Origin: a virus
Direction: 5' to 3' (one strand)
IMG/VR virus record: IMGVR_UViG_3300042566_000678
Span: 1-64,000 of that record
DNA length: 64,000 nucleotides
Part shown: one piece after another, positions 1-64,000 of the stretch
Layout: every line of letters starts with the position of its first letter
How positions within the stretch are numbered: the first letter of the stretch is position 1
Translations under genes and position numbers: made by a program
The notes under the pieces: generated by a model
The model's input: the letters and a program-made list of their open reading frames with translations, nothing else
What the model was told of the DNA's origin: nothing
Databases searched by the model: none

Positions 1-185
1 TCATCTAATAATTGTTTTGCTTGGTTTTCTAAAATTACAGCCATTCCGTGCTCTTCAGTTGCACCAGTTAAGCCTTCTAATAAACCAGTTTTTTCCCACT
101 TGTTTTTCAACCCGCGAGTTTGCTCAAGCATAACCGCAGTTGGGTTTTTGCCTTCCATTAATTTGTTTAAATCAAATTGTGCCAT
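1..185 (-). CDS. major capsid protein (T4 gp23-like), 5' part; runs off the window edge
   Basis: Manual translation from ATG at 185: MAQFDLNKLMEG...KWEKTGLLEGL...MAVILENQAKQLLD. KW..LLEG...A.ILENQ is the gp23 N-terminal signature; lies directly downstream of the scaffold gene. Confidence 0.9.
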   Translation of the reverse strand, partial: MAQFDLNKLMEGKNPTAVMLEQTRGLKNKWEKTGLLEGLTGATEEHGMAVILENQAKQLLD

Positions 186-195
186 TTGTTTTTGT

Positions 196-201
196 TCCTT
201 A
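196..201 (-). promoter_or_regulatory. Shine-Dalgarno-like TAAGGA before the major capsid gene
   Basis: Sense strand reads caaaTAAGGAacaaaaacaaATG, 10-nt spacer; most other leaders here lack such a motif. Confidence 0.5.
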
Positions 202-205
202 TTTG

Positions 206-1390
206 TTATTTAATTAATCCTGCTAATTGTTTAAATCTATCAGAGTAAGCAGAATTTTCGCTGATGATTTGTTTTTTTACACCTGTACTCTTTTGTGGTT
301 TAGAAGCTCCTTCAGTAATTCTTTTTACAGATTCTACTTTCTTAACACTTCCACCCATCTTCATAGATTCGGCGATTGTTGAGTAAACCAATTTAACTTC
401 ACGAATTGTTCCAGTTCTATCGAATGAATCAATAACTTTAGATTTTTGTTCGTTAGTTAAGTTGTATCCTCTAAATAATTTGTTAGAATATAAAAGTTTA
501 GCGTTCAATAAGTTAATCTCATTGATTGTAGACTTCAAAGTTTTGATTACAGATATTGCTTGTCTCAATTCATTTTTCAATGATTTTGCTTCTGCTACTG
601 CTGCTTTCTCTTCTTCTTCTGCTGCTTCTTCGTCTTCTAATTCTTTGATGATAGATTCGATGTTTAATTCTTCTTCTTCACCTTCTTCTTCACCTTCTTC
701 CATTTCAGAAGCTTCTTCGTCTTCACCATAGCCTTCTAATTTAGCTATTTCTTTTCTTAATTCAGCGATTTTTTCTGCGTTAGGATTTTCTTCTTCTTCA
801 TCTTCTTCCGAAATTGATGAATCTGAATCATCTGCGTTCATGTAAGTATCAACATCATCTGCATCTTCTTCCATTTCATCATCTGTTCCTAATTCGTCTT
901 CTAATTCACGAATAATAGCTTCTAAATCTAAATCATCTTCAGATGGAGCTTCCATTTCTTCTTCGCCTTCTTCCATTTCCATTTCGTCTTCACCTTCACC
1001 TTCTTCCATTTCCATTTCTTCTTCCTCTTCTTCTGTGATTGATTTAGCGAAATCATAATCTTCAACCTCATCCTCTGGCTTACCAGAAGTTTTAGTTACG
1101 TCTGCTGCACCTAACTCATCTTCAGCTTCTGCTGAATCTAAAGTTGGTTGTGCACCACCCCCAATGTTAGAAGAACTTAATTCTTCTTCCATTTTGTCTT
1201 CTTCTTCTTCCTCATGCATTTCGTCATCAGCTTCCATATCTTCAGCTTCTGCACGTAATTTTTGAGAAAGAATTGACTTCAAACGAGGAGTAAATGCTTC
1301 CTCTAATTGAAGTTTTGCGTTTGCTAATGCAGTTTCTCTTACAGCTTTAGCATCAGCGATTGCTTCTTTTAACAATTTTGAACTTGCCAT
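206..1390 (-). CDS. prohead scaffold/core protein (gp22-like)
   Basis: Very acidic E/D-rich middle, coiled-coil ends, many [LI]-x-E sites; immediately upstream of the capsid gene. Confidence 0.75.
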   Translation of the reverse strand: MASSKLLKEAIADAKAVRETALANAKLQLEEAFTPRLKSILSQKLRAEAEDMEADDEMHEEEEEDKMEEELSSSNIGGGAQPTLDSAEAEDELGAADVTKTSGKPEDEVEDYDFAKSITEEEEEEMEMEEGEGEDEMEMEEGEEEMEAPSEDDLDLEAIIRELEDELGTDDEMEEDADDVDTYMNADDSDSSISEEDEEEENPNAEKIAELRKEIAKLEGYGEDEEASEMEEGEEEGEEEELNIESIIKELEDEEAAEEEEKAAVAEAKSLKNELRQAISVIKTLKSTINEINLLNAKLLYSNKLFRGYNLTNEQKSKVIDSFDRTGTIREVKLVYSTIAESMKMGGSVKKVESVKRITEGASKPQKSTGVKKQIISENSAYSDRFKQLAGLIK

Positions 1391-1558
1391 TCTTTATACT
1401 TGATTTTTTCTAAACCCATTGATTTCGGGCCTAATAGAATTGTGTTAGATTTTCGGTGAGTTTATATAAGGATAAACTATTCATCAACTAACAGGATATT
1501 AACCAAATTATATTGGTATTACATAATATACATATATACTTTTTGAAAAAAAAGTAAA

Positions 1559-1801
1559 TTATTTGTATAAACTACGAAATTTTTTTGGTATTTCTTTTAA
1601 TTTTTTACCTCTGTAAAGGTCTTTTTGCTGAACTAATTGTTTTCTTTCAGCTTTTTCCATCATTTCTCTCTTTGTAACTGATGGTTTTGTAAATTGTTGT
1701 CTATCTCTTAATTCTTTAACAACACCAATTGCATCAAACTTTTTCTTTAATTTCTTTAATGCTCCGGTTATATTACCGTCTTTTACTTCAATGTTAATCA
1801 T
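1559..1801 (-). CDS. rpsU: phage-encoded 30S ribosomal protein bS21
   Basis: I.VKDG.I..ALKKLKKKFD..GVVKELR.RQ.F.KPSV.KR matches the bS21 pattern; extended basic C-terminal tail. Confidence 0.9.
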   Translation of the reverse strand: MINIEVKDGNITGALKKLKKKFDAIGVVKELRDRQQFTKPSVTKREMMEKAERKQLVQQKDLYRGKKLKEIPKKFRSLYK

Positions 1802-1808
1802 AATAACT

Positions 1809-2171
1809 TTACTTTTGCTCTACTTTGGTGTAACGTTGATTTTTATCGTTTTGTATTCTTTTCTTTGTTGATTTTACTTTATCATATGATGGAGCACCAT
1901 TTATATATCCACCTGGTAATGATAAACCTACACCTGCTCCACCTGGAAATCCATCTTCTTTAACCATAGACTCCGAACACCCAATTGCGTTGTAGAATTT
2001 ACTATAATCAAATTTGATACCTTCATCTTTGAATTGTCTTACCATATTATCGGCAATAGATTTACGATTTTCTACATCTAATACTTGATTTAGAATATCA
2101 ATAATCCCATCTACCATTTGGTATTCGTTATTATCTAACTTTTCCTTTAATATACTTTTTAACTTTATCAT
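1809..2171 (-). CDS. putative internal head protein (MIKLKSILKE tag)
   Basis: Start moved from 2258 to ATG 2171, directly after the stop of the upstream gene; shares the N-terminal tag. Confidence 0.6.
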   Translation of the reverse strand: MIKLKSILKEKLDNNEYQMVDGIIDILNQVLDVENRKSIADNMVRQFKDEGIKFDYSKFYNAIGCSESMVKEDGFPGGAGVGLSLPGGYINGAPSYDKVKSTKKRIQNDKNQRYTKVEQK

Positions 2172-2172
2172 G

Positions 2173-2760
2173 TTATTTACAGGTTTTCCAACCACCACCT
2201 TTTGATTTGTAGTTTTTTGCTGCCCAACCATTTGCATATGCAGATGGATAAACATCAAACTTTGATTTTGCTGCGGATTTAGAAGCAGACCATTTTGCTG
2301 GGTCAGTTGGGCAATTCTTTTCTAAAAATAAATCTAACTTTTCTGCCAACTCATTTTTCTTTGTAGAAACATATATAGGAGTTTTACCTTGTCCTTTACT
2401 ATCACTACCACCTCTATCTGCTGCGTTTTGTGCTGCTCTCTTTCTACGAGTTGCAGACTCCTTTTCTTTTTTACTCATTCCAGCTGCTTTTGCCGCAGGA
2501 ACACATTTAGCATATCCACTCTTTTCACCAGATGTACCACATGGTGGGTGTTTTCCATCAACCTTTTTACCTATGTTTACCCACTTTTCTTTAAACCATT
2601 TCCGTAGGTCTTCTTTTATAGGTGTATTATCAGTACCGCATTTATGACAAGTGTATGGTTTATCACCACCTTCAGCTATATCCCACATCCAATCACAGTT
2701 ATCACAAATTACTTTGTTTCCTTCTACCTTTTCGTTTAATATATCTTTTAACTTAATCAT
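2173..2760 (-). CDS. modular putative internal head protein (Zn ribbon + DUF5872-like basic modules)
   Basis: MIKLKDILNE tag, CxxC-CxxC, then LRKWFKEKWV..PCG..KCVP and KFDVYPSAYANGW..KGGGW modules, with IKE/LAE/FLE at the junctions. Confidence 0.6.
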   Translation of the reverse strand: MIKLKDILNEKVEGNKVICDNCDWMWDIAEGGDKPYTCHKCGTDNTPIKEDLRKWFKEKWVNIGKKVDGKHPPCGTSGEKSGYAKCVPAAKAAGMSKKEKESATRRKRAAQNAADRGGSDSKGQGKTPIYVSTKKNELAEKLDLFLEKNCPTDPAKWSASKSAAKSKFDVYPSAYANGWAAKNYKSKGGGWKTCK

Positions 2761-3149
2761 TATAGTTTCTTCAATAATGTATCCATATCTATTTCAAATG
2801 AATACCCAGCACCACTATGTCTTTTATTTGCAACTACTTTTAATCCTAATTTCTTTTCTATACGAGTTTCTAATGCTGATAAAAAATCATTATCTCCCAA
2901 ACTCTTTTTAATTGTATCTACATTTGTAGAATCTTTTATTGAAGCTGGAATTAAAACAATATTGCCATCTTTTGATGATGCGTAGAACTTAACTCCGCCA
3001 GCTTTAGCAAAATCAATACTAACAGATTGTGCTTCTTCTAATACCTCTTCTTTAACTTGCGGTTTGAATGCAGTATGGTATGGGTTAGAATAAACAACTC
3101 CTTGTTCAAACTTACCATGTCCTTTCATCAAATCGGTTAGCTTTATCAT
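2760..3149 (-). CDS. putative internal head protein (MIKLTDLMK tag)
   Basis: Shared N-terminus; overlaps its neighbour by 1 nt. Confidence 0.55.
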   Translation of the reverse strand: MIKLTDLMKGHGKFEQGVVYSNPYHTAFKPQVKEEVLEEAQSVSIDFAKAGGVKFYASSKDGNIVLIPASIKDSTNVDTIKKSLGDNDFLSALETRIEKKLGLKVVANKRHSGAGYSFEIDMDTLLKKL

Positions 3150-3160
3150 ACTTTTATTAA

Positions 3161-3664
3161 TTAATTTACAGATTCTATTCCATTTTCATCACCTCTGCTA
3201 GCAGTTTTAATACCACCTTCAATTGAAGATAATTTATGTCTAACTTTCTTTGAACCTTTTACTCTCCCATATTCATCCGATGGTACTAATGTTGCGGTTG
3301 TATCATCCATTTCAACAACTTTATAGTATTTACCACCTTCAATTCCTTTTAATCCGGTAAAACCAATTCCTAAAATTACAGAACCAACATATAAATTAGT
3401 TGGATACTTAACCTCTTTTACATATCCTTTCTTAACATATGCGTGTCTTGCTTTAAGATAATCGGCTTTGTGTGCTTTTATATAAGCCAACATTTCACCT
3501 GTTGTATCAAATGATTTTTGACCTGAACCTTTTATGTTGTCCATCCAAAATGAATCTGAATCTCTATCGTATGAATAATCGCCAACTTTTTCACCATCCA
3601 AAGTTATTACACTTTTTTCTGCTTTCCAAGTTTCCTCGTTCAATAATTCTTTTAACTTTATCAT
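3161..3664 (-). CDS. putative internal head protein (MIKLKELLNEE tag)
   Basis: Shared N-terminus; internal VKE junction. Confidence 0.55.
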   Translation of the reverse strand: MIKLKELLNEETWKAEKSVITLDGEKVGDYSYDRDSDSFWMDNIKGSGQKSFDTTGEMLAYIKAHKADYLKARHAYVKKGYVKEVKYPTNLYVGSVILGIGFTGLKGIEGGKYYKVVEMDDTTATLVPSDEYGRVKGSKKVRHKLSSIEGGIKTASRGDENGIESVN

Positions 3665-4461
3665 TATCCTATATAGCAGTTTAATTCGTATCCGTTTTTC
3701 ATTCCGTATACCTGAATGTGTAATTGTTGTTTTGCTGGTTTACCACCTTTGGTAAGTTCTACCGACATCTTATTAGTTTTACCTTCGGATGGTCTTTTTG
3801 GTCCCATTCCAATTTTTCTAAATGAGTCATCATCATCTACCATATACCCTCGTTTCAAAGCGTATTCTTTTGCAGTTTGTATTGCTTCGGTATATGATTT
3901 GTGATATACTTTCAAATCATTTGCTTCGGTTACGGTTTCAACTTTTTTTTTACCAGCTCTTAAATCTGCCAAATCGTCTGAACCAATATCACCATCCTTA
4001 TCCAAATCTAATTTATGTTGATTACCAACTAATTCTTCGCTACGGATACCCAATCTTTGGTTTACTTCTTCTTCACTCAATTCACTAACACCATAGTAAC
4101 GTCCTATAATGTGTCCCATATCTTCGTATAGATTTTCCATTTGTGAATGTAATGACTTTGCCTCGTTAGCTATCTTTTCGAATTGAGATGATAGTTTGTT
4201 CAACTCATTCATATTACGTTTAACAGTCACATCATCAAAGTGATTACCGGCTTCTTTAATAGCAAACTCACTAGCTGCATCTGTGATTGCACCCAATGTT
4301 TCAGCAATTTGTGCCAAATCATTCTCATTCTTTAACTTTGGTCCAAATGAACCATAAGTAGAAATGATTTCTAAAAAGTGTCTTCTTGCTTCGTTGCTTA
4401 AAGTTTGTTTAGGTGCTTTTTTATCTTCACCTTCTCCCAATAATTTCTTTAACTTTATCAT
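3664..4461 (-). CDS. modular putative internal head protein with EF-hand-like DxDxDG motif
   Basis: Start moved to ATG 4461 (MIKLKKLLGE); contains GNQHKLDLDKDGDIGSDDL. Confidence 0.55.
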   Translation of the reverse strand: MIKLKKLLGEGEDKKAPKQTLSNEARRHFLEIISTYGSFGPKLKNENDLAQIAETLGAITDAASEFAIKEAGNHFDDVTVKRNMNELNKLSSQFEKIANEAKSLHSQMENLYEDMGHIIGRYYGVSELSEEEVNQRLGIRSEELVGNQHKLDLDKDGDIGSDDLADLRAGKKKVETVTEANDLKVYHKSYTEAIQTAKEYALKRGYMVDDDDSFRKIGMGPKRPSEGKTNKMSVELTKGGKPAKQQLHIQVYGMKNGYELNCYIG

Positions 4462-4462
4462 A

Positions 4463-4687
4463 TTATTTTGCTTCAAATTGTTCTATAAGTTTGATTGCCA
4501 TATCAATGTGCTTGATAGCTTCTTTGCTATAAGGTGCAATGTTGTGTTTGACCTCTTTTAATCTATCTAATGATTTTTCACGAGTCATAGCGTGCATTGC
4601 TGCTTCTAATAAATCTCTTCGTTCTTGCTCATTGGATTTGGCTTTAATCTTATTAGAAGCCATATATTGCGTTATATTAAATGCCAT
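4463..4687 (-). CDS. hypothetical protein (head module)
   Basis: 74-aa ORF tightly packed between neighbours. Confidence 0.6.
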   Translation of the reverse strand: MAFNITQYMASNKIKAKSNEQERRDLLEAAMHAMTREKSLDRLKEVKHNIAPYSKEAIKHIDMAIKLIEQFEAK

Positions 4688-4694
4688 ATTTTTA

Positions 4695-5279
4695 TTAGTT
4701 TAATTCTTCTATTATTTGTCTCATTAGGTCTTGTGCTTTACACCACTTACCACACTCTTCAATTTCTCTTTGTACGCTTTCATTCATAGCCGTTGGAGAC
4801 ATAAATGCACCATGTGTAGATGGGTTAGATACAAAATCCCAACCAATTAGTTCGAAATCTTCTTGTACCATTACCGTATTCTCTCTCATAGGTTTAACTG
4901 AACCCATACCTCTACTACTAATACCCAAACGAATATTGTGTTTGAATAACTCTTTTAAGATGTTACCAGACGGAGTTGAAAGAACTTCTACTGTACCACA
5001 TAAATCTTTACCATCCCACCAAATCTCTTTGATGTTGTGTGATACGTTCTTTAAGTTGATTACAGTTGATTCTGGATGGTCTAATTCACCTAATGCTCTA
5101 CGTTCTTGTATTAGGGTTTCGTATTTCTTTGCTTCCCTCTGTAATATGTTAAGAGGATAGATACGATGATTTTGGTTAGGAGCATCTGCTCTTTGCAAAA
5201 CGCCTTTAACCAAAAACTTTCCGTTTTCATCTTCTTGTATCTTACCTTCAAAAAGGTTGTGTTCTATTAATAATGCCAT
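4695..5279 (-). CDS. prohead protease (T4 gp21-like)
   Basis: NQNHRIYP, ALGELDHP, GISSRGMGS and DFVSNPS motifs. Confidence 0.95.
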   Translation of the reverse strand: MALLIEHNLFEGKIQEDENGKFLVKGVLQRADAPNQNHRIYPLNILQREAKKYETLIQERRALGELDHPESTVINLKNVSHNIKEIWWDGKDLCGTVEVLSTPSGNILKELFKHNIRLGISSRGMGSVKPMRENTVMVQEDFELIGWDFVSNPSTHGAFMSPTAMNESVQREIEECGKWCKAQDLMRQIIEELN

Positions 5280-5282
5280 ATC

Positions 5283-6167
5283 TTATGATAGTAAGTAGTA
5301 ATACTCTTTAAAATGACGAATACGGTCTGCCAATCCTATTGTACCACCATTTACTCTTTTTGTTATTTGTGTAACTACCGCATCGGAAGAACCACCATCA
5401 GCTAACTTATGTAATCCGTTTTTAGAGAAGAACCAAGCTGCCGAGAGTAAAGCGTATTTGGAGGCAACCACATCTGGGTTTGCACAAACATCTTCACCGA
5501 TGGACTTACCGAATGCGGTATAGTTTTCCTTTCCAGTTAATTGAATATACCCACGTCCTCTGAACTTATAGCCCTCACGAGTTGCTTCAGCTCCATTTCC
5601 CATACGTCCACCATATACTCTACTTGCAATCATCTCTGGCTTTCTCTCATATGCCGTTGCCATTGCTACCGTTGGAAAGTATTTCTTAAATATACCCATC
5701 AATCCTTTTGCAGAATAGTTTAGGTTTTCTTGTGTTGCCTTAAAACCACCACTCTCATGTCCACATTGTGCCAAAAAGTGTGCTAATCTTAAAGGAGTAT
5801 TTATATTGAACTTTACTGCAGTATCTGGAATCATAGCGATTACATTAGCAGGAATGTGTCCTTTTAATTTATCTAATTTTAAACCAGGATAAGATGGCGA
5901 TGATACTACTGTTGGGGCAGGTGCTGCAACAGGTGCAGGAGCTGGAGGAGGTGTAGGTGCTGCTACTGGCTTTGGAACTACGGTAATACCCATAATTTTA
6001 TTCCAAGTATTAGGTCCCACAATACCATCTGCTGCCAAACCATTTTTTGCTTGCCATGCTTTAACTGCATCTTCCGTTTTTGGTCCAAAATTACCAACTG
6101 GGTCTAAACCCAATTTAACCTGTAATTTCTTTACATCTTCGTTATTATCACCTCTCTTTAGTAACAT
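5283..6167 (-). CDS. endolysin: peptidoglycan-binding domain + Pro/Ala linker + GH19 domain
   Basis: LKRGD..VKKLQ..GNFGPKT..AVKAWQ..GLAADGIVGPNT; AHFLAQCGHESGGF, YKFRGRGYIQLTGKENY, ITKRVNGG. Start moved to ATG 6167. Confidence 0.93.
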   Translation of the reverse strand: MLLKRGDNNEDVKKLQVKLGLDPVGNFGPKTEDAVKAWQAKNGLAADGIVGPNTWNKIMGITVVPKPVAAPTPPPAPAPVAAPAPTVVSSPSYPGLKLDKLKGHIPANVIAMIPDTAVKFNINTPLRLAHFLAQCGHESGGFKATQENLNYSAKGLMGIFKKYFPTVAMATAYERKPEMIASRVYGGRMGNGAEATREGYKFRGRGYIQLTGKENYTAFGKSIGEDVCANPDVVASKYALLSAAWFFSKNGLHKLADGGSSDAVVTQITKRVNGGTIGLADRIRHFKEYYYLLS

Positions 6168-6169
6168 AA

Positions 6170-6868
6170 TTAATCTCTCTCCGTTTTTGCTTTCCAAGCT
6201 GTATCTACTTTATTAAAAAATGCTTTCTTTTCATCATCACTCATAGATGGAATAGATTTACCAGCTTTATCCATTACTTTTTGGAAAAACTTTTGGTATT
6301 CTGCTTCCTCTTGCATTACCTCTCTTACGATTGATTTTAATGCTTCTCTCTTTAATGATTTTTGTTTACCCATAGTTTGTGGTAAACCATTTGCTACATT
6401 TTCAATATTTTCTTCAACAAATCCTTTACTTTTATAATCTTTAATTCCCCTTTCCAAATCTACTTTGTTCTTAAAAATCTGTATATCATAAAAATCACTA
6501 CCATCTTTGTGTTTTTTAACACCATCGTGAGAACTGATACTATACTTTGAACTACCAATACCAGGATTTACTTTGAATACTTTCTTACCTTCGTTTACTG
6601 ATTCAAACTTAAAGTCTTGATTTTTTTGAGACTCTGCACTTACAACTGCTAATAAACCAACTTTTGATTTAGGAACTTTTAATTGAGTAATTGCTTTTTG
6701 TTTTGCATCATAAAGGTCTTTTCCATCAATATCAATTTTCTTACCCATAAAGAATGCGATGAACTTTGTTTCCTCTAATTGTTGCTCTTGAACTTTTGCA
6801 GTTCTTGAACCAATTGGTCCACCTAATGCTTGAAGAGTAACGATACCCGATTTTGATAAATGTCTCAT
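6170..6868 (-). CDS. modular putative head-associated protein
   Basis: Short modules separated by LEE/VNE/VEE/VREVMQEE. Confidence 0.5.
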   Translation of the reverse strand: MRHLSKSGIVTLQALGGPIGSRTAKVQEQQLEETKFIAFFMGKKIDIDGKDLYDAKQKAITQLKVPKSKVGLLAVVSAESQKNQDFKFESVNEGKKVFKVNPGIGSSKYSISSHDGVKKHKDGSDFYDIQIFKNKVDLERGIKDYKSKGFVEENIENVANGLPQTMGKQKSLKREALKSIVREVMQEEAEYQKFFQKVMDKAGKSIPSMSDDEKKAFFNKVDTAWKAKTERD

Positions 6869-6869
6869 A

Positions 6870-7301
6870 TTAAAAATCTATAATTGTTCTTGCTATTTTA
6901 TTTAATCTTTCTTTTATACGAAAGATACTTGTGTTTGTTCTTTTGTAGAAATCTTCGTTCTTTACTCCGTTTTCCATTTTAAGTTTGTTGTACCAACCTA
7001 AAAATCTTTCTACCTCTGCTAATTGGTTTTTGATTTCTCTAACACCTAAATTGATTTTTTGTTCTGGTGAACGAGTTTCATCTCTTTTAAGTGCTAACCA
7101 ACGATTTTCAGCTAATTCATATCCAGTTCCAGATGATTTAGCTTTACGCTCTTTATCAGCTTGTGTGTTTTTACCGAATGCAAATGGAGTTTGATACCCA
7201 TCAACTGAAGCAGTTGTAGTTTCTTCGTTAGTTGTTGTATTTCTTTCACGAAGTTTTGTACGGATAATTTCCTTTAATCTATCTCTACTAGATAATGCCA
7301 T
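6870..7301 (-). CDS. hypothetical head-module protein
   Basis: RLKEIIR..LRE N-terminus, GYQTPFAF motif, C-terminal coiled coil. Confidence 0.55.
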   Translation of the reverse strand: MALSSRDRLKEIIRTKLRERNTTTNEETTTASVDGYQTPFAFGKNTQADKERKAKSSGTGYELAENRWLALKRDETRSPEQKINLGVREIKNQLAEVERFLGWYNKLKMENGVKNEDFYKRTNTSIFRIKERLNKIARTIIDF

Positions 7302-8163
7302 TTTGAGTTCCTCTTAATACTTTCTCTAACTCATATCCCATAATAACAGATGTAATATGTGTATCTGTAATTTTAGATGCGGTTTTAATTTTGTTTAACT
7401 GATTGATTGTTTCAGCCAACTTAATTTTGGTAACTTTATCTTTTATTTCTTTACCCGTTTTAGTTAGTTCTTTAGTTAGAGCAACAACTTCGTTTGTAAT
7501 AAATGCTTTAAGATTATCCGAGTTAGTAAATGAATTGATATATTCTTTTAATATACCCTTTTGCTTATCATTTAAGGATTTGTATTTTTTATTAAAGTTC
7601 TCCACCAACATTTTGTATGTTAGTAAACGGATTTCTTTATCTTCTTTTTTAAGAGCTTCGTTGATTTTATCTATCGCTTTTGCGTTTGCAACTGGTTTAG
7701 ATGTAAGATGTTCTACGATTGCAAATTTAGTATTTACAAAATCTTTCGGGTCATAAGAACTTTCAGTATTCAAATTAAATTCAAATATCTTATATACCGA
7801 AGCAAGAACTTTATAGTTTGGAATTTGTGATTTTAAAAAATCATCTATTTGATAATTTTCTTTTATTTCTTTGATAAGATTATACTTTTCTTTAAGTATT
7901 TTTTTCTCATCTAATTTTTTGCGATTATCAATTACCGCATCAATAAATCTTTCAGCACGATTTTCATTATTATATTTTTCATTTACAATGAATTGATATA
8001 ATTTTAATTCGTTTGCTAATTCCGTTTTAGAGTTGAAATACTTCTTTAACAACCCTTCTGCAATACTTTTGCGATTGGAAAGGATGTCAGAGGTTACTTG
8101 ACGAACCAATAGTTCGAAAAGAAAGCCCGTATTTCTAAACTTTGAGTGTTTTATCTGTTTCAT
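7288..8163 (-). CDS. hypothetical helical protein next to portal
   Basis: 291-aa ORF starting KHSKFRNTGFLFELL, preceded by the late-promoter-like motif. Confidence 0.6.
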   Translation of the reverse strand: MKQIKHSKFRNTGFLFELLVRQVTSDILSNRKSIAEGLLKKYFNSKTELANELKLYQFIVNEKYNNENRAERFIDAVIDNRKKLDEKKILKEKYNLIKEIKENYQIDDFLKSQIPNYKVLASVYKIFEFNLNTESSYDPKDFVNTKFAIVEHLTSKPVANAKAIDKINEALKKEDKEIRLLTYKMLVENFNKKYKSLNDKQKGILKEYINSFTNSDNLKAFITNEVVALTKELTKTGKEIKDKVTKIKLAETINQLNKIKTASKITDTHITSVIMGYELEKVLRGTQNGII

Positions 8164-8181
8164 TTATTCTTTATTCCAAAT

Positions 8182-8189
8182 ATAAATAT
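8182..8189 (-). promoter_or_regulatory. putative late promoter ATATTTAT (representative copy)
   Basis: Same 8-mer 5-30 nt upstream of starts at 10637, 13574, 17621, 20837, 25786, 27057, 29021, 40627, 43825, 50818, 52825 and 54693, and inverted at 55011. Confidence 0.7.
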
Positions 8190-8212
8190 ATAATATCTAT
8201 TTAATAATAATT

Positions 8213-10057
8213 TTATTCGATTATATTTTGCTCATCCATCATACTCTTACCTTCCATTATCACCTTTGCTCCACCCGATTTCAAAGTTTTTTTGATTGAT
8301 TTGATGAAATTTTCATTACTTCTACTCAATTTCCTCAACTCCTTATCACCTAACGCATCTCTACCATACATATGGTCATCTTTACCCATACGATTTACAT
8401 GACGAGGTCTACCTGCTGCTTTTACTGATTCGTTTGGTGTTTGTCCTAACTTTGATTTTAAATCTTGTATAGTCTTTTCAACATCCAATGGTTCACCTGT
8501 TGGGAACTCATCTTCTTCTGGTTGGTCTTCTGTTGGTTGTTCTTCACCACCCATTTCAGGTTGTCCACCCATCATTCCACCTTGCTCTTGTTGTCCTTCT
8601 GGCTTTCCAGTTGTTTCTAAATTAGTTAATACAAATAGATTTTTAGCATCTTTAATTAAACCTTCTTTCATATCTTCAACATCATCATCGCTGAAATTGA
8701 ATACATTTTTGTAAACCCAATCTTTAGAAATCAATTTTAAATCGCCCATCGTTCTAGCCAAATCTACTTTAGATGACCATAATTCAATTTTAGATTGCTC
8801 ATAAATTGTGTATGGGATAGTCAATGATAATTCAAAATCAGTTAATTGTTCATCCTCAATACCTTGTGAGTATAAGTGAATGATTGCTATCTTTTCTAAT
8901 TCAGATGTTACAATTCTTTGAACTCTTTCAATAGTTTTGGCAAATCTCATATCCATAGCTGCTAATGTAGCTTTAGAATTACCATCCTCCAAAAATCCTA
9001 AATGTTGTTTTGGTATTTTTAATGCCGCAAACATTTTATCTTTTAAGTAGTTAATATCATCAATAGGAGCATACTCTAAACCATCTAAATTAGAGATTTC
9101 AGTACCACTATCACTACCACGAACTGGCAGATAGAAATCTTCCATCAAGTTTTGGATATTATACTTTAAGTTGTACTCACCAGTATCTGCGTTGATAATA
9201 GGTGCTTTCTTTGATTTGTTGATAATACGTTGAATGTAGTTATCAATCTCATTTGTAGGAATATTACCCACATCAATTTTGTAGATACGTTTTTGTGGTG
9301 CTCTACTGATACGGTGTATAATCATCGCATCTTCCATCAAAGTAATTTGCTTCCACAATCTTCTTGCACTCTCTAACATTGATTTACCATAAGGTAAAAA
9401 GTTAGTATCAGTCAACATACGAAAGTGAGCAATCTCATAGTTTTCGTATTCTGTTTTTTGTCCAGCTACATAAAGTGATTTAGTTGCTAATGGAGTGTGT
9501 ACAAACTTAACTGATTGCCAATTGTTTGGGTCATATCCTTCAACACGAGTAATTTCATAAACTGAAAGTGGTTGTATTCCTACAACACCCAACTCTTCTG
9601 CAATTTCAATATGTAAAAAATGGTCACCATATTTAACCAAACTTCTTACCCAAGGGAATAAGTTGAACTCAACGTTTATAATATCATAGAATAAGTTTTC
9701 TAATATAGATTTTATTTGTTCGTTGTTTGTTCTAACTTCTAATACTTTTCCGTACTCGTTTTTAGATGTAGATTCTTCTGCGTAAATATCTAATGCGGCA
9801 CCAATAATTGGGTCAGCATCCATAGCATCATAATCTCTAAAAAGTTCTTGACGGATTTGTTGGTATGCAAGATAATTCTCATAGGTATTATTCATAGCCG
9901 ATGAGTGTAATCTCATATATCTATCACGTAGATTAGTTGCAATTGATTGAGTTTCATCGTAATCAATTACCTTTAACTTATTCCCCTGCTTTCTTACGAT
10001 TACCGATGTAGAGAATAGTTTGTTTAACCTACCAAAAAATGATTTATCTGTTGCCAT
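8213..10057 (-). CDS. portal protein (T4 gp20-like)
   Basis: LMEDAMIIHRISRAPQKRIYKIDVGNIP, MEDFYLPVRG..GTEI..L.G and ALKIP motifs. Confidence 0.95.
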   Translation of the reverse strand: MATDKSFFGRLNKLFSTSVIVRKQGNKLKVIDYDETQSIATNLRDRYMRLHSSAMNNTYENYLAYQQIRQELFRDYDAMDADPIIGAALDIYAEESTSKNEYGKVLEVRTNNEQIKSILENLFYDIINVEFNLFPWVRSLVKYGDHFLHIEIAEELGVVGIQPLSVYEITRVEGYDPNNWQSVKFVHTPLATKSLYVAGQKTEYENYEIAHFRMLTDTNFLPYGKSMLESARRLWKQITLMEDAMIIHRISRAPQKRIYKIDVGNIPTNEIDNYIQRIINKSKKAPIINADTGEYNLKYNIQNLMEDFYLPVRGSDSGTEISNLDGLEYAPIDDINYLKDKMFAALKIPKQHLGFLEDGNSKATLAAMDMRFAKTIERVQRIVTSELEKIAIIHLYSQGIEDEQLTDFELSLTIPYTIYEQSKIELWSSKVDLARTMGDLKLISKDWVYKNVFNFSDDDVEDMKEGLIKDAKNLFVLTNLETTGKPEGQQEQGGMMGGQPEMGGEEQPTEDQPEEDEFPTGEPLDVEKTIQDLKSKLGQTPNESVKAAGRPRHVNRMGKDDHMYGRDALGDKELRKLSRSNENFIKSIKKTLKSGGAKVIMEGKSMMDEQNIIE

Positions 10058-10102
10058 TTAGCTTTCTGTTTGTTTAATTATATAACCTTTATTATTTTTA
10101 TT

Positions 10103-10609
10103 TTACCACTTTCTGCAAGACCAATATCTTGCTTTGTGTCTTGGACCGGGTTGGTCACAATTGTGTCTTGCTCTAAAAGACCTTCTTGCATCAGGATTAG
10201 ATTTTCTTATTCTCATTGTTTTTTCACCTTTAGATGCTGCTGATGTACCACCATGTCCAAAGTTTACTTTAACAACATTACCTGCTGGATTTTTTACATA
10301 TACTTTAAACTTTTTAACATCACCTCTCATTGGTTTACCCAATTTAACATCTCTACCTTGATATTCTGCTTCAAATACACAATTACAATTGGCTTCATCT
10401 AATGTATTTTTATATGCTTTTAAGAAAGCAATAAAATCATCAATATCTTCCTCTTCTACATCCAACTCATCGTAATCATCATCCTCAATAGCTTCGTTTG
10501 AATTTGGTACACAATTAGGAACTTCCTTTCCGTTCTTCATTTTCATACCAATTTGCTTATATCCATCCCAACAAGGAGAGTTTTCTTTAAGTAAATCCCG
10601 TAGTTTCAT
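10103..10609 (-). CDS. modular putative internal head protein (CWxGY module + DUF6321-like module)
   Basis: Start moved to ATG 10609 (MKLRDLLKE); CWDGYKQIGMKMKNGKEVPNCVP and EAEYQGR..KKFKVYV..VNFG..RRSFRARHNC..ARYWSCRKW. Confidence 0.6.
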   Translation of the reverse strand: MKLRDLLKENSPCWDGYKQIGMKMKNGKEVPNCVPNSNEAIEDDDYDELDVEEEDIDDFIAFLKAYKNTLDEANCNCVFEAEYQGRDVKLGKPMRGDVKKFKVYVKNPAGNVVKVNFGHGGTSAASKGEKTMRIRKSNPDARRSFRARHNCDQPGPRHKARYWSCRKW

Positions 10610-10662
10610 ATTAGTATTATTAAATCTATACAATATATAAATATAACAAAATTGAGTTTAAC

Positions 10663-12258
10663 CTATCGTAACAACCATCTTAAATCTTCAAACTCATCAC
10701 CATGCCCAGTTTGCATTTTGTATGGGTCATCACCAAACATACCAGGTGTGTATAAACTATCATGCGATGTTTGAACAAACCCCTCAATAGAACGTCTTGT
10801 CAAATCAATTCCTTCTTGTCTTAAACGTAATGCGGTATCTCTAATCCACAATCCCATACCCAATGCCATCACCAAGTCATCATTGTAACCTCTTGCCGCT
10901 TCCGCTCTACCATTATTCCAAATAAATGTAAAGAACTCATCAATTGTTCTCTTACTATGAATAATAACACTCATATCTCTCATATAAGTGTCTATCTTTG
11001 ATATTACCAACGGGCGGGTTTTAGATGATATACTAAAGCCAGGAACCATTTGCTTTTCATCTCTGTAAAACTTATTAGTAAATTGAGTATCAATATCTAC
11101 ATATTTAATATCTCTGTTAGACCAGAATAAATTTTTGTAGTTTCTATCTAAACATTGTTGGATAGTTGTCCAACCAATTGATGCATTATCAATGATTAGT
11201 AAAGCATCGTTATATTCAGTTGCTAAATTGATTAGGAAATTACCAAAATCTTTTGGTTCAATTTTACCTCTATATTCAGCAACTTGCTCACAACTCTCTG
11301 CTTCTATAACATGGGCAGTAGAATAATCTTCCCCATCTCCCCTTGCAACGTCAGCCGTAACTATATAACTCTTTGTATAATTTACATCTTCCCAAACCCA
11401 TAAGTTATTATCAAACCCACGCTTATACATTGGGTCTTTAACATATGCTTCTATGTACTTTGTTAAAATTTCTGGTTGAATTACCGTTGCTCCAGAACTG
11501 ATAAAGTCACAATCACATTCCTGTGCTGCTCCCTTTGGTCCTAATTGCTTTTCCTGCTCCTCTCTCCAACTATTATCTCTTTCAGGGTGAACCGTCCAAT
11601 GGAGTTTAATTGGATGAAATAAATTCTCACCATTTTCTGCTTTTACCCAAGTTTGGTGAAACCAATTACCAATACCATTTGGTGTAGATAATGCTATACA
11701 CGCACCACCCGTTGATAGAGTAGATTGTGCCGATGTCCAAATCTCTTCAATGTAATCAATAAAGGCTGCCTCATCAAATACCAATAGTGATAAGGCTTCC
11801 GAACGTCCTGCATCTGGTTTGGATGAAATTGCTTTGATTTGAGAACCATTCTTTAATCTTAAAGATAGTTTGTTATCTTCAGACTCTTGTACCCTTAACC
11901 ATACTGGTAAGAATTGGTTCATTACTCTCACCTTTAATACCAAGTTTTTTGCAACTTCTTGCTTTGTTGCAATAACCAACACGTTATAATCTTCGTTGAA
12001 TATCATACACCATAGTGCATAACCCGCAACTAATGTAGATATACCTAATTGGCGTGATTTTAGAACAACATTAAAACGATTATCTTTAAAATCGTTTAAT
12101 ACTCCTTCTTGAAAATCATATAAATCGAATGGTATTTTCCCACGAACTGGGTGTTGGATTTTACAAAACTTACGCATGAAATAGACGGGGTCTTTTGCAC
12201 AACGTTTGTATTGTTCTTTTACTGCATCTTGCAGAGATTTTGTTTGATTTACGGCCAT
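10663..12258 (-). CDS. terL: terminase large subunit (gp17-like)
   Basis: LYDFQ, KSRQLGIST (Walker A), LLVFDEAAF (Walker B), STPNG, DVARG.G.DYS, NDDLVMA. Confidence 0.96.
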   Translation of the reverse strand: MAVNQTKSLQDAVKEQYKRCAKDPVYFMRKFCKIQHPVRGKIPFDLYDFQEGVLNDFKDNRFNVVLKSRQLGISTLVAGYALWCMIFNEDYNVLVIATKQEVAKNLVLKVRVMNQFLPVWLRVQESEDNKLSLRLKNGSQIKAISSKPDAGRSEALSLLVFDEAAFIDYIEEIWTSAQSTLSTGGACIALSTPNGIGNWFHQTWVKAENGENLFHPIKLHWTVHPERDNSWREEQEKQLGPKGAAQECDCDFISSGATVIQPEILTKYIEAYVKDPMYKRGFDNNLWVWEDVNYTKSYIVTADVARGDGEDYSTAHVIEAESCEQVAEYRGKIEPKDFGNFLINLATEYNDALLIIDNASIGWTTIQQCLDRNYKNLFWSNRDIKYVDIDTQFTNKFYRDEKQMVPGFSISSKTRPLVISKIDTYMRDMSVIIHSKRTIDEFFTFIWNNGRAEAARGYNDDLVMALGMGLWIRDTALRLRQEGIDLTRRSIEGFVQTSHDSLYTPGMFGDDPYKMQTGHGDEFEDLRWLLR

Positions 12259-12271
12259 AATGCCTTACCTA

Positions 12272-12931
12272 TTATTTAATACGGATTTTCCAATATACAC
12301 CACCACCTATGTATGGAACTACCTGATTTCCACCATTGGTTGATTGCTGATTGGATATACCAAGATTTAATTGGTATAATTTATCTGTTTTTGTTTTTAG
12401 GATTACACCTGTACCAATTGAATTGCCGAAATTTACCTTATCTAATGCTCCGTTTATACCAACATATACTTGATTTTTAGGTAGTTCTTTTACTATCTTT
12501 GTATCAGTAATAGTTCGTTCTTTAATCGTAGCGTTCCACTTTCTACCTAATATTTTATTTTGGTATAAAGTATCTGTAAGTTCAATCATTCCCAAATCAT
12601 TATCTAAAACTAATTTATCTTTATACAAAACCTTTTGGTTATACGATTGAACTATTCTAATTGTATCTCCTTTTGTGTATACGGGAACTTCTATTTTTTT
12701 TTCTTTTTCAACAATTGTTTCGTGGTAAATATCTTTACCTCTAACATATTTTATTTTGGTGTGGTCTATTATTACAGTATCAATTTTGTGTTTTAACAAC
12801 TCGTAGTTTTTTCCATCTACATTTATAGTTTCACCTACTTTACCATCGCCTTTAGTACATTTGTACCATACGATTCCAGCAGTTGCAAAAATCACAATCC
12901 ATTTGATATTATTCTGTAAAAACTTTAGCAT
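12272..12931 (-). CDS. membrane-anchored exported protein with C-terminal amphipathic beta strands (spanin-like candidate)
   Basis: N-terminal hydrophobic segment ending ..WYKC; C-terminus YIGGGVYWKI; paralog of 57053-57691. Confidence 0.5.
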   Translation of the reverse strand: MLKFLQNNIKWIVIFATAGIVWYKCTKGDGKVGETINVDGKNYELLKHKIDTVIIDHTKIKYVRGKDIYHETIVEKEKKIEVPVYTKGDTIRIVQSYNQKVLYKDKLVLDNDLGMIELTDTLYQNKILGRKWNATIKERTITDTKIVKELPKNQVYVGINGALDKVNFGNSIGTGVILKTKTDKLYQLNLGISNQQSTNGGNQVVPYIGGGVYWKIRIK

Positions 12932-13547
12932 AATCTTCTTTTATTATTTCCCAGCTATCATCTTTTATTTTCTGATAACCAGATATGTTTTCTTCGGCTT
13001 CTGCAATATCATTTTTGATATTACTTTTTAACTCTTCCAAATCACCATCGTATGACCACTTTTCAGTTGTACCATCCGAGTTGGCAAATATATGTTCTTT
13101 ACTTGCATCTACTAATGCTTCGTTGAACTTTTTAATTAAATCTTTTAAAAACTCAATTTCGTAAGATGCAATTTTCCACTTTTCGTATTCGTTCCAATTA
13201 CCTTTTACTCTGAATGTTTGTTCTTTTTCAGCTAAACAATCTATACAGTAACCAGTCTTACGAATAAATTGTAAATGTTTTTGAGTTTTCTTAACTGTTC
13301 TACAATTTTTACTTTTACAAGTAGATAATGATTGTATGTATTCCCTAATTCCATCGAATTTAGATTTAACAATCTTATATCCCTTTTCTTGTACCCAAGT
13401 TACACCATCACTATCCGTCCACTCTTCACCAACTGCTCTATCCTGCTTTGTAGTAGACCAACCATGTGTGTTTGTTCCACCATTATCTCTGTTAAAAGCT
13501 ATATCCAAAATCTTTTTTCTGGATGGGTGCATATATTTCTTACTCAT
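12909..13547 (-). CDS. hypothetical protein with Cys motifs
   Basis: GEEWTDSDGVTWVQ, CKSKNC..CIDC; 212 aa. Confidence 0.6.
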   Translation of the reverse strand: MSKKYMHPSRKKILDIAFNRDNGGTNTHGWSTTKQDRAVGEEWTDSDGVTWVQEKGYKIVKSKFDGIREYIQSLSTCKSKNCRTVKKTQKHLQFIRKTGYCIDCLAEKEQTFRVKGNWNEYEKWKIASYEIEFLKDLIKKFNEALVDASKEHIFANSDGTTEKWSYDGDLEELKSNIKNDIAEAEENISGYQKIKDDSWEIIKEDYAKVFTE

Positions 13548-13595
13548 ATAACTTATTGTTTTGTTTTATATATATAAATATATAGTTTTTATATT

Positions 13596-16500
13596 TTAGT
13601 AAAATATTCCTAACAATTGATTTAATGAAGCAAATGCTCCAGTCATCTTAAATACATTACCTTTGTATGTGAATATAATTCCTTCATTTGGAACTATCTT
13701 TTCAAATCCACCAATTGAATTTAATCTTTCTAATTCCAATTTCATTTTTTCAATTTGAGCGGGTGTACCTTCTGCTTTTATTTTATCTATCGTAGAGTCT
13801 AATCTTTTACGGATTGCTTGTAGTGCTTCATTTGGAGATGCAGTCAATACTGATTGCATAAATTGTAAAACTTCTGCGCCTACACCTAAAAATATTTCTT
13901 CAAATTTCATTAGGTTTTCCTTTGCAATCTTATCCTTACTTTGTTTTTCAATACCATCAGCCCAAGCTCTAGCTTTTTCATCACCAATTAAATTGATTCG
14001 GAATGATTTATCACCAAACGCCCATCTTTTTGTTAAACCTTCGATTTCCAATGATGTTAAACCTTTAGAACCTTTTTGTATATAAGTTTTCCACCACGCT
14101 TGATGGTAATCTGCTACTCCAGCATTATCTGGCAAAGTAAACTCACCTTGTAATTTAGATATTTTTGCAAGGAATTTACTTTTCTGTGAGCTTAAATTTT
14201 CACTCTTTGGTAATTTAACAATTGGTGGGCCTTGTATTGTATATTTAGATTGGATATGTGCATTTACTTGCTTTATCATACCGGCCAATATACTTTCAGC
14301 TCCTTTTATTTGTCCAATAGCGTTTCCGGCTTCGTTGTATTCTACTGCGTTGTGAAATACTAACAATGCTTGCCCATAAGGAATAACATTTACAGATGTT
14401 GGATAAATAACCTCTAAATTCATAAATGCTTTACCATTCATAAAGATTTTATCTTTTTGTGCTTGCGATAATCCTCTAATAGCACTTTCCAAATCTTTCA
14501 TAGCAAAGTTGTATGCATCACTCAATGCTCCTCTACCAGCAAATTTTGAAGCCATACCAGAAGCATCCAATGCATTTTCCCCAGCATTTGCCAAATGCCC
14601 TTTGTTTCTTGCTGCAATTAATCTACCATTTTTCCAACTGATTGCTAATGCCTGTCCATCCGTTTTTTCTCTAACTACACCCAACTCACCATCCAATGCT
14701 TTACTAACAATAGTTTTTAAATCTTTAAATGTTAGGTTTATATCAGTATCAAATGGATGATTCATATGTCCATAAGCACCACCTTCCATTAACAAACTTT
14801 CGTTTACAGATTTTGTTTTCTTTTTGTATGGTTCGTATCCACGATTTTGAGTATCTTTTGTATCAGTTTGATGGCCTGGTTGCTTTTCTCTATTATCATC
14901 ATCAAAATCTATCGTATCAAACTCCGGTTCATATCCGTAATCCGGTGTATATGATGAACTCTTATGGTGTTTATTAAAGTTAGCATCTGCTGTACCAACT
15001 GGTTCGTGATTTTTACTAGTAATTGCTTCACCAAACGCACTATGTTTAACTTTATACCAACCGCCGCCGGGTGTTGTAAATAATCTTGCTGGTATTCTAA
15101 ATGTAGAACCTATTGGTAATTTACTGAAATACTTACTATCTATGTGAACCACTTTTGTCACAAACTCTCTAGTCTTGTTATCGGCACCAATCAATTCAAC
15201 CTCAATCTTTACAGGTTGTCCACCTATTTTGATTGTTCCACCAAATATGCCCTTTGTTATTTCATTTAATTTATCTTCTACTTGATAAACAGGTGTTGAT
15301 GATTTGAAATCATCTTTTCTCATTATAGTTTTAGCAATCAATTTGTTTGCTTGAACCATAAATGGAATGTTAATACCAGTTCGTTTATCCTTTACTACAA
15401 ATTCATTGTATTGTTTGATAAACTCTAAAAACTTTTTCTTATTCTTTGCTAATCTTTTAAAGAAACCAGTTAGTTCTGCTGGTGATATTTCTTTACCATT
15501 ACGAGGGTCATTCAATCTTTGGAAAAAATGGTCTGTTTCTTTTCCTAATACAACATCTTCAGGTGATAATTGAGAGTCAGCGTATTTTTCTACCTTATCC
15601 ATATCAACCTTTGCCATTTCTTTTAATTCATTTGGGTTTGTAGTTTCCCAATCTGTTTCACTAACCTTGCCACTTTCCTTGTCTTTATTATATCCATCAA
15701 CCGCTTTTGCCCAAACCGCTGGTGGTATAGCTCCATTCATTATATTATCGGCAAGTTGTAATGTAAAGTATTCAATGTAAGTTTCATCTGTAATGTTTTC
15801 TGCACCGGCATTTAATACTGCCTTACCAATACCCATAGTTGCAACTTCCACTGCCATATGTTCCGCAAGGTGTAAACCTACACCTGCCAACAATTTAGCA
15901 GGTCCTACTGCAAGTGAAGCAACACCCCCCGTCAATAACATACTACCAACAGTCAAACCTACTGTTTTAGCAATACCAATCATTGCTTTCTTTTGTTTTT
16001 CATCTGGTTTTTTACCAGAGAAAACTGCTTTAAATCCTTCCCCTGCTTCTTTTATTTCGTGCCCTAAATGTTTTGCTTCTCTAACTACACCCTTTACAAT
16101 ACCTTTTGCTTTATCAGCCATCCACTGTCCAACACTACGTCTTTCTTCAGATTGAGGCTTATGTGCTCCTTTGAAAAAATCTTTTTCCTTTTCACTCCAA
16201 TTTTTTATTTTTTGGCCCACTGCTCTTAATACCGCTTTTGGATTTGATACTGCCGTTTTAGCAACCTTTGTTGCGGATGCTTGCGAATCTTTTTCTCCAC
16301 TTTTTGCAACTGATGGTGATTGTACTTTTTGTTTAACCTTTTGTAATTTTTGCTTATCCGAGCCACCGGCTTTTGCAACCAACATCATTGCAGCTTTGTA
16401 AGCAGGATGGTCTCGTTTATAGTTCAATGCGGAACTTACTTTAATATCTTCACCCGTATCTGGGTTTTTTACTAACTGATTTAGGATTTGTGGAGAATAC

Positions 16501-17615
16501 CCACTACCCTTTACGGATGCTTCTTTTACAATGCTCTCACCATAACCAGTATATAAACCCAAATTAACTTGGTTTACTTTATCACTCTTTGGTGATGATT
16601 GTCCCTTTTCTATGTTACCCGGTACTTGTCTTTGTTTCATCAAAGCATGAGTATGTAATACACGCATTGCTTCTTGGTATGCAAATTCTTTTCTATCCAA
16701 TTTAATAGCATCTTTGATACGGTATTTCTTACCAGTTGCCTGGTCAGCAATTTCCATATTCATTATGTTTTCCCAACCTACCGCATCTGGTTCATAATCA
16801 ATATCACCTTCAATGGTCATTAACTTATCGTAGTATTTAGGGTCTTCGAATATATGGTCTCTTGCAATCTCTGCTGCTACTCTCATATCGGTAGTGTGTT
16901 CCATTTCCACATTCACACCCTTCTTAAACTCTTTCTTTATAGTATCTAAATCTACTTTGTGTTTATCTGCTATTTGAGCCAATGTCATACCTTTAGATAA
17001 TCCACCCGGTATAAACTCCTTTGCTTCGTTTAATTCTTTATTTAACATTTGGAATATATCTTTATTGTATTTACCAAAAAACTTTTGGAATTGCTTTTCC
17101 TTTTCGTCTGCTGATAAATTACTACGAAACATATTTCTTACATCGGTTGCACCAAATGAGTTTGATGGAGTTTTAGAATATACATAACCTCTTGTCATAT
17201 AACCTTCCATATCCTTATCATTTTTGTAAGGTTTAAAGTATTGTCCACCCAATCTCATTGCATCCTTTTCACCCAATGCTATAATAAGAGCAGTAGTGGT
17301 TGAATCAAAATCACGTAAGATTTCTACTGGTTGGTATGGGGATTTTACTTGAATGAACTTTGATGGTGGGATACCAAACACTTTAACTGCAATATCACGT
17401 TTCTCATTAAAAGAAAGTGGTGATTTATTTGAATCTTGCACATTTGATGTTGCAATATAAACATTCTTTGCTCCAAATACCGAACAAAGGTGTTTGTATG
17501 TTTTATAGTGACCAGCGTGAAATGGTTGAAATCTTCCACCATATACTACCATCTTTTCTTTTACTGCTTCGGTTAGCAAGAAAGTTTCCACTAAATAGTT
17601 TGATAATTCATTCAT
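13596..17615 (-). CDS. 1339-aa polyvalent protein: HIGH nucleotidyltransferase + DUF5661-like + hydrophobic segment + putative RNase + ligase-like domain
   Basis: GGRFQPFHAGH; GVNVEMEHT..IARDHIFEDPKYY; HFFQRLNDPRN; EGGAYGHMNHPFD..EKTDG..EGIIF..FKMTG. Confidence 0.7.
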   Translation of the reverse strand: MNELSNYLVETFLLTEAVKEKMVVYGGRFQPFHAGHYKTYKHLCSVFGAKNVYIATSNVQDSNKSPLSFNEKRDIAVKVFGIPPSKFIQVKSPYQPVEILRDFDSTTTALIIALGEKDAMRLGGQYFKPYKNDKDMEGYMTRGYVYSKTPSNSFGATDVRNMFRSNLSADEKEKQFQKFFGKYNKDIFQMLNKELNEAKEFIPGGLSKGMTLAQIADKHKVDLDTIKKEFKKGVNVEMEHTTDMRVAAEIARDHIFEDPKYYDKLMTIEGDIDYEPDAVGWENIMNMEIADQATGKKYRIKDAIKLDRKEFAYQEAMRVLHTHALMKQRQVPGNIEKGQSSPKSDKVNQVNLGLYTGYGESIVKEASVKGSGYSPQILNQLVKNPDTGEDIKVSSALNYKRDHPAYKAAMMLVAKAGGSDKQKLQKVKQKVQSPSVAKSGEKDSQASATKVAKTAVSNPKAVLRAVGQKIKNWSEKEKDFFKGAHKPQSEERRSVGQWMADKAKGIVKGVVREAKHLGHEIKEAGEGFKAVFSGKKPDEKQKKAMIGIAKTVGLTVGSMLLTGGVASLAVGPAKLLAGVGLHLAEHMAVEVATMGIGKAVLNAGAENITDETYIEYFTLQLADNIMNGAIPPAVWAKAVDGYNKDKESGKVSETDWETTNPNELKEMAKVDMDKVEKYADSQLSPEDVVLGKETDHFFQRLNDPRNGKEISPAELTGFFKRLAKNKKKFLEFIKQYNEFVVKDKRTGINIPFMVQANKLIAKTIMRKDDFKSSTPVYQVEDKLNEITKGIFGGTIKIGGQPVKIEVELIGADNKTREFVTKVVHIDSKYFSKLPIGSTFRIPARLFTTPGGGWYKVKHSAFGEAITSKNHEPVGTADANFNKHHKSSSYTPDYGYEPEFDTIDFDDDNREKQPGHQTDTKDTQNRGYEPYKKKTKSVNESLLMEGGAYGHMNHPFDTDINLTFKDLKTIVSKALDGELGVVREKTDGQALAISWKNGRLIAARNKGHLANAGENALDASGMASKFAGRGALSDAYNFAMKDLESAIRGLSQAQKDKIFMNGKAFMNLEVIYPTSVNVIPYGQALLVFHNAVEYNEAGNAIGQIKGAESILAGMIKQVNAHIQSKYTIQGPPIVKLPKSENLSSQKSKFLAKISKLQGEFTLPDNAGVADYHQAWWKTYIQKGSKGLTSLEIEGLTKRWAFGDKSFRINLIGDEKARAWADGIEKQSKDKIAKENLMKFEEIFLGVGAEVLQFMQSVLTASPNEALQAIRKRLDSTIDKIKAEGTPAQIEKMKLELERLNSIGGFEKIVPNEGIIFTYKGNVFKMTGAFASLNQLLGIFY

Positions 17616-17633
17616 ATACTATAAATATATATT

Positions 17634-20600
17634 TTATAGAGAACCACTAATTTTTGCCTCTAATTCTTCTACTCTTTTATTTAAGTCTTGTACTACTTTA
17701 AGCATGGATGAAAATATAGATTGATAATATACACCATCTACACTTCCAGAATTATCATATATTACCCAATCCGTATAATTCAAATCAGCTACTTCTTCTG
17801 CTATAAGTCCTGCATGCAGTACATTAGAAACTGTTGTATCTTTATCTTTAAAAGATACAATATTCAAATCCAAAATTCTTTTTGCTGTTTCTAATGGTTG
17901 GGGGGTTATTTCTTTTTTATATTTTCTAGATGATGAAACCTTTTTTACATTACCAAGACCATCAACACCTAAAGTAGTTAAACCAGATGCCGAATATAAA
18001 AAATCAAATGATAATGAATCATCGCCTCCGCTACCTCCGGTATTTTGATACAATCGTATTCGTGGAGTAAACATTGCTTCTCGAAGTAGATAAGTAGAAA
18101 ATCCAAAGGGTTCAAAAACTATTTGACCACCATTACTTATTCTCAAATCACCACCGCTTAAACTTGCACCAGCTAGATTACCAGCAAAAGTTCCAGTTGC
18201 ACCTGTTATGTTTGCACCACTTAAATTTCCACTAAAAGTTCCACTCGCTCCCGTAATGTTACCAGTAAATGTACCACTACCATTTATAGAAAGTGTACTA
18301 CCATTAAAAGTTAATTTATCACCTAATGAAAAATTACCATTATTATCTACATAAAATCCAGTACCACCAGAACCAAATGTACCACCACCTATGTATATTC
18401 GTTTATTTACACCATCCAAAACAATTCCAGAACTACCTACTCTAAATTGTTCACTAAAATAACCAACCTGTCCACCAATTACAGGTGAATAAATAGTAGT
18501 AGAACTAATAAATGTACCTGAATATCCACCATTTGCTAATGATGCTACTTGTGCCGCTGCGTTATTAAATGCGGTATTTGATTTGTTTGTAGCATCGGTT
18601 GATGCAGCTGATATTGCCGCATTTCGTGCTGCATCTGATTTGTTAGTTGCATCACTAGATGCTACGGATACTGCGTTATTATATGCATTATTGGCTTTTG
18701 TAGTTGCATCTCCGGATGCAGTTGATATTGCACTATCACGCGCCGAATCGGCTTTTGATTGTGCACCACTTGTGGTTTCAGCATTACCACCCGTAACATT
18801 TATTGTACCCGTTATAGTTGCACTAGTTGCGGTTAATGCACCCGCCATACTTACTCTAAATGGTGCAGATGAAAATGTTGCATTTCCTAAATATATACCA
18901 TTGCTATCTGCTTTGAATATATTGTTACCACTACCAATTGAAATAGTACCTCCACTCAATGCCCCACTAAATGTACCCCCAGCTGCTGATAAATCGCCAC
19001 TAAATGTACCATTACCATTTATCGAAAGATTAGTACCATCAAATGTAAGTTTATCGGTTAGTGAGAATTTACCATCACTATCTAAATATACTTTTGTGTT
19101 TGTGTTGTTATATGTACCAGTTCCTATATAAATTCTACGAGTAGATGTGGTTGCATCCAATACAATTGAGTTTGGTGGTGCACCTACTGTGAATTTACCA
19201 CTAATGTAACCAGCCGTACCACCAATTACAGGTGCAAATACCGTTGTACCATCTATAAACGTACCACTAAATCCACCATCTGCCAATCTTTGTAGATTAT
19301 AAAATGATTGCGAAGTTGAAGTTGCAACACTTCTACTTACACTTTGAGACAATTCAGATACGGATTTTGAAATACTGCTTGTTAAACTTCCACTTAAACT
19401 AGCACTACCACTAAATACATCTTCAAAATACGAACCAGAAAAAGTATCAATAGCACCACTAACGGCTGTTATAGTAGTTGCTAATGTAGTTAAATTATCG
19501 TTACCACCAGTAAATGTTTTTGAAGCAGTAACTGCTACTGGAATGTAGTTATTATTTACATCGAAAAACTCAAATTTAAAGTTGAATGTTTCGTTTGATA
19601 TATTGGTTGGCATTGATACAATAAACGATACCTCATTTGGTGAGAATACCGTTTCCGCAGATGCTCTTAAACTAATATCTTTTAGAAACCAATTACCTTG
19701 CGTTTGTTTGAAATATAATGATGCAGTTGGTTCTGATTTTGGTAATGAGAATTGTGCTACATAATTTGTAAAATTACGAGTTGGAAATAATCCATTAATT
19801 GTATTTATCGTTCTATCACCATTTTGAGAACCACTTATGTGTATTTCTAAATTACTTTGAGATGAACCAGTATAAAAACCATCCAATGATAATTCATAAA
19901 CGGTAATATCACTTAAATCTAAAGATGATGTATATCTAAAATTACCACTTCCATTTAATCTAACTGCCGTTGAACCAGAAAATTGTGTTGTATCTAATGT
20001 TGCTGACAAGGAACCAGTATTCCAAAACTTTGAAAGTATTTGAGAATTAAAAACGCCGGTATCGGTTATTACACTACCAGTTGCTTCAAACGTTTGCAAT
20101 AATTCTTTTGCTTCAATTTGAATATCTTGTATTAATTCAAAATCACTAACCGTACCTTCCGATGTACGATACACCTTTACCCGTTTTACATCACCTGCGA
20201 ATGTTTCTAAACGAGATAGTTTTATGTTTGCATATGAAGCGGTAATGGCAGATGCGGATACCGATGAACCAGATACACTATAAATTGGTTTTAATAATTC
20301 GGTAATTGTTGCTTGTGGTCTTCTAAAGAAACGAACACGTGTTGTGTTTGCTAATGTTGGGTTTATATTTGCTTGCCCAATATATCTAACATTATATTTA
20401 CCCTTCCATATTTCAGGTACTTCAGTTTTACTACCATTATTATCGTAAAACTTTAACTCCCCTAAAATTGTAATTGTACAAGGACCGAATGCGGTTGAGT
20501 CAATTGCTTGTTCTACACTATCCGATGGATAAACATAAACTGCTATAACCTTTGATATACCTTCATAGTATTCAGGTAAACCATCTGAACTTTCTGTGTA

Positions 20601-20816
20601 AACAACTTTACCATTTGAATCTTTAATCTGAACTAACACTTCTGTGTTTGGTTCTAAATAATCAGTACCCGCTATTAAGAACGCATTTTTACCACCCGTA
20701 AAAGTATCGGGTAATTCGGTAAGATTAAAATATTGTGAAGTTACTCTCCTATCTTCAAGAAATACCGATTTTAATTCTAGTTGATTATCAGGTGCAACTT
20801 TAACTTCTACTGCCAT
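17634..20816 (-). CDS. tail fibre/spike with C-terminal intramolecular chaperone (peptidase S74-like)
   Basis: G/S/T-rich beta repeats; SSSRKYKKEI..GLIAEEV..LNKRVEELE C-terminus. Confidence 0.85.
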   Translation of the reverse strand: MAVEVKVAPDNQLELKSVFLEDRRVTSQYFNLTELPDTFTGGKNAFLIAGTDYLEPNTEVLVQIKDSNGKVVYTESSDGLPEYYEGISKVIAVYVYPSDSVEQAIDSTAFGPCTITILGELKFYDNNGSKTEVPEIWKGKYNVRYIGQANINPTLANTTRVRFFRRPQATITELLKPIYSVSGSSVSASAITASYANIKLSRLETFAGDVKRVKVYRTSEGTVSDFELIQDIQIEAKELLQTFEATGSVITDTGVFNSQILSKFWNTGSLSATLDTTQFSGSTAVRLNGSGNFRYTSSLDLSDITVYELSLDGFYTGSSQSNLEIHISGSQNGDRTINTINGLFPTRNFTNYVAQFSLPKSEPTASLYFKQTQGNWFLKDISLRASAETVFSPNEVSFIVSMPTNISNETFNFKFEFFDVNNNYIPVAVTASKTFTGGNDNLTTLATTITAVSGAIDTFSGSYFEDVFSGSASLSGSLTSSISKSVSELSQSVSRSVATSTSQSFYNLQRLADGGFSGTFIDGTTVFAPVIGGTAGYISGKFTVGAPPNSIVLDATTSTRRIYIGTGTYNNTNTKVYLDSDGKFSLTDKLTFDGTNLSINGNGTFSGDLSAAGGTFSGALSGGTISIGSGNNIFKADSNGIYLGNATFSSAPFRVSMAGALTATSATITGTINVTGGNAETTSGAQSKADSARDSAISTASGDATTKANNAYNNAVSVASSDATNKSDAARNAAISAASTDATNKSNTAFNNAAAQVASLANGGYSGTFISSTTIYSPVIGGQVGYFSEQFRVGSSGIVLDGVNKRIYIGGGTFGSGGTGFYVDNNGNFSLGDKLTFNGSTLSINGSGTFTGNITGASGTFSGNLSGANITGATGTFAGNLAGASLSGGDLRISNGGQIVFEPFGFSTYLLREAMFTPRIRLYQNTGGSGGDDSLSFDFLYSASGLTTLGVDGLGNVKKVSSSRKYKKEITPQPLETAKRILDLNIVSFKDKDTTVSNVLHAGLIAEEVADLNYTDWVIYDNSGSVDGVYYQSIFSSMLKVVQDLNKRVEELEAKISGSL

Positions 20817-20862
20817 ATTGTAGGATATTCTTTTATATAAATATCCTACTTATGGTTTTTTG

Positions 20863-23800
20863 TTATTTGTGTGAGATTTTTGAGTATCCGTTTTCCTTTT
20901 TGATTTCCACCAAAGTATCTACCACATCTCTAATCTGGTCTAAATGGGAAATGATTGTTACAAAATCAAATTGAGTTTTAAGGTACTGAAACAATAGGAA
21001 TGTTGATTGCAGGTTTTCACCATCTAATGTTCCAAATCCTTCATCCAATACTAAAAAGTTAGGACGAGGTAAGTTACATACATTAATAAGTGCAACCCTA
21101 ATTGCCAACCCACTAATGAACTTCTCCATACCACTACACATCTCCAATCCCCATTCTTGGTCTTCATATACAATGTTAGCAGTTATGTTCTTCCCATCCA
21201 TTGTTAAAGTAATACCAAAATCTACAATCTGTGATAGGATATTATTTACCTCACCTTCGATTACAGGTAATGATTTAGCAATCAAATCGTAAGATACACC
21301 ATCTCTTTTTACTGCATCTAAATAGAAATCGTATGTTACATATTTTTCTTCCAACTCACTTGCTTCTTCGATTTTTTGGTACATACCAGCAATCTTTTCT
21401 AGCAATCTAGAGCTTGAACCAGTTATTGACAACATTTCTTTTTGTACGGAGGCAATACCTTTATCAGCAATTTCAATATTACCTTTAGCAATATCAATAT
21501 CTTTTTGAAGAACTTTATTGTTTTTGATTGTAGCTTCATTTTCGTGATACCTTTGTATTAAAGTTTCAATGTTCTGTAACTCAAGTTCAGCTGCTTGCTT
21601 TTTACTTTCATATGATTTAATATCAACTACTAATTTTTCAGCACTCAACTTACCTTTATCAAACTTTTGTTTAAATGATGTGTATTCATTATAATTATCA
21701 ACTACACCATTCAATTGCTCTAATTTATATAAAGTTTTTGCGTAGTTTTTTTCTAACTCATCTAATACAATCTTTTGACTACGAACTTCTTCTTCCGTTT
21801 TTTGTGCATCCTTTACGAATACATTATTCATACAGAAATTACAATTTGGGTCATACTCATGCTCTGCCAAATGTACCAACTTTTCCTCATTCTTTTCCAA
21901 CGAAATTTTACACTTTTCAATTGAGTGCAAAGATGATGTTTGTAAAGATGCTAAACGAATATAATCTGTGTGTGCAGTTTCAATATCTGTATCACCAAAT
22001 GTTGCCAACTCATTTATACTTTGTGAGATTTGAATTAAAGCATCTTTGAATTGTTCTAATTGTTCCAACTTTTTAGATTCATCATTTTTAAGTTGCTGTA
22101 TTTTATCTAACTGATTTTGTTTCTTATTATCCAACACATCAATATCCACAATACTAGCATCTACTGCCACCAATTGTTGTGTAAGTTTTAATAGGGTATT
22201 GTTGTGTTCTAAACGACTTTCAGTTAGTTCTTCGTACTTTCTCTCCTCAATCGAATAACTATCGTTTAGAGCCACTACTTTTAACTCGTCATTAGCCAAT
22301 TCCGTTGTGAAATCATTTGATTTAAATTTCTTTAATAAAATTTGAACTTCTTTGATGTCTTCCAATGCATGAGCGTATAATTTATCAAACACATTTATTC
22401 CCATAAATTGTGCCAATAAATCTTTTCTTTCTGATTGAGATTTATCAATGAACAAAGCGTTGTTTCCTTGTAAAGATAAAGCGGTTAATACAAAATCTTC
22501 ATAAGTACCCAAATATTGTGAGATGTTTTTGTTTGTATCTCTACGTTCTGTTCCGTTTAATAAGATTTGTTGTCCATCTACCTCTTTCCAAAACTGAACA
22601 TCTACTTTTACATTTGTTCCTTTTGAGTTTTGGTGTGCGGTTCTTTCGATAAAGAAATCCTCATCGTTAATTTGGAAATGTAATTTACATTTGAAATTAG
22701 ATTTACGATTGTTTAATATAGCAGATGCTCTAAATGCTCTACTACATTTATCAAATGCGCAGAATGATACTGCATCAAAGATAGATGATTTACCACTTGC
22801 ATTCGGTGCAAATAGACCAATTACACCATTTAACTTTGTGAAATCAATAACATTATCTTCTCCATATGAGAACATATTTGAAAACTCAAATTTAATAGGT
22901 TTCCATACAATGTTTTTAGCCAAATCTTCATCTGTAAGTCTTTTGTTTAATTCTGTGTTTAATGATTTAACATTTGCAAGGTTGTGTGCATCAATTGAAA
23001 ATGAACGTACTAAATAATCTTCAATCAAACTGTTTTGATAATCTACATCGTTAATATCGCCAACATTAATTTTACCATCTCTAACACCATTACGGAGTTT
23101 AGATAAACTGTCTGTTTTAGTAATCGTAAATTCATCAACATTATATTTCTTTTTAATTTCAGTAGTAACCCGCTTCATATCTCCAACATCCGTATTGGAT
23201 ACATAGACACGAAGACGTGGTTTTTTAGGCATATCCGTTACAATAGGAACTATACCATTATCAACGTGTAATGTGTAGTAACCATAATCGTTTGGAATAT
23301 CAACGTAAGTAGGAGTCAAAGTTTCAACATCCCAAATAGCATACCCGTGATTTTCTAATGCTTCACCATGTGATTGCTGAATAAGAGAACCCGGATAAAC
23401 TACAATTGGATTTGATTGTTTAACAGTTTGACGTTTATGAATATCACCTAATAAAGCTGCATCATATCCTTCAAAAATATCTGTGGTAAAATTACGAGAG
23501 CTGATAACGTATCCAATATCTGTTTGGGATTTATCAATAGGTCCGTGGAAAAGTGCTATCTTAACATCACCTTGAATATCAGTTCCTTTTGGCCAATTCT
23601 CTTTCTTATCAAAGATACTGAATACACCAAATGTAATATTATGAACTTTAACTACATCGGTATCTCGTAGGTAATATAAATTAGGCAGATTAAGTCCATC
23701 TACGATTGGAGATAAAGCATCCAATCTGTGGATATTATTTAAATTACAATCGTGATTACCTGCGATTAAGAATGTAGGACATAATTCTGAACACTCTCTT

Positions 23801-24030
23801 AAAAAAGCTGAAATCTCTTTTACTAATTCGGGTGATAATTCCAATTTAGCATGAGCTATATCCCCAGCTAAATAAATTATTGCATCCTCTGTACCACGTT
23901 GCTTAATATCTGAATATAATTTTTGGAACACTTCCTTATATTCTTCATGTCTCTTCAAATTGCGAATGTGGACATCTGCAATATGATAAATGGTCTTAAT
24001 TTTCTTAAAACCTAAATCTATATTTCTCAT
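20863..24030 (-). CDS. fused Mre11/SbcD nuclease and Rad50/SbcC ATPase (gp47-gp46 fusion)
   Basis: HIADVH, LAGD, GNHD, LGDIH; then APNASGKSS Walker A, coiled coil with CNFC hook, CSGME signature and LVLDEG Walker B in one frame. Confidence 0.92.
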   Translation of the reverse strand: MRNIDLGFKKIKTIYHIADVHIRNLKRHEEYKEVFQKLYSDIKQRGTEDAIIYLAGDIAHAKLELSPELVKEISAFLRECSELCPTFLIAGNHDCNLNNIHRLDALSPIVDGLNLPNLYYLRDTDVVKVHNITFGVFSIFDKKENWPKGTDIQGDVKIALFHGPIDKSQTDIGYVISSRNFTTDIFEGYDAALLGDIHKRQTVKQSNPIVVYPGSLIQQSHGEALENHGYAIWDVETLTPTYVDIPNDYGYYTLHVDNGIVPIVTDMPKKPRLRVYVSNTDVGDMKRVTTEIKKKYNVDEFTITKTDSLSKLRNGVRDGKINVGDINDVDYQNSLIEDYLVRSFSIDAHNLANVKSLNTELNKRLTDEDLAKNIVWKPIKFEFSNMFSYGEDNVIDFTKLNGVIGLFAPNASGKSSIFDAVSFCAFDKCSRAFRASAILNNRKSNFKCKLHFQINDEDFFIERTAHQNSKGTNVKVDVQFWKEVDGQQILLNGTERRDTNKNISQYLGTYEDFVLTALSLQGNNALFIDKSQSERKDLLAQFMGINVFDKLYAHALEDIKEVQILLKKFKSNDFTTELANDELKVVALNDSYSIEERKYEELTESRLEHNNTLLKLTQQLVAVDASIVDIDVLDNKKQNQLDKIQQLKNDESKKLEQLEQFKDALIQISQSINELATFGDTDIETAHTDYIRLASLQTSSLHSIEKCKISLEKNEEKLVHLAEHEYDPNCNFCMNNVFVKDAQKTEEEVRSQKIVLDELEKNYAKTLYKLEQLNGVVDNYNEYTSFKQKFDKGKLSAEKLVVDIKSYESKKQAAELELQNIETLIQRYHENEATIKNNKVLQKDIDIAKGNIEIADKGIASVQKEMLSITGSSSRLLEKIAGMYQKIEEASELEEKYVTYDFYLDAVKRDGVSYDLIAKSLPVIEGEVNNILSQIVDFGITLTMDGKNITANIVYEDQEWGLEMCSGMEKFISGLAIRVALINVCNLPRPNFLVLDEGFGTLDGENLQSTFLLFQYLKTQFDFVTIISHLDQIRDVVDTLVEIKKENGYSKISHK

Positions 24031-25016
24031 TTAATAAAAGATAGTTTCTGTTTAATTAAACTTTCAAAACTCAAAGTTACGGAATTTTTTTGATATATCA
24101 AAATATCTTTGAACTTTAATTCCCCAGCATCCTTTTCCTGAAAGTCTATTAACTTTATTGTTGGTATTATTGTATTATACTTTTCGTAAATCTTTAAAGA
24201 ATCTTGTTTCGCATCATTATCCAATGCAATTACCATTTCTTTAACTTCTCCATCAGCTACCCTCTTTTTAATTTCAGTATCTAACTTTCTTGGTACAAAT
24301 TTACCAAACAAAGGAATAGCGTTACGTTTTAAAGCAATAGCATCAAATGCCCCTTCACATAATGTAATTGGTTCACTCCAATCTATTTGGTTTTCAAAAG
24401 CAATAATATTTTTACTTACTGGTGGGTTTTTGTATTTGTATTTACTTTGTGGGTCAATATGCCTTGCGATAAAGTAATTCAGCATCCCATCTTTATCATA
24501 TGATGGAATAATAACTCTATCCTTATACATACCCTCCGATGTAAATCCAATATTATATTTAATAATTTCTTTCTTACCCAATCCCCTACCCTTTAGATAT
24601 TGAATAGCATGCCCTTCTATTGGATTAGTAACATTTGGTTTTAATTCCAAAGCCGATTTGAAACCCGGAGGTAATGATAAGTACACATGGTTTTCATTAT
24701 CTTCTTCCTCATACGTTTCCCACATATCTAAAAACTGCGCATTCAGTGTCTTATCTGAACTCATAGCTGCTTTTAGTTTTGTATTGGACTCACCAAAGAT
24801 TATTTGTAAATCATCTGTATTCATACCAATACGTTTTGCCAGATATGTTATACTACCACCAGAATTACATACCCAACAATGGAACTTATTTGTTCTTGTA
24901 TTGACTTGTAGCTTTGGTTTGTGGTGATGACAGAATGGACAATGGAAAGCGTGCTCATCTTTTTTAAGAGTGAGAGAACCACCTAAATACTTTTGGAAAA
25001 GACTTATTAACTGCAT
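24027..25016 (-). CDS. DNA primase (gp61/DnaG-like)
   Basis: CPFC..CWVC zinc finger, YLKGRG, RVIIP, KYKNP, TOPRIM EGAFD and LDND. Confidence 0.92.
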   Translation of the reverse strand: MQLISLFQKYLGGSLTLKKDEHAFHCPFCHHHKPKLQVNTRTNKFHCWVCNSGGSITYLAKRIGMNTDDLQIIFGESNTKLKAAMSSDKTLNAQFLDMWETYEEEDNENHVYLSLPPGFKSALELKPNVTNPIEGHAIQYLKGRGLGKKEIIKYNIGFTSEGMYKDRVIIPSYDKDGMLNYFIARHIDPQSKYKYKNPPVSKNIIAFENQIDWSEPITLCEGAFDAIALKRNAIPLFGKFVPRKLDTEIKKRVADGEVKEMVIALDNDAKQDSLKIYEKYNTIIPTIKLIDFQEKDAGELKFKDILIYQKNSVTLSFESLIKQKLSFIK

Positions 25017-25020
25017 AAGT

Positions 25021-25055
25021 CAAATATACGAAATTATTTTTGTAATTCCTAATTT
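25021..25055 (-). promoter_or_regulatory. Bacteroidota-type primary-sigma promoter (primase)
   Basis: Sense ttaggaattacaaaaataatttcgTATATTTG; -7 box at 25021-25028, 4 nt before the ATG. Confidence 0.75.
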
Positions 25056-25057
25056 AT

Positions 25058-25465
25058 TTACTCATTTATCCAAGAATCAGGAATAAGTTTATCGGCATAC
25101 TTAAAACCATTCTTAACACACCAATCGGCGTAAGTTGTTTTAGATGCTTTACTAATTTTGTTTTTGGATGATGTGAATACAAAACGAATATCCAAATTAG
25201 GATGTTGTTGTTTGATTAGTAAATGTTTCTTCCTATCGGACAATACAAATCTACCTTTGGTTTCAATTATAATACCATTGGGCAATTTAAAATCAGGAAG
25301 ATATTTGTGATTTGTAGCAGGAACTATATATGGAATTATATTATCCTTACTTTCGTATTGAGTAACTATTCCATTAGATGTGAGTTGGTTAGAAACAACT
25401 TCTTCCAACCCACTTCTAAATCCATTTTTTATTGCTGTACCTTTGTAACTTTTCTTTTTGGCCAA
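25058..25465 (-). CDS. T7 endonuclease I-like Holliday junction resolvase
   Basis: FRSGLEE..YLPDFKLPNGIIIETKGRF..DRKKHLLIKQQHP.LDIRFVF..TYADWC; TTG start. Confidence 0.92.
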   Translation of the reverse strand: MAKKKSYKGTAIKNGFRSGLEEVVSNQLTSNGIVTQYESKDNIIPYIVPATNHKYLPDFKLPNGIIIETKGRFVLSDRKKHLLIKQQHPNLDIRFVFTSSKNKISKASKTTYADWCVKNGFKYADKLIPDSWINE

Positions 25466-25472
25466 AACTTTA

Positions 25473-25760
25473 TTATTTATTTACTCCTTGGCTATATTTT
25501 TTACCAATAGGGTAGGTTGATTTTTCAGCTGAATGTGTTCTAACTGCAATTAATATATCATCATCTAGAACCATACCAGATTTATCTTTTGTCATATGTG
25601 GTATAAACCCATTTACTGCAATTTTTCCACCAACCATTGGTTTAATAAAATCAACTGCTTGCTTATCTGCGTCTTTTGCGCTTTCACCACTGCGTCCACC
25701 GAATGTTGTATTTTTTTCGTATGTATCTAAAATACTACCTTTCCAAGATACTGATGCCAT
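25473..25760 (-). CDS. hypothetical late protein
   Basis: 95 aa; late-type motif at 25786-25793 and SD-like AAAAGGAG at 25771-25778. Confidence 0.6.
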   Translation of the reverse strand: MASVSWKGSILDTYEKNTTFGGRSGESAKDADKQAVDFIKPMVGGKIAVNGFIPHMTKDKSGMVLDDDILIAVRTHSAEKSTYPIGKKYSQGVNK

Positions 25761-25806
25761 AATTATTGTTCTCCTTTTATATAATATAAATATATAGTAT
25801 TATTTT

Positions 25807-27051
25807 TTAAGTATCTATTCTAACAATAAAGTTTACCGGAAAATCTGGTAGTGATTTTATTGGTCTACCCAATTTAGCTACTGCAACCATTGTCATTGAG
25901 TCATCATATAAACCAATTGTTGTTATATATGGTGCAAGATATGAACCCGTTGGGTCTATTGATGATGAAACTTCGTAATCACCAAACCCACCTTTAACTG
26001 AACCACTGTACATGGATGTTATGTTGTAATCCAATTCAGTACCATCTGATAATGTACTTTTCTTTTTAATGTACTTTACACCATCTATATGATATTTGTA
26101 TGTATAGGTATTCTTATCATTTGATGTAGAACTAAAATCAAATATAGATGCTGATGCTATTGTTCCACCAATTTCTACTATCGCAGTTGGGTTTGTAGAT
26201 ACGTTAAATTCATCTTCACCAACTATAATATAATATTCGTTTTCATATATTGTGTTCGTACCTTTATATTCTAATTTAAAATTAGCCACTTCGGTTTCAA
26301 AATCTGTACTCTTTGTTAAAGTAATTATACCATGCTCATAACTAACATTACCAACAACATTCTTTGCATATTTAAATTGCGTAATGTTTGCTTCGGTTTC
26401 AACTTTTCCTATATCATAAAGTTCCGAGTCACTTCCATCGCCATCACCAGATGTTAATTTAAATACTATAAATCCACTATCACCAAAATCGGTTTGAACT
26501 ACTAAAATTTGAGTATCCGCATCAAATGAAACAATTGTTAAATCAATAATATTAGTACCATCGCTAATTTGAAATTGTGATGTTTGTAGGTTTAAAACCA
26601 ATACATCAAATATTTCTTTACTACTTAATAGATTACCATACCCATCATCAACTATTAATTTTGGAGATTCCGTTTCTAAACTATCAATATCGGTTAGTGT
26701 TATTGATTTTGGTTTTATTTCTTCACCATAGTGATTCTGTGGTAGTGTAAATACAACGCATTTAGCACCCAACACCCGTTTGCCATAGGTAGTGGTATCT
26801 ATTACATAATCTGGTATTTCTCTACTATATGTTCTTAATGGATTGTAAACTTGGTCATAATACATTCTATGTACTTGATGCCATAGTGAATGTAAAAACA
26901 ATTCGTTAGAAGTCAAAGTATGCTCCGGAGCATATTTATTTTCAGCCAAATATCTATTATAACCACTACCACTATCCGCATTAGTTGCGGTGTATGATTT
27001 ATAGACCTTAAATGGTCTTATACTAATATCACTTTTAGGTATTTTCTTCAT
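25807..27051 (-). CDS. tail/baseplate structural protein (paralog of 27122-28348)
   Basis: Shared C-terminal EFN.S.NPT..YIT.IGLY.D....AVAK...PI motif. Confidence 0.65.
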   Translation of the reverse strand: MKKIPKSDISIRPFKVYKSYTATNADSGSGYNRYLAENKYAPEHTLTSNELFLHSLWHQVHRMYYDQVYNPLRTYSREIPDYVIDTTTYGKRVLGAKCVVFTLPQNHYGEEIKPKSITLTDIDSLETESPKLIVDDGYGNLLSSKEIFDVLVLNLQTSQFQISDGTNIIDLTIVSFDADTQILVVQTDFGDSGFIVFKLTSGDGDGSDSELYDIGKVETEANITQFKYAKNVVGNVSYEHGIITLTKSTDFETEVANFKLEYKGTNTIYENEYYIIVGEDEFNVSTNPTAIVEIGGTIASASIFDFSSTSNDKNTYTYKYHIDGVKYIKKKSTLSDGTELDYNITSMYSGSVKGGFGDYEVSSSIDPTGSYLAPYITTIGLYDDSMTMVAVAKLGRPIKSLPDFPVNFIVRIDT

Positions 27052-27067
27052 CTATAATAAATATAAT

Positions 27068-27100
27068 AAAAAGAAAAACCCATCTTTTTGGGATGGGTTC
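27068..27100 (-). terminator. intrinsic terminator
   Basis: Stem AACCCATC/GATGGGTT followed by a T-tract on the minus strand. Confidence 0.75.
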
Positions 27101-27121
27101 AACTCTTATAGTTTGTTTAGA

Positions 27122-28348
27122 TTAGAAATCTAATTTAACTTTTAATACTAATTCTTTTGAAAATGATTTTTCGATTGGTTTAGAAGTTTTTGCTACTGCT
27201 AATAATTCGTTTGCATCATTGTAAAGACCGATTGATGTAATATACGCCTTTGGGTCTGTTTTGAAAGTATCTTGTGAGAAAGAACCTTGTGAACCACTTG
27301 TGTAAGTTGGGTTGTTTGAGTAGTTAAACTCTCTGTTAAACACTCTTACAAAGTAGTGTGATGTAGAAACGTTTTCTGTTCTTCTAGCTTCGAAATCTGC
27401 ACCACCTTTAATTGCGTTGAACAATCTTCTATGGTTAAATTCATAAGAAATATAAGAACCAGATGGTGTTAATTCAGAACCAACTGCTGCTGTTAATGCT
27501 CTAGGGTTTAATAAGATAATACCTTGCTCTGGATAGAACTTACCAAATCCAGCTAAATTAGAAGCAGTTACGCTTGTAATAGTTGCTGGGCTATTAGTTC
27601 CTAAATTTAATGAACCAGAAACCATATTAAATTCTCTTACACCATAGTTGGTTTGGAAATCGAATTTTTGTCCACTATCATCAATTAAAGTAATTGTACC
27701 AGCTGAACCAGATAATGTCAATGAGATATTACCCGCGTCCATTCTTTCTCTGTATCTTGCACGAGAAACGTTAATGATATAAACATCATCACTTTCCAAT
27801 CCATCAGCTACACTTCCACTATAAAACTTAAATTTAGGTGCAAGTCCATCTAATAAAAGAGAACGATATTGTACATACGTTGCTTTTGTTGGTAAAGTTG
27901 AAATATCATTTGCTGCCAAATTAGGAGCTCCAGCACCACTAATGTGTCCGTATGCTACTGCGAACTCAACTTCTGCACTTGCAGTTGTTGCGCTTCCGTA
28001 AATATTATAGTAATACTCATCCGTAGCTGAACCACTTTGCCCTGCTACTGCCGGTGTTGAACCAGTAAAGAATGTAGTTAAACTACCATCTCCACTACTC
28101 CATAATCCAGTTGTTACTATTTCATTCTGTGCAGTTACAATATCAGTTGTATTAAATTGCTTGTAGATTGAGTTTGTAACAACACCAGTTTCAGTTACTA
28201 ATTGTTCACCTGTTGTTAAATATCTGTTAATGATACCAGCCAATTGAGTTGTATCTAATGAACCGTTAGCTGTTTGCCTTTGTGCATTTAGATACTGTGC
28301 TAAATCGTTGATAAGTTGGGTACCTGTATTTTGTCCTAAAGTTGCCAT
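27122..28348 (-). CDS. tail/baseplate structural protein
   Basis: S/T/G-rich; C-terminal ITSIGLYNDANELLAVAK resembles the second half of the P2 gpH-type collar domain. Confidence 0.65.
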   Translation of the reverse strand: MATLGQNTGTQLINDLAQYLNAQRQTANGSLDTTQLAGIINRYLTTGEQLVTETGVVTNSIYKQFNTTDIVTAQNEIVTTGLWSSGDGSLTTFFTGSTPAVAGQSGSATDEYYYNIYGSATTASAEVEFAVAYGHISGAGAPNLAANDISTLPTKATYVQYRSLLLDGLAPKFKFYSGSVADGLESDDVYIINVSRARYRERMDAGNISLTLSGSAGTITLIDDSGQKFDFQTNYGVREFNMVSGSLNLGTNSPATITSVTASNLAGFGKFYPEQGIILLNPRALTAAVGSELTPSGSYISYEFNHRRLFNAIKGGADFEARRTENVSTSHYFVRVFNREFNYSNNPTYTSGSQGSFSQDTFKTDPKAYITSIGLYNDANELLAVAKTSKPIEKSFSKELVLKVKLDF

Positions 28349-28370
28349 ATTTTTTTATTATCCAATTTTA

Positions 28371-29000
28371 TTATTCAGGTGTTACATAGGTTACTGTAAC
28401 TGGAATTGTTACCGAACCACCTGTCTCATTTCCAAATATCGTAATAGTAGTAGAAATTGTAGAAGTTAATGAACTATTAGGTATGAAAGAGAAAGTTAAA
28501 CCTTTAGCAACTTCTGCGGTTGTTGTAATATTAGAACCCAAGAAAGTTGTTGTAGTTGTGTTTGCACTTGTCAAACCTTCACCAATAATAGAACCTGCGT
28601 TTTTGTTTGCTAAAATTGCCGTATAACCAGCGTTTTTATTACCGGCAGGAGATGTAGTTGGTGTGATTGGGAATTGACCCGATGTTGTTCTAGCTGCTAC
28701 CGTTGTAACGTTCAATGAAACTTGTGGGATTTTTGTAGTATTCTTTGGTAATGTAACCAATTTATACTTCAATACTTGAGTTTCATCTGGCGATGCTTCT
28801 AAAATAGGAGTAGCTTTGATTGATGCATCGTAGTAAGCAGAACCCTTTGGGTGAGCTGCATCATATAATGCGTAATCAATTTCATCATCACCCAAAGCAA
28901 ATTGAGTAATGTTTAATGATTGTCCTGATGCTAATTTCTCTCTTCCTTTTTTTGTAAGAATAGCATCAACAGTAATTGTAGTATTATCTAAATATCCCAT
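28371..29000 (-). CDS. tail collar/fibre-attachment-like structural protein
   Basis: ILTKKGREKLA...ITQFALGDD resembles the first half of the P2 gpH-type collar domain. Confidence 0.6.
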   Translation of the reverse strand: MGYLDNTTITVDAILTKKGREKLASGQSLNITQFALGDDEIDYALYDAAHPKGSAYYDASIKATPILEASPDETQVLKYKLVTLPKNTTKIPQVSLNVTTVAARTTSGQFPITPTTSPAGNKNAGYTAILANKNAGSIIGEGLTSANTTTTTFLGSNITTTAEVAKGLTFSFIPNSSLTSTISTTITIFGNETGGSVTIPVTVTYVTPE

Positions 29001-29063
29001 ATTTGTATTTTATATCATTAATAAATATATAATATATAATTTTTTACTTTTTTTTTAAGTTTA

Positions 29064-32000
29064 TTAGTCAACAACCAATATTGGTTCGTTATTAGGTCTT
29101 CCATTCTCATTAACACGTAGGATAGTAGGGTTAGAAATAAATTCTTCGATTGCCGCTCTACCATCAATAGTAGTTGCTATTGTTTGTTTAGAACCTTTGA
29201 AGAATGTGTTTTCCAAACCTACACTTCTATCTTTAGTATATATATAGTGAGATTTTAAATATCCACTCGCAGTTGTGATTGAAACTATATTTAAATCATT
29301 TGCCAACGATGCAGTTTGTGAACCTTCTTGTAATACCAACTCTTGCTTATATACATCTGTTAAAATATCTTCATAAATTGAACCGGATATTCCACCAACA
29401 TTCATAGGTACGATTAAATCACTTCTACGAGTAACTACAAATCCCCTTACTTGTCTGGACTTGTATGTACCATCATAATCTTGGTAGTTCAATCTAGTAT
29501 AACCATTATCAAAATAAGAATTGTAACCAATATCGTTATATAATTCACCAACATTTACAACAGTACTACCAAATAATTCAAATTCAGCAGTTATACTTGC
29601 AGATAAAATACGAGTATCAATTGATGCCGTTTGGTTCGTTTCGAAATAATTATCAGTAAAAATTAAATTATTTACATCAAAGTTATTTATATCTGCCTCA
29701 TAAGTATTGTTTTCTACATCTAATACATTTGGAGTTTCTAAACTGATTGATGTTGTATAGCTATTAAACTCACCAACCAATGTAGTAGATGCCGTTAAAG
29801 TTAATTGTGTATCATATATATTTACATCTCCACTAATTAAAGTAGTTTCGGTAGTATCAATAAATGTATCACCCAAAGTAACATCTTCCGCTATTGGTTT
29901 GTGAACTTTGTGCTTACTTCTCTCTAATAGGTGAGGAGCAATAAGTAAACCAGTTGTTGCCTTTACTCTTGCCGGCAACATTTGTTTTAAATTTTCAAAT
30001 AAAGATTTATCATACAAACGAATTAAATTGATAAACTGATAAATATCTCTTTCACCTACTCTTTCAAAATAGTAGTTTCTTAAATCAGTTAAATCTTTGT
30101 AAGTATCTTGGTATTGGTCATCGTATGCTCCAATATAATCATCTATACTTACACCACCAAATGATTTAGCAATATCCAAATCCAAATCTTTATTTGGAGA
30201 GAAAAATATACCCAATCGGTTACTATCTTTTTTAGATGTTTCGTATGCTTTTCTAGTTGAACGAGATTTATATGATAAATCACTCACCAACGTTTGGTCT
30301 TCAAATCTAACTTTGTTAGAACTATATCTAGATGCACCTGAATTTGGTATTTCTAAACTAACAGTTCTATCTATAATTTCATATTGATTTGGATATGTGG
30401 TTATATTACTAAATCCACTTGCACTTACATATGTTTGATATGTATTATTTGGTGCTACGTTTTTAACAGAAGCAGTTAATGCTAAATTCTTTGGCCACTC
30501 AAAATCTAAACGAACTTGTAAATCGGTTGTAGATGAAGATATATGATTACCATTTATTGCTTCAGGATGTAAAACGTGTAGGTTAAATGAGCTTTCACTT
30601 AATGCATTGTTCCACATACGAAACTCATCCATTTCACCAACATAAGTTCCCCCTATTTGAACAGTTGAACCAGTATTCCATATAGCGTTATCTACGATAT
30701 AATCAAATGTACCTTCTTTTACAATTCTGTCCTTTTCACCATTCTTATAATAAAATGTGAATGTAGAAGATGTACCAAACGTTTCTTTGTTTAATAAAAT
30801 ACTATGGTAGTTCCCATCATAAAATTGATACTGATTTGTTACAATAGTTTCCAAAGAACCAGTACCAGTAGATGATGAAATTGCTAATTCCAAACTACCA
30901 GATGTTTGTGCAGCATGATTACCGGGTACTAATGATAATGTGAATGAATTACCTTTTACCAAAGTCATACCACTACCAGAGTATGCTGGCTTAATTCTTA
31001 ACTCAATTGCGTTAGAACCACTCCATCTCGTAGTTAAATACGAACCAGATGTAAAATTTAAGTTAGCCGTTTGGGTATCATAGATATATTTGGTAGATTC
31101 CAATGCATCATCCGTATCAGGTCCACCAAACTCAACAATTGAAAGGTTTGAGTTTGCAATACCATAGCAATTTAATAATGCACGAATACCTCTATTAGTA
31201 CCTTTATGTTTTAATAAATAAGGTAAGTTATTTGCAATTCTTCTCCAAACAATTTTAGTACGTTTTTCGGATGTAATTTCTTCAACTGTGTTACCATCCA
31301 CATCTTGTCCAAATAAGTAACTCCACAATTGTTTATTTGAATTTAAATTTCTAGCATCCCATCCAAAAGATTTTAGGTAATTATATAACATATCGTCGTG
31401 GATACCAGTCGTATCATTTTCCGTTATGTTATTTACATCACCCATACCTTTAATATAAGACCAGATAACATCGAAATGATGCCCAATCATATCCAAAAAT
31501 AAAGGATATTCGGTGGTTTCGCATCCATTATCATCTAATATATAAAGTGGTATATTATTTTTTAATGAGTTCCGATTATTAGTATCAAAGTTATTTGCAA
31601 TTGTTAATGTAGTATTAAACCAAGCCGAAGCAGATGTTAAATAAACTACATTGTAATTACCATTAGAGTCAAATGAACCAGATGTAAATCTTTGTGCAAA
31701 TTCATTTTCAAGTTTTGGAAAATCTGAATTAGATGATGAAACTAAATAGTTTTCCCAACCATCAAATGCGTTTAATAAATTTATTTTTTTAGTTTCAAAA
31801 TTTGCAATCTCTGTTATAGTATTTACAGAACCAGTAAAATTTTGCAAATAGAACAATCTGTCATCGTAATATTCTATTAACTCTTTTTTATATTTAAAGT
31901 TTGCCAATCTTTCAACGGCTGCACTATACTTTACAAAATTAGAAAAACTACTATAATCTATGTTTACTTTATCTACATTAAATAAGTTATCGTATAGATA

Positions 32001-34241
32001 TTTATCTACTATTTGCTGTGATGAAACTGAACCAGAAAGTATAAGTTGGTCTAATGATTCAAATGAAGTGGATTGTTGCTTTATAAAATCAACTTCAATA
32101 TCAAAGTTTGGTCCTCTTAAAAATTTAGCATCTTGCTGACTTTCACCACCAACTGTAATTGTTCTTACAATTGGTAAAGACATGAGTCTACTAATCCAAA
32201 GAGTATCATTTTTATTTATACTAACTGGTAGCGGTTCGTATAACTTTAATACTATTGTTCTTGCTACATTTATCGGTATTTTATTACCTAGGTCATCAAA
32301 ACCATAATTTGTAAAAGTAGTTGGGTCGGTATCCCAATTTGAAATAACAATTTGCTTATCTTCTTTATCAAATTCAGCTAAATGATTTAAATACTTTGAA
32401 CTATCTTGTAAATTTAAATCAAAATTTCTTATTACCGCATCGAATAAATCTTGCTTTAATTTATCGGTTGAAATATAAAGAGCAGGTTCTGTTACTGATA
32501 TTGTAATTTTAGTTTCATCACCCCTAATAGCCTCCATTATGGATTGACCATTCACATTACTTTCATCGAATGGAACAAATATTAAATCTATATTTGATGA
32601 TGAATTTAAAGCACCTTTTCTTTTTAAATCATTAAAATTAAAGTTTAAAGTTTCTGCTTTATTATATTTACCCACTATGTTTCTATCATCTTCCGTTGTA
32701 TGATAAACAATCACATAATCCGCAGTGTCTGAACGATATGAAACACTAAACGGATAATCACCCAACGTATAGGTTGGAATTGTTATAGAATCAGGAAAAT
32801 CTATTTCATTTATTAGTGGTACATCATACCCCTCACTCAAATTTATAGTTGTATAACCTGGGTTTGGTGTGTCACCAAAAGCGCTATTTGTTGATATAAA
32901 TACAACTTTAAATGAACCAATATTATTTTTAAAATCGGTTTTTAAATCTAATGTTATTACTTTACTTTCATATGAACTACCAGCAGTTACACCAACAACT
33001 CTCTGTCCAAACGGAGTTTTAATAATAACACCCTCTGCGTTTCTTATTTCAATTGGAACTTGAATTTCCTTTGTTTTGAATTTTGAACGTAAAGTTGTAC
33101 CTGGAATGTTAAAGTTAGGTTGTACTGGTGCAACTTGTACACCTGCGATTTTATTTTGGCTAGGTTTTAAATCAACAAATACGTTTATATTACGAATCAG
33201 TTTATTAGCCGGTATTACTAATTTACCATCACGAAATCCTTCGTTTGTATAACTTCCATCGCCAGCGTATCCCCAAGCCAAATCTACCAAATCATAATTA
33301 CCAGTATTCGATACAGATATACTTACATCACGTATTTCTTTGTTACTAGCAGTAATGGTAGCAGTATCCGCTGGTTTTAGTACCAACGTTGATGGTAAAT
33401 CTGCACTTTCAACCCGTATGTTAAAGGGAGATTGTGAGTAGTTTGTTAAAAATCCAATTTGTTGGGTTATATCAAATCTAGATGTAGCAGTAGTTGTTTT
33501 GGGGGTTTGTTGGTTTACAACAATTGCCTGATATTTAAAATTTAATTCAAGTGTTGTAGGTATTTTATTAAAAAATTGTGTTTCCTTTGGAGTACTACCT
33601 TCGGTTTCGTTTAAAACTATACCATCACCATTTTTACCAATTATAAATCTGTTTAAGACAGTATATTTGTTTGTATCATAATTTGGAAAGATTATTGTAC
33701 TATCATTTAATTTATCTAAATCAAATTGAGTAGTACTACCCTCTTCTACTCGTTGACCATTTATAAGATAATGGGTAGTACCCTTTGATACCGAATTATT
33801 TACTACCTTTATGTTGATTGTTTTAACCGGTCGGGTGATTGGTACATCTACATTTTTACCAGTGTTGTTATCTAAATAATTTATATTAACAACATCTTTC
33901 ATTAAGTTATCAATCCTTGTTTGCGATGATAAATCTTGCGTAGGATTGGTTGTTGATATGACCTCTCTAGAACCATCATCTCTTGTTAAGGTAATACCAC
34001 TTTGTATTGGTCCAATAGTATCACTACCCAACATTGTGAGTGGATTTATATTACCGATATTATCGGCTATACCTGCTCTTAATGCGGCTTGTCCTTCGGC
34101 GGTGTTTATGCCACCAGGAGCATCAAATGACGCAATTGCTGCAGCCAAATCAGCAATCATTTGATTTATTGTGGCTTCGTATGTATCGTAGGGTATTCCT
34201 AATCTATCCGCTTCCGCCTGTTGCTCTGGTGTTAAAGCCAT
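29064..34241 (-). CDS. large baseplate wedge protein (gp7/P2 gpI-like core, LamG-like domain)
   Basis: LKSFGW..IANNLPYLLKHKGTNRGIRALLNCYG; DG.YH..IGG..GEMDEFRMWNNALS. Confidence 0.7.
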   Translation of the reverse strand: MALTPEQQAEADRLGIPYDTYEATINQMIADLAAAIASFDAPGGINTAEGQAALRAGIADNIGNINPLTMLGSDTIGPIQSGITLTRDDGSREVISTTNPTQDLSSQTRIDNLMKDVVNINYLDNNTGKNVDVPITRPVKTINIKVVNNSVSKGTTHYLINGQRVEEGSTTQFDLDKLNDSTIIFPNYDTNKYTVLNRFIIGKNGDGIVLNETEGSTPKETQFFNKIPTTLELNFKYQAIVVNQQTPKTTTATSRFDITQQIGFLTNYSQSPFNIRVESADLPSTLVLKPADTATITASNKEIRDVSISVSNTGNYDLVDLAWGYAGDGSYTNEGFRDGKLVIPANKLIRNINVFVDLKPSQNKIAGVQVAPVQPNFNIPGTTLRSKFKTKEIQVPIEIRNAEGVIIKTPFGQRVVGVTAGSSYESKVITLDLKTDFKNNIGSFKVVFISTNSAFGDTPNPGYTTINLSEGYDVPLINEIDFPDSITIPTYTLGDYPFSVSYRSDTADYVIVYHTTEDDRNIVGKYNKAETLNFNFNDLKRKGALNSSSNIDLIFVPFDESNVNGQSIMEAIRGDETKITISVTEPALYISTDKLKQDLFDAVIRNFDLNLQDSSKYLNHLAEFDKEDKQIVISNWDTDPTTFTNYGFDDLGNKIPINVARTIVLKLYEPLPVSINKNDTLWISRLMSLPIVRTITVGGESQQDAKFLRGPNFDIEVDFIKQQSTSFESLDQLILSGSVSSQQIVDKYLYDNLFNVDKVNIDYSSFSNFVKYSAAVERLANFKYKKELIEYYDDRLFYLQNFTGSVNTITEIANFETKKINLLNAFDGWENYLVSSSNSDFPKLENEFAQRFTSGSFDSNGNYNVVYLTSASAWFNTTLTIANNFDTNNRNSLKNNIPLYILDDNGCETTEYPLFLDMIGHHFDVIWSYIKGMGDVNNITENDTTGIHDDMLYNYLKSFGWDARNLNSNKQLWSYLFGQDVDGNTVEEITSEKRTKIVWRRIANNLPYLLKHKGTNRGIRALLNCYGIANSNLSIVEFGGPDTDDALESTKYIYDTQTANLNFTSGSYLTTRWSGSNAIELRIKPAYSGSGMTLVKGNSFTLSLVPGNHAAQTSGSLELAISSSTGTGSLETIVTNQYQFYDGNYHSILLNKETFGTSSTFTFYYKNGEKDRIVKEGTFDYIVDNAIWNTGSTVQIGGTYVGEMDEFRMWNNALSESSFNLHVLHPEAINGNHISSSTTDLQVRLDFEWPKNLALTASVKNVAPNNTYQTYVSASGFSNITTYPNQYEIIDRTVSLEIPNSGASRYSSNKVRFEDQTLVSDLSYKSRSTRKAYETSKKDSNRLGIFFSPNKDLDLDIAKSFGGVSIDDYIGAYDDQYQDTYKDLTDLRNYYFERVGERDIYQFINLIRLYDKSLFENLKQMLPARVKATTGLLIAPHLLERSKHKVHKPIAEDVTLGDTFIDTTETTLISGDVNIYDTQLTLTASTTLVGEFNSYTTSISLETPNVLDVENNTYEADINNFDVNNLIFTDNYFETNQTASIDTRILSASITAEFELFGSTVVNVGELYNDIGYNSYFDNGYTRLNYQDYDGTYKSRQVRGFVVTRRSDLIVPMNVGGISGSIYEDILTDVYKQELVLQEGSQTASLANDLNIVSITTASGYLKSHYIYTKDRSVGLENTFFKGSKQTIATTIDGRAAIEEFISNPTILRVNENGRPNNEPILVVD

Positions 34242-34304
34242 TTTTGTATTATTTCTTTACTATAATTATTACTTTTTAGGATTTTGGGTTGTTGTTTTAT
34301 ATTG

Positions 34305-35606
34305 TTACCTCAACCCACCACCCGGAGCGGCATCTTCAGTTCCACTTCTACCACTACCAGGCCCACCACTACCATTATTACGATTAATTACATCATTAAT
34401 ATCACTTTCTAACGGGATAGTTCTTCCATCTGAACCTTCAGAGCCACCTTGTCCACCACCTGAAGCCACATTTCCAGCAGGTTCTTTATATTGTATAGGC
34501 GGGTCTTTTGGTGGCGATTCTTTCTTTTTCTCTTCTTCGAGTATAACTCTATCAGCTAATTTTGTTGTTTTTCTATTTGTTTGCGTTGGAGCTACACCAG
34601 TTGTATCTTGAATTGATTCCAATTTGGTAATTGAATTATAACCAGTATTTAATAAAGATTGTAAAACAGCGGATGGTTGATATTGACCAACAGCTTCCTT
34701 ATATGTCAATGAGTATTCTCTTTTACGGAGAAACTGCATGTTGTACTCAACTGAATCTTGTAATCTGTTTTCTATAATCAATCTAAATTCTGCGGTAGAT
34801 ATAAAATTATCCAAATCTATTCCACTGGATATTTGCTGTCCGTAATCAGGTACTCCTAATTTAAATTGCTTACCATCTATTTCATATATTACCGATTTAC
34901 GAAAATCTACATATATTTTATTTTTAAAATTAGTATATCCTTCTGCACCACCAAATAAAAAATCTGTGTTTATAACTTCAATATATTTAGGACCAAATGC
35001 AGATATAAAATAATCATCTATTAAAGTTGATATATTTACTTCAACTTTATCTAAAAATTGCTGTATTTCTTTGTAGGATTGACGTAGTTCTAATACATTA
35101 TCCATAAAAGAAAAGTATCTATCTTCTAAATCTGCGTTTATATCTTTATCTAAACCCAATAGTGGCAAAACACGTATCTCTGTTCTTGATGGAGATACTT
35201 CATGTATCCAAACTCTTTTTTTAGGATTTTCGTTACCAACATAGTTTTTAACAAATGAAAAACTTACCCTAAATTCACCATTCGAATATCCAGCTTCAAA
35301 AATTAACTTTTCAACATCAATTTCAAATATTTTTTCACCGGTAATTGTATCTAACGAACTTTTTAAATAAAATGGTAATTTATCTTTGTGAATATACTTA
35401 ACTCTAACACCATTTTGTTGTTCTAATAGGTTGTTTGATATATCATACAAACGAAACTCTATGGCATCATTTTTAGATAATCCAAAATCATCTACATTTT
35501 TTGCAGATGTTTTGAATATATTTAAATCAGTAGGTTTAATTATTTGAGCCGTAGACTCTAACTCCTGATTTATTTTTTCAATATTTTTAAAATCGTTTAT
35601 TGCCAT
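34305..35606 (-). CDS. putative baseplate structural protein
   Basis: WIHEVSPSRTEIR motif; sits within the coupled baseplate operon. Confidence 0.55.
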   Translation of the reverse strand: MAINDFKNIEKINQELESTAQIIKPTDLNIFKTSAKNVDDFGLSKNDAIEFRLYDISNNLLEQQNGVRVKYIHKDKLPFYLKSSLDTITGEKIFEIDVEKLIFEAGYSNGEFRVSFSFVKNYVGNENPKKRVWIHEVSPSRTEIRVLPLLGLDKDINADLEDRYFSFMDNVLELRQSYKEIQQFLDKVEVNISTLIDDYFISAFGPKYIEVINTDFLFGGAEGYTNFKNKIYVDFRKSVIYEIDGKQFKLGVPDYGQQISSGIDLDNFISTAEFRLIIENRLQDSVEYNMQFLRKREYSLTYKEAVGQYQPSAVLQSLLNTGYNSITKLESIQDTTGVAPTQTNRKTTKLADRVILEEEKKKESPPKDPPIQYKEPAGNVASGGGQGGSEGSDGRTIPLESDINDVINRNNGSGGPGSGRSGTEDAAPGGGLR

Positions 35607-36619
35607 TATTGATTTGCTAAATTTCTTTTACCCATTGTTTGATTATATACATAATAACAATATTGTTTACCAACATTATGAATAATTTTTCCTATAAAAT
35701 TATCATTGGGTAATTCACCCATCTCATACGCCATATGCTCTGTCCAAGGTTTAACTACCGTATAAATCCATTTGGTATATTTAGGCTTTTCTTTCATAAA
35801 CTTAACTACATCCCTTGCCCACATCATATACCCTAATACTAATTTTGGTTCTCTATCAAACATCATATTACCATAACGCTCATCTGCATTCCAAATATTT
35901 TGTGGTAAATAACCTTGATTATATAATTCGTTACAAATAATTTTCTTTTTCTTCGTATTAGCTAATTGTGCTTGAACTCTAGCAGCTTGTTCAGCCGCCG
36001 CCCTAGCTTGGGCTTGTGAGTTTGAAGTCTGTGCATCTGCTAAAGCTCTTTGTGAATCAGCCAAAGCCGATTGGACTGATGCTAACGAACCACCTGCGGC
36101 TTTTACTAAATTGTTTAGAGTATCTATTTGTTTTAATAGAGCAGTTTTTTGTGCAGTTAAACCAGAGGTTTCAGCTTCTAACCCAGTTCGTTCTGCGTTT
36201 TCCGAAATTGCCTTTTGTATAGCAGTTGATAGACCTGTTCTCAATTCACTAACTATATTATTTTGTGCTGCCAAATTGTTTTCTAAAGTTGCATTTGTAA
36301 CTTTAAGAAAATCATTTGAAACATACAAAGAACTACTATCTGATGTTTTTTGGTTTAATTGTGTGGTTAAATCTTCTATTGTAGTATTTAAATCTGCAAT
36401 TTGTAGATTTAATTCAGCATTTAATTCTACTTCGGCATCGTATATTGGTTTTGGGACCAAATCCAATTTTACCTTTGGAAGTGGTTTAATAAGTTCGGTT
36501 ACTTTAGTATTTACAGATTTTTCTAATTCGTTACTATTAAATTCATCTGTATATAATTTTGTTGTAAAGGTTTCCGTACTTTTGTTTGCTAAATCAATAT
36601 TTTGTCTTTCTATCGCCAT
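35606..36619 (-). CDS. coiled-coil virion protein with C-terminal KIICNEL..GY..WA domain
   Basis: Long heptad region followed by a compositionally distinct ~110-aa domain. Confidence 0.55.
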   Translation of the reverse strand: MAIERQNIDLANKSTETFTTKLYTDEFNSNELEKSVNTKVTELIKPLPKVKLDLVPKPIYDAEVELNAELNLQIADLNTTIEDLTTQLNQKTSDSSSLYVSNDFLKVTNATLENNLAAQNNIVSELRTGLSTAIQKAISENAERTGLEAETSGLTAQKTALLKQIDTLNNLVKAAGGSLASVQSALADSQRALADAQTSNSQAQARAAAEQAARVQAQLANTKKKKIICNELYNQGYLPQNIWNADERYGNMMFDREPKLVLGYMMWARDVVKFMKEKPKYTKWIYTVVKPWTEHMAYEMGELPNDNFIGKIIHNVGKQYCYYVYNQTMGKRNLANQ

Positions 36620-37728
36620 TATTTGATTATTTCAAAATCACCCAATTCAAATTCTTCTTCGTTGTAATCTTCAATTGTTTTTACTACTAACGTATAAACT
36701 CTACCATATGCAAAGTTTGTAAAGTTTAAACGTATTAAGTTACTATCAGTTCCCATTATTACTTTTGAGTTTGCATCATAAGGAACAATTGTTTCTTTTG
36801 TAATTGTATCTTTTATTGTATAGTAACTTTCGGTTGGTAATTTGTATCCAGTCTGATATTCAAACGTTGGATATACATTTCCAGATGTTATTGGGTTAAA
36901 TTGTTTAACCGGATATAACTCTCTTGCTACCAATTTAATTGTTACCTTTTGGTTTACTTTATATTGGTTTTTCAAATTAGATGAATAAACTCTATATTGT
37001 CTACTACCAACGGATGCTAAACTACCAGTAGATAAATTACTTTCTTGCCAACTAACTCTTAATTTTGGTTGGTATATTGTGTTGGTTTCTTTTGAAAAAA
37101 ACTTAACACTACCATAATCAACTCTATCTTCTTCTGCCGATGAATTGTATTTAATAATTAATCCGTTGTTTGGATAGCTACCACTTAACCAAGTACGAAC
37201 TTGTTGTGTAACATCAAACGTTACATCTTCTAACTCATATGAGTAAGTGTTTGTATCAGCTGATTGTGTGTACCAGCTACCACCATAACCAGTCCAAGAA
37301 CCAGTTGTTCCAGCGTTGAATGATGCAGTAATACCAACAATATTATCGTTCCATATAGAGGTTGTATCATCCCCATTTTTGTAAATCCAAGTTACACCAT
37401 TAGTAGATATTTTATCAAATCTAGTACCAGTACCATTTTCCCAACTCTGTGATATTGCGTATGCTTCTAACGTAATTGTTGCAGGTATTTCATTTGCTTC
37501 TGCTAACTTTAATTCCAAAGATGCCGTAAAAGAACCAGATGGTATTTCACCACTTGCTATACTACGAGATATAGCAGCTATATCAAACTTTATTAAAGTT
37601 CTAGCTACATCCATAGTATCACCGTAGTATTGTTTAGATACTTCTAATATCTCATCAATACCAGTATTTTGGTATGGTTGTTGTAAATATATACTTGCGT
37701 CCGATGATGCTGTGTAAAATAAATTCAT
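36619..37728 (-). CDS. beta-rich virion protein (DNRLRE-like)
   Basis: DASIY..NTG..L..RTLIKFD..SW..VTW..FDVT..V..W..NNGLI..F.SKE..PKLRV pattern. Confidence 0.6.
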   Translation of the reverse strand: MNLFYTASSDASIYLQQPYQNTGIDEILEVSKQYYGDTMDVARTLIKFDIAAISRSIASGEIPSGSFTASLELKLAEANEIPATITLEAYAISQSWENGTGTRFDKISTNGVTWIYKNGDDTTSIWNDNIVGITASFNAGTTGSWTGYGGSWYTQSADTNTYSYELEDVTFDVTQQVRTWLSGSYPNNGLIIKYNSSAEEDRVDYGSVKFFSKETNTIYQPKLRVSWQESNLSTGSLASVGSRQYRVYSSNLKNQYKVNQKVTIKLVARELYPVKQFNPITSGNVYPTFEYQTGYKLPTESYYTIKDTITKETIVPYDANSKVIMGTDSNLIRLNFTNFAYGRVYTLVVKTIEDYNEEEFELGDFEIIK

Positions 37729-39743
37729 TATAGTGCTCTTCCTTTAATATCTGTATTTGGGTATTTTATTTCAAAAACCGCTGGGTCTAAAGATGGGTAT
37801 ATTATCTTATTACGGGTTGCCTCTTTAATGTTATATGCATAAGCCGAATAATTTCCACCTCTTAAATTTACCACCTCTACGTTTTGAACTGCCGCAACAC
37901 CATCAATGTTTGCAATTTCTAATTCAATTTCACTTAAATTTATTGGTTGGTTTATTTTCCACTTTGTAATATCAAATAAATTTTTTAATGCATTATTTAC
38001 CTTCAATAGAACTTCACGCTTATTGTAGTTATTAAATGTTGTTATTTCATAATTTATTCCAATGTTTATAACAAAACCATCCAACATATTAACCGCATCT
38101 GTCAACATACGATAATCTTCCAAATACGTTTTAAGGTTTTGTTTAATTGCATCATTTAATACCGTTAGGTTTCCGTTTACATCGTAACCCAATAGATGCA
38201 TATTGATTGCAAATGGGTTATTAAATTCCGCGTTTATAGTTTTTTGCTGTAAAATGTATCTTTCAATTTGGTCACCAATTTCAGTATCGGTTTTACCAAC
38301 GGACGATTTTACTAAATTTAAGAATTGTTGTCTTGCGGTATCATCTCTTAAAACCGCTTGAACTTTTGTATCATCCAATGCCGTATCTTGTTCCACATAC
38401 ACTTTAGCAATACTACCAAATTCAGATGGCATTGCCAATGTTCTAATTTCATAATCAGCTTTGGTTACTGCTCTATTTTGAGAACCATAATTTGCTATTG
38501 CATTTTCTCTTATTTCATCAATAGTTTCAGCTGAACCACCCCCTACCGCTGGTTCCAAATTAGTAACCGCGACTGATGTCTTTGATGCATTATATACAGG
38601 CAATGTTATTGGTGTATATTGTAATAAATCTTCATCAAATTCAATTAGATTTATAGTAGTTAAATCGCCAGATGGTATATTTGAACTTATACCACCACCC
38701 GATAAATACGTTACAGTCAATATTGTATTTGATGGGGCTATACCATATGTAGATGTTTTTAAGAAATTGGATGGGTCGAATGTTTCTCCCAATTTATCAA
38801 TTGAGTTATTCAATCCCAACCCCACATTTTTAGTAGATGGTACTAATATCTCATCACTCACATTTGAACTACCACCACCAAAACGAAGTTGTACCGAATT
38901 AGTTGATGTAATTTTTGTTGTAAATCTACGTGGTGTTTTTAATAATTTTAACAAATATGGTGTAGTTGAACGATATTGTGAAAGTTCTGCGTCATTCGAT
39001 TCAACATTTGGCATTTTTGTATATATCATTTCTTGCGCCAAATAAGGTACTTCATAATATACGTTTCCATTTGAATCAACCACACGTTCTACACTAATAA
39101 ATGAATTATCTTCTATTGTAAATGTAGGATTTTTGGTGAAATTACCAACGGTAAATGTTTGAGTTTTAACAGTTGCACTTATTGCTTTTACTTTTTTTGT
39201 TAAAAGATATAATGCAGTTTCACTACCATTTGTTTGAAAAACACTTACTTCTCTATCGGTAGGGTCATTGAAATCTACATCATCTGCTGTTACAAATGTC
39301 AATTCACTACGCAAATTAGATTTAATTTGCATACCCTGTCTAATTTTTAAAGCGTATGAGTAATCTGGTTTGTTATTAAGACCAACTCCAACATTTGGTA
39401 CAGTTTGATAAACCGTTATTGTAGTTGTTGCTGGTCTAGATAATTTTGGTTTGTATCCCAAATTTTGAGCCTGCATCAGTACGTTTGAGTAATTACCGGC
39501 TAAATTTATGAAAGATTCTTTTAACTGCGAATCTGTATAGTATGAAAGAACATCACCTACATAAGCCGCTTGCTCAATAAACATCATACCAGGAGATGCT
39601 TCATTGAAATCACTAAAGGTATCAGAATAATATGTTTTAGTAAATTCAACAAGAGCATTTCGCAATGATGTAAAATCTCTGTTTAGATACTTTATATCTT
39701 TATTGTTTTTACCCCAATTTTTTTCCGTAGGTAGTAGTGCCAT
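37728..39743 (-). CDS. baseplate wedge subunit (T4 gp6-like)
   Basis: RDFTSLRNAL, DFNEASPG, AQNLGYKP, GGGSAETIDEIR, QNRAVTKADY. Confidence 0.92.
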   Translation of the reverse strand: MALLPTEKNWGKNNKDIKYLNRDFTSLRNALVEFTKTYYSDTFSDFNEASPGMMFIEQAAYVGDVLSYYTDSQLKESFINLAGNYSNVLMQAQNLGYKPKLSRPATTTITVYQTVPNVGVGLNNKPDYSYALKIRQGMQIKSNLRSELTFVTADDVDFNDPTDREVSVFQTNGSETALYLLTKKVKAISATVKTQTFTVGNFTKNPTFTIEDNSFISVERVVDSNGNVYYEVPYLAQEMIYTKMPNVESNDAELSQYRSTTPYLLKLLKTPRRFTTKITSTNSVQLRFGGGSSNVSDEILVPSTKNVGLGLNNSIDKLGETFDPSNFLKTSTYGIAPSNTILTVTYLSGGGISSNIPSGDLTTINLIEFDEDLLQYTPITLPVYNASKTSVAVTNLEPAVGGGSAETIDEIRENAIANYGSQNRAVTKADYEIRTLAMPSEFGSIAKVYVEQDTALDDTKVQAVLRDDTARQQFLNLVKSSVGKTDTEIGDQIERYILQQKTINAEFNNPFAINMHLLGYDVNGNLTVLNDAIKQNLKTYLEDYRMLTDAVNMLDGFVINIGINYEITTFNNYNKREVLLKVNNALKNLFDITKWKINQPINLSEIELEIANIDGVAAVQNVEVVNLRGGNYSAYAYNIKEATRNKIIYPSLDPAVFEIKYPNTDIKGRAL

Positions 39744-39744
39744 A

Positions 39745-40173
39745 TTAAACCCTTATATTTATTGAGTCTCTTGAATTATTTCCAGTAAATGGTAATCTAT
39801 AATTTAATTGAACTTGTATTGAATTATTATCTCTTGAATTATTATCGGAATATACGGATACATTTTCTACCACAACAAACGGTAACCACCTTGCAATCGC
39901 AGTTTCTATTTCCGTTTGTATATACAAAAATACACCCGCCCCATCATCTATTTGTTCAAAAAGTGCTTGCCTTAAATTACAGCCAAATTCAGGTTGCATT
40001 AATCGTTCTCCTCTATTGGTTAGTATTAAATTTCTTAAATCCGATTTTATTTGTTCTTTAGTTGTATAGTTTACGGCAAAATATCCATTATTTCCTTTTG
40101 TAAAGCAATCGGATACACCCACACTTTTATCTTGGGTATCAATAATCGGTTTATTTTGTATAATGTATGCCAT
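39745..40173 (-). CDS. baseplate wedge subunit (gp25/GPW family)
   Basis: LRNLILTNRGERLMQPEFGCNL..LFE..I..AIARWLP. Confidence 0.93.
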   Translation of the reverse strand: MAYIIQNKPIIDTQDKSVGVSDCFTKGNNGYFAVNYTTKEQIKSDLRNLILTNRGERLMQPEFGCNLRQALFEQIDDGAGVFLYIQTEIETAIARWLPFVVVENVSVYSDNNSRDNNSIQVQLNYRLPFTGNNSRDSINIRV

Positions 40174-40604
40174 TATTTCTTAAACTTTTTAACTAATTGT
40201 GAGTAATCTCTTGTCATTGCTTTCATCAACACATCTACACCCTCTGGGTTTTTATGTGCCATCATTCTTGCTTGCTCTAATACTGATGGACCACCTGCCG
40301 AAGCACCATATTGGTCTGCCATATTTGATTCCTCACCGAATGAGTTATCTCCGTATCCTAACATATCAGGTGTAATTCTTGGAGTATGTGGATTTGCACT
40401 TCTTTTATCAAATCTCATTTCACCCCAGCTACCATCTGTTTTAGATACTGCTTGGTAATTTTCTTTTATCTGTGGTTTAGATGGTGCTTCTAGTTCTTCA
40501 TTTAACACATCTCTTACCGCTTTGCGGATTTCTTCTTTAAGAGTTTTTTTCATATCTTCTCTTAAAACTTTTACTAAACCTTTAATTAGTTCCGTTTGAT
40601 TCAT
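40173..40604 (-). CDS. hypothetical late protein with [LIV]-x-E-rich N-terminus
   Basis: VLRE..LKEEIRKAVRDVLNEE..IKE; late-type motif upstream. Confidence 0.55.
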   Translation of the reverse strand: MNQTELIKGLVKVLREDMKKTLKEEIRKAVRDVLNEELEAPSKPQIKENYQAVSKTDGSWGEMRFDKRSANPHTPRITPDMLGYGDNSFGEESNMADQYGASAGGPSVLEQARMMAHKNPEGVDVLMKAMTRDYSQLVKKFKK

Positions 40605-40682
40605 AATAAATTGTAGTTTATCTTATATAAATATATGTTATTGAAAATGTGGATATTTTGTTAGGTAATCATTGATACCATT

Positions 40683-42098
40683 TTAATCCCTTATAGGATT
40701 ACGTGCTCTTTCTACGGGAATAACAAAACCGGATAATTTATTATCTTTTAATAATTGTTTTAATGATGTTTTTTTTCTATATACACCACCACCATCTCTA
40801 CTATAACCTTTCTCTTGTGGAACGGTGTTACCCTCTATTGTTACTATTTCACCCGTTTTTGGATTATAACTTTCCACTACACCAATATGAGACTCTCTAT
40901 ATCTTTTTAAATCTGTATCATAACTTTTATATATTATTGCCCCACCAACTGTTGGATTTTTTGTAAATAATCCATTTTTTTCACCCCACTTTTTCCAGTT
41001 TACACACGAAGCATCTCCATCAAAAGGCGCACGAATATTTGGAGTTAAAATACCAGCTTTTCTCCACCAATCGGATAGTGCTGCTGCGCACCATGGTTCA
41101 CCTTCTTTACCTTTAATTTTTGGAGGAGGAAACCCAACAGCTATTAACATTTCTTCTATCCTTGCACCTCTGTTATTACCACCCTGTTCTCTAACATTTA
41201 AATCAGCACGAGCAGCATCAAGGATTCTATTTATATAATCATTTAGCTCTATATCATCATCTACACTACTTTCATCGGCATCTAATGATACATGTCTTTT
41301 AGTATCTAGTTTACCTTTCTCATGTATTATTAGTTCTTCATATGTATCAACAATGCGTGCATCCCGAACATCTCGCTCTTCTTGTTTTATAAGCTCAAGT
41401 TGTTCTTCAGCTTCCCTTTGTCTTGCTAGTGATACTTCAGTATCTATATCACTCATTATAAAATCTTTATCAGATAATTCAGGTTTTGGTTGAAGAATTT
41501 CTTCTGCATTTTTAGTATTTGGTTGTGATGCCGGTGATACTTCAACATTAAACCCAACCCAAGGTAATACAGCAGGACCAGGAGGTGCCGTTGGTGGATA
41601 TTGGGATATTGTATTACAAAAACCACTTACCGTTTGCAAGTGTATAGTTGCTTGTAATATAAACGCATCTAAATATGGGTCATTGGATGTAGATGGAAAT
41701 ACAGGAAATGGTGTAGGTGGCCAAGTACCAGGATTTGTTGTAGTATTAGTTACAACTGAAAGATTTAGAATTGTTCCTGGAGCTGGTATTAATGGTGGTA
41801 TTTTTCCCAACTCCGCACCGGTCCAATAGGCAACCGCCCCCTTACCTAATAATGCTATTGATTGATTATAGAATACTGGTGTTTTTGCGGTTAAACCAGC
41901 TTCCAATGCATACAATATAGTTGCACGCATTAATTCTGTGTTACCTTTTATTACGGTATTTTGTGTGGTTACATCTAAACCACGCTTCATACATTGGTCA
42001 TATTTTTGAGTAAAGAAATCGGCAAATTCATTGGTACTCTTAAATGAAGAGTTTACCATCTTTGCTTTCATTTCTTGTTTAAAAATACTCCAAGACAT
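40683..42098 (-). CDS. virion-associated peptidoglycan hydrolase (C-terminal CHAP domain)
   Basis: VREQGGNNRG..PWCAA..HIGVV..TIEGNT catalytic pattern; Pro-rich N-terminal domain. Confidence 0.8.
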   Translation of the reverse strand: MSWSIFKQEMKAKMVNSSFKSTNEFADFFTQKYDQCMKRGLDVTTQNTVIKGNTELMRATILYALEAGLTAKTPVFYNQSIALLGKGAVAYWTGAELGKIPPLIPAPGTILNLSVVTNTTTNPGTWPPTPFPVFPSTSNDPYLDAFILQATIHLQTVSGFCNTISQYPPTAPPGPAVLPWVGFNVEVSPASQPNTKNAEEILQPKPELSDKDFIMSDIDTEVSLARQREAEEQLELIKQEERDVRDARIVDTYEELIIHEKGKLDTKRHVSLDADESSVDDDIELNDYINRILDAARADLNVREQGGNNRGARIEEMLIAVGFPPPKIKGKEGEPWCAAALSDWWRKAGILTPNIRAPFDGDASCVNWKKWGEKNGLFTKNPTVGGAIIYKSYDTDLKRYRESHIGVVESYNPKTGEIVTIEGNTVPQEKGYSRDGGGVYRKKTSLKQLLKDNKLSGFVIPVERARNPIRD

Positions 42099-43390
42099 TA
42101 TACTAGGTAGTTAGTAGATGAAAGGCAATCTTTTAGTTCTTTGGCTAAACTATTAAAAGTTGCTTTATCAATTGGACCAGGCGCAGATGGACCAGATGGG
42201 GTTGCAATTGTCATTAGGTTAATTGCCTGTATAAGCCTATCAATCAAATTTATTAGTTTGTTACCCATTATCATTTGATTAGCTTCAACCGAATTATCAG
42301 TATTATCTGCTCCCAATAAAACTTTTCCACCTGAAACACCTATGATTACATCATTATTACCCAATGCGTTTATTCTGACATTACCATCATTTGCAGTAAA
42401 ATCTATTGTATTTGCATCAATACTTACAATATTATTTGCAAACATAGATAAATTACGATTTGAAATTAAATACAAATCTTCACCCTTTGATGATAGCGTT
42501 ACTCTATCCGAATTTATAATTATTTGGTCACCTTTAGCTTGTTCTGGAAATTTGTATCGTTGACTATTAGTAGATACTGGAGTATATGATGTTATATATT
42601 CACCCGATGTGATGTGTATAGATGAACCATCTTTATTTATATCTTCATTAACAATATCAAATATTTTTTTAGATTTATTGTCGGAATTTTCTCCATTCCG
42701 TATCATAAATGCTGGATATGCTATACCATCTGTTTTATTTTCGTGCATATACCCACTTAAACGAATAGAATTTCCAAATCTACCTTGAAATATATTATCA
42801 CCCTCTCTCAAAGAAAGTTGATGAAACTTTACATCAGATTTAAAATAATCTCCCTGAAATCCATTTTTTCGTTTTTTGGATGAATTAGTATCTACCGTAC
42901 TATTTGGTATTCCAGTTTTAACAACTTCTTCTATTCTACCATTTGATGTATTACTACCACCCGAACCCTCTGGAGTTGTTTTTACTATACGAGAAACATA
43001 TGGATTTGTATTATAGTTTACTAAATTATTGTGATTTAATTTACTATAAAAATATTGTGTACCAATTCTAGTTATATATACACTTTCGGTTTCAACGGGA
43101 ATACTCTGATTGTTTCTATCAAATGGAAATGCAATATTTACATTTTTTTCATCATACTCCGCCTCTGCGTCAAACTTAAATTTTATAGTTCCATATAATA
43201 TTGTATTTTCTCCATAATAATCTGCTGCTTCAAAATCAGGAAATATTTGTTCTAACGTATTAACTGGAATATCTTTTATATCTTCCAATTTAGTAAAAAC
43301 TTTTTCAACAATAGCAACGGATTGTGGTGTAGTTTTACCATATGTAGTTATAGAACCGCCTGAAAGTGAACCTCTATATAATAATGACAT
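42098..43390 (-). CDS. baseplate hub/spike protein (gp5-like)
   Basis: EGDNIFQGRFGNSIRL, DINKDGSSIHIT, QIIINSDRV beta-repeat region; upstream of gp25. Confidence 0.65.
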   Translation of the reverse strand: MSLLYRGSLSGGSITTYGKTTPQSVAIVEKVFTKLEDIKDIPVNTLEQIFPDFEAADYYGENTILYGTIKFKFDAEAEYDEKNVNIAFPFDRNNQSIPVETESVYITRIGTQYFYSKLNHNNLVNYNTNPYVSRIVKTTPEGSGGSNTSNGRIEEVVKTGIPNSTVDTNSSKKRKNGFQGDYFKSDVKFHQLSLREGDNIFQGRFGNSIRLSGYMHENKTDGIAYPAFMIRNGENSDNKSKKIFDIVNEDINKDGSSIHITSGEYITSYTPVSTNSQRYKFPEQAKGDQIIINSDRVTLSSKGEDLYLISNRNLSMFANNIVSIDANTIDFTANDGNVRINALGNNDVIIGVSGGKVLLGADNTDNSVEANQMIMGNKLINLIDRLIQAINLMTIATPSGPSAPGPIDKATFNSLAKELKDCLSSTNYLV

Positions 43391-43806
43391 TACTTAATCC
43401 CTTGTCTTAATTGTTCTAATTCTTGTTCGATTTCTTCTAACTTATCATCAGTCTTTTGCTCAATTTTTGTAGCAGTATCTTCAATCTCTTCCATCAACTG
43501 CTTTCTATCTTCATCACTTAACCATCCATCTTCACCATTACTCTTACCTTCCGCAAGAATCAATCGTTGAGCAATAGTAGCCATCTTAACTAAATGGTCA
43601 TCGTTACTAATTGATGCATTAATTAATTGTGTAATCATCGGTGTTAGTTGTATAGCATCTTGTGGATTACGAATTAACTTGCGTAATTCCTCAATAAGAC
43701 CTGAAATGTTTTTCTTTTTACCTTGTTGGTTTTCGTATATATCTTTTAATAAGGAAGAAAATGATTTTCCTTTAAAGATTTCAAAATCCATATCAATATT
43801 ACCCAT
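43390..43806 (-). CDS. hypothetical helical late protein
   Basis: Start moved to ATG 43806 because the 43863 start would read through a terminator and the promoter motif. Confidence 0.6.
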   Translation of the reverse strand: MGNIDMDFEIFKGKSFSSLLKDIYENQQGKKKNISGLIEELRKLIRNPQDAIQLTPMITQLINASISNDDHLVKMATIAQRLILAEGKSNGEDGWLSDEDRKQLMEEIEDTATKIEQKTDDKLEEIEQELEQLRQGIK

Positions 43807-43841
43807 AATAACTCTTTGTTTAGTATAAATATCGTACATAG

Positions 43842-43867
43842 AAAAAAGGTGGTACAAGACCACCTTC
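43842..43867 (-). terminator. intrinsic terminator after the sigma gene
   Basis: Stem AAGGTGGT/ACCACCTT followed by a T-tract. Confidence 0.8.
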
Positions 43868-43870
43868 TAA

Positions 43871-44599
43871 CTACCTTTTAATTGTTTTTGCCCAAAATGG
43901 GTCATTTTCATCATCCATTATATCACCATCATCTAAAAATTGGTCATATAACTTAACTTGTGTTTCTTTCATTTTAGCCACAACCTTTGTAATATAGTGT
44001 GTTTTGTGACCTGTCATCTCTCTTACCAAAAGGTATAAAGATTTCTTATTAAAACTTTCTATGTATTCTGCTCTACGGAATAATTCTAAAATAGAATCTG
44101 CAATCTGAATATCTCTTTTCTTTGTAAAAATACGATTTAGATTTTCATCCCAATATTGAAGCATCCTATCGTTAAATATTTTGAACTCTTCATTATGTTG
44201 TGTTTCTTTGAAATCATTTTCAGGGTTCCAATTCTCTGGCATCTCTGAAATCTTTGATGTACTTTTGTATCTTTTATAATTGGAGTTGTTATTTAAGATT
44301 AAATAGTTTCTAACTGCAATTGTAAAGTATGAGAATGCTTTTCCTTTATCCTGTTGGTATTTGTGTATTTTTTCCAATAAGAAAGAAATAACTTCTTGTT
44401 TCGTATCTTCTTTATCATCATCAAAGTAAGTAAATTTCCAAGTGTTCAAAACATTCTCTGCTAACTTATAAAAAGAATAGTAGATATGGTCTCTAAACAG
44501 TATGTTACGTTCTCTTTCGCTTGTTGAGTTATTGTATGCTATTATAGCAGCTTCAGTTTCTTCCGTAAAGTAACGGGTATCTTTTTTCTTCCTTCCCAC
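43871..44599 (-). CDS. late sigma factor (T4 gp55-like)
   Basis: YF..E....I..Y, FYKLAEN...F..F...ED..QE and KAFSYFT.A.RNYLI resemble gp55 sigma region 2; GTG start. Confidence 0.75.
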   Translation of the reverse strand: MGRKKKDTRYFTEETEAAIIAYNNSTSERERNILFRDHIYYSFYKLAENVLNTWKFTYFDDDKEDTKQEVISFLLEKIHKYQQDKGKAFSYFTIAVRNYLILNNNSNYKRYKSTSKISEMPENWNPENDFKETQHNEEFKIFNDRMLQYWDENLNRIFTKKRDIQIADSILELFRRAEYIESFNKKSLYLLVREMTGHKTHYITKVVAKMKETQVKLYDQFLDDGDIMDDENDPFWAKTIKR

Positions 44600-44601
44600 T
44601 A

Positions 44602-44874
44602 TTATTCCCCCTCTTCTTTACCAAACTCCGAATTTAATAGTTGTTCGTTTCTTTCCACCACATTTTTTAAATCTGCAAATACAGAACCAACTTCATCATC
44701 GGATTCAAATGCCCCAGTAGAATCTATATCTTTCATAGTTTTATAGATTCCTCTAAATATAGTTAGATTGCTTTCAATCTCATCTTCTAATACTTCTAAT
44801 TTGCGAAATAAATTATAATTCACATAAACCGAAGCAATCAAAAGAGAAGATACAATTAGTGTTGTTACTATCAT
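44602..44874 (-). CDS. small single-TM protein
   Basis: N-terminal hydrophobic helix, then acidic coil with GAFESDDEVG. Confidence 0.6.
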   Translation of the reverse strand: MIVTTLIVSSLLIASVYVNYNLFRKLEVLEDEIESNLTIFRGIYKTMKDIDSTGAFESDDEVGSVFADLKNVVERNEQLLNSEFGKEEGE

Positions 44875-44875
44875 A

Positions 44876-45493
44876 TTAAATTACTTCATATCCAGCGTGT
44901 AAGTATTCCTGAACTTTCTTCTTTTTAACCATTTCAGTTTTACCTTCTGGAGATTTTAACATTAACTTTTCATTTCTACCCAATTTATCATAAGAAGATT
45001 TTTCAACGGTTGTAGTATATTGTCTATCACGAATTGTTAAACCATTTAAATGGTCAATCTCATGCTGAACACATACTGCTTCTAATAAATCAACATCATC
45101 CATTAATTCATAACCATCTTTGTATTCTCTGCGAGATGTACCAAAATGCAACTCATCTGAATAGTTATCAGCTTTAATTGTAACTTCATAGTTACGGATA
45201 GTCTTTAATGGTTTTTCTAATGTCTTTGGAATAGATAAACAACCTTCTAAATAAATTAAAGTGTCCTCACTACTTTTAACAATAGTAGGATTTACCAAAA
45301 TCATAGGTTCTTCTCTTATGTTGATTACACAAATACGTTTGTTTAACCCAATTTGATTTGCACTCATACCTAAACACTTATGTTCTACGATAGCAGTTAA
45401 AAGTGCAGCGGATGCTAACTCTTGCTCTACATTATCAAACTTTGTGTTTGGAATAGGTTGTTTTAGTGCATGAATATCTGTTACTAATTTCAT
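44876..45493 (-). CDS. def: peptide deformylase
   Basis: GMSANQIG, EGCLS and QHEIDHLNG motifs; C-terminal LGRNE extension. Confidence 0.95.
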   Translation of the reverse strand: MKLVTDIHALKQPIPNTKFDNVEQELASAALLTAIVEHKCLGMSANQIGLNKRICVINIREEPMILVNPTIVKSSEDTLIYLEGCLSIPKTLEKPLKTIRNYEVTIKADNYSDELHFGTSRREYKDGYELMDDVDLLEAVCVQHEIDHLNGLTIRDRQYTTTVEKSSYDKLGRNEKLMLKSPEGKTEMVKKKKVQEYLHAGYEVI

Positions 45494-45517
45494 TTGTTTT
45501 ATTTTTATTTACTTTTA

Positions 45518-45550
45518 CAAATATACAACTTTTAAATGATTTTACCAAAT
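45518..45550 (-). promoter_or_regulatory. Bacteroidota-type promoter (def operon)
   Basis: Sense TTTGgtaaaatcatttaaaagttgTATATTTG has both -33 TTTG and -7 TAnnTTTG. Confidence 0.8.
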
Positions 45551-45552
45551 AA

Positions 45553-46137
45553 TTAATGGGTTTTGTGAATTACAATAAGATTACTAGCCCCGTTTGGCTG
45601 AATATTATTATCACCTACTACTTTTTTAAGTACTTCAAATTCATTATTAAATAATACACTACCACCCCCAGCTTCAATATCTTCTATTACATAATAACCA
45701 CCAACTTTTACTCTATTGAATAAATTGGTAATTGTATCCAGTTGTGCTTCCCATTTGTGCCAACCATCATCAATGATAATATCAAAATCCATATTTTTTA
45801 GAGTAGTATCACATGCTTCTTTACTTGTTGAATCAAAAAGGAATGTTTGGATTCTTTCTTCTGTAAATTGTGTATCTTCCTGAATATCCCCACCATATAT
45901 AAAAGATTTACCAAAATATTCTTTCCAAACCCGTAAGGATGCGCCTGGCTTGTAATTTTGTATTTGGGTACTTGCCATAGAACTTTGAGCTCCTCTTATT
46001 ATTGTACCAATACCAATTTCCAATATGTGTAGTTCATTATCTTTAATTGGTTCAAATATTTCAGTATAGGTTGAAGTGTATCCACTTAAATTTTTATCAC
46101 TACCAAATTTGTTAATTATTTCTGTTAATGTTTTCAT
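45553..46137 (-). CDS. class I SAM-dependent methyltransferase (sugar O-methyltransferase-like)
   Basis: GSDK, ILEIGIG, SLRVWKEYF, FDIIIDDGWH, GGYYVIED. Confidence 0.85.
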   Translation of the reverse strand: MKTLTEIINKFGSDKNLSGYTSTYTEIFEPIKDNELHILEIGIGTIIRGAQSSMASTQIQNYKPGASLRVWKEYFGKSFIYGGDIQEDTQFTEERIQTFLFDSTSKEACDTTLKNMDFDIIIDDGWHKWEAQLDTITNLFNRVKVGGYYVIEDIEAGGGSVLFNNEFEVLKKVVGDNNIQPNGASNLIVIHKTH

Positions 46138-46139
46138 AT

Positions 46140-46772
46140 TTAAAATAAATTATAATATTCTTTTAATTGTAAATCTTTTTGTTTAATTGGATTTAATGTT
46201 GGTGTTAAATCTGCGTTTTCTAATGTACCAGAAACTTCTCCATTTAGTTTAAAACCTGTAATTTTGTAGTTTTGTTTACCACCATTTCTATTTTTAACAA
46301 ATAACCAATCATCACCACCCCATAATTTCATTTCAAATGGAATATTTAACCAGCTATTCTTATGTATAAAGAAAGCACATGCAAATCCACCATTTCTATG
46401 AGTTATAGGTTCTAAACCAAACTCGTTTGATGGATTATCAAAGTTCTCCTCTGCCATTCCTATCATTGCTATATCTTCGGTTATATGGGGTTCTAATGTG
46501 TGTAAAATATCCCAATCAAACCATAAATCATCATTTAATACTAATAATTTATCATATTTAGCCAATGATACACCTTTATTCCAAGCCGGGTTGATATAAG
46601 TGTTCTTTTCTTCTTTAATGTGATTTAGTTTCTTCAATTTTAATGAATCCACGTCCATTTCGGAATTATCTATTAGGATAATCTCACCAACTAACGGATG
46701 TTTATCTAATTCAGTAAGAGTTTCTTTAAATCTCTCACATTTCCACATTGTTAATGCTACAACTGAATACAT
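46140..46772 (-). CDS. GT-A fold glycosyltransferase (GT2-like)
   Basis: EIILIDN, AWNKGV..AKYD.L..LNDD, WGGDDW. Confidence 0.85.
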   Translation of the reverse strand: MYSVVALTMWKCERFKETLTELDKHPLVGEIILIDNSEMDVDSLKLKKLNHIKEEKNTYINPAWNKGVSLAKYDKLLVLNDDLWFDWDILHTLEPHITEDIAMIGMAEENFDNPSNEFGLEPITHRNGGFACAFFIHKNSWLNIPFEMKLWGGDDWLFVKNRNGGKQNYKITGFKLNGEVSGTLENADLTPTLNPIKQKDLQLKEYYNLF

Positions 46773-46775
46773 ATT

Positions 46776-47768
46776 TTAGTTTTTCCAAAATGAGTAAATA
46801 CCATTATCTATCTCATACGAATCCCAAACGAATTGTTCTCTTTTAGGTTGCTTTTGAGCCCACTCCCACATATCCTTCAATCCATCTTCTAATTCCATTT
46901 TGTGTTCAAACCCCAATATATCAATTGATTTCTGCCAAGTTGGAATAGCATGTTTTACTTCATGTCTACCCTCTTTGTATTCGATTGTACCACCACCAAT
47001 TACTTTTTGTAATACTTTACACGCATCGTTGATTGTCCATTCCTCTACGCCACCTAAATTGATAATTTCTTTAGATGCTTCTGGTAAGATTGCTGATTTC
47101 CATAGTGGTTCAACAATATCATCAATACAACTGAATGCTCTAGTCTGTTCTCCATCGCCAAATATAGTCATAGGCTTGTCATTTAGGTGTTGGTACATCC
47201 AAATACCTAAAACATTACGATATTTATCCCAAATGTTCTGATTTCTACCATAAACGTTGTGTGGGCGGATGATACACCAATCTAAACCATGTTGTTCTCC
47301 TGCAATCTGAATATCCATCTCACAGCCATACTTTGCTACTCCATACGGGTCAATCGGTGCTTGTTGTTGGTTCTCATCAAAGATTCCACCTTCACCATGT
47401 CCATATACTGCAAGAGTTGATGTAAATACCAACCTCTTAACATTATATTTAATACAATTGTTTACAATTTTAGCAGTTGCAACTAAATTGTTCTCATAGT
47501 TATACTTTCTGATAAATGGTGATAATCCTTCTGCTGCATAAGCCGCTAAATGGAACACATAATCAAACTTATACACCTCAAAACAATTTTCAATTGGATG
47601 GTTGACAATATCTTGATTCCAAAACTTTACTTTTGGGTTAATATTCTCTATATATCCACCACTTAAATCATCAATACCTACTACTTCTGCTTCTGGTACA
47701 TTTTCTATGATGTAATCTGCTAATCTACTACCTAGTAATCCAGCTACACCTGTAATTAATACTTTCAT
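46776..47768 (-). CDS. NAD-dependent nucleotide-sugar epimerase/dehydratase
   Basis: VLITGVAGLLGS, VFHLAA, FTST, YGVAK, RPHNVYG, IFGDGEQTRAF. Confidence 0.93.
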   Translation of the reverse strand: MKVLITGVAGLLGSRLADYIIENVPEAEVVGIDDLSGGYIENINPKVKFWNQDIVNHPIENCFEVYKFDYVFHLAAYAAEGLSPFIRKYNYENNLVATAKIVNNCIKYNVKRLVFTSTLAVYGHGEGGIFDENQQQAPIDPYGVAKYGCEMDIQIAGEQHGLDWCIIRPHNVYGRNQNIWDKYRNVLGIWMYQHLNDKPMTIFGDGEQTRAFSCIDDIVEPLWKSAILPEASKEIINLGGVEEWTINDACKVLQKVIGGGTIEYKEGRHEVKHAIPTWQKSIDILGFEHKMELEDGLKDMWEWAQKQPKREQFVWDSYEIDNGIYSFWKN

Positions 47769-48334
47769 TATTTCCTCTTTAATATAGTTAAACCATTGTT
47801 ATTTGTATATCTTTCGTGTAATTCCCAATGTGGGTTTACGTCTAAAAATTCTTCAATTGCTTTCCACAATCCTTTACCTTCTTCTTTATTTGCTACATTT
47901 GGGTCATTTGTATAGATTTCACCAACAGATTCAAATAAAGTTGTATCGTGGAATGCAATATATTTTCTTGCTTTATTGCCATGCAATTCTAACTCAATTT
48001 TTAATTGGTCATAGTGATGTAAAGTATCAATAAATAAAAAATCAGTTTCTTCAATTGTTAAATTACGAGTATCTGCTTTTTCAAACTTAAAATCAATATC
48101 ATGCATTCCTGCTAATTCATATACAACATTCATACCAGGTGAATCATTGTAATCATATGAAATTAAAGTTTTAGGATTACCCATCATAAACGCAAATGTA
48201 GATACTATCCAACGAACACCCATTTCGGTAATGTGTTCGCATTCTTCTGCGTATTTTTTTAATGTAGGTAAATGTTCGTTAATATCAGATGGAGTCTGAC
48301 AACGTTGGTTGTAAATTGCTTCTAGTGGAGACAT
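47768..48334 (-). CDS. class I SAM-dependent methyltransferase (Methyltransf_24-like)
   Basis: SDINEHL, ITEMGVR, LFIDTLH.Y, IAFHDT, NNGL. Confidence 0.8.
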   Translation of the reverse strand: MSPLEAIYNQRCQTPSDINEHLPTLKKYAEECEHITEMGVRWIVSTFAFMMGNPKTLISYDYNDSPGMNVVYELAGMHDIDFKFEKADTRNLTIEETDFLFIDTLHHYDQLKIELELHGNKARKYIAFHDTTLFESVGEIYTNDPNVANKEEGKGLWKAIEEFLDVNPHWELHERYTNNNGLTILKRK

Positions 48335-49250
48335 GTTTGATTGTTAATTCGTTAATAAAAGGTAGAATAGCTAATTCTTTTGCTTTTGCTTCTACCATAA
48401 TATCTACATCAATATTATAAGTATCTGGTAGATTTGTAATATAATCGGAATGTGCTTGTGGTTTTATTTTTGCATCACTTTCGTGTAACGCTTTGGATTC
48501 TGAATAATGAACTTCTGGCTTAACACCTGATTTGTTCCAAGTTGATACGGCAAGAATAAGTGCTTGTTGTTCTGATAAATCACCGGTACAGAATTGGTGG
48601 TGGTGATAATCAAATACAATTGGAATACCGATTTTATGATGGATATACATTAAATCTTTTACAGAGTACATACTGGCCTTATCATCATTTTCCACAGTCA
48701 ATCGTTTCCTTACACTGTCAGAGAGTTTCGTAAAGTTTTCACAGAATCTATCCATAGCAGATTGTTTATCTCCGTAGACACCATTACAATGAATATTAAT
48801 ATTGTTGTATGGTGTTTGGGATAATCCCATAAGGTCAAATACTTTACCATGTAGTTCTAAATCCGTGAAAGTGTTTTGGACTACTTTTTGGTTGGGGGAA
48901 ACCAATACGTTGAAAGGACCTGGATGCGAATTAATACGCAAACCATTTTCTTTAGCATAAGTACCACATCCTTTGAGTATATTTGCTATTTTATTGTAAT
49001 CAGGTAAATCTTCTAAATTGTATTCACTACCCCACGGAAACACATCGGATGAAATACGAAATAGTTTGATATTATTCTTTACATTCCATTTGATAATCTC
49101 AAATAGGTCACGTGCGTTCTGCAATCCTAATTCGGATGCATAAGCAATACCACGTTCATTGAATGTTTTTTTGACCATACTACGATTGGTAGTAATTCGT
49201 GGAGTCTGTGCTCCCAATGTCATATTGATACAAGCGTAACCTAAATTCAT
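48285..49250 (-). CDS. uvsE: UV damage endonuclease
   Basis: LGYACIN, FRISS, HPGPF, RLTVENDD, PIVFDYHHH, HYSES, AHSD, MVEAKAKE. Confidence 0.95.
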   Translation of the reverse strand: MNLGYACINMTLGAQTPRITTNRSMVKKTFNERGIAYASELGLQNARDLFEIIKWNVKNNIKLFRISSDVFPWGSEYNLEDLPDYNKIANILKGCGTYAKENGLRINSHPGPFNVLVSPNQKVVQNTFTDLELHGKVFDLMGLSQTPYNNINIHCNGVYGDKQSAMDRFCENFTKLSDSVRKRLTVENDDKASMYSVKDLMYIHHKIGIPIVFDYHHHQFCTGDLSEQQALILAVSTWNKSGVKPEVHYSESKALHESDAKIKPQAHSDYITNLPDTYNIDVDIMVEAKAKELAILPFINELTIKHVSTRSNLQPTLSDSI

Positions 49251-49280
49251 ATTTTTATAGTTTATAGTTTAACTGAAAAT

Positions 49281-49312
49281 CAAATATACAAATAATTTTT
49301 GAGAAATCCTAA
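49281..49312 (-). promoter_or_regulatory. Bacteroidota-type promoter (uvsE-glycan operon)
   Basis: Sense ttaggatttctcaaaaattatttgTATATTTG. Confidence 0.75.
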
Positions 49313-49552
49313 TTATATTTCCCATTTATTTTCTGGACAAGCAGTTTTTTCTGGTACAAATACTTTTGCTTTCAAAACACACCCACATTGTCCACATATT
49401 TTTATTTTACCAAAAATATCACCCGTCTCTGTTATAAACGGACATGCGTTGCATGTTTCTAAACGCTGTGCAGCAATTGCAGATTGTTCCGTTGTTGGGT
49501 CTACCATAACACGGTATGCGTTAAATATTTGTTGTATTTTAGATAATTTCAT
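49313..49552 (-). CDS. small Cys-rich protein (DUF6171-like)
   Basis: RLETCNACP..CGQCGC.L.AK....CPENKW. Confidence 0.75.
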   Translation of the reverse strand: MKLSKIQQIFNAYRVMVDPTTEQSAIAAQRLETCNACPFITETGDIFGKIKICGQCGCVLKAKVFVPEKTACPENKWEI

Positions 49553-49553
49553 A

Positions 49554-50603
49554 TTAGTAACTTTTTTGTGTAAAATCTTCGTCTTCTTTTAATTTATTTA
49601 ACTCATTTTGATTACCATTATATGTACGCATCCAATATTTTATAGCATGTCTATCGTTAATCCATAGAGATTTATTATCCCAATCAAAATCTGGTAAGGT
49701 ATAATATGGTGCTTTTGGTGTAATTGAAACAACTTCTTCCGATGTTTCTTCTGGTTTTTCTTCTATTTTTTGGGGTTCTTCTACATCATCACCATAGATT
49801 TCATATAAACCTAATTTTTGGTCGTTTTCCATCATTTCGGTTAGAATTTTTTCTCTATTTTTAGGTTTTTTCTTCCTATCTTCTTCCATTGCAGTGTTAA
49901 ATGCGATGATAAGCGTTACTGCCATTGGGTCAAACACAAAAATTAGTAAAAATATGAAGAATTTTACAACTGAATTGATTGGTAAATCAAATGCTTCGGC
50001 GATAAACTTAAATCCACCGATTTCTCGCTCTAAATCTAGGTTATTATTCTTAATTTCGTTGATTTTTATGTTCCAAACTGCTATTGAATCGTTCAAAATA
50101 CCCATTTTGTTGGATAATTTGTTGATTTGTTTATCTCTGTTATCAATTGAACGGATTAATCGGTTATTTACCTTACCACTACCCAATAAAGTGCCTGAAT
50201 TTTGTTGTAGATTACCCATTTGTGAGTTAAGTTGAGCAATTTGTTGCTCATTTTGGGTAATTTTGCTTTGAAACACTCCAATTTCGCGTGTAACTACATC
50301 AGACTTGAGTGATGTTGATTGATATGCGTTGGATAAGAACCCAAAAATACCCGCCGATGTGATTACAACTAATATAACAACACCCAAAAGTAGGTAAAAA
50401 CGTAATAATTTGTTGGTTTCATCCCAAAACCTATGTAAATAGGACGCAGCAACGAGTTTAGCAATTTCTAATGATGTTCCCATCACTCCAACTGCTAAAC
50501 TCGCACCACTAAATAATAAAGCTAAACCCGTTACTGAAAAGAATGCTGCACATCCGGCGATTGCTAAAGCCGCAAATCCAACTAATAAAGTAAATGGTCT
50601 CAT
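49554..50603 (-). CDS. multi-TM membrane protein with coiled coil
   Basis: Three N-terminal hydrophobic segments, a heptad region, then IFVFDPMAV TM. Confidence 0.75.
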   Translation of the reverse strand: MRPFTLLVGFAALAIAGCAAFFSVTGLALLFSGASLAVGVMGTSLEIAKLVAASYLHRFWDETNKLLRFYLLLGVVILVVITSAGIFGFLSNAYQSTSLKSDVVTREIGVFQSKITQNEQQIAQLNSQMGNLQQNSGTLLGSGKVNNRLIRSIDNRDKQINKLSNKMGILNDSIAVWNIKINEIKNNNLDLEREIGGFKFIAEAFDLPINSVVKFFIFLLIFVFDPMAVTLIIAFNTAMEEDRKKKPKNREKILTEMMENDQKLGLYEIYGDDVEEPQKIEEKPEETSEEVVSITPKAPYYTLPDFDWDNKSLWINDRHAIKYWMRTYNGNQNELNKLKEDEDFTQKSY

Positions 50604-50609
50604 TTGATT

Positions 50610-50801
50610 TTAGTATGGTCCTTCGTTGTTCTCTAAATCAACTAGCTCTCTAATCTTTTGAGAGGTGTAGCCAATTTCTTCGATTAATTTAATTGCATCG
50701 TCTTGGGTTGCTTGCGTTTCACCTTTGGCGATTTTCATTAAGTAATCTTTACGAACATCCACTCTTGATAATAGTTCTCTAACTTGGTCTCTGTATTTCA
50801 T
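50610..50801 (-). CDS. hypothetical protein
   Basis: 63 aa; late-type motif at 50818-50825. Confidence 0.6.
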   Translation of the reverse strand: MKYRDQVRELLSRVDVRKDYLMKIAKGETQATQDDAIKLIEEIGYTSQKIRELVDLENNEGPY

Positions 50802-50828
50802 AAAACATTTCTTTATTATAAATATGGT

Positions 50829-50860
50829 AAAAAATAAAAGGGTAGAAAATCTACCCTCTT
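50829..50860 (-). terminator. intrinsic terminator after hsp20
   Basis: Stem AGGGTAGA/TCTACCCT followed by a T-rich tract. Confidence 0.75.
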
Positions 50861-50883
50861 ATTACAAATATACGAAACAAATT

Positions 50884-51267
50884 TTACTTTAACAACTTTA
50901 TTGGTAGTTTTTTTGCTAATGTATCCTCTTTCTTTGGAATAACGATTAAAAGGATACCATTTTTAATTGAGCATTCTGCTTTTTCTAAATCGTAATCTTT
51001 GTTGATTGTAATTGTATCATCAATCTCCTTAATTAAATTGGATTGGATACTCTCAACATCTTCTTTTTTAGCCTTTACTTTTAAAATGTTGTTATTGGCC
51101 TCTACTGTAACATCTTCTTGCCCATACCCTAATACAGAATAGGCAATTTCTAATTGTACATCATCTTTTGACTGATATACTGCGTTGTGTGATAAACGAA
51201 CTACCGAAGATTTTTCGGTTGTTGGTGTGTTTTGTAATCTACTCATTTCTTGTAATAATTCAAACAT
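50884..51267 (-). CDS. small heat-shock protein (Hsp20/alpha-crystallin)
   Basis: VLGY..EDV.V....L.V..AECSIKNGILLIVIPKK; start moved to ATG 51267. Confidence 0.85.
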   Translation of the reverse strand: MFELLQEMSRLQNTPTTEKSSVVRLSHNAVYQSKDDVQLEIAYSVLGYGQEDVTVEANNNILKVKAKKEDVESIQSNLIKEIDDTITINKDYDLEKAECSIKNGILLIVIPKKEDTLAKKLPIKLLK

Positions 51268-51312
51268 ATTATTTTTATTTAGGTTAAACAATTAAATTAT
51301 ACCATAGTATTA

Positions 51313-51352
51313 TCAATTGTCATACCACATATAAAATACTGACAAATTGTCA
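51313..51352 (-). promoter_or_regulatory. sigma54-like -24/-12 promoter plus TGACA-N3-TGTCA inverted repeat upstream of hsp20
   Basis: Sense TGACAatttGTCA (51340-51352), then TGGTATGacaaTTGA (51313-51327). Confidence 0.55.
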
Positions 51353-51355
51353 TAA

Positions 51356-52000
51356 TTATTCATTATTTTGTGACTCGATTACTGTACTCATATGGTCAGC
51401 CCAATGCATTATGTAAGGAATTTTATATTTCATTCGTTTAGTGGTATCAAAAACTTTTAGATATTTTACATTATCCTCATCATACATACCATCTGTAAGT
51501 TTCATTCCAAAATATTCAGCTTCCGAAACCTCAATTCCATATTGCTGTAATAAGAACATAGTTCTATCGGTATGAGTCATATGTGATAACTCTGGATTAG
51601 CTATAAATACTTTACCTTGATTTTTAACGTGCCATTCTGATTGGTTTACTACATAGTATGGTTTACCTTTAGTACCCAACTTACCTAAATCGTGATGTAA
51701 TGCACAGAAAATTAATTCTTCATCTGTAAAATCGGTTGTACCACCCATAGAAACAAATAGTTCCTTTACCTTTAATGCATTTTTACATACATTAAAAATA
51801 TGGTCTATGTATCCACCTTCGTAGCAATTATGATACCCCTTATTGCCACTTGCAGGTGATAGAGCTAAACTAACTCCCAATTCCCCTTCGGAATACATGT
51901 GTAGTAATTTGTTTAACCTATCACCACTAAAGTATTTGTTGACAATACCAATGAACCTATCGTAATTTTTCTGTAACTCTTCGTTTGTATATTTTTTCAT
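51356..52000 (-). CDS. HD-domain phosphohydrolase
   Basis: PAS..YH.C.EGGYIDH..NV, ALHHDLGK, HWAD. Confidence 0.88.
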   Translation of the reverse strand: MKKYTNEELQKNYDRFIGIVNKYFSGDRLNKLLHMYSEGELGVSLALSPASGNKGYHNCYEGGYIDHIFNVCKNALKVKELFVSMGGTTDFTDEELIFCALHHDLGKLGTKGKPYYVVNQSEWHVKNQGKVFIANPELSHMTHTDRTMFLLQQYGIEVSEAEYFGMKLTDGMYDEDNVKYLKVFDTTKRMKYKIPYIMHWADHMSTVIESQNNE

Positions 52001-52002
52001 AA

Positions 52003-52329
52003 CTATTTTTTTCTTTTTACTAAATTTTCTTGTGTAATTATTTTGTAAAGTAATTCTACATCTTCCTCTGTTTCTAAAAGCGGGAGTTCCCCGTAATCAA
52101 ATACAGATATTTTGTATTCTCCTTTTTTTACTCCAATAATATTACATTCATCGGAAGCAGTACTTAATAAAGCAGGACGAGCTGACATATCACCATCCCA
52201 ATTATTAGGTAAAGGTAAAATGTAGTAGTGATAAACTTCACCTGTTTCATCATTTTCTTCTTCATGTTTAATAGCGTTCCATTTTTTAAAAGAAGCGTCT
52301 GTAATAGGTGTTTTAGGAAATGTTAGCAT
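52003..52329 (-). CDS. hypothetical protein
   Basis: 108 aa with its own TAACTTTG promoter. Confidence 0.65.
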   Translation of the reverse strand: MLTFPKTPITDASFKKWNAIKHEEENDETGEVYHYYILPLPNNWDGDMSARPALLSTASDECNIIGVKKGEYKISVFDYGELPLLETEEDVELLYKIITQENLVKRKK

Positions 52330-52357
52330 GAAATAATTGACATTTTAAATTTGAACT

Positions 52358-52390
52358 CAAAGTTACAAAATTTTGAGCACATAATCAAAT
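52358..52390 (-). promoter_or_regulatory. Bacteroidota-type promoter
   Basis: Sense TTTGattatgtgctcaaaattttgTAACTTTG. Confidence 0.8.
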
Positions 52391-52402
52391 AATTTCAGAC
52401 TT

Positions 52403-52816
52403 TTATTTTGAAGTAGTAACTAATGTAGGTTCAGTTTGTTTTTTAGCTCTTTTTCTCTTTGGTTTTACAGCTATTAACTCTTTAACTTTTATATCAACAA
52501 TAAGGTCTCTGATTTCAGCGCAGATTTCATACTCTTCTGTTTTTTCGTAGTACTTAATCAATTCAGCTAAAAATAAAGTATAATCTTTTGATTTGATTGT
52601 TGCGTAGATTTTTGTTTCTTGGAAACGTAAGATGGCAACCTCATCCAGTTTATGTTCAAGTGAATACTTTATAGTATCATACAAATGTGGGAATATGGTA
52701 TCTTTATTATCAGAAATATATTTTTTGATGGATTCCGAAGCATCCTCCCCAAAATAATCTTTCCAATCAACTTTAGCGTACATATCCGTAATTTTTAATA
52801 ACTTGCGTACATCCAT
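52403..52816 (-). CDS. hypothetical protein with UVR-like motif
   Basis: YYEKTEEYEICAEIRD. Confidence 0.6.
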   Translation of the reverse strand: MDVRKLLKITDMYAKVDWKDYFGEDASESIKKYISDNKDTIFPHLYDTIKYSLEHKLDEVAILRFQETKIYATIKSKDYTLFLAELIKYYEKTEEYEICAEIRDLIVDIKVKELIAVKPKRKRAKKQTEPTLVTTSK

Positions 52817-52859
52817 ATTCTTCTATAAATATAAAGAGTTAGATTAAAACTTTAAGAAA

Positions 52860-54527
52860 TCAGGGTTTATTTCCTATACTAAATGTATTAGATTTTCCAC
52901 CTGATGCTGGTAGGATAATACTATTAGCCCCAGCCGCTGTTCGTGGAATACTAACTGTATTAGATTTTCCACCTGATGCTGGTAGGATAATACTATTAGT
53001 ACCGGCTGGTGTTTGCGAAATACTAAATGTATTAGATTTTCCACCTGATGCTGGTAGGATAATACTATTAGACACTCCACTTGATGGTGATATGGTAAAT
53101 GGATTACTACTTGGCGTAGTTGGTATCGTAAATCGATTACTATTTGGTGTAGTTTTAATATCCAATAAACTTTCCTCCGCTCTATCCATCGCAGCTTTCT
53201 TTTTAATATTAGCCAATGTATTTTGATACTTTATAGTATCGGCTGGGTCATCGTACACTCTATTTCCTAATTCGTCTTCATCGTAACTATCATCTAATCC
53301 AGATAATCTAGCTGCTTTTTCTCGCATAAATATTTCATCTTGTTCAGCATTAAATTTATCTTGTATTTTTTTAATTTCAGCATCACGTGATGATGGGATA
53401 GTTATTTTATTAGATACCGCATCTTTTGGTGGTATATTAAATTTGTTTGACTCTCCACCTTCGGCTTTTAGTGTTACTGATTTTTTATATTGTGAACCTA
53501 AAGAGTTTGATGTAGAAAACAATCCTTTATTAGTATTAAGAGTACCAGTTGCTGCCCCACTAACACCGCTATCCGACACCGTTGTTTGTCCTAATGATGA
53601 ACTACCCAATGCCTTTGATTCTGCTAATTTCTTTTGAGCCCTTTGAGCCTTTATTTGAGATAATTTATCTTTTGCACCACCAAATAAAGGTGCAACTTTA
53701 GATAAACCATTCATAGCTAAACCTAAAACCTTTGGTGCATTTATAATTTTTTCTTCTAATGTTATGTTATTCTTATATATTGAATTTACATCTGTTAAAG
53801 TTTTATCTGTGGTATCTTTTAGAAAATCGGGTAATTGTAAAATAGATTTAATTGTAGTATCTTCAATTTTTATGTTTTCTGCACTATTTAGCAAACTTTC
53901 TTTAAATTTACCACTACTATCAAAATAATTTGATATAAATGTAAAATCTCCTAAAATTCTATTTGATTTATACCCACGTGCCTTTACAATATCATCCGTA
54001 ACCATTTGAATATCTTTATCAACAAAAATTATATCATTTTGTTCTTCAAATAAATACAATATTTGTTTTAATATATCCTCATCAATTGGATTACCAGCTC
54101 CATCAAACCCAGCATAACTTTTTATACCAGTTGAACCCGCATTTCCTATTTTAGATAAGTCAGTACCTTTTGTGGTTTCATATTTTGTTTTTAAGTATGT
54201 TACTAAACCATTACCACTATCTGTGAAATCAAGTTTAATAATCGTTATATCTTTTATGGTATAATATGGATTGTTTTCAGAATATGCTATCTGTAAATCC
54301 TTATATATGTGTTGGGGTATATAAACTACCTGTGGGTTTGTCCCACCTACTATTTGTATTGCAAAGTTTATTGCTTTCTTTGGAGATACAAATACTTTAT
54401 AGTTAAGTTGTTCGTCTGGATTTTTTGTACGCAAGAATATATTATTCTTTTCAAAATTTCCCCTAAACTCAATAGTTTCACTATCTTCGGTTAGATAGTA
54501 CCCATAAGAATTTGTTGCGTTTTTCAC
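52860..54527 (-). CDS. hypothetical protein with low-complexity, tandem-repeat C-terminus
   Basis: 555 aa, GTG start; 12/24-aa repeats. Confidence 0.6.
   Translation of the reverse strand: MKNATNSYGYYLTEDSETIEFRGNFEKNNIFLRTKNPDEQLNYKVFVSPKKAINFAIQIVGGTNPQVVYIPQHIYKDLQIAYSENNPYYTIKDITIIKLDFTDSGNGLVTYLKTKYETTKGTDLSKIGNAGSTGIKSYAGFDGAGNPIDEDILKQILYLFEEQNDIIFVDKDIQMVTDDIVKARGYKSNRILGDFTFISNYFDSSGKFKESLLNSAENIKIEDTTIKSILQLPDFLKDTTDKTLTDVNSIYKNNITLEEKIINAPKVLGLAMNGLSKVAPLFGGAKDKLSQIKAQRAQKKLAESKALGSSSLGQTTVSDSGVSGAATGTLNTNKGLFSTSNSLGSQYKKSVTLKAEGGESNKFNIPPKDAVSNKITIPSSRDAEIKKIQDKFNAEQDEIFMREKAARLSGLDDSYDEDELGNRVYDDPADTIKYQNTLANIKKKAAMDRAEESLLDIKTTPNSNRFTIPTTPSSNPFTISPSSGVSNSIILPASGGKSNTFSISQTPAGTNSIILPASGGKSNTVSIPRTAAGANSIILPASGGKSNTFSIGNKP
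52876..53071. repeat. three 52-nt near-identical repeats, period 72 nt (coding)
   Basis: ATACTAA(A/C)TGTATTAGATTTTCCACCTGATGCTGGTAGGATAATACTATTAG at 52876, 52948 and 53020. Confidence 0.95.
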
Positions 54528-54529
54528 TA

Positions 54530-54664
54530 TTATCTACCTTGACCTCTATACTTTTTAGGCTTTTCTTCGTATTTACTATACGATTTCTTTGCCTTACCTT
54601 TTGTTCTTTTTCCGAAAGTTACTTTTTTGTTGCTAGAACCAACACTTACTTTAGCTTTTGCCAT
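54530..54664 (-). CDS. small very basic protein ending KKYRGQGR (not in ORF track)
   Basis: MAKAKVSVGSSNKKVTFGKRTKGKAKKSYSKYEEKPKKYRGQGR, 44 aa; late-type motif at 54693-54700. Confidence 0.75.
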   Translation of the reverse strand: MAKAKVSVGSSNKKVTFGKRTKGKAKKSYSKYEEKPKKYRGQGR

Positions 54665-54709
54665 AGTCTTAATTATTATAGGTTTATTTCCTATAAATAT
54701 CGTAGACAC

Positions 54710-54743
54710 AAAAAAAGTAGTAGATAAAATCCACTACTTTTTT
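54710..54743. terminator. bidirectional intrinsic terminator
   Basis: AAAAAAGTAGTAGAT-AAA-ATCCACTACTTTTTT. Confidence 0.75.
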
Positions 54744-54881
54744 ATAATCGAGTTAAACATAAAATCTTTTGTACGGGAGGTAAGTGGGGTTTGGTGTTGT
54801 TTCTTTGGGAGTAACTATGGACCAAATATTATATTTCCCCACCAACCATCGTACTATATCGTAACCTTAATTTCTATAAGT

Positions 54882-54913
54882 CAAAGATACGAAAATTAAT
54901 TCACTAATCAAAA
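54882..54913 (-). promoter_or_regulatory. Bacteroidota-type promoter
   Basis: Sense TTTGattagtgaattaattttcgTATCTTTG. Confidence 0.7.
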
Positions 54914-55052
54914 TCTTTTAAGGTTTTTTTATAAAATTGTATTATATAAAGAACTATCGGTAAATATCGTAGAAAACGTTGTATTATTCTTCTTTTGGTA
55001 CGGAAATGTTATATTTATATGTAAATAATACAAAATATAAATTTATAAAAAA

Positions 55053-55187
55053 ATGCAATTACTTTTAATTCTTACTTTATGTGCAAGTTTGGCTAGTGGT
55101 ATCCTAGTTAAATTTAGTAACGATAGACCTACTAAATTCCGTTCTCATCAAAAGAATTTGGATAATAACAAATTGTGGCCTAACTAA
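55053..55187 (+). CDS. 44-aa single-TM protein; the only credible plus-strand gene
   Basis: MQLLLILTLCASLASGILVKFSNDRPTKFRSHQKNLDNNKLWPN; A-rich leader; ATATTTAT at 55011-55018 on the plus strand. Confidence 0.55.
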   Translation: MQLLLILTLCASLASGILVKFSNDRPTKFRSHQKNLDNNKLWPN

Positions 55188-55347
55188 AAAAGAAAGCCAC
55201 AAACAAGCTAATCGAAAATAGCCAACCCGTTTCCCTTCGAAACTGACTAGTTCTAAAAAAGTATAATCCATTTTCTTCTAAACTATGCATTAGATTTACT
55301 GCATAATATACTAAAATAAATGCAATAGCGTTGCCTGTATGTATCAT
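55180..55347 (-). CDS. 55-aa hydrophobic protein (not in ORF track)
   Basis: ATGA overlap with the upstream stop; MIHTGNAIAFILVYYAVNL...GWLFSISLFVAFFFS. Confidence 0.55.
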   Translation of the reverse strand: MIHTGNAIAFILVYYAVNLMHSLEENGLYFFRTSQFRRETGWLFSISLFVAFFFS

Positions 55348-55589
55348 TGTATGTATTGGGATAGTAGACGATATGAGTATTGTAGCATGTACTCTTCAAA
55401 ATCTTTTTTGTTTGCAAAATCAACCGATTCTGTTTTGATGTAATCGGTACAAAAAGAAGCCAGTTGTTCTGGCTCCTCTTCTATATCCGTTTGCAAATCT
55501 TTTATTGCTTCTTTATATCCAATTTGATAACCTGAATCATATAGTTCAAGCAAACTAGATAGTTGTGTGGTTGAGTTTGACAAATTCAT
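55344..55589 (-). CDS. hypothetical protein
   Basis: Start moved to ATG 55589; YDSGYQIGYKEA motif. Confidence 0.55.
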   Translation of the reverse strand: MNLSNSTTQLSSLLELYDSGYQIGYKEAIKDLQTDIEEEPEQLASFCTDYIKTESVDFANKKDFEEYMLQYSYRLLSQYIQ

Positions 55590-55797
55590 ATTTGTTATAA
55601 AAAAGGTCTCTAAACGCAGTACCTTTAGATTCTGCCGATTCAAACTCTTCAAATACCTCTACTGGTACATTTTTGTAAGCGTAACTGATTGCAGCGAAAC
55701 TACTCTTAAAATGTAAAAGCATTTCCAAAGTTTCATCGTTATGCGATGCGGAGTGAATTGTACTACTATCCGCTTCTGAATTAAATTCTCTAATCAT
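55555..55797 (-). CDS. KTSC domain protein
   Basis: SSTIHSASHN....L.LHFK....YAYKNVP.EVFEEF..AESKG.AF. Confidence 0.85.
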   Translation of the reverse strand: MIREFNSEADSSTIHSASHNDETLEMLLHFKSSFAAISYAYKNVPVEVFEEFESAESKGTAFRDLFYNKYEFVKLNHTTI

Positions 55798-56002
55798 TGT
55801 TATTTTTGTTTTTAGGTTTGTGAAATAAGTCTATAAATATAACTACTAATATTGTTACTACAACAGGTAGCCACATTGGGGCAAATACGATTACCCAAGG
55901 TATATCTATGTACCACTCAATTTTTACTATGAGTAGAACCATAAATAAACCTAGTAGAAATGTAACTAATGCATCTCCACCTTCGTTTGGTTTGCTATCC
56001 AT
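55790..56002 (-). CDS. small two-TM membrane protein
   Basis: LL..FMVLL..KI...IDIPWVIVFAPMWLP. Confidence 0.7.
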   Translation of the reverse strand: MDSKPNEGGDALVTFLLGLFMVLLIVKIEWYIDIPWVIVFAPMWLPVVVTILVVIFIDLFHKPKNKNNND

Positions 56003-56262
56003 TAAATTATATTTAAGTTATATAAAATGGTATCACCAAATTCTGCTTTTAAATCTTTTGTAATCCCATTTGGTTTAGGAGCACGAATGGCAGCCTTTGC
56101 TTGGATTTCCAAAAATAATTGAGTTGAATACTTTTCAGCATTCTCAAACGAAATAAAGGTTTTTATACGTTCTCCTTTATTACTAAACACACCATAGATA
56201 ATCCCTAAATTGGGAGAATCAATTTCTTTAATTGAATAAGGATTCTTTTTAAGTCTAGCCAT
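56002..56262 (-). CDS. hypothetical protein
   Basis: 86-aa coupled ORF. Confidence 0.6.
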   Translation of the reverse strand: MARLKKNPYSIKEIDSPNLGIIYGVFSNKGERIKTFISFENAEKYSTQLFLEIQAKAAIRAPKPNGITKDLKAEFGDTILYNLNII

Positions 56263-56280
56263 TGTAGTAATTGTTTAAGA

Positions 56281-56463
56281 TTATTGATTACGGCGTCCAC
56301 CGCCACCTTGTGAGAAAATAGATTGAGAACTTGCGTTTCCAAATGGATTCCACTCTCGAACCAATTGAACTCTGCCAGATTCGTTGTTAGTACGTTTTCC
56401 GTAGATAGAAGCGGCTTCTTCTCTCAAAGCCGAAATGCGTTTTGTAACTGATTGATTACTCAT
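56281..56463 (-). CDS. small basic hypothetical protein
   Basis: 60 aa, first ORF downstream of the tRNA-like RNA. Confidence 0.55.
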   Translation of the reverse strand: MSNQSVTKRISALREEAASIYGKRTNNESGRVQLVREWNPFGNASSQSIFSQGGGGRRNQ

Positions 56464-56503
56464 AGATTTTTGTTTTATGTTAAACTGATTAATAAAAAAT
56501 AAT

Positions 56504-56635
56504 TAGTGCGGATGGGAGGATTCGAACCTCCAGTTACCACTTCACCGTAAATAATTACGATGGCCGGCCTTTATTTTTGTTATCTCCTTACGTTATGGAG
56601 TTCCCACATTACCATATTGTTAGCCGGTCACCCGC
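56504..56635 (-). ncRNA. tRNA-like RNA (~130 nt): acceptor stem and perfect T arm, non-canonical interior
   Basis: 5' GCGGGTG pairs with CATCCGC-A; T arm GGAGG-TTCGAAT-CCTCC; interior ~97 nt without a standard D or anticodon arm. Confidence 0.75.
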
Positions 56636-56671
56636 TTTGTAATAATGAAGGTCGTTTCCCTCATTGTTTTA

Positions 56672-56703
56672 TAAAGATACGCAAAAAATATTTAAAAGTC
56701 AAG
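56672..56703 (-). promoter_or_regulatory. variant promoter for the tRNA-like RNA
   Basis: Sense cTTGacttttaaatattttttgcgTATCTTTA (TAnnTTTA variant of the -7 box). Confidence 0.55.
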
Positions 56704-56740
56704 TCTTTTGTAAAATATTTTTCAATTATCTTTAATTTTT

Positions 56741-57034
56741 TTATTTAATATAAATGTAATTTAAAATCATAGATTGTTGTATTTGCTTATCTACAACCTG
56801 CGCTTCTAAAATATAATTACGAGCTTCGTTTTCACTACTCAATGGTTGGTTTGAAACATCTACCCAACGCTTAACAATAAATGAGGGAACTTTCTTTTTT
56901 ACTTGTGGGATATATTTTATTGTTCCCTCAATTTGTTTAATAACGATACGATACTTTTCCCTTGCCATAGTTTGGAATGGCGTTAATAATGGTAGTAATC
57001 CTACACATAATGCAATAATTTTAAACTGCTTCAT
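56741..57034 (-). CDS. small exported protein
   Basis: Signal-peptide-like N-terminus MKQFKIIALCVGLLPLL; KYRIV..YIPQVK..W. Confidence 0.6.
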   Translation of the reverse strand: MKQFKIIALCVGLLPLLTPFQTMAREKYRIVIKQIEGTIKYIPQVKKKVPSFIVKRWVDVSNQPLSSENEARNYILEAQVVDKQIQQSMILNYIYIK

Positions 57035-57052
57035 TTTTTTAAGTTTTAAGTT

Positions 57053-57691
57053 TTAATTAAGTTTTAATAATCCTCCTATACCGATATAAGGGTTTGGTCT
57101 CATTGTACCTTCATGCACATTACCACCAATTTGAAATTGAATTAAATTATCATTTAAAGATTTACGAACAACTGATATTCCAAATGATTGGAAAGGTTGC
57201 GAAAAATTTGTAGTGATATGTGGTCCCATATACCATTGTACTGTTTTTGGACGATAAATCTCTACAATCTTTTCTTTAACTTGTGGTTTTACATCCGCTA
57301 CCCATTTTCTACTAACCAAACGATTGTGTGAAATCGTATCAGTAATTTGAATCCTACCCACACCATCTTCCAATGTAATGGTTTCATTATGTACATTCTT
57401 TGGATAGTATTGTTGTAAGATTGCCGTAGTATCTAACGCAGTCGCCTTTGTTGGAATTTCTACTAATTTGTATTCAATCTTTGGAACTTTTACAATTTTT
57501 GTTTTTGTAATTGTTCGTGTCTTTGGTACAACTTTGGTTTGTGTTACATTGATTGGTTGGATTATATTGTACGTCTGTGTACCTATAATCTTACCATCTT
57601 TGTATGATTTAACACGCAATACTTTTGCGGTTTGTGCAGTTGCTAACATAGAAGATAGCATCAAAGCACTCATTACTAATAGTTTTTTCAT
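57053..57691 (-). CDS. secreted paralog of 12272-12931
   Basis: Signal peptide MKKLLVMSALMLSSMLATA-Q; shared L....G.I..TDT...N....RKW and C-terminal PYIG.G. Confidence 0.65.
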   Translation of the reverse strand: MKKLLVMSALMLSSMLATAQTAKVLRVKSYKDGKIIGTQTYNIIQPINVTQTKVVPKTRTITKTKIVKVPKIEYKLVEIPTKATALDTTAILQQYYPKNVHNETITLEDGVGRIQITDTISHNRLVSRKWVADVKPQVKEKIVEIYRPKTVQWYMGPHITTNFSQPFQSFGISVVRKSLNDNLIQFQIGGNVHEGTMRPNPYIGIGGLLKLN

Positions 57692-57706
57692 TTTTATTTT
57701 ATTTAA

Positions 57707-58366
57707 TTATCTGTAATTCTCTACAATCTCGTGATGGTCATTTGGCATCATACTTTTAATAGGCTGGTTCTTCATAATAGTTAAAACCTCTTTCATATCA
57801 ATTGGCTCTAATCCATTCCCATCTACACCTACATCCATCATCTTACCTGGTCCAATCCTACGATGTTTAGGTAAGTGAACGTGTCCATGTAAATGTATAA
57901 CACCTCTTGCTAAATTATCCCAACTTGCAATTGGAAAGTGCATTAACATAAACTTTGCTTCATCTTGCGTTGGTGTCCCAACATTCCACTTTACAATCAA
58001 ATCTAACATATTATGTACGGAAGAAAATATTTCTTGTACATCATCTTTGTTTCTAGCAATGTGTTGGTCGTGGTTTCCTAAAATAAGGTGAATGTTTTTA
58101 CAGACCAATCTATCTCTAAACTGACGGATACTTTCAAACCCACCAAAACTCCAATCACCCAAATGAAACAAAATATCATCTTGCCCAACGGATGCGTTTA
58201 TACCTTCGACTAACCTATCATTCATCGTATCTAATGAATTGAATATACGAAAATTATTACCACTTCCCTTATTCCAAGTAGTAGTGGCAGAGCAGATGTT
58301 TGCATGGTTAAAGTGAGTATCACTAGTAAACCATAATCTTTGTCCTTTATTTAATGTAATTTTCAT
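57707..58366 (-). CDS. calcineurin-like metallophosphoesterase
   Basis: FTSDTHFNH, HLGDW, LGNHD, HFP, HGHVH, DVGVD. Confidence 0.92.
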   Translation of the reverse strand: MKITLNKGQRLWFTSDTHFNHANICSATTTWNKGSGNNFRIFNSLDTMNDRLVEGINASVGQDDILFHLGDWSFGGFESIRQFRDRLVCKNIHLILGNHDQHIARNKDDVQEIFSSVHNMLDLIVKWNVGTPTQDEAKFMLMHFPIASWDNLARGVIHLHGHVHLPKHRRIGPGKMMDVGVDGNGLEPIDMKEVLTIMKNQPIKSMMPNDHHEIVENYR

Positions 58367-58370
58367 ATAT

Positions 58371-58404
58371 CAAAGGTAAGTAAAAAAATCCACAATTCCT
58401 AATT
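58371..58404 (-). promoter_or_regulatory. Bacteroidota-type promoter, copy 1 of a 34-nt duplicate
   Basis: Sense aattaggaattgtggatttttttactTACCTTTG, 4 nt before the ATG. Confidence 0.8.
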
Positions 58405-58406
58405 TT

Positions 58407-58847
58407 TTAATCGAAAAATTCTACAATAATTCCGGCTTCTTTAAACATTTGATTGGAGCGTTCTGCTGACTCTTGCCACTTTGGACTCATTGCACCTTTA
58501 CCACTCCGTAGTACAATCTTCTCTACACCTGCTGATATAATTGCTCTTGCACAATCTGCACAACTAATACCACACGTCATATACATAGTAGTACCCAATG
58601 TGGATACACCGATACGAGCTGCGTTGTAAATACAATTTCGCTCTGCGTGTTCAAACCAAAAGTATTTCTCCGGCTTCTCTTGTCTTTCTACAACATCATC
58701 GTTTATACCACGAGGAAATGAGTTATAGCCGGTAGATACAATTTCATTGTTCTTACCAACTAACACCACACCAATCTTTGTATTATTATCTTTTGATTTC
58801 AACTTAACCTGTTCGGCGATGTTGATAAAGTATTCATCCCAATTCAT
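58407..58847 (-). CDS. dCMP deaminase
   Basis: WDEYF..A..V...SKD..TKIG, TGYN, HAERN, CADCA. Confidence 0.92.
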   Translation of the reverse strand: MNWDEYFINIAEQVKLKSKDNNTKIGVVLVGKNNEIVSTGYNSFPRGINDDVVERQEKPEKYFWFEHAERNCIYNAARIGVSTLGTTMYMTCGISCADCARAIISAGVEKIVLRSGKGAMSPKWQESAERSNQMFKEAGIIVEFFD

Positions 58848-59221
58848 TATCCTATAACTCTGTTTATATAACTTCTTAAAAATAAATAAAGTAAATCGTA
58901 GTGTCTAATTACTTCCATAGGAATAACTGTATCTTTTAATATGTTATACGATGGTTTACTATTTTCCCACAACTTTACATCCAATTTACACACATCTCTA
59001 TATCTACCCAGTTCATCTGGGTAATTTAGTATCTCTCTATTTAAATTAAAGCAACCATTATAAGTTGTATTATTTGTATTGTTTGTATAATCAAACGGAA
59101 TGGAATATACATCATCAAATGTAGATAGATTAAACATCTTAAACTCAAACAACTCGCTATTACTACCAAACTGACTTTTATCAATCAGTTTATCAATCTT
59201 ATCTATGTTTATTCTTTTCAT
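58847..59221 (-). CDS. hypothetical protein, possible distant MLTI-family member
   Basis: Similar layout: I.kidkl..., YSI.F, FNLNR, C-terminal amphipathic helix. Confidence 0.5.
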   Translation of the reverse strand: MKRINIDKIDKLIDKSQFGSNSELFEFKMFNLSTFDDVYSIPFDYTNNTNNTTYNGCFNLNREILNYPDELGRYRDVCKLDVKLWENSKPSYNILKDTVIPMEVIRHYDLLYLFLRSYINRVIG

Positions 59222-59258
59222 ATGTTTAACTATTAAATTGTAATATACAACAAATATT

Positions 59259-59474
59259 TTACTTTTCCAAATTTTTCACACCATATTTTATGTATTTATA
59301 CCAAAATCTTTCGTGAAGAAAATAGATGAATGGTTTTAATACCAACTCACCCAAACTAAATGCTACTCCTATACGGACATCGCCACTCAAATACCACATA
59401 GTTAAGAAGCCAATAGAACTACTGATTATTCTGTAACTAATTGTTTTTAATATATGTCTTTTTACATCTATCAT
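59259..59474 (-). CDS. DUF2061-like membrane protein
   Basis: RHILKTISYRI...E...K..IYFLHERFW. Confidence 0.85.
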   Translation of the reverse strand: MIDVKRHILKTISYRIISSSIGFLTMWYLSGDVRIGVAFSLGELVLKPFIYFLHERFWYKYIKYGVKNLEK

Positions 59475-59492
59475 TATATAACTAGATTAGCT

Positions 59493-60566
59493 TTACTCAT
59501 CATTGTTTCTAAATGGCTTCTCATACTTTGGTTTAATCATACTCCATATAATATGGTCATATGGTTGTTTATCCCACATCTTAAACATTACCGCAGATAA
59601 TTCTTTTGGAAATTGCTTAACATATTCTGCGAACTCCTTTTTAGTTGGTTCTACCTCCTTATCATTATACTTACCATAACGGAAACTATCGTGATATTTA
59701 CCTGCTCTCTCATCTATTGAGTGAAAACTATATCGTAAGTTCATAGCAGTTCGCTTAACCCAATCATCAAACTCATCGGGTACTCTTTCCAAAAATGGTC
59801 CTAAATCTTCTCCGTTTTTTAATAACTCCCATATATCTTTGGTAGAAAAGTTGGTAAGTATTCTGTGTAATCTCACATACTCATCTCCTTTAATCTTCAT
59901 ACGCATACCACCTGAAAAACGAATTACATATCCTTCGTTATCCTTTGAGATTTCTTTTTTAAGAGTTTTCCAATCTTCTCCCCAAGTCTTATACATCTTA
60001 ACAACTTCCCATCCACTCATCGCCTCAATCTTAACCTCTTCACCCGTTTCGTTATTATATGCACCCAACAAAACTAATTTCTCATCAGTACCATAATCTA
60101 CAACGATACGATTTTCTGGATAAATGATTTCAGCCAAATAAGTGTTATTAGTATCCAACACATCTAATGGTAACTTATCCAACATCTCCTTACCTTTGAT
60201 TGATTGTTCGGACGTGAATGAACCACGAGTTGCTATCAACCACTCACCTTCGTAATGGAATATAATACCTAACGAACCATCCATCTTCTCATACACCTCA
60301 AACGATTCACTTGGGATTGGTGGTAATTTAGAACCTTCGGCAGCATGTTCTTCGTAGTTGAAGAATTTTGGGAATGGCTTGGCAATAACATTGCCTTCTA
60401 AATCTAAAACCAATCCTCTACAATTTAAAGTAATATCATCCCATATACCACTATATTGTGTGGTACGAGAATAGTTGTATATTAACAACGGGAGTGTGGG
60501 GTGTCTTTGTGCAATCACATAATCACCTTCCAAATAATCCGATATATCACTTAAATTGTATTTCAT
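59493..60566 (-). CDS. RNA ligase (T4 Rnl1-like)
   Basis: CRGLV, PFPKFFN, EKMDGS, ATRGSF, EII.P.NRIVV.Y, EGYV, KIK..EY. Confidence 0.92.
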   Translation of the reverse strand: MKYNLSDISDYLEGDYVIAQRHPTLPLLIYNYSRTTQYSGIWDDITLNCRGLVLDLEGNVIAKPFPKFFNYEEHAAEGSKLPPIPSESFEVYEKMDGSLGIIFHYEGEWLIATRGSFTSEQSIKGKEMLDKLPLDVLDTNNTYLAEIIYPENRIVVDYGTDEKLVLLGAYNNETGEEVKIEAMSGWEVVKMYKTWGEDWKTLKKEISKDNEGYVIRFSGGMRMKIKGDEYVRLHRILTNFSTKDIWELLKNGEDLGPFLERVPDEFDDWVKRTAMNLRYSFHSIDERAGKYHDSFRYGKYNDKEVEPTKKEFAEYVKQFPKELSAVMFKMWDKQPYDHIIWSMIKPKYEKPFRNNDE

Positions 60567-60946
60567 AATTTTATACTGAAACGATTTCGCATGTTTCCTA
60601 ATGTTGCATCTGGTACGTTGTGGATACTCTCACCATTGTGTCGGTTCTCTATAATCACCGATGTTACTTTGTATCCATATGTTTTGGCTAACTCATAGTA
60701 ATCTTCCATTTCCCACTCTTGTGTAAAAGTGTTGGATACAATTACTTTTGGTTTCTCTCTTTCCATATAGGATTGACATTGTTCTTTACACCAACGATGG
60801 GCTTCTTTGATTTTATTTATATCAAACTTATACTCACCACCTACCATAAAGTACATATCCGCCTCACAACGGAAACCACCAATCAAATCTGCGAATGTAG
60901 ATTTACCACTACCCGGCAATCCCCTTACTAATATCAGTTCCTTCAT
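60563..60946 (-). CDS. P-loop polynucleotide kinase-like protein (AAA_33)
   Basis: LILVRGLPGSGKST, EAD.YF, AH.WC, VSNT, HNVP; start moved to ATG 60946. Confidence 0.88.
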   Translation of the reverse strand: MKELILVRGLPGSGKSTFADLIGGFRCEADMYFMVGGEYKFDINKIKEAHRWCKEQCQSYMEREKPKVIVSNTFTQEWEMEDYYELAKTYGYKVTSVIIENRHNGESIHNVPDATLGNMRNRFSIKL

Positions 60947-61133
60947 TTGTTTTTTTAATTTCTTTCTTATGTTTAACAATTGCTTCACTCAACTCTTCCT
61001 TACTCATCTCCAAATAATTTGGAATACCTTTCTTCTTTGCGATAAACTGCAACTCATGCAAAAACAATTTGCCTGATTGTATAAATGATTTAGCGGGAGC
61101 TTCATCGTACTGAAATTCATTTGGATGTGTCAT
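60909..61133 (-). CDS. Rho N-terminal-domain-like nucleic-acid-binding protein
   Basis: LHELQFIAKKKGIPNYLEMSKEELSEAI; start moved to ATG 61133, downstream of the promoter. Confidence 0.75.
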   Translation of the reverse strand: MTHPNEFQYDEAPAKSFIQSGKLFLHELQFIAKKKGIPNYLEMSKEELSEAIVKHKKEIKKTNEGTDISKGIAG

Positions 61134-61155
61134 ATGTGTTTGTTTTAGTGAATAA

Positions 61156-61189
61156 CAAAGGTAAGTAAAAAAATCCACATTTCCTAATT
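61156..61189 (-). promoter_or_regulatory. Bacteroidota-type promoter, copy 2 (33/34 nt identical to 58371-58404)
   Basis: Sense aattaggaaatgtggatttttttactTACCTTTG. Confidence 0.8.
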
Positions 61190-61190
61190 A

Positions 61191-61550
61191 TTAGTAATTT
61201 ATTTTATAACGAGGATGGGGTACTACAAATTGTTCTATAATATCACCGATACGAAGCATGAAATCACCAGCTGGTTTTCTCAACCAATTACGAGTAACCC
61301 AATGTTCGTATATGATATAGGAGTTTTTATTTAAGAATTGGAGTTTATAGGTCTTATCACCAAGCATCTCTTCATCATATCCTTTTCTATGTAATCTTAT
61401 TTTTAAAAATTGTTTACCTTTATCCTTATCTAAATATATGGAATAATAATCTTCTACTAAATCACTAGCATCAATTATTTCCCAACCATTAAAATCAGCG
61501 TTCTCACTAATTTCAGCCAATCTATCCATAAAGTTTTGTATGGTTAGCAT
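61191..61550 (-). CDS. MLTI-family paralog
   Basis: Starts MLTIQNF. Confidence 0.7.
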   Translation of the reverse strand: MLTIQNFMDRLAEISENADFNGWEIIDASDLVEDYYSIYLDKDKGKQFLKIRLHRKGYDEEMLGDKTYKLQFLNKNSYIIYEHWVTRNWLRKPAGDFMLRIGDIIEQFVVPHPRYKINY

Positions 61551-61813
61551 TATAGTAATTGGATTCCTTTTAATAACTCCGTAACTCCTTCTTCATTCAA
61601 ATATCCATGCACATCACCTTCGGCAACTGCATTATCATAATGTAATTCACCATCCGTATCCAACACTGCCAACTCATACAAACCATCCTTACCTCCGTAT
61701 GAATATTTATGACGTATCACACTTGCACCAAATCCGTTCTCAAACATAGTGCGAGAGTATATACCGCTCCCATCGGGTAACTCCTTAAACTCTAAATCTT
61801 TAAATTCTTTCAT
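61550..61813 (-). CDS. conserved phage hypothetical protein
   Basis: FENGFGASVI....SYGG..GLYELAVL motif. Confidence 0.75.
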   Translation of the reverse strand: MKEFKDLEFKELPDGSGIYSRTMFENGFGASVIRHKYSYGGKDGLYELAVLDTDGELHYDNAVAEGDVHGYLNEEGVTELLKGIQLL

Positions 61814-61935
61814 AATGTGTGTTTGTTGTTTTTAATTCTAAATATAATTTCTCTAATCAGCCAGCCGGGAAATACAATCATCCATATCAATACGATAGAT
61901 GATAGTAATAGTAAATTGTTAAAAAAATGTTTCAT
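61810..61935 (-). CDS. 41-aa single-TM protein (not in ORF track)
   Basis: MKHFFNNLLLLSSIVLIWMIVFPGWLIREIIFRIKNNKHTL; its stop overlaps the next ATG (ATGA). Confidence 0.55.
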   Translation of the reverse strand: MKHFFNNLLLLSSIVLIWMIVFPGWLIREIIFRIKNNKHTL

Positions 61936-61960
61936 AGTCGGTTTACGATTTTTTGATAGT

Positions 61961-62302
61961 TTAGTTATTCTGTAATTGGTAATCTAATGTATCTACTACG
62001 GATTGGATAAACGAATCTCTATCCTTTAATCCATTGGCACTTATCCCACCACTATCAAACTTCTTTTGATTTAAATAAATTATATACCTATATTGGTTCT
62101 TATAATCCTTATCAAACTCCCTACCAATAAGTATCTTACCTATGTTATTGCCTCCCAACTCAAATCCAATTGAATAGTATTCAGGTTCTAAAATGGTCAA
62201 ATCGGCATCATCGTATAAATGGACACCTTCGCTTACAAGATTAATCATCCACCCATTACAACGTATCCCTTCTAATGACCTAAAGTTTTTAATTGTTAGC
62301 AT
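61961..62302 (-). CDS. MLTI-family paralog
   Basis: Starts MLTIKNF. Confidence 0.7.
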   Translation of the reverse strand: MLTIKNFRSLEGIRCNGWMINLVSEGVHLYDDADLTILEPEYYSIGFELGGNNIGKILIGREFDKDYKNQYRYIIYLNQKKFDSGGISANGLKDRDSFIQSVVDTLDYQLQNN

Positions 62303-62303
62303 G

Positions 62304-62627
62304 TTATGTATGTTTATTAACTTGTTTATTAACTATTTTGCATAGAAATTCAATCATCATATTCATATCTTTAATGTAATCGGCATCTACACAAAATCCG
62401 ATTTTTTTATTTTCGTAATAAAAGAAGTATCTCCATTCACCATTACCCAATGATTCTAATCTTCTACTCAAATGAAATTCTTTTGTATCAATAATAGGTG
62501 AATATGCAGGATTCTTTAAATGTATTGCATATGTATCCGCTTTCTCTATGCAAAATTCTACTCCCCACCCTCCGGTAAAATCTAAAAACCTTCCTTCTAA
62601 TTTAGTGTAGTTTTGTATTGTTAGCAT
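62304..62627 (-). CDS. MLTI-family paralog
   Basis: Starts MLTIQNY; C-terminal DYIKDMN. Confidence 0.7.
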   Translation of the reverse strand: MLTIQNYTKLEGRFLDFTGGWGVEFCIEKADTYAIHLKNPAYSPIIDTKEFHLSRRLESLGNGEWRYFFYYENKKIGFCVDADYIKDMNMMIEFLCKIVNKQVNKHT

Positions 62628-62630
62628 ATC

Positions 62631-63107
62631 TTATTTTTTAATAACAAACCACTCCGTACTACCCCAATTACCACTATACCTATTATGGTATCTATTTCCA
62701 TCACGCCTCATTTCATCAAAATACCTAAACATTTTATTTTTGCTCAAAATCATTTTTTTAGTCCAACCATTAAAAATATCATTACCATATACTCGTTTAA
62801 GTAGTTTAGTAGTATCATCAAACTTTTTTGGAAATGGGAACTCATCATTAACTACATACCTATTCTTAAATGAATACCCACATATACCTTTTATGGACAA
62901 AACACATTTTTCTTCTTCTATTAGCATATCCGTAATAGATGCGTTTTTATCAAATAACTTAAAACTGACTATCTCCAAATTTTTGTAGTTGGGAAATTGC
63001 TTTAATCTTTTGTAAACGTTATAAGAATACCCAATTTTACATAGTTCGTATTTAGGAAACATTGAACCAAACTTTTTATCTCTAATATAATAAACACCAG
63101 TACTCAT
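62631..63107 (-). CDS. GIY-YIG superfamily (T5orf172/MUG113-like) putative nuclease
   Basis: GVYYI..KIGYS.N..KRLKQ..EE..and terminal TEWF. Confidence 0.7.
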   Translation of the reverse strand: MSTGVYYIRDKKFGSMFPKYELCKIGYSYNVYKRLKQFPNYKNLEIVSFKLFDKNASITDMLIEEEKCVLSIKGICGYSFKNRYVVNDEFPFPKKFDDTTKLLKRVYGNDIFNGWTKKMILSKNKMFRYFDEMRRDGNRYHNRYSGNWGSTEWFVIKK

Positions 63108-63136
63108 ATCTTATTGTAGTTTTCTATGGTTAGCAT
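63104..63136 (-). pseudogene. truncated MLTI-family head (MLTIENYNKI-stop)
   Basis: ATGCTAACCATAGAAAACTACAATAAGATATGA; its TGA overlaps the nuclease ATG. Confidence 0.75.
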
Positions 63137-63462
63137 AATTTTGGTAAAAGTCTAGATGAAATCCATTCTAATAAATGAATAGGGTCTTTTAAGTATTGAC
63201 AATGAATCCTATATCTTCTATTTGTTAATGATAGGCAATCTATTTGGTACTCAAATCCATTATCCATTAGCTGTCTCCATACCCATATATACTCAACCTT
63301 TTTTATGTTATATACTCTATTACCTTCATCTGGCATCAACGAAAGTTTATAGAACTCTGGTTGCTCATCTATGGATGCAACTATCCATTTGGTTATTCCA
63401 CCCGGTGAAAACGATTGGGTTTCCATACCCCTTATCTTATCGTAGTTTTTTATGGTTAGCAT
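63130..63462 (-). CDS. MLTI-family paralog
   Basis: Starts MLTIKNYDKI. Confidence 0.7.
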   Translation of the reverse strand: MLTIKNYDKIRGMETQSFSPGGITKWIVASIDEQPEFYKLSLMPDEGNRVYNIKKVEYIWVWRQLMDNGFEYQIDCLSLTNRRYRIHCQYLKDPIHLLEWISSRLLPKLC

Positions 63463-63463
63463 A

Positions 63464-63808
63464 TTACTTATATTCTTCCATAGTTTTAAGCATAAGTGAA
63501 TAGAAATCCACTTTCTTTTTTAGTAGGATTCTTCCAACTTTAGTTTCAACTACAAACCCATCTCTATTTGTACCCGGCGTTGCCAGTTTAGTATCGTAAA
63601 GTCGTAAACGATATATGGATTGTTGGTAACTCGCCGGTACTCTATCCAAAAGAAACTTAAAACGTCGGGGTATCCCATAGGCATTCCAATAGAATGAATA
63701 ATACTCTCCATCACCATTTGGTTTTACAGAAGATAACCCGCCATCGCATAATGTGTACTCACCTATGGTCAGACCTATATCTTTTCTTACGTTTTGTATT
63801 GTTAGCAT
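63464..63808 (-). CDS. MLTI-family paralog
   Basis: Starts MLTIQNV. Confidence 0.7.
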   Translation of the reverse strand: MLTIQNVRKDIGLTIGEYTLCDGGLSSVKPNGDGEYYSFYWNAYGIPRRFKFLLDRVPASYQQSIYRLRLYDTKLATPGTNRDGFVVETKVGRILLKKKVDFYSLMLKTMEEYK

Positions 63809-63809
63809 A

Positions 63810-64000
63810 TTAAAAATGAAAAGTAAATTTGTCTAATGCTTTTAGTAGATTGTTCATATCTGCTATATAATCTATGGTTACACTTTGGTTGGTAGCTTTG
63901 CGAGATTCATCGTAGAATCTATATACAAACCTATCACCAATGTGTAAGGTCTTCTTTCTTTGTAGATAAACCTTTATAGATGATAAATGTTTGTGTTCTA
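63810..64000 (-). CDS. probable further MLTI-family paralog, 3' part only
   Basis: Manual translation ..VYLQRK..YRFYDE..VTIDYIADMNNLLKALDKFTFHF; DYI.DMN is shared with 62304-62627. Confidence 0.55.
   Translation of the reverse strand, partial: EHKHLSSIKVYLQRKKTLHIGDRFVYRFYDESRKATNQSVTIDYIADMNNLLKALDKFTFHF

Follow-up and report, generated by a model that had tools for sequence, protein, structure and literature searches.

The window analysed here is the whole 64,000-nt stretch comprising positions 1 to 64,000 of IMG/VR virus record IMGVR_UViG_3300042566_000678, and it begins with the head genes of a phage genome of 148,235 bp; the contig breaks off within the capsid gene and does not circularise. 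Six ORFs in this region, with starts at 2171, 2760, 3149, 3664, 4461, and 10609, begin with one and the same leader, MIKLKDLLxE, and their N-termini lie on the minus strand exactly where the original prediction had placed them. The features of the head cluster are as follows.

206..1390, minus strand: scaffold-like protein, 394 aa, extremely acidic, between the cargo block and the capsid gene
1809..2171, minus strand: ORF A, 120 aa, leader and two modules joined at Val-Lys-Glu72
2173..2760, minus strand: ORF B, 195 aa, leader, CxxC...CxxC module, one DUF5872 part (51–140), short spacer, other DUF5872 part (148–195)
2760..3149, minus strand: ORF C, 129 aa, composite leader, in which the ten-residue tag minus Glu10 is followed by a longer second leader type ending in Val-Lys-Glu34
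3161..3664, minus strand: ORF D, 167 aa, leader and two modules joined at Val-Lys-Glu84
3664..4461, minus strand: ORF E, 265 aa, leader, helical acidic core (11–about 140), low-confidence linker, 86-aa basic module after Val-Thr-Glu179
4695..5279, minus strand: prohead protease, T4 gp21 homologue (Peptidase_S77, E 2e-26)
6170..6868, minus strand: 232-aa modular protein between portal and protease, with another N-terminal leader type and an internal Glu-Ser-Val-Asn-Glu linker
8213..10057, minus strand: portal protein (Portal_T4, E 1e-69)
10103..10609, minus strand: ORF F, 168 aa, leader (1–9), CWxGY mini-module, acidic stretch, very basic C-terminal module (81–168, net charge +17)

All ORF starts of the genome were checked for the leader with a position matrix that had been trained on the leaders of relatives alone. 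The profile singled out eight of the 1,122 Met-started frames, with scores of 18–25.5 bits, and the next best frame scored −0.6. Six of the eight tagged ORFs lie within the head cluster of about 12 kb, beside the gp21-type protease, and the remaining two lie beyond the window, at genome positions 101979 and 140421. The scaffold and the capsid protein had been described as starting similarly; neither belongs to the leader class, and the scaffold scored −3.5 bits. The core pattern [KR]L..[LIVM][LIVM].E occurred seven times in the genome, each time N-terminally, and no internal occurrence was found in the 41.6k residues of the genome ORFs of at least 100 aa. As a class, the tag is discrete, portable, confined to N-termini, and tied to the head operon. 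Its conserved positions are Lys3, Leu4, Leu/Ile7, Leu/Met/Ile/Val8, and Glu10, and positions 8–10 read L/M/I/V-x-E in seven of the eight ORFs, the exception being ORF C, whose lack of Glu10 counts against a role in capsid loading. Glu10 was present in 80 of 116 unique leaders of relatives, collected with a search pattern that did not demand it. Being charged and lacking both a hydrophobic core and a Cys, the leader was rejected as a secretion signal. We found no paper describing this leader or the Glu-Ser-Val-Asn-Glu linker.

In 80 related IMG/VR loci, the leader was confined to N-termini and to the strand of the protease, and each of the 62 loci whose sequence runs on for 1.5 kb or more downstream of the protease had one to five leader ORFs there. 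A DNA-pattern scan of IMG/VR yielded at least 92 distinct tagged proteins, nearly all without a known family, and the leader heads at least 32 body clusters that have no detectable similarity to one another. Even close relatives, with proteases 95–99% identical, carried differing cassette sets; modules that are internal here stood alone behind their own leaders in relatives, and modules had moved between genes and between the two cargo loci. For example, the halves of ORF D are separate leader-bearing ORFs in relatives (L003:12141, 83 aa; L005:9677, 93 aa), and the C-terminal module of ORF E stands alone behind its own leader in L004 and L005. Residues 48–194 of ORF B are fused in relatives to ORF F, between the terminase and portal genes, which is also the position of ORF F here. 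The long leader type of ORF C heads a HAD enzyme and acidic modules in other phages, and all relatives retain the acidic core of ORF E immediately downstream of the protease.

The assignment of the gp21-like protease was borne out. The protein belongs to the S77 family and aligned to the T4 gp21 structure 5JBL (E 9e-18), and its His and Ser align with the two residues that the solved 5JBL chain has as Ala; these are the positions of H85 and S140, the catalytic residues mutated to inactivate T4 gp21 (PMC12991175). T4 gp21 cleaves after Glu in I/L-x-E (PMC12991175, PMC5694885), and the protease at 4695–5279 is presumed to be the processing enzyme for the tagged proteins. The 394-aa acidic protein occupies the syntenic gp22 position, as judged from its position, composition, and synteny with relatives; it had no Pfam match, and it is presumed to be the docking partner of the leader.

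The module junctions named in the original prediction do carry a hydrophobic-x-Glu (h-x-E) motif in the sequence, and the enrichment test across relatives came out in the same direction. With the test anchored on the motif, replacing an after-leader alignment-start test that was biased against exact matches, 44 of 52 unique junction contexts had h-x-E 0–6 residues upstream, against a background of 18.3% (P = 5e-25); when junctions were counted by a hand-made grouping of the upstream partner families, 12 of 14 had the motif (P = 9e-8). The motif was kept regardless of the adjoining module. One module found with four unrelated upstream partners had h-x-E at equal distance in all four, and where a module takes the first place, the Glu of the leader itself substitutes for the junction Glu. 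In L011:12878, a 58-aa cassette is inserted exactly at the junction that is Val-Lys-Glu72 in ORF A, with h-x-E on both sides. Predicted cuts also coincide with PHROG domain matches, which in ORF F begin at residues 10 and 81 (25 homologues all keep Glu80), and with the linker boundary in the AF2 model of ORF E (pLDDT <50 at 1–21 and 140–180, and 74–85 at 181–265). The 232-aa protein at 6170..6868 is part of the same system, though absent from the original prediction: its PHROG matches span residues 31–79 and 189–228, its modules recur in a 579-aa polyprotein (L056:3194), and the Glu-Ser-Val-Asn-Glu linker recurs in long polyproteins. The modules are thus split by a recurring motif at evolutionary module boundaries, as in polyproteins. 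Counting against this are six CWxGY junction contexts, in which P3 is Thr or Gln and not hydrophobic, and the fact that h-x-E is common in Lys/Glu-rich helices generally. [VLI]KE and [VLI]NE were enriched over shuffles in the whole set, a result on which we do not rely, as redundancy among homologues and the composition of helices confound it.

Annotation of the modules gave little beyond DUF5872, whose proposed presence was confirmed by Pfam in ORF B; this family is itself two modules, permuted in ORF B, and the 51–140 part has a net charge of +12. The suggested DUF6321-like module had no DUF6321 match up to E 1, and the EF-hand-like and Zn-ribbon modules are candidates assigned by sequence pattern alone. 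The AF2 model of ORF F (pLDDT 48) was too poor for use, and Foldseek searches of PDB and BFVD with the ORF E model returned one uncharacterised homologue and nothing else. ESM Atlas gave no usable match for two modules, and when 20 further tagged proteins were searched with Pfam, the only matches were to DUF6934 and, weakly, to a YunG-like family. No GenBank phage matched the region by megablast. The nearest named phages are Flavobacterium phage immuto and Microcystis phage Mel-JY01, and neither of their head clusters has the expanded cassette or the exact leader; in Mel-JY01, only the cytidylyltransferase-like protein has a similar leader start. Upstream of ORF F lies a promoter-like motif that relatives have conserved and that did not recur elsewhere in this genome.

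The known system closest to these features is the capsid targeting sequence (CTS) of T4, in which IPI, IPII, IPIII, and Alt likewise carry an N-terminal propeptide of about ten residues on otherwise unrelated proteins (PMC9026906, PMC3012670, PMC5694885, PMC12373910). As here, the T4 CTS is hydrophobic at positions 4 and 7, has h-x-E at positions 8–10, and occurs with a gp21-type S77 protease; its gene sets differ between close relatives, and some tagged enzymes, such as Alt, lie outside the head genes. In the IPIII signal MKTYQEFIAE (PMC8442874), positions 4 and 7 serve targeting and positions 8 and 10 serve processing (PMC9026906), and the conserved leader positions match these key positions, supporting the capsid-loading reading. 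A T4 reporter fusion whose Glu10 has been replaced by Asp still enters the capsid. Neither the leaders nor the cargo have sequence homology to T4 internal proteins, and Pfam and PHROG searches gave no match naming an internal protein, which makes descent from the T4 ip genes less likely but not a CTS-like mode of working. In contrast to T4, most of the cargo genes here belong to the head operon, where they lie between the protease and scaffold genes, many precursors are multi-module with internal cut motifs and a recurrent linker, and several leader types coexist. The variable ip loci of T-even phages, recognised by a signal sequence that they share (reference 27 of PMC12373910), are similarly a hotspot of non-homologous small genes united by the leader only, for which an arms race with host defences is the inferred driver; their genes are single-domain and Ip1-3 inhibit GmrSD type IV restriction enzymes, whereas Pfam and fold searches of the cargo here were blank.

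Taken together, a shared ten-residue tag ending in a protease motif, with modules joined at that same motif, suggests that these proteins are probably loaded into the capsid and cut apart as in T4. We regard it as probable that a distant, uncultured lineage of T4-like phages uses a T4-type system for capsid targeting and processing here, and the leader and polyproteins are best read as a variant form of that system. The original proposal of a portable tag on protease-cut polyproteins is supported, and every computational test that was run fits what it would predict. From the T4 precedent we infer docking, packaging, cleavage, retention, and injection. The amphipathic leader would dock nascent cargo on the scaffolding core during prohead assembly; after shell closure, the gp21-like serine protease would cut after the Glu of h-x-E at the leader end and at the linkers, so that each precursor would give several small pieces. 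The basic C-terminal modules would then remain with the DNA and exit the capsid together with it on infection, and the leaders and acidic spacers would be lost in the manner of scaffold fragments.

An unlikely alternative is that leaders and linkers are merely protease-removed propeptides or spacers, giving zymogen-like control or several small proteins per gene, and that any capsid entry occurs by other means. The h-x-E evidence does bear directly on cleavage alone, T4 gp21 is able to act on a non-capsid substrate (PMC12991175), and in more distant relatives a DUF5872-CWxGY fusion starts with just Met-Asn-Glu, which counts against the targeting reading by showing that modules can exist without the long leader. 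However, seven conserved positions before the cut go far beyond what the internal linkers need, the leader is strictly N-terminal, the same positions carry targeting in T4 (PMC9026906), and S77 proteases are assembled into the prohead core and activated there (PMC5694885). It is quite unlikely that the tag serves some other partner, as an N-terminus bound or modified by a phage or host factor, or one that directs cytoplasmic complexes or turnover. About a third of the tagged ORFs from the DNA-pattern scan (33 of the 92 listed) had no head marker in their locus, and the tagged HAD and 2H proteins resemble enzymes of the cytoplasm, both of which favour such a partner; two tagged genes of this genome encode ordinary-looking enzymes far from the head genes, which counts against capsid loading. 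Against it, the leader ends in the gp21 motif, and tagged genes cluster directly after the protease wherever enough sequence was available (62/62 loci). The HAD-like enzyme, encoded elsewhere in the genome, has four leader types among different phages, which have in common only a terminal h-x-E, placed in each just before the start of the conserved domain. T4, too, encodes packaged proteins away from its head genes (PMC12373910), and in a non-systematic look at the gene maps, the tagged genes had no further conserved enzyme gene as a neighbour.

Conservation at the DNA or translation level, with the start kept as recombination microhomology or initiation context and the peptide incidental, seems very unlikely as the whole explanation. 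Codons 2–4 are almost fixed as ATA AAG TTA (AAG in 59 of 63 leaders against 29% genome-wide), so part of the leader conservation could indeed lie in the DNA; two Met-Lys-Leu-Arg leaders have rarer codons in common, and the tagged genes follow closely on one another, each stop either abutting the next start or sharing one base with it. Codons and residues at positions 5–10 vary, yet hydrophobicity at 7–8 and Glu at 10 are kept, leader types with different DNA occur on the same HAD enzyme, and the internal junction rule has no DNA-level explanation. Recombination at the leaders may well be the route by which cassettes move, which complements the capsid-targeting reading and does not displace it. 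That the ORFs are diverged duplicates keeping only their N-termini, with h-x-E as composition noise, is extremely improbable: the genes are adjacent and the AT-rich genome is rich in Lys and Glu, but the bodies fall into those at least 32 dissimilar clusters, the modules map to different PHROG families, and the leader-profile, core-pattern, and junction statistics exclude chance.

Beyond T4-style capsid targeting, two other systems bear comparison. Encapsulin cargo-loading peptides are short portable peptides that load diverse cargo into an HK97-fold shell, as proposed here; unlike the leader, they are usually C-terminal, bind the shell directly, and remain uncleaved, and their cargo is not delivered to another cell. 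The other system comprises the inner-body and ejection proteins of phiKZ, 201phi2-1, and SPN3US. Many head proteins of these phages are processed by gp175/gp245, which are diverged homologues of gp21 and cut after the Glu of a three-residue motif, in many cases more than once per protein; paralogues among them have conserved N-termini suggested to be CTS-like (PMC5694885, PMC9026906). Their motif is Ser/Ala/Gly-x-Glu and their propeptides often exceed 100 residues, whereas here P3 is Leu/Ile/Val/Met/Phe and the leader has 9–10 residues; no short universal tag has been described for them, and no polyproteins of shuffled mini-modules.

The three internal proteins of T4 are all defence inhibitors, and injected proteins act before phage gene expression. 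If the capsid-targeting reading is correct, the injected proteins of uncultured phages could be read from metagenomes through the tag and the cut motif. More tentatively, it is possible that the leader and the h-x-E grammar mark a predictable set of injected proteins in a large uncultured aquatic T4-like clade, including a HAD-type phosphatase and a 2H/Acb1-like phosphodiesterase; these might arrive with the DNA and blunt host signalling or RNA-damage defences before expression, with acidic N-proximal modules neutralising the basic DNA-binding modules until cleavage. The polyprotein form, with several products freed in the capsid from one tagged precursor, would exceed what is described for T4 and would account for the shuffled-fragment appearance of families such as DUF5872 in Pfam and PHROG. 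The host is probably not an enterobacterium; the nearest named relatives infect Flavobacterium and Microcystis. The tag could be used as a means to load foreign proteins into phages that infect hosts other than enterobacteria.

The genome is a single contig of 148,235 bp with approximately 32% G+C, of which the window forms the first 64 kb. The cluster analysed here lies at the start of the window, is encoded entirely on the minus strand, and constitutes the head operon of a myovirus distantly related to T4. Its genes, together with two leader-bearing genes outside the window, are as follows.

10663–12258, minus strand: large terminase
10103–10609, minus strand: ORF F, between the terminase and the portal
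8213–10057, minus strand: T4-type portal (Portal_T4, E 1e-69)
7288–8163, 6870–7301, and 6170–6868, minus strand: three unknown ORFs
5283–6167, minus strand: peptidoglycan-binding/GH19-like protein (PG_binding_1 plus GH19-like)
4695–5279, minus strand: prohead protease (Peptidase_S77)
Between the protease and ORF E, minus strand: 74-aa ORF
4461 down to 1809, minus strand: ORFs E, D, C, B, and A in that order, tightly coupled
1559–1801, minus strand: ribosomal protein bS21 (Ribosomal_S21, E 1.9e-14)
206–1390, minus strand: scaffold-like protein, extremely acidic
185, minus strand: start of the capsid gene
101452–101979 (L083:1453–1980, a locus of this genome), minus strand: HAD-like protein with leader, start 101979, outside the window
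139894–140421 (L084:1395–1922, likewise), minus strand: 176-aa 2H phosphoesterase with leader (2_5_RNA_ligase2, E 1.4e-8), start 140421, outside the window

The portal shares 48% identity with that of Flavobacterium phage immuto, 47% with Microcystis phage Mel-JY01, and 32% with Rhodothermus phage RM378, the closest named phages, and the region had no nucleotide-level match among GenBank phages. The capsid gene (window 1–185) is truncated by the contig start, and the contig ends neither overlap nor join in frame; therefore, the assembly is open at this gene. The bS21 gene separates the cargo block from the scaffold gene, a position kept in relatives and in Mel-JY01. The PG_binding_1 plus GH19-like protein, which carries no leader, is encoded inside the operon immediately upstream of the protease, and its gene keeps this place in close relatives.

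The original prediction reported a shared leader (M(I)KLxxLLxE) on ORFs A–F; the six N-termini, of the general form MIKLKDLLxE, matched exactly, and the observation was confirmed overall. When all Met-started frames of at least 40 aa in the genome were scored with a position matrix built only from the leaders of relatives, eight starts scored 18–25.5 bits and the ninth −0.6, indicating a discrete class. Six of the eight are in the head cluster and two outside the window. The core pattern occurred seven times in the genome, always N-terminally, and never inside long ORFs (41.6k residues searched). The leader of ORF C lacks Glu10. The scaffold and capsid, said to start similarly, do not belong to this class, with the scaffold start scoring −3.5. 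The leader of the 2H phosphoesterase has the Met-Lys-Leu-Arg form and was kept in all six of its eight close IMG/VR homologues with a complete N-terminus; the match of this enzyme to Acb1-like proteins was weak and below the cut-off. Its gene directly follows a tRNA-like 3′ end.

Scanning IMG/VR with the protease yielded 80 loci (73–99% identity), in which the protease strand carried 152 copies of the leader; the six minus-strand matches represent a single spurious frame within the portal gene. A stricter pattern gave 128 matches on the protease strand versus none on the opposite strand, and three more leader types were likewise restricted to this strand and to the N-terminus. One to five leader ORFs followed the protease in every locus whose downstream sequence extended for at least 1.5 kb (62 of 62). 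The consensus of 116 unique tagged proteins was Met, Ile, Lys, Leu, Lys/Arg, Asp/Asn/Lys, Leu/Ile, Leu/Met/Ile/Val, x, Glu, with Glu10 in 80, even though the search pattern made no demand for it. An exact DNA-pattern scan of IMG/VR retrieved at least 120 stretches, encoding at least 92 unique complete tagged proteins in at least 32 mutually dissimilar body clusters. Among the matches listed (92 proteins), a head marker lay no more than 6 kb away for 59; the other 33, about a third, did not adjoin head genes.

The protease aligns to T4 gp21 (PDB 5JBL, E 9e-18). At two alignment columns the solved chain has Ala, whereas the phage protease has His and Ser; these columns correspond to H85 and S140, whose mutation inactivates gp21 (PMC12991175). 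T4 gp21 cleaves after Glu, mainly at Ile/Leu-x-Glu and to a lesser extent at other x-x-Glu sites (PMC12991175; PMC5694885). To evaluate the proposed hydrophobic-x-Glu junctions, we anchored on conserved module cores, counted unique upstream contexts, and scored the motif 0–6 residues upstream. It was found in 44 of 52 contexts against a background of 18.3% (P 5e-25), upholding this part of the prediction, and in 12 of 14 upstream partner families, grouped by hand (P 9e-8). By module, it preceded CWxGY in 24/30 contexts, the acidic module in 14/16, the ORF E C-terminal module in 4/4 with four unrelated partners, and two further modules in 1/1 each; the six CWxGY exceptions retained the P1 Glu, with Thr or Gln at P3. 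When a module is placed first, its core is as far from the leader Glu as the core of an internal copy is from the junction Glu. Boundaries called independently by PHROG profiles and AlphaFold agree with the junctions: the profiles begin matching ORF B at residue 51 and ORF F at residues 10 and 81, Glu80 of ORF F being invariant in 25 homologues, and the ORF E model (40 sequences) has pLDDT <50 at 1–21 and 140–180 and 74–85 in the module at 181–265, directly after Val-Thr-Glu179.

Cassette sets differ between phages with 95–99% identical proteases. Across three related loci (L003, L004, and L005), the ORF E C-terminal module and the two halves of ORF D occur as individual ORFs with leaders of their own, the first ORF D module is joined via an extra module to the ORF C body (L004 and L005), and ORF B residues 48–194 are fused to ORF F between the terminase and portal (L005, L007, and L011). 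L011 also has a 58-aa cassette exactly at the ORF A junction, flanked on both sides by hydrophobic-x-Glu. The Pfam DUF5872 model comprises two modules, which ORF B (2173–2760) has in the opposite order, with profile positions 1–38 matching its C-terminal module and 39–97 an earlier one. In relatives, a Glu-Ser-Val-Asn/Lys-Glu linker is repeated between modules of long polyproteins (L056:3194, 579 aa; L054:12302), and in the 232-aa ORF (6170–6868) it precedes a module that also occurs in L056. In distant relatives, a DUF5872-CWxGY fusion begins with only Met-Asn-Glu, with a stop codon immediately upstream; therefore, the long leader is dispensable for those modules.

The most informative example is the HAD-like enzyme. 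Across 80 IMG/VR loci, its homologues have a constant domain start but differ in the N-terminal extension, of which there are at least four kinds: the ten-residue tag, a Met-x-Asn-Ala-Phe type, a 22–25-residue type that is also the second half of the ORF C leader, and an Ile-Ser-Arg-Ser-Leu-Phe type. Each extension terminates with hydrophobic-x-Glu, a few residues upstream of the conserved domain. Interchangeable leaders having the cut motif alone in common are as predicted by a removable, lineage-matched sorting signal.

In T4, the internal proteins and Alt carry propeptides of 10–19 residues, which attach to the scaffolding core and which gp21 removes. Within the IPIII propeptide, positions 4 and 7 contribute to targeting and 8 and 10 to processing, and an Asp at position 10 prevents cleavage while still allowing packaging (PMC9026906). 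The leader described here is conserved at positions 3, 4, 7, 8, and 10, compared with key positions 4, 7, 8, and 10 of the IPIII signal, MKTYQEFIAE (PMC8442874). T-even ip genes are variable hotspots with nothing but the leader in common, and Ip1–3 act as inhibitors, each of a different GmrSD restriction enzyme (PMC12373910, PMC3012670). In giant phages, the gp21 homologues have diverged, the cleavage motif is Ser/Ala/Gly-x-Glu, and the propeptides are long (PMC5694885). Judged from sequence and the T4 precedent, capsid loading by a tag followed by protease cleavage is the best-supported explanation and probably the correct one. It is weakened by the Met-Asn-Glu starts in distant relatives, by the missing Glu10 of ORF C, and by the third of tagged IMG/VR ORFs located away from head genes. 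On this reading, the system belongs in kind with T4 capsid targeting and internal proteins, as a variant of them, and is not categorically new; our literature search found no paper on the leader or the polyproteins.

After the predicted maturation, the C-terminal modules would be strongly basic, with net charges of +12 and +8 (ORF B), +17 (ORF F), and +5 (ORFs A and E), and the N-proximal segments of the cargo are acidic, which would fit DNA-associated internal proteins and discarded spacers, respectively. Pfam, PHROGs, ESM Atlas, and Foldseek assigned no function to the cargo.

At the DNA level, leader codons 2–4 are near-fixed as ATA AAG TTA (e.g., window 2142–2171, 2731–2760, 3635–3664, and 4432–4461). 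The Lys codon is AAG in 59 of 63 unique leaders versus 29% genome-wide, where AAA makes up 71% of Lys codons. At positions 5–10, codons vary and the residue class is constant; both Met-Lys-Leu-Arg leaders have a CTA Leu codon. The leader DNA probably spreads by recombination, with selection retaining the peptide. An AT-rich 15-nt motif lies at window 10631–10645, approximately 21 nt upstream of the ORF F start, and is also conserved before the homologous gene in distant relatives. With no second copy elsewhere in the genome, it could be a promoter specific to a single gene. In Mel-JY01 (L288:11243–13162), a cytidylyltransferase-like protein, corresponding to the first part of the 1339-aa ORF in the window (13596–17615), begins with an 11-residue leader-like N-terminus ending in Leu-Ser-Glu; this phage is cultured and is a possible experimental entry point.

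Follow-up and report, generated by a model that had tools for sequence, protein, structure and literature searches.

Whole-cassette gain and loss at a conserved coding start in a multigene family of small phage proteins

A tandem array of small paralogous genes was characterized in a phage record from a metagenome. Every gene of the array starts with a near-identical direct repeat of 18-30 nt (the head), and this repeat is the site at which whole cassettes are lost, gained and reordered between related phages. We believe, with a probability of about 60%, that these genes form a multigene family of small (~100-130 aa) cytoplasmic proteins in which the head is constrained as a peptide, the array works as an accordion and the products are early proteins directed at the host.

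The array and its protein family

The window (the whole stretch of DNA analysed, 64,000 nt, positions 1 to 64,000 of IMGVR_UViG_3300042566_000678) comes from a 148 kb phage record with an estimated completeness of 80%. The array sits in the variable block of small genes of a large T4-like Bacteroidota phage from lake water. The phage was found in lakes sampled in 11 studies, and no RNA run among the listed sequencing runs contained the stretch. The original prediction, made from the window alone, described five complete ORFs, a 10-codon stub and a probable partial member at the window edge. All of them were real, and all array genes lie on the minus strand (Table 1). The partial member is the complete 98-aa gene B (64106-63810), with the head ATGCTAAAGATACAAAAT (MLKIQN). 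The common start pattern ATGCTAACNATNNAAAAC matched exactly at all five ORF starts and at the stub start (63136). With up to two mismatches it matched seven times against 0.58 expected, and seven matches were reached in 0 of 100 shuffles. The family HMM showed that the array runs past the window, with firm members also at 64497, 69725, 70307, 70681, 76552 and 76890 and weak members at 69369, 77762 and 59221. The 148-kb record thus holds 12 firm and 3 weak paralogs.

Table 1. Features of the array and its surroundings, in order of position
Feature	Coordinates	Strand	Length	Head or start	Remarks
Weak outlying candidate member	58847..59221	-	124 aa	MKRINIDKIDKL	broad HMM E 0.003, residues 4-122; not counted as firm
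Promoter-like repeat	61156..61190	-	35 nt		Bacteroidota-type -7 box (TAccTTTG); read by motif
Member G	61191..61550	-	119 aa	MLTIQNFMDRLA	closes the main array; HMM E 1e-27
Non-member gene inside the array	61550..61813	-	87 aa		phrog_4074 (function unknown), E 1.3e-12
Hydrophobic ORF	61810..61935	-	41 aa		present or absent between variants
Member F	61961..62302	-	113 aa	MLTIKNFRSLEG	HMM E 4e-28
Member E	62304..62627	-	107 aa	MLTIQNYTKLEG	first AlphaFold model
GIY-YIG-like (T5orf172/MUG113) gene	62631..63107	-	158 aa		putative mobile homing endonuclease
Head stub	63104..63136	-	10 codons		MLTIENYNKI-stop; fused at ATAAGATA with the beginning of the 158-aa gene
Member D	63130..63462	-	110 aa	MLTIKNYDKIRG	
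Member C	63464..63808	-	114 aa	MLTIQNVRKDIG	the second of the two AlphaFold models; variant L019 lacks this entire cassette
Member B, 3' two thirds in the window	63810..64000	-	98 aa	MLKIQNYYLLCD	start 64106; HMM E 1.6e-31

HMM and profile searches confirmed the paralog array and indicated that the family was previously unnamed. The family gave 128 matches and comprises at least 165 representative clusters in metagenomes, nearly all starting MLTIxN; the main array has 3-11 copies, and a genome can have as many as 15. A related-locus search with a single member as query gave two loci. The shared body pattern seen in the window held among 137 sequences, with W18, Y37, L54, R56, Y66 and a C-terminal helix conserved. 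Of these sequences, 132 carry L2, 136 I4, 133 N6, 135 Y37, 134 R56 and 126 Y66. The N-terminal motif MLTIxN[YIF]xK[LI]xG and, with it, one Arg and two Tyr are nearly invariant. The original prediction spoke of a diversifying family; orthologues of D, E, F and G show purifying selection instead (dN/dS 0.16-0.56). For D and its orthologue in L019 the identity was 92% and dN/dS was 0.33. The orthologues of G showed 36-40% identity in L010 and L014, and 90% in L019.

No relative was found at family level in the databases searched. Scanning 137 members against Pfam-A gave only three isolated single-member matches (best E 0.0022), and PHROGs v4 gave one isolated match. There was no match to the members in PADLOC, in PDB sequences at E up to 10, or by tblastn in 50,697 cultured-phage records, and the ESM Atlas gave no usable match to the family. 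The neighbouring MKAPQNF paralogs were considered as relatives and showed no detectable kinship (hhalign probability 5%). Weak family-HMM matches on an RNA ligase and an AAA_33 kinase (E 0.002-0.9) were taken as spurious.

A shared fold had been expected for all members, and the two members modelled by AlphaFold, C (pLDDT 91.3) and E (pLDDT 88.1, pTM 0.79), have one topology. The predicted fold consists of an N-terminal tail with a one-turn helix, a five-strand antiparallel sheet and a C-terminal helix. In the deeper model the first ten residues are modelled as part of the domain (pLDDT 93). Foldseek against PDB and BFVD gave nothing at E < 0.05 for either model, and when both were compared with all representatives by VIA-align, no match rose above noise level (best Z 6.1-6.8). 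Chains with a type III secretion chaperone-like or RWD-UBC-like alpha-beta sandwich fold recurred in both VIA-align lists, with Z 4.4-6.8, within the stated noise range, and rmsd 2.8-4.6 over 75-99 residues.

Gain, loss and reordering of cassettes

The original prediction of an expanding cassette array implied that order and content would differ among relatives, and this was the case: eight loci had eight arrangements, with 3 to 11 members. Close variants also agree with the proposed recombination at the head: the junctions of their cassette indels lie inside it. L019, a variant 91-95% identical to this phage, lacks one whole cassette (C) and also lacks the stub together with the nuclease-like gene; both junctions fall within ATGCTAAC. 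The first is seen in a single metagenome contig (1975 nt), where the end of B runs into the head of D within ATGC-AAC. At the second, the stub, which matches the head of D at 28 of 30 positions, and the 158-aa gene are absent as one head-to-head unit of 509 nt. The borders of homology with other relatives follow the same units. An 81%-identical DNA block common with L010 begins exactly at the head of F and ends about 30 nt into G. The homology block of E begins at the head of this gene and stops 17 nt inside the following one, and its neighbours differ in each relative.

Because variants gain and lose whole copies exactly at the shared starts, we infer that the array acts like a gene accordion. 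Homologous or microhomology recombination between heads would drive this accordion. With a repeat of 18-30 nt at each start, deletion, duplication, reordering and exchange between phages could proceed by whole genes. The position of junctions at gene starts could in part result from selection for intact genes instead of recombination at the repeats. The phrog_4074 gene is kept between F and G in five of the compared loci (G000 included), with a dN/dS of 0.04 against L019. Contigs of runs X3 and X4 carry 39 other bases in place of 61814-61945, the region of the 41-aa ORF.

The nuclease-like gene was absent from L019, L020, L021 and an allele in run X6; the allele without it was represented by three contigs from three samples in addition to that run. 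It was found in three different slots, two of them in L024 and L026, and each slot is directly 5' of a head. In this genome the gene is flanked by two heads. Since it always abuts a head and has two flanking heads here, its distribution suggests movement through the repeated head, not through one fixed target. The GIY-YIG-like gene may use heads as portable flanking homology, and such a selfish gene could enter any slot of the array in this way. Its assignment is by similarity below the curated cut-offs: all four homologues scored 15-20 bits for MUG113 (cut-off 22.3) and 15-17 bits for T5orf172 (cut-off 20). No relative of this gene was found in cultured phages. T-even phages carry free-standing homing endonuclease genes, seg and mob, of the GIY-YIG and HNH classes. 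Like these, the 158-aa gene stands between other genes, can be missing from one of two near-identical genomes and occupies different places in relatives. It differs from them in its sub-threshold GIY-YIG match and in always abutting a family head. An HNH gene at 69013-68564 also adjoins members.

Constraint on the head

The head had been interpreted as a conserved DNA element, a handle for recombination or translation coupling. The data do not support selection as DNA. Synonymous sites vary at Thr3 (ACA/ACC/ACG/ACT), Ile4 (ATA/ATT/ATC) and Asn6 (AAC/AAT), so that heads use every Thr codon and two or three of those for Ile and Asn. The peptide persists when it is moved one residue from the ATG (MKLTI, MTLTI) and when it lies internally in fusions of 155-207 aa. 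Pairwise identity is 65% over residues 1-7 and about 19% over the remainder. This near-invariant N-terminal motif on bodies of such low identity indicates that the conserved "DNA head" chiefly mirrors, in the coding sequence, a constraint on the protein.

An alternative is that the head is selected as nucleic acid, serving as a recombination handle, a signal for translation re-initiation or coupling, or another mRNA signal, with the peptide secondary. The indel junctions inside heads, the A/C-rich composition with no G after the ATG and the moderate enrichment of AAC, ACA and ATA are consistent with it, as is the Leu2 codon discussed below. As originally proposed, ATGCTAA can supply the stop of an upstream gene: gene D terminates on the TAA within the next ATGCTAA. 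At 8 of 45 junctions the upstream gene ends on a stop inside the head, with an overlap of 7 nt in five cases and 14 nt in three. However, gene packing is tight throughout this phage, and non-member genes are packed equally tightly. With generic packing and only 8 of 45 such stops, nothing argues specifically for a translation-coupling device. Given also the free synonymous sites, the displaced and internal peptides and the modelling of the peptide as part of the fold, we consider selection as nucleic acid unlikely.

The one frozen codon is that of Leu2. CTA had been noted as shared by all visible starts, and 29 of the 33 members that start with ATG do carry it, against a CTA share of 13-16% elsewhere. 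Its explanation is a different one. With the usual Leu codon TTA, ATG-TTA-ACN creates GTTAAC, a site purged from this genome (1 observed, 31.5 expected), and base 6 prefers A (A in 60% of genes); CTA at Leu2 fits both. Where Leu is not directly after the ATG, TTA is frequent and accounts for 5 of 10 Leu codons. GTTAAC is avoided in L010, L014 and L016. In L013 it is not avoided, and no other phage has a head that reads ATG-TTA-ACA. The codon is thus a worked example of an apparently frozen codon that is explained by restriction-site avoidance, not by a hidden signal. The preference for CTA over the permitted TTG and CTT exceeds the prediction from base-6 composition, and therefore an extra RNA-level constraint on this codon may exist. 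A frame-B stop in ATGCTAA does not account for CTA, as TTA-A and TTG-A also give a stop. A constraint from CTA supply is unlikely, as the phage encodes both tRNA-Leu(TAG) and tRNA-Leu(TAA). An N-degron role, with Leu2 exposed and a phage ClpS as in the relative L010, was dropped because this genome has no ClpS match.

Heads might also be alike through concerted evolution (gene conversion) or recent duplication, without selection on peptide or DNA. Recombination at heads does occur, and the stub is such a near-copy of another head. However, heads within this one genome differ synonymously (ACA/ACC/ACG, ATA/ATT, AAC/AAT), the same peptide is found across 165 clusters from many phages, and the bodies are saturated at about 19% identity, which means that the duplication is old. 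This explanation is therefore very improbable.

Genomic setting and known systems

The main array is bracketed by copies of a 35-nt promoter-like repeat, one next to member G (Table 1) and others at about 64887 and 58383; the repeat also occurs in relatives as short multi-copy matches. No candidate late box was found at 60-75 kb, and no terminator-like hairpin in 61191-64000. Judged by the promoter motif, the block would be transcribed early from host-type promoters. The family proteins may be host-directed binders or inhibitors that share one conserved pole (the tail with Tyr/Arg/Tyr) and differ in their other surfaces.

In T4 the internal proteins IPI-IPIII and Alt carry a capsid-targeting sequence, a conserved short N-terminus on diverse bodies, and they are described as countering defence (PMC3012670). 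The present family likewise has a conserved N-terminal sequence of about 10 residues on diverse small proteins in variable loci, so its head might be a tag by which variable bodies are packed into the phage head and injected as anti-restriction proteins. Against this, there is no conserved [LI]-x-E cleavage site after the tag, which also occurs internally and is confidently part of the predicted fold. The bodies here are mutually homologous, unlike those of the T4 proteins, and the family is encoded in a stretch of small genes that follow promoter-like repeats of host type, a place and promoter type that point to early genes, instead of in the head cluster, whose ORFs are marked in this phage by a different leader, MIKLKxLLxE. 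Capsid targeting is thus improbable, and early host-directed proteins are the preferred reading.

The closest known arrangement is that of the T4-type hyperplastic regions, where modules are shuffled through PeSL elements (Arbiol et al. 2010, PMC2839356; Comeau et al. 2014, PMC4122927). The block resembles these regions of small non-essential early genes, in which content varies between close relatives and indels or replacements arise by recombination between short repeats; here the 35-nt promoter-like repeat brackets the block. As with PeSLs, it is within the repeated element that relatives show their junctions, here the coding heads (the C indel, the indel of stub and gene, and the block borders). 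A PeSL is an intergenic cassette of early promoter and stem-loop terminator, whereas the repeat here is the first 18-30 coding bases, kept alike by the peptide, and no terminator was found in the array. The shuffled genes are also paralogs of one family, not unrelated ORFans. Tentatively, and with somewhat less than even confidence, we suggest that the first 6-7 codons act as the coding counterpart of a PeSL, that they would allow exchange of exact gene units, that a selfish gene reuses the repeat and that early host-directed inhibitors share a docking pole. If head repeats do drive the turnover, the PeSL idea would be extended from regulatory cassettes to coding sequence.

Phages keep their tools for host takeover and counter-defence in variable blocks of small early genes, whose content is for the most part unnamed. 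This study adds a large, delimited new family of at least 165 clusters, for which the structural models are confident and a sharply conserved site offers a target for mutation. It also adds natural before-and-after alleles of unit-wise gain and loss at a repeat within coding sequence. Large eukaryotic DNA viruses have multigene families and "genomic accordions", such as the ASFV MGF families and poxvirus K3L amplification. The viruses, hosts and proteins differ, and the comparison is one of gene arrangement: in both cases tandem, diverged paralogs lie in variable regions and copy number shifts between strains.

The MLTIxN array and its arrangement in relatives

The window covers the opening 64 kb of a virus record that is 148,235 bp long, with an estimated completeness of 80%. 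The record encodes a portal protein, a large terminase, a baseplate wedge and RNA ligase 1, which indicates a large myovirus-type phage. The runs holding the phage were mostly lake and other freshwater metagenomes. The original prediction of a tandem array of small paralogs, with a common start (head) and divergent remainder (body), was confirmed. ATGCTAACNATNNAAAAC matched exactly at the starts of five ORFs of 107-119 aa and at 63136, the start of a 10-codon head copy (stub); with two mismatches permitted there were 7 matches, against 0.58 expected. The suspected partial member at the window edge is a complete gene (member B). In the record, 12 members are firm and 3 weak; they all fall within 58.8-77.8 kb, and all genes of the finding are on the minus strand.

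Features of the MLTIxN array and its surroundings (L handles are compared loci or contigs: L009, this genome beyond the window; L010, L013 and L014, relatives)
Feature	Position	Strand	Description
Member G	start 61550	-	119-aa ORF
Member F	start 62302	-	113-aa ORF
Member E	start 62627	-	107-aa ORF
Member D	start 63462	-	110-aa ORF
Member C	start 63808	-	114-aa ORF
Member B	64106-63810	-	complete 98-aa gene starting MLKIQN
Other members beyond window	starts 64497, 69725, 70307, 70681, 76552, 76890		reading on along the record
Member at 70307	70307		179-aa protein carrying an N-terminal extension
Weak candidates	69369, 77762, 59221		broader profile only
Array order, this genome			A B C D [stub, 158-aa gene] E F (41-aa ORF, 87-aa gene) G
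Array order, L014			H A B E C D I F (87-aa gene) G J
Array order, L013			B E D A
158-aa gene, this genome			between D and E
158-aa gene, L026			between MKAPQNF gene and E
158-aa gene, L024			between B and another member
MKAPQNF/MKAPINF family	L009:501-848 (genome 64501-64848); L010:8404-9058; L014:5015-5671		first locus just past window end
14-tRNA gene block	L030:138-4668 (genome about 143.1-147.7 kb)		includes Leu(TAG), Leu(TAA), Asn(GTT), Ile(GAT), Lys(TTT)

Syntenic arrays were found on contigs of 205-275 kb, with an MKAPQNF gene on one side and phosphoesterase, kinase and RNA ligase genes on the other. ORF clustering of eight loci gave eight distinct arrangements of 3 to 11 members, so order and content are variable, as had been proposed. 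By sequence comparison, identity to relatives is a mosaic: member A is 80% identical to its L014 counterpart, for F and the 87-aa gene, identity is 71% and 94% with L010 and 41% and 63% with L014, and the flanking enzymes are 53-74% identical to those of relatives. DNA homology blocks run from a head to a point 17-30 nt inside the next one, and neighbours differ between phages. The MKAPQNF/MKAPINF paralogs (about 108-115 aa) are always directly upstream of the array and are tandemly duplicated in some relatives; no relationship to the MLTIxN family was detectable (hhalign probability 5%). The 205-275-kb relatives also carry a ClpS-like gene and a locus-end TonB-dependent receptor gene of about 1080 aa (L010:17489-20315 and L011); ClpS had no match in this genome.

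Natural alleles placed the cassette junctions at the heads. The close variant L019, 91-95% identical to this genome, differs by two exact head-to-head units. In alignment, it lacks cassette C, with the B end joined to the D head within ATGC-AAC, and it lacks the stub and 158-aa gene, with the D end joined to the E head within ATGCTAAC. Contigs of two further samples carried the allele empty of the stub and 158-aa gene as well, run X6 showed it as a loose end, and depth dropped several-fold across the 158-aa gene in runs X5 and X6. Because the empty-allele contigs were built with long k-mers (names beginning k141), a false join through the 18-34-nt repeat is not expected. The stub, a copy (28/30) of the D head, is fused to the start of the 158-aa gene at ATAAGATA. 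A second insert between two heads, 117 nt and Cys-rich, is fused in frame to the F head in L026. The resulting 153-aa ORF (L026:3294-3755) comprises a duplicated head (MLTIH), a 34-residue zinc-ribbon-like segment (CxxC...CxxC) and a complete F-type member beginning at its own ATGCTAAC. At 61810-61945 of the window, contigs from runs X3 and X4 have 39 unrelated bases instead of the 41-aa hydrophobic ORF, and no family head is involved in this indel.

The 158-aa ORF and three homologues all matched MUG113 and T5orf172, two domains of the GIY-YIG clan, consistently though below threshold. Its stop is always 1-3 nt ahead of a head. Its shifting position is the behaviour of a putative free-standing homing endonuclease gene, for which the heads may serve as flanking homology. 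An HNH and helix-turn-helix endonuclease-like gene (L009:4564-5013, genome 68564-69013) adjoins the outlying members at 69725 and 69369, and its L013 homologue (59% identity) likewise sits among members.

In genomic behaviour, the array most resembles hyperplastic regions of T4-type phages, in which small genes are shuffled through recombination between promoter and stem-loop terminator (PeSL) cassettes (PMC2839356, PMC4122927). In the MLTIxN array, by contrast, the junction repeat is coding.

Constraints on the head

The original prediction also took the head to be conserved as DNA in its own right. The variable cassette array with junctions at heads stood, but this second part did not. Head codons of 45 members, drawn from four phages (this genome, L010, L013 and L014), were compared with the codon usage of bodies and genome. 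Thr3 was encoded by ACA, ACC, ACG and ACT, Ile4 by ATA, ATT and ATC, and Asn6 by AAC and AAT, which indicates that synonymous sites of the head are not frozen. ACA, ATA and AAC were moderately enriched.

Leu2 alone was exceptional: CTA was used in 29 of the 33 members with Leu straight after ATG, against 13-16% elsewhere. In starts where another residue separates Leu from ATG (MKLTI and the like), TTA was as common as CTA. ATG-TTA-ACN contains GTTAAC, one of several purged palindromes, with 1 site in 148 kb against 31.5 expected. L010, L014 and the relative L016 likewise avoid GTTAAC. L013 has no such avoidance (3 against 4.9 expected); it is the only phage with an ATG-TTA-ACA head, which counts among its GTTAAC sites. 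At base 6, 60% of the phage's genes have A and 9% have G, so TTG is disfavoured, and CTA is the sole Leu codon both A-ending and free of GTTAAC after ATG. The phage also encodes tRNA-Leu(TAG). We therefore interpret the DNA head as reflecting a conserved peptide together with ordinary codon constraints, to which a residual preference at the RNA level may add.

The 14-tRNA block can read most head codons (CTA, ATT/ATC, AAC/AAT and AAA); it has no Thr tRNA and no ATA-reading Ile tRNA. In L019 (178-200), the head of D is ATGCAAACC (MQTIQN). The otherwise invariant Leu2 is rarely replaced, and this replacement is in the same head at which cassette C is absent. In the whole record, GATATC, CTATAG, GAATTC and TACGTA are each absent against 12-53 expected, GGTACC, GTTAAC and CTTAAG occur once each against 25-32, and GATC is apparently wholly absent. 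The purged sets partly differ among relatives; L010, L013 and L014 keep GATATC and GAATTC.

A translation-coupling role was also proposed. Spacing from the upstream gene was +1 (8 cases), +3 (6), -7 (5), -1 (4) and -14 (3). In the -7 overlaps the upstream stop is the TAA within ATGCTAA; the head can thus supply that stop, as at 63130. Non-member genes are packed similarly, and nothing pointed specifically to a coupling device.

Protein family, predicted fold and possible role

A 12-member profile retrieved 128 proteins in 90% clusters and 165 representatives in the 50% library. All homologues are unnamed, almost all have 95-120 aa, and nearly all start with MLTIxN. None of the 137 members scanned had a real match in Pfam or PHROG, and the family had no match in PADLOC, PDB sequences or cultured phages. 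In these 137 sequences, L2 (132), I4 (136), N6 (133), Y37 (135), R56 (134) and Y66 (126) were nearly invariant, K9, [LI]10, G12, W18 and L54 were strongly conserved, and pairwise identity was 65% for residues 1-7 versus 19% for the remainder.

For members E (pLDDT 88.1) and C (91.3, deeper alignment), the AlphaFold models had a common predicted topology, in which an extended N-terminal tail leads into a one-turn helix (residues 7-10), followed by a five-strand antiparallel meander and then a long C-terminal helix. In the C model, residues 1-10 reached pLDDT 93. Since the predicted strand order places Y37, R56 and Y66 at one common end of three adjacent strands, they probably form one conserved pole with the tail. 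Fold searches, with a best Z of 6.1-6.8, gave nothing above background; the sandwiches that recurred, type III chaperone-like and RWD/UBC-like, scored Z 4-6, within background.

A conserved N-terminal tag on diverse bodies is also known from T4 internal proteins (PMC3012670). This reading of MLTIxN is disfavoured: no protease site follows the tag, which occurs internally in fusion proteins, belongs to the predicted fold and is unlike the MIKLKxLLxE leader on this phage's head-cluster ORFs.

The main array is bracketed by a 35-nt repeat that carries a Bacteroidota-type -7 box (consensus TAnnTTTG), with copies at about 64887, 61168 and 58383. No terminator-like hairpin was found within the array and no candidate late box at 60-75 kb. 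The promoter-like repeats and the lack of a late box there make early transcription plausible. In our working model, the members may be early host-directed binding proteins with a common pole and variable surfaces. Against L019, dN/dS was 0.33 for D, 0.56 for E, 0.16 for F and 0.29 for G, and 0.04 for the 87-aa neighbour (small counts), which indicates that members are maintained under looser constraint than this neighbour, without gene-wide positive selection.
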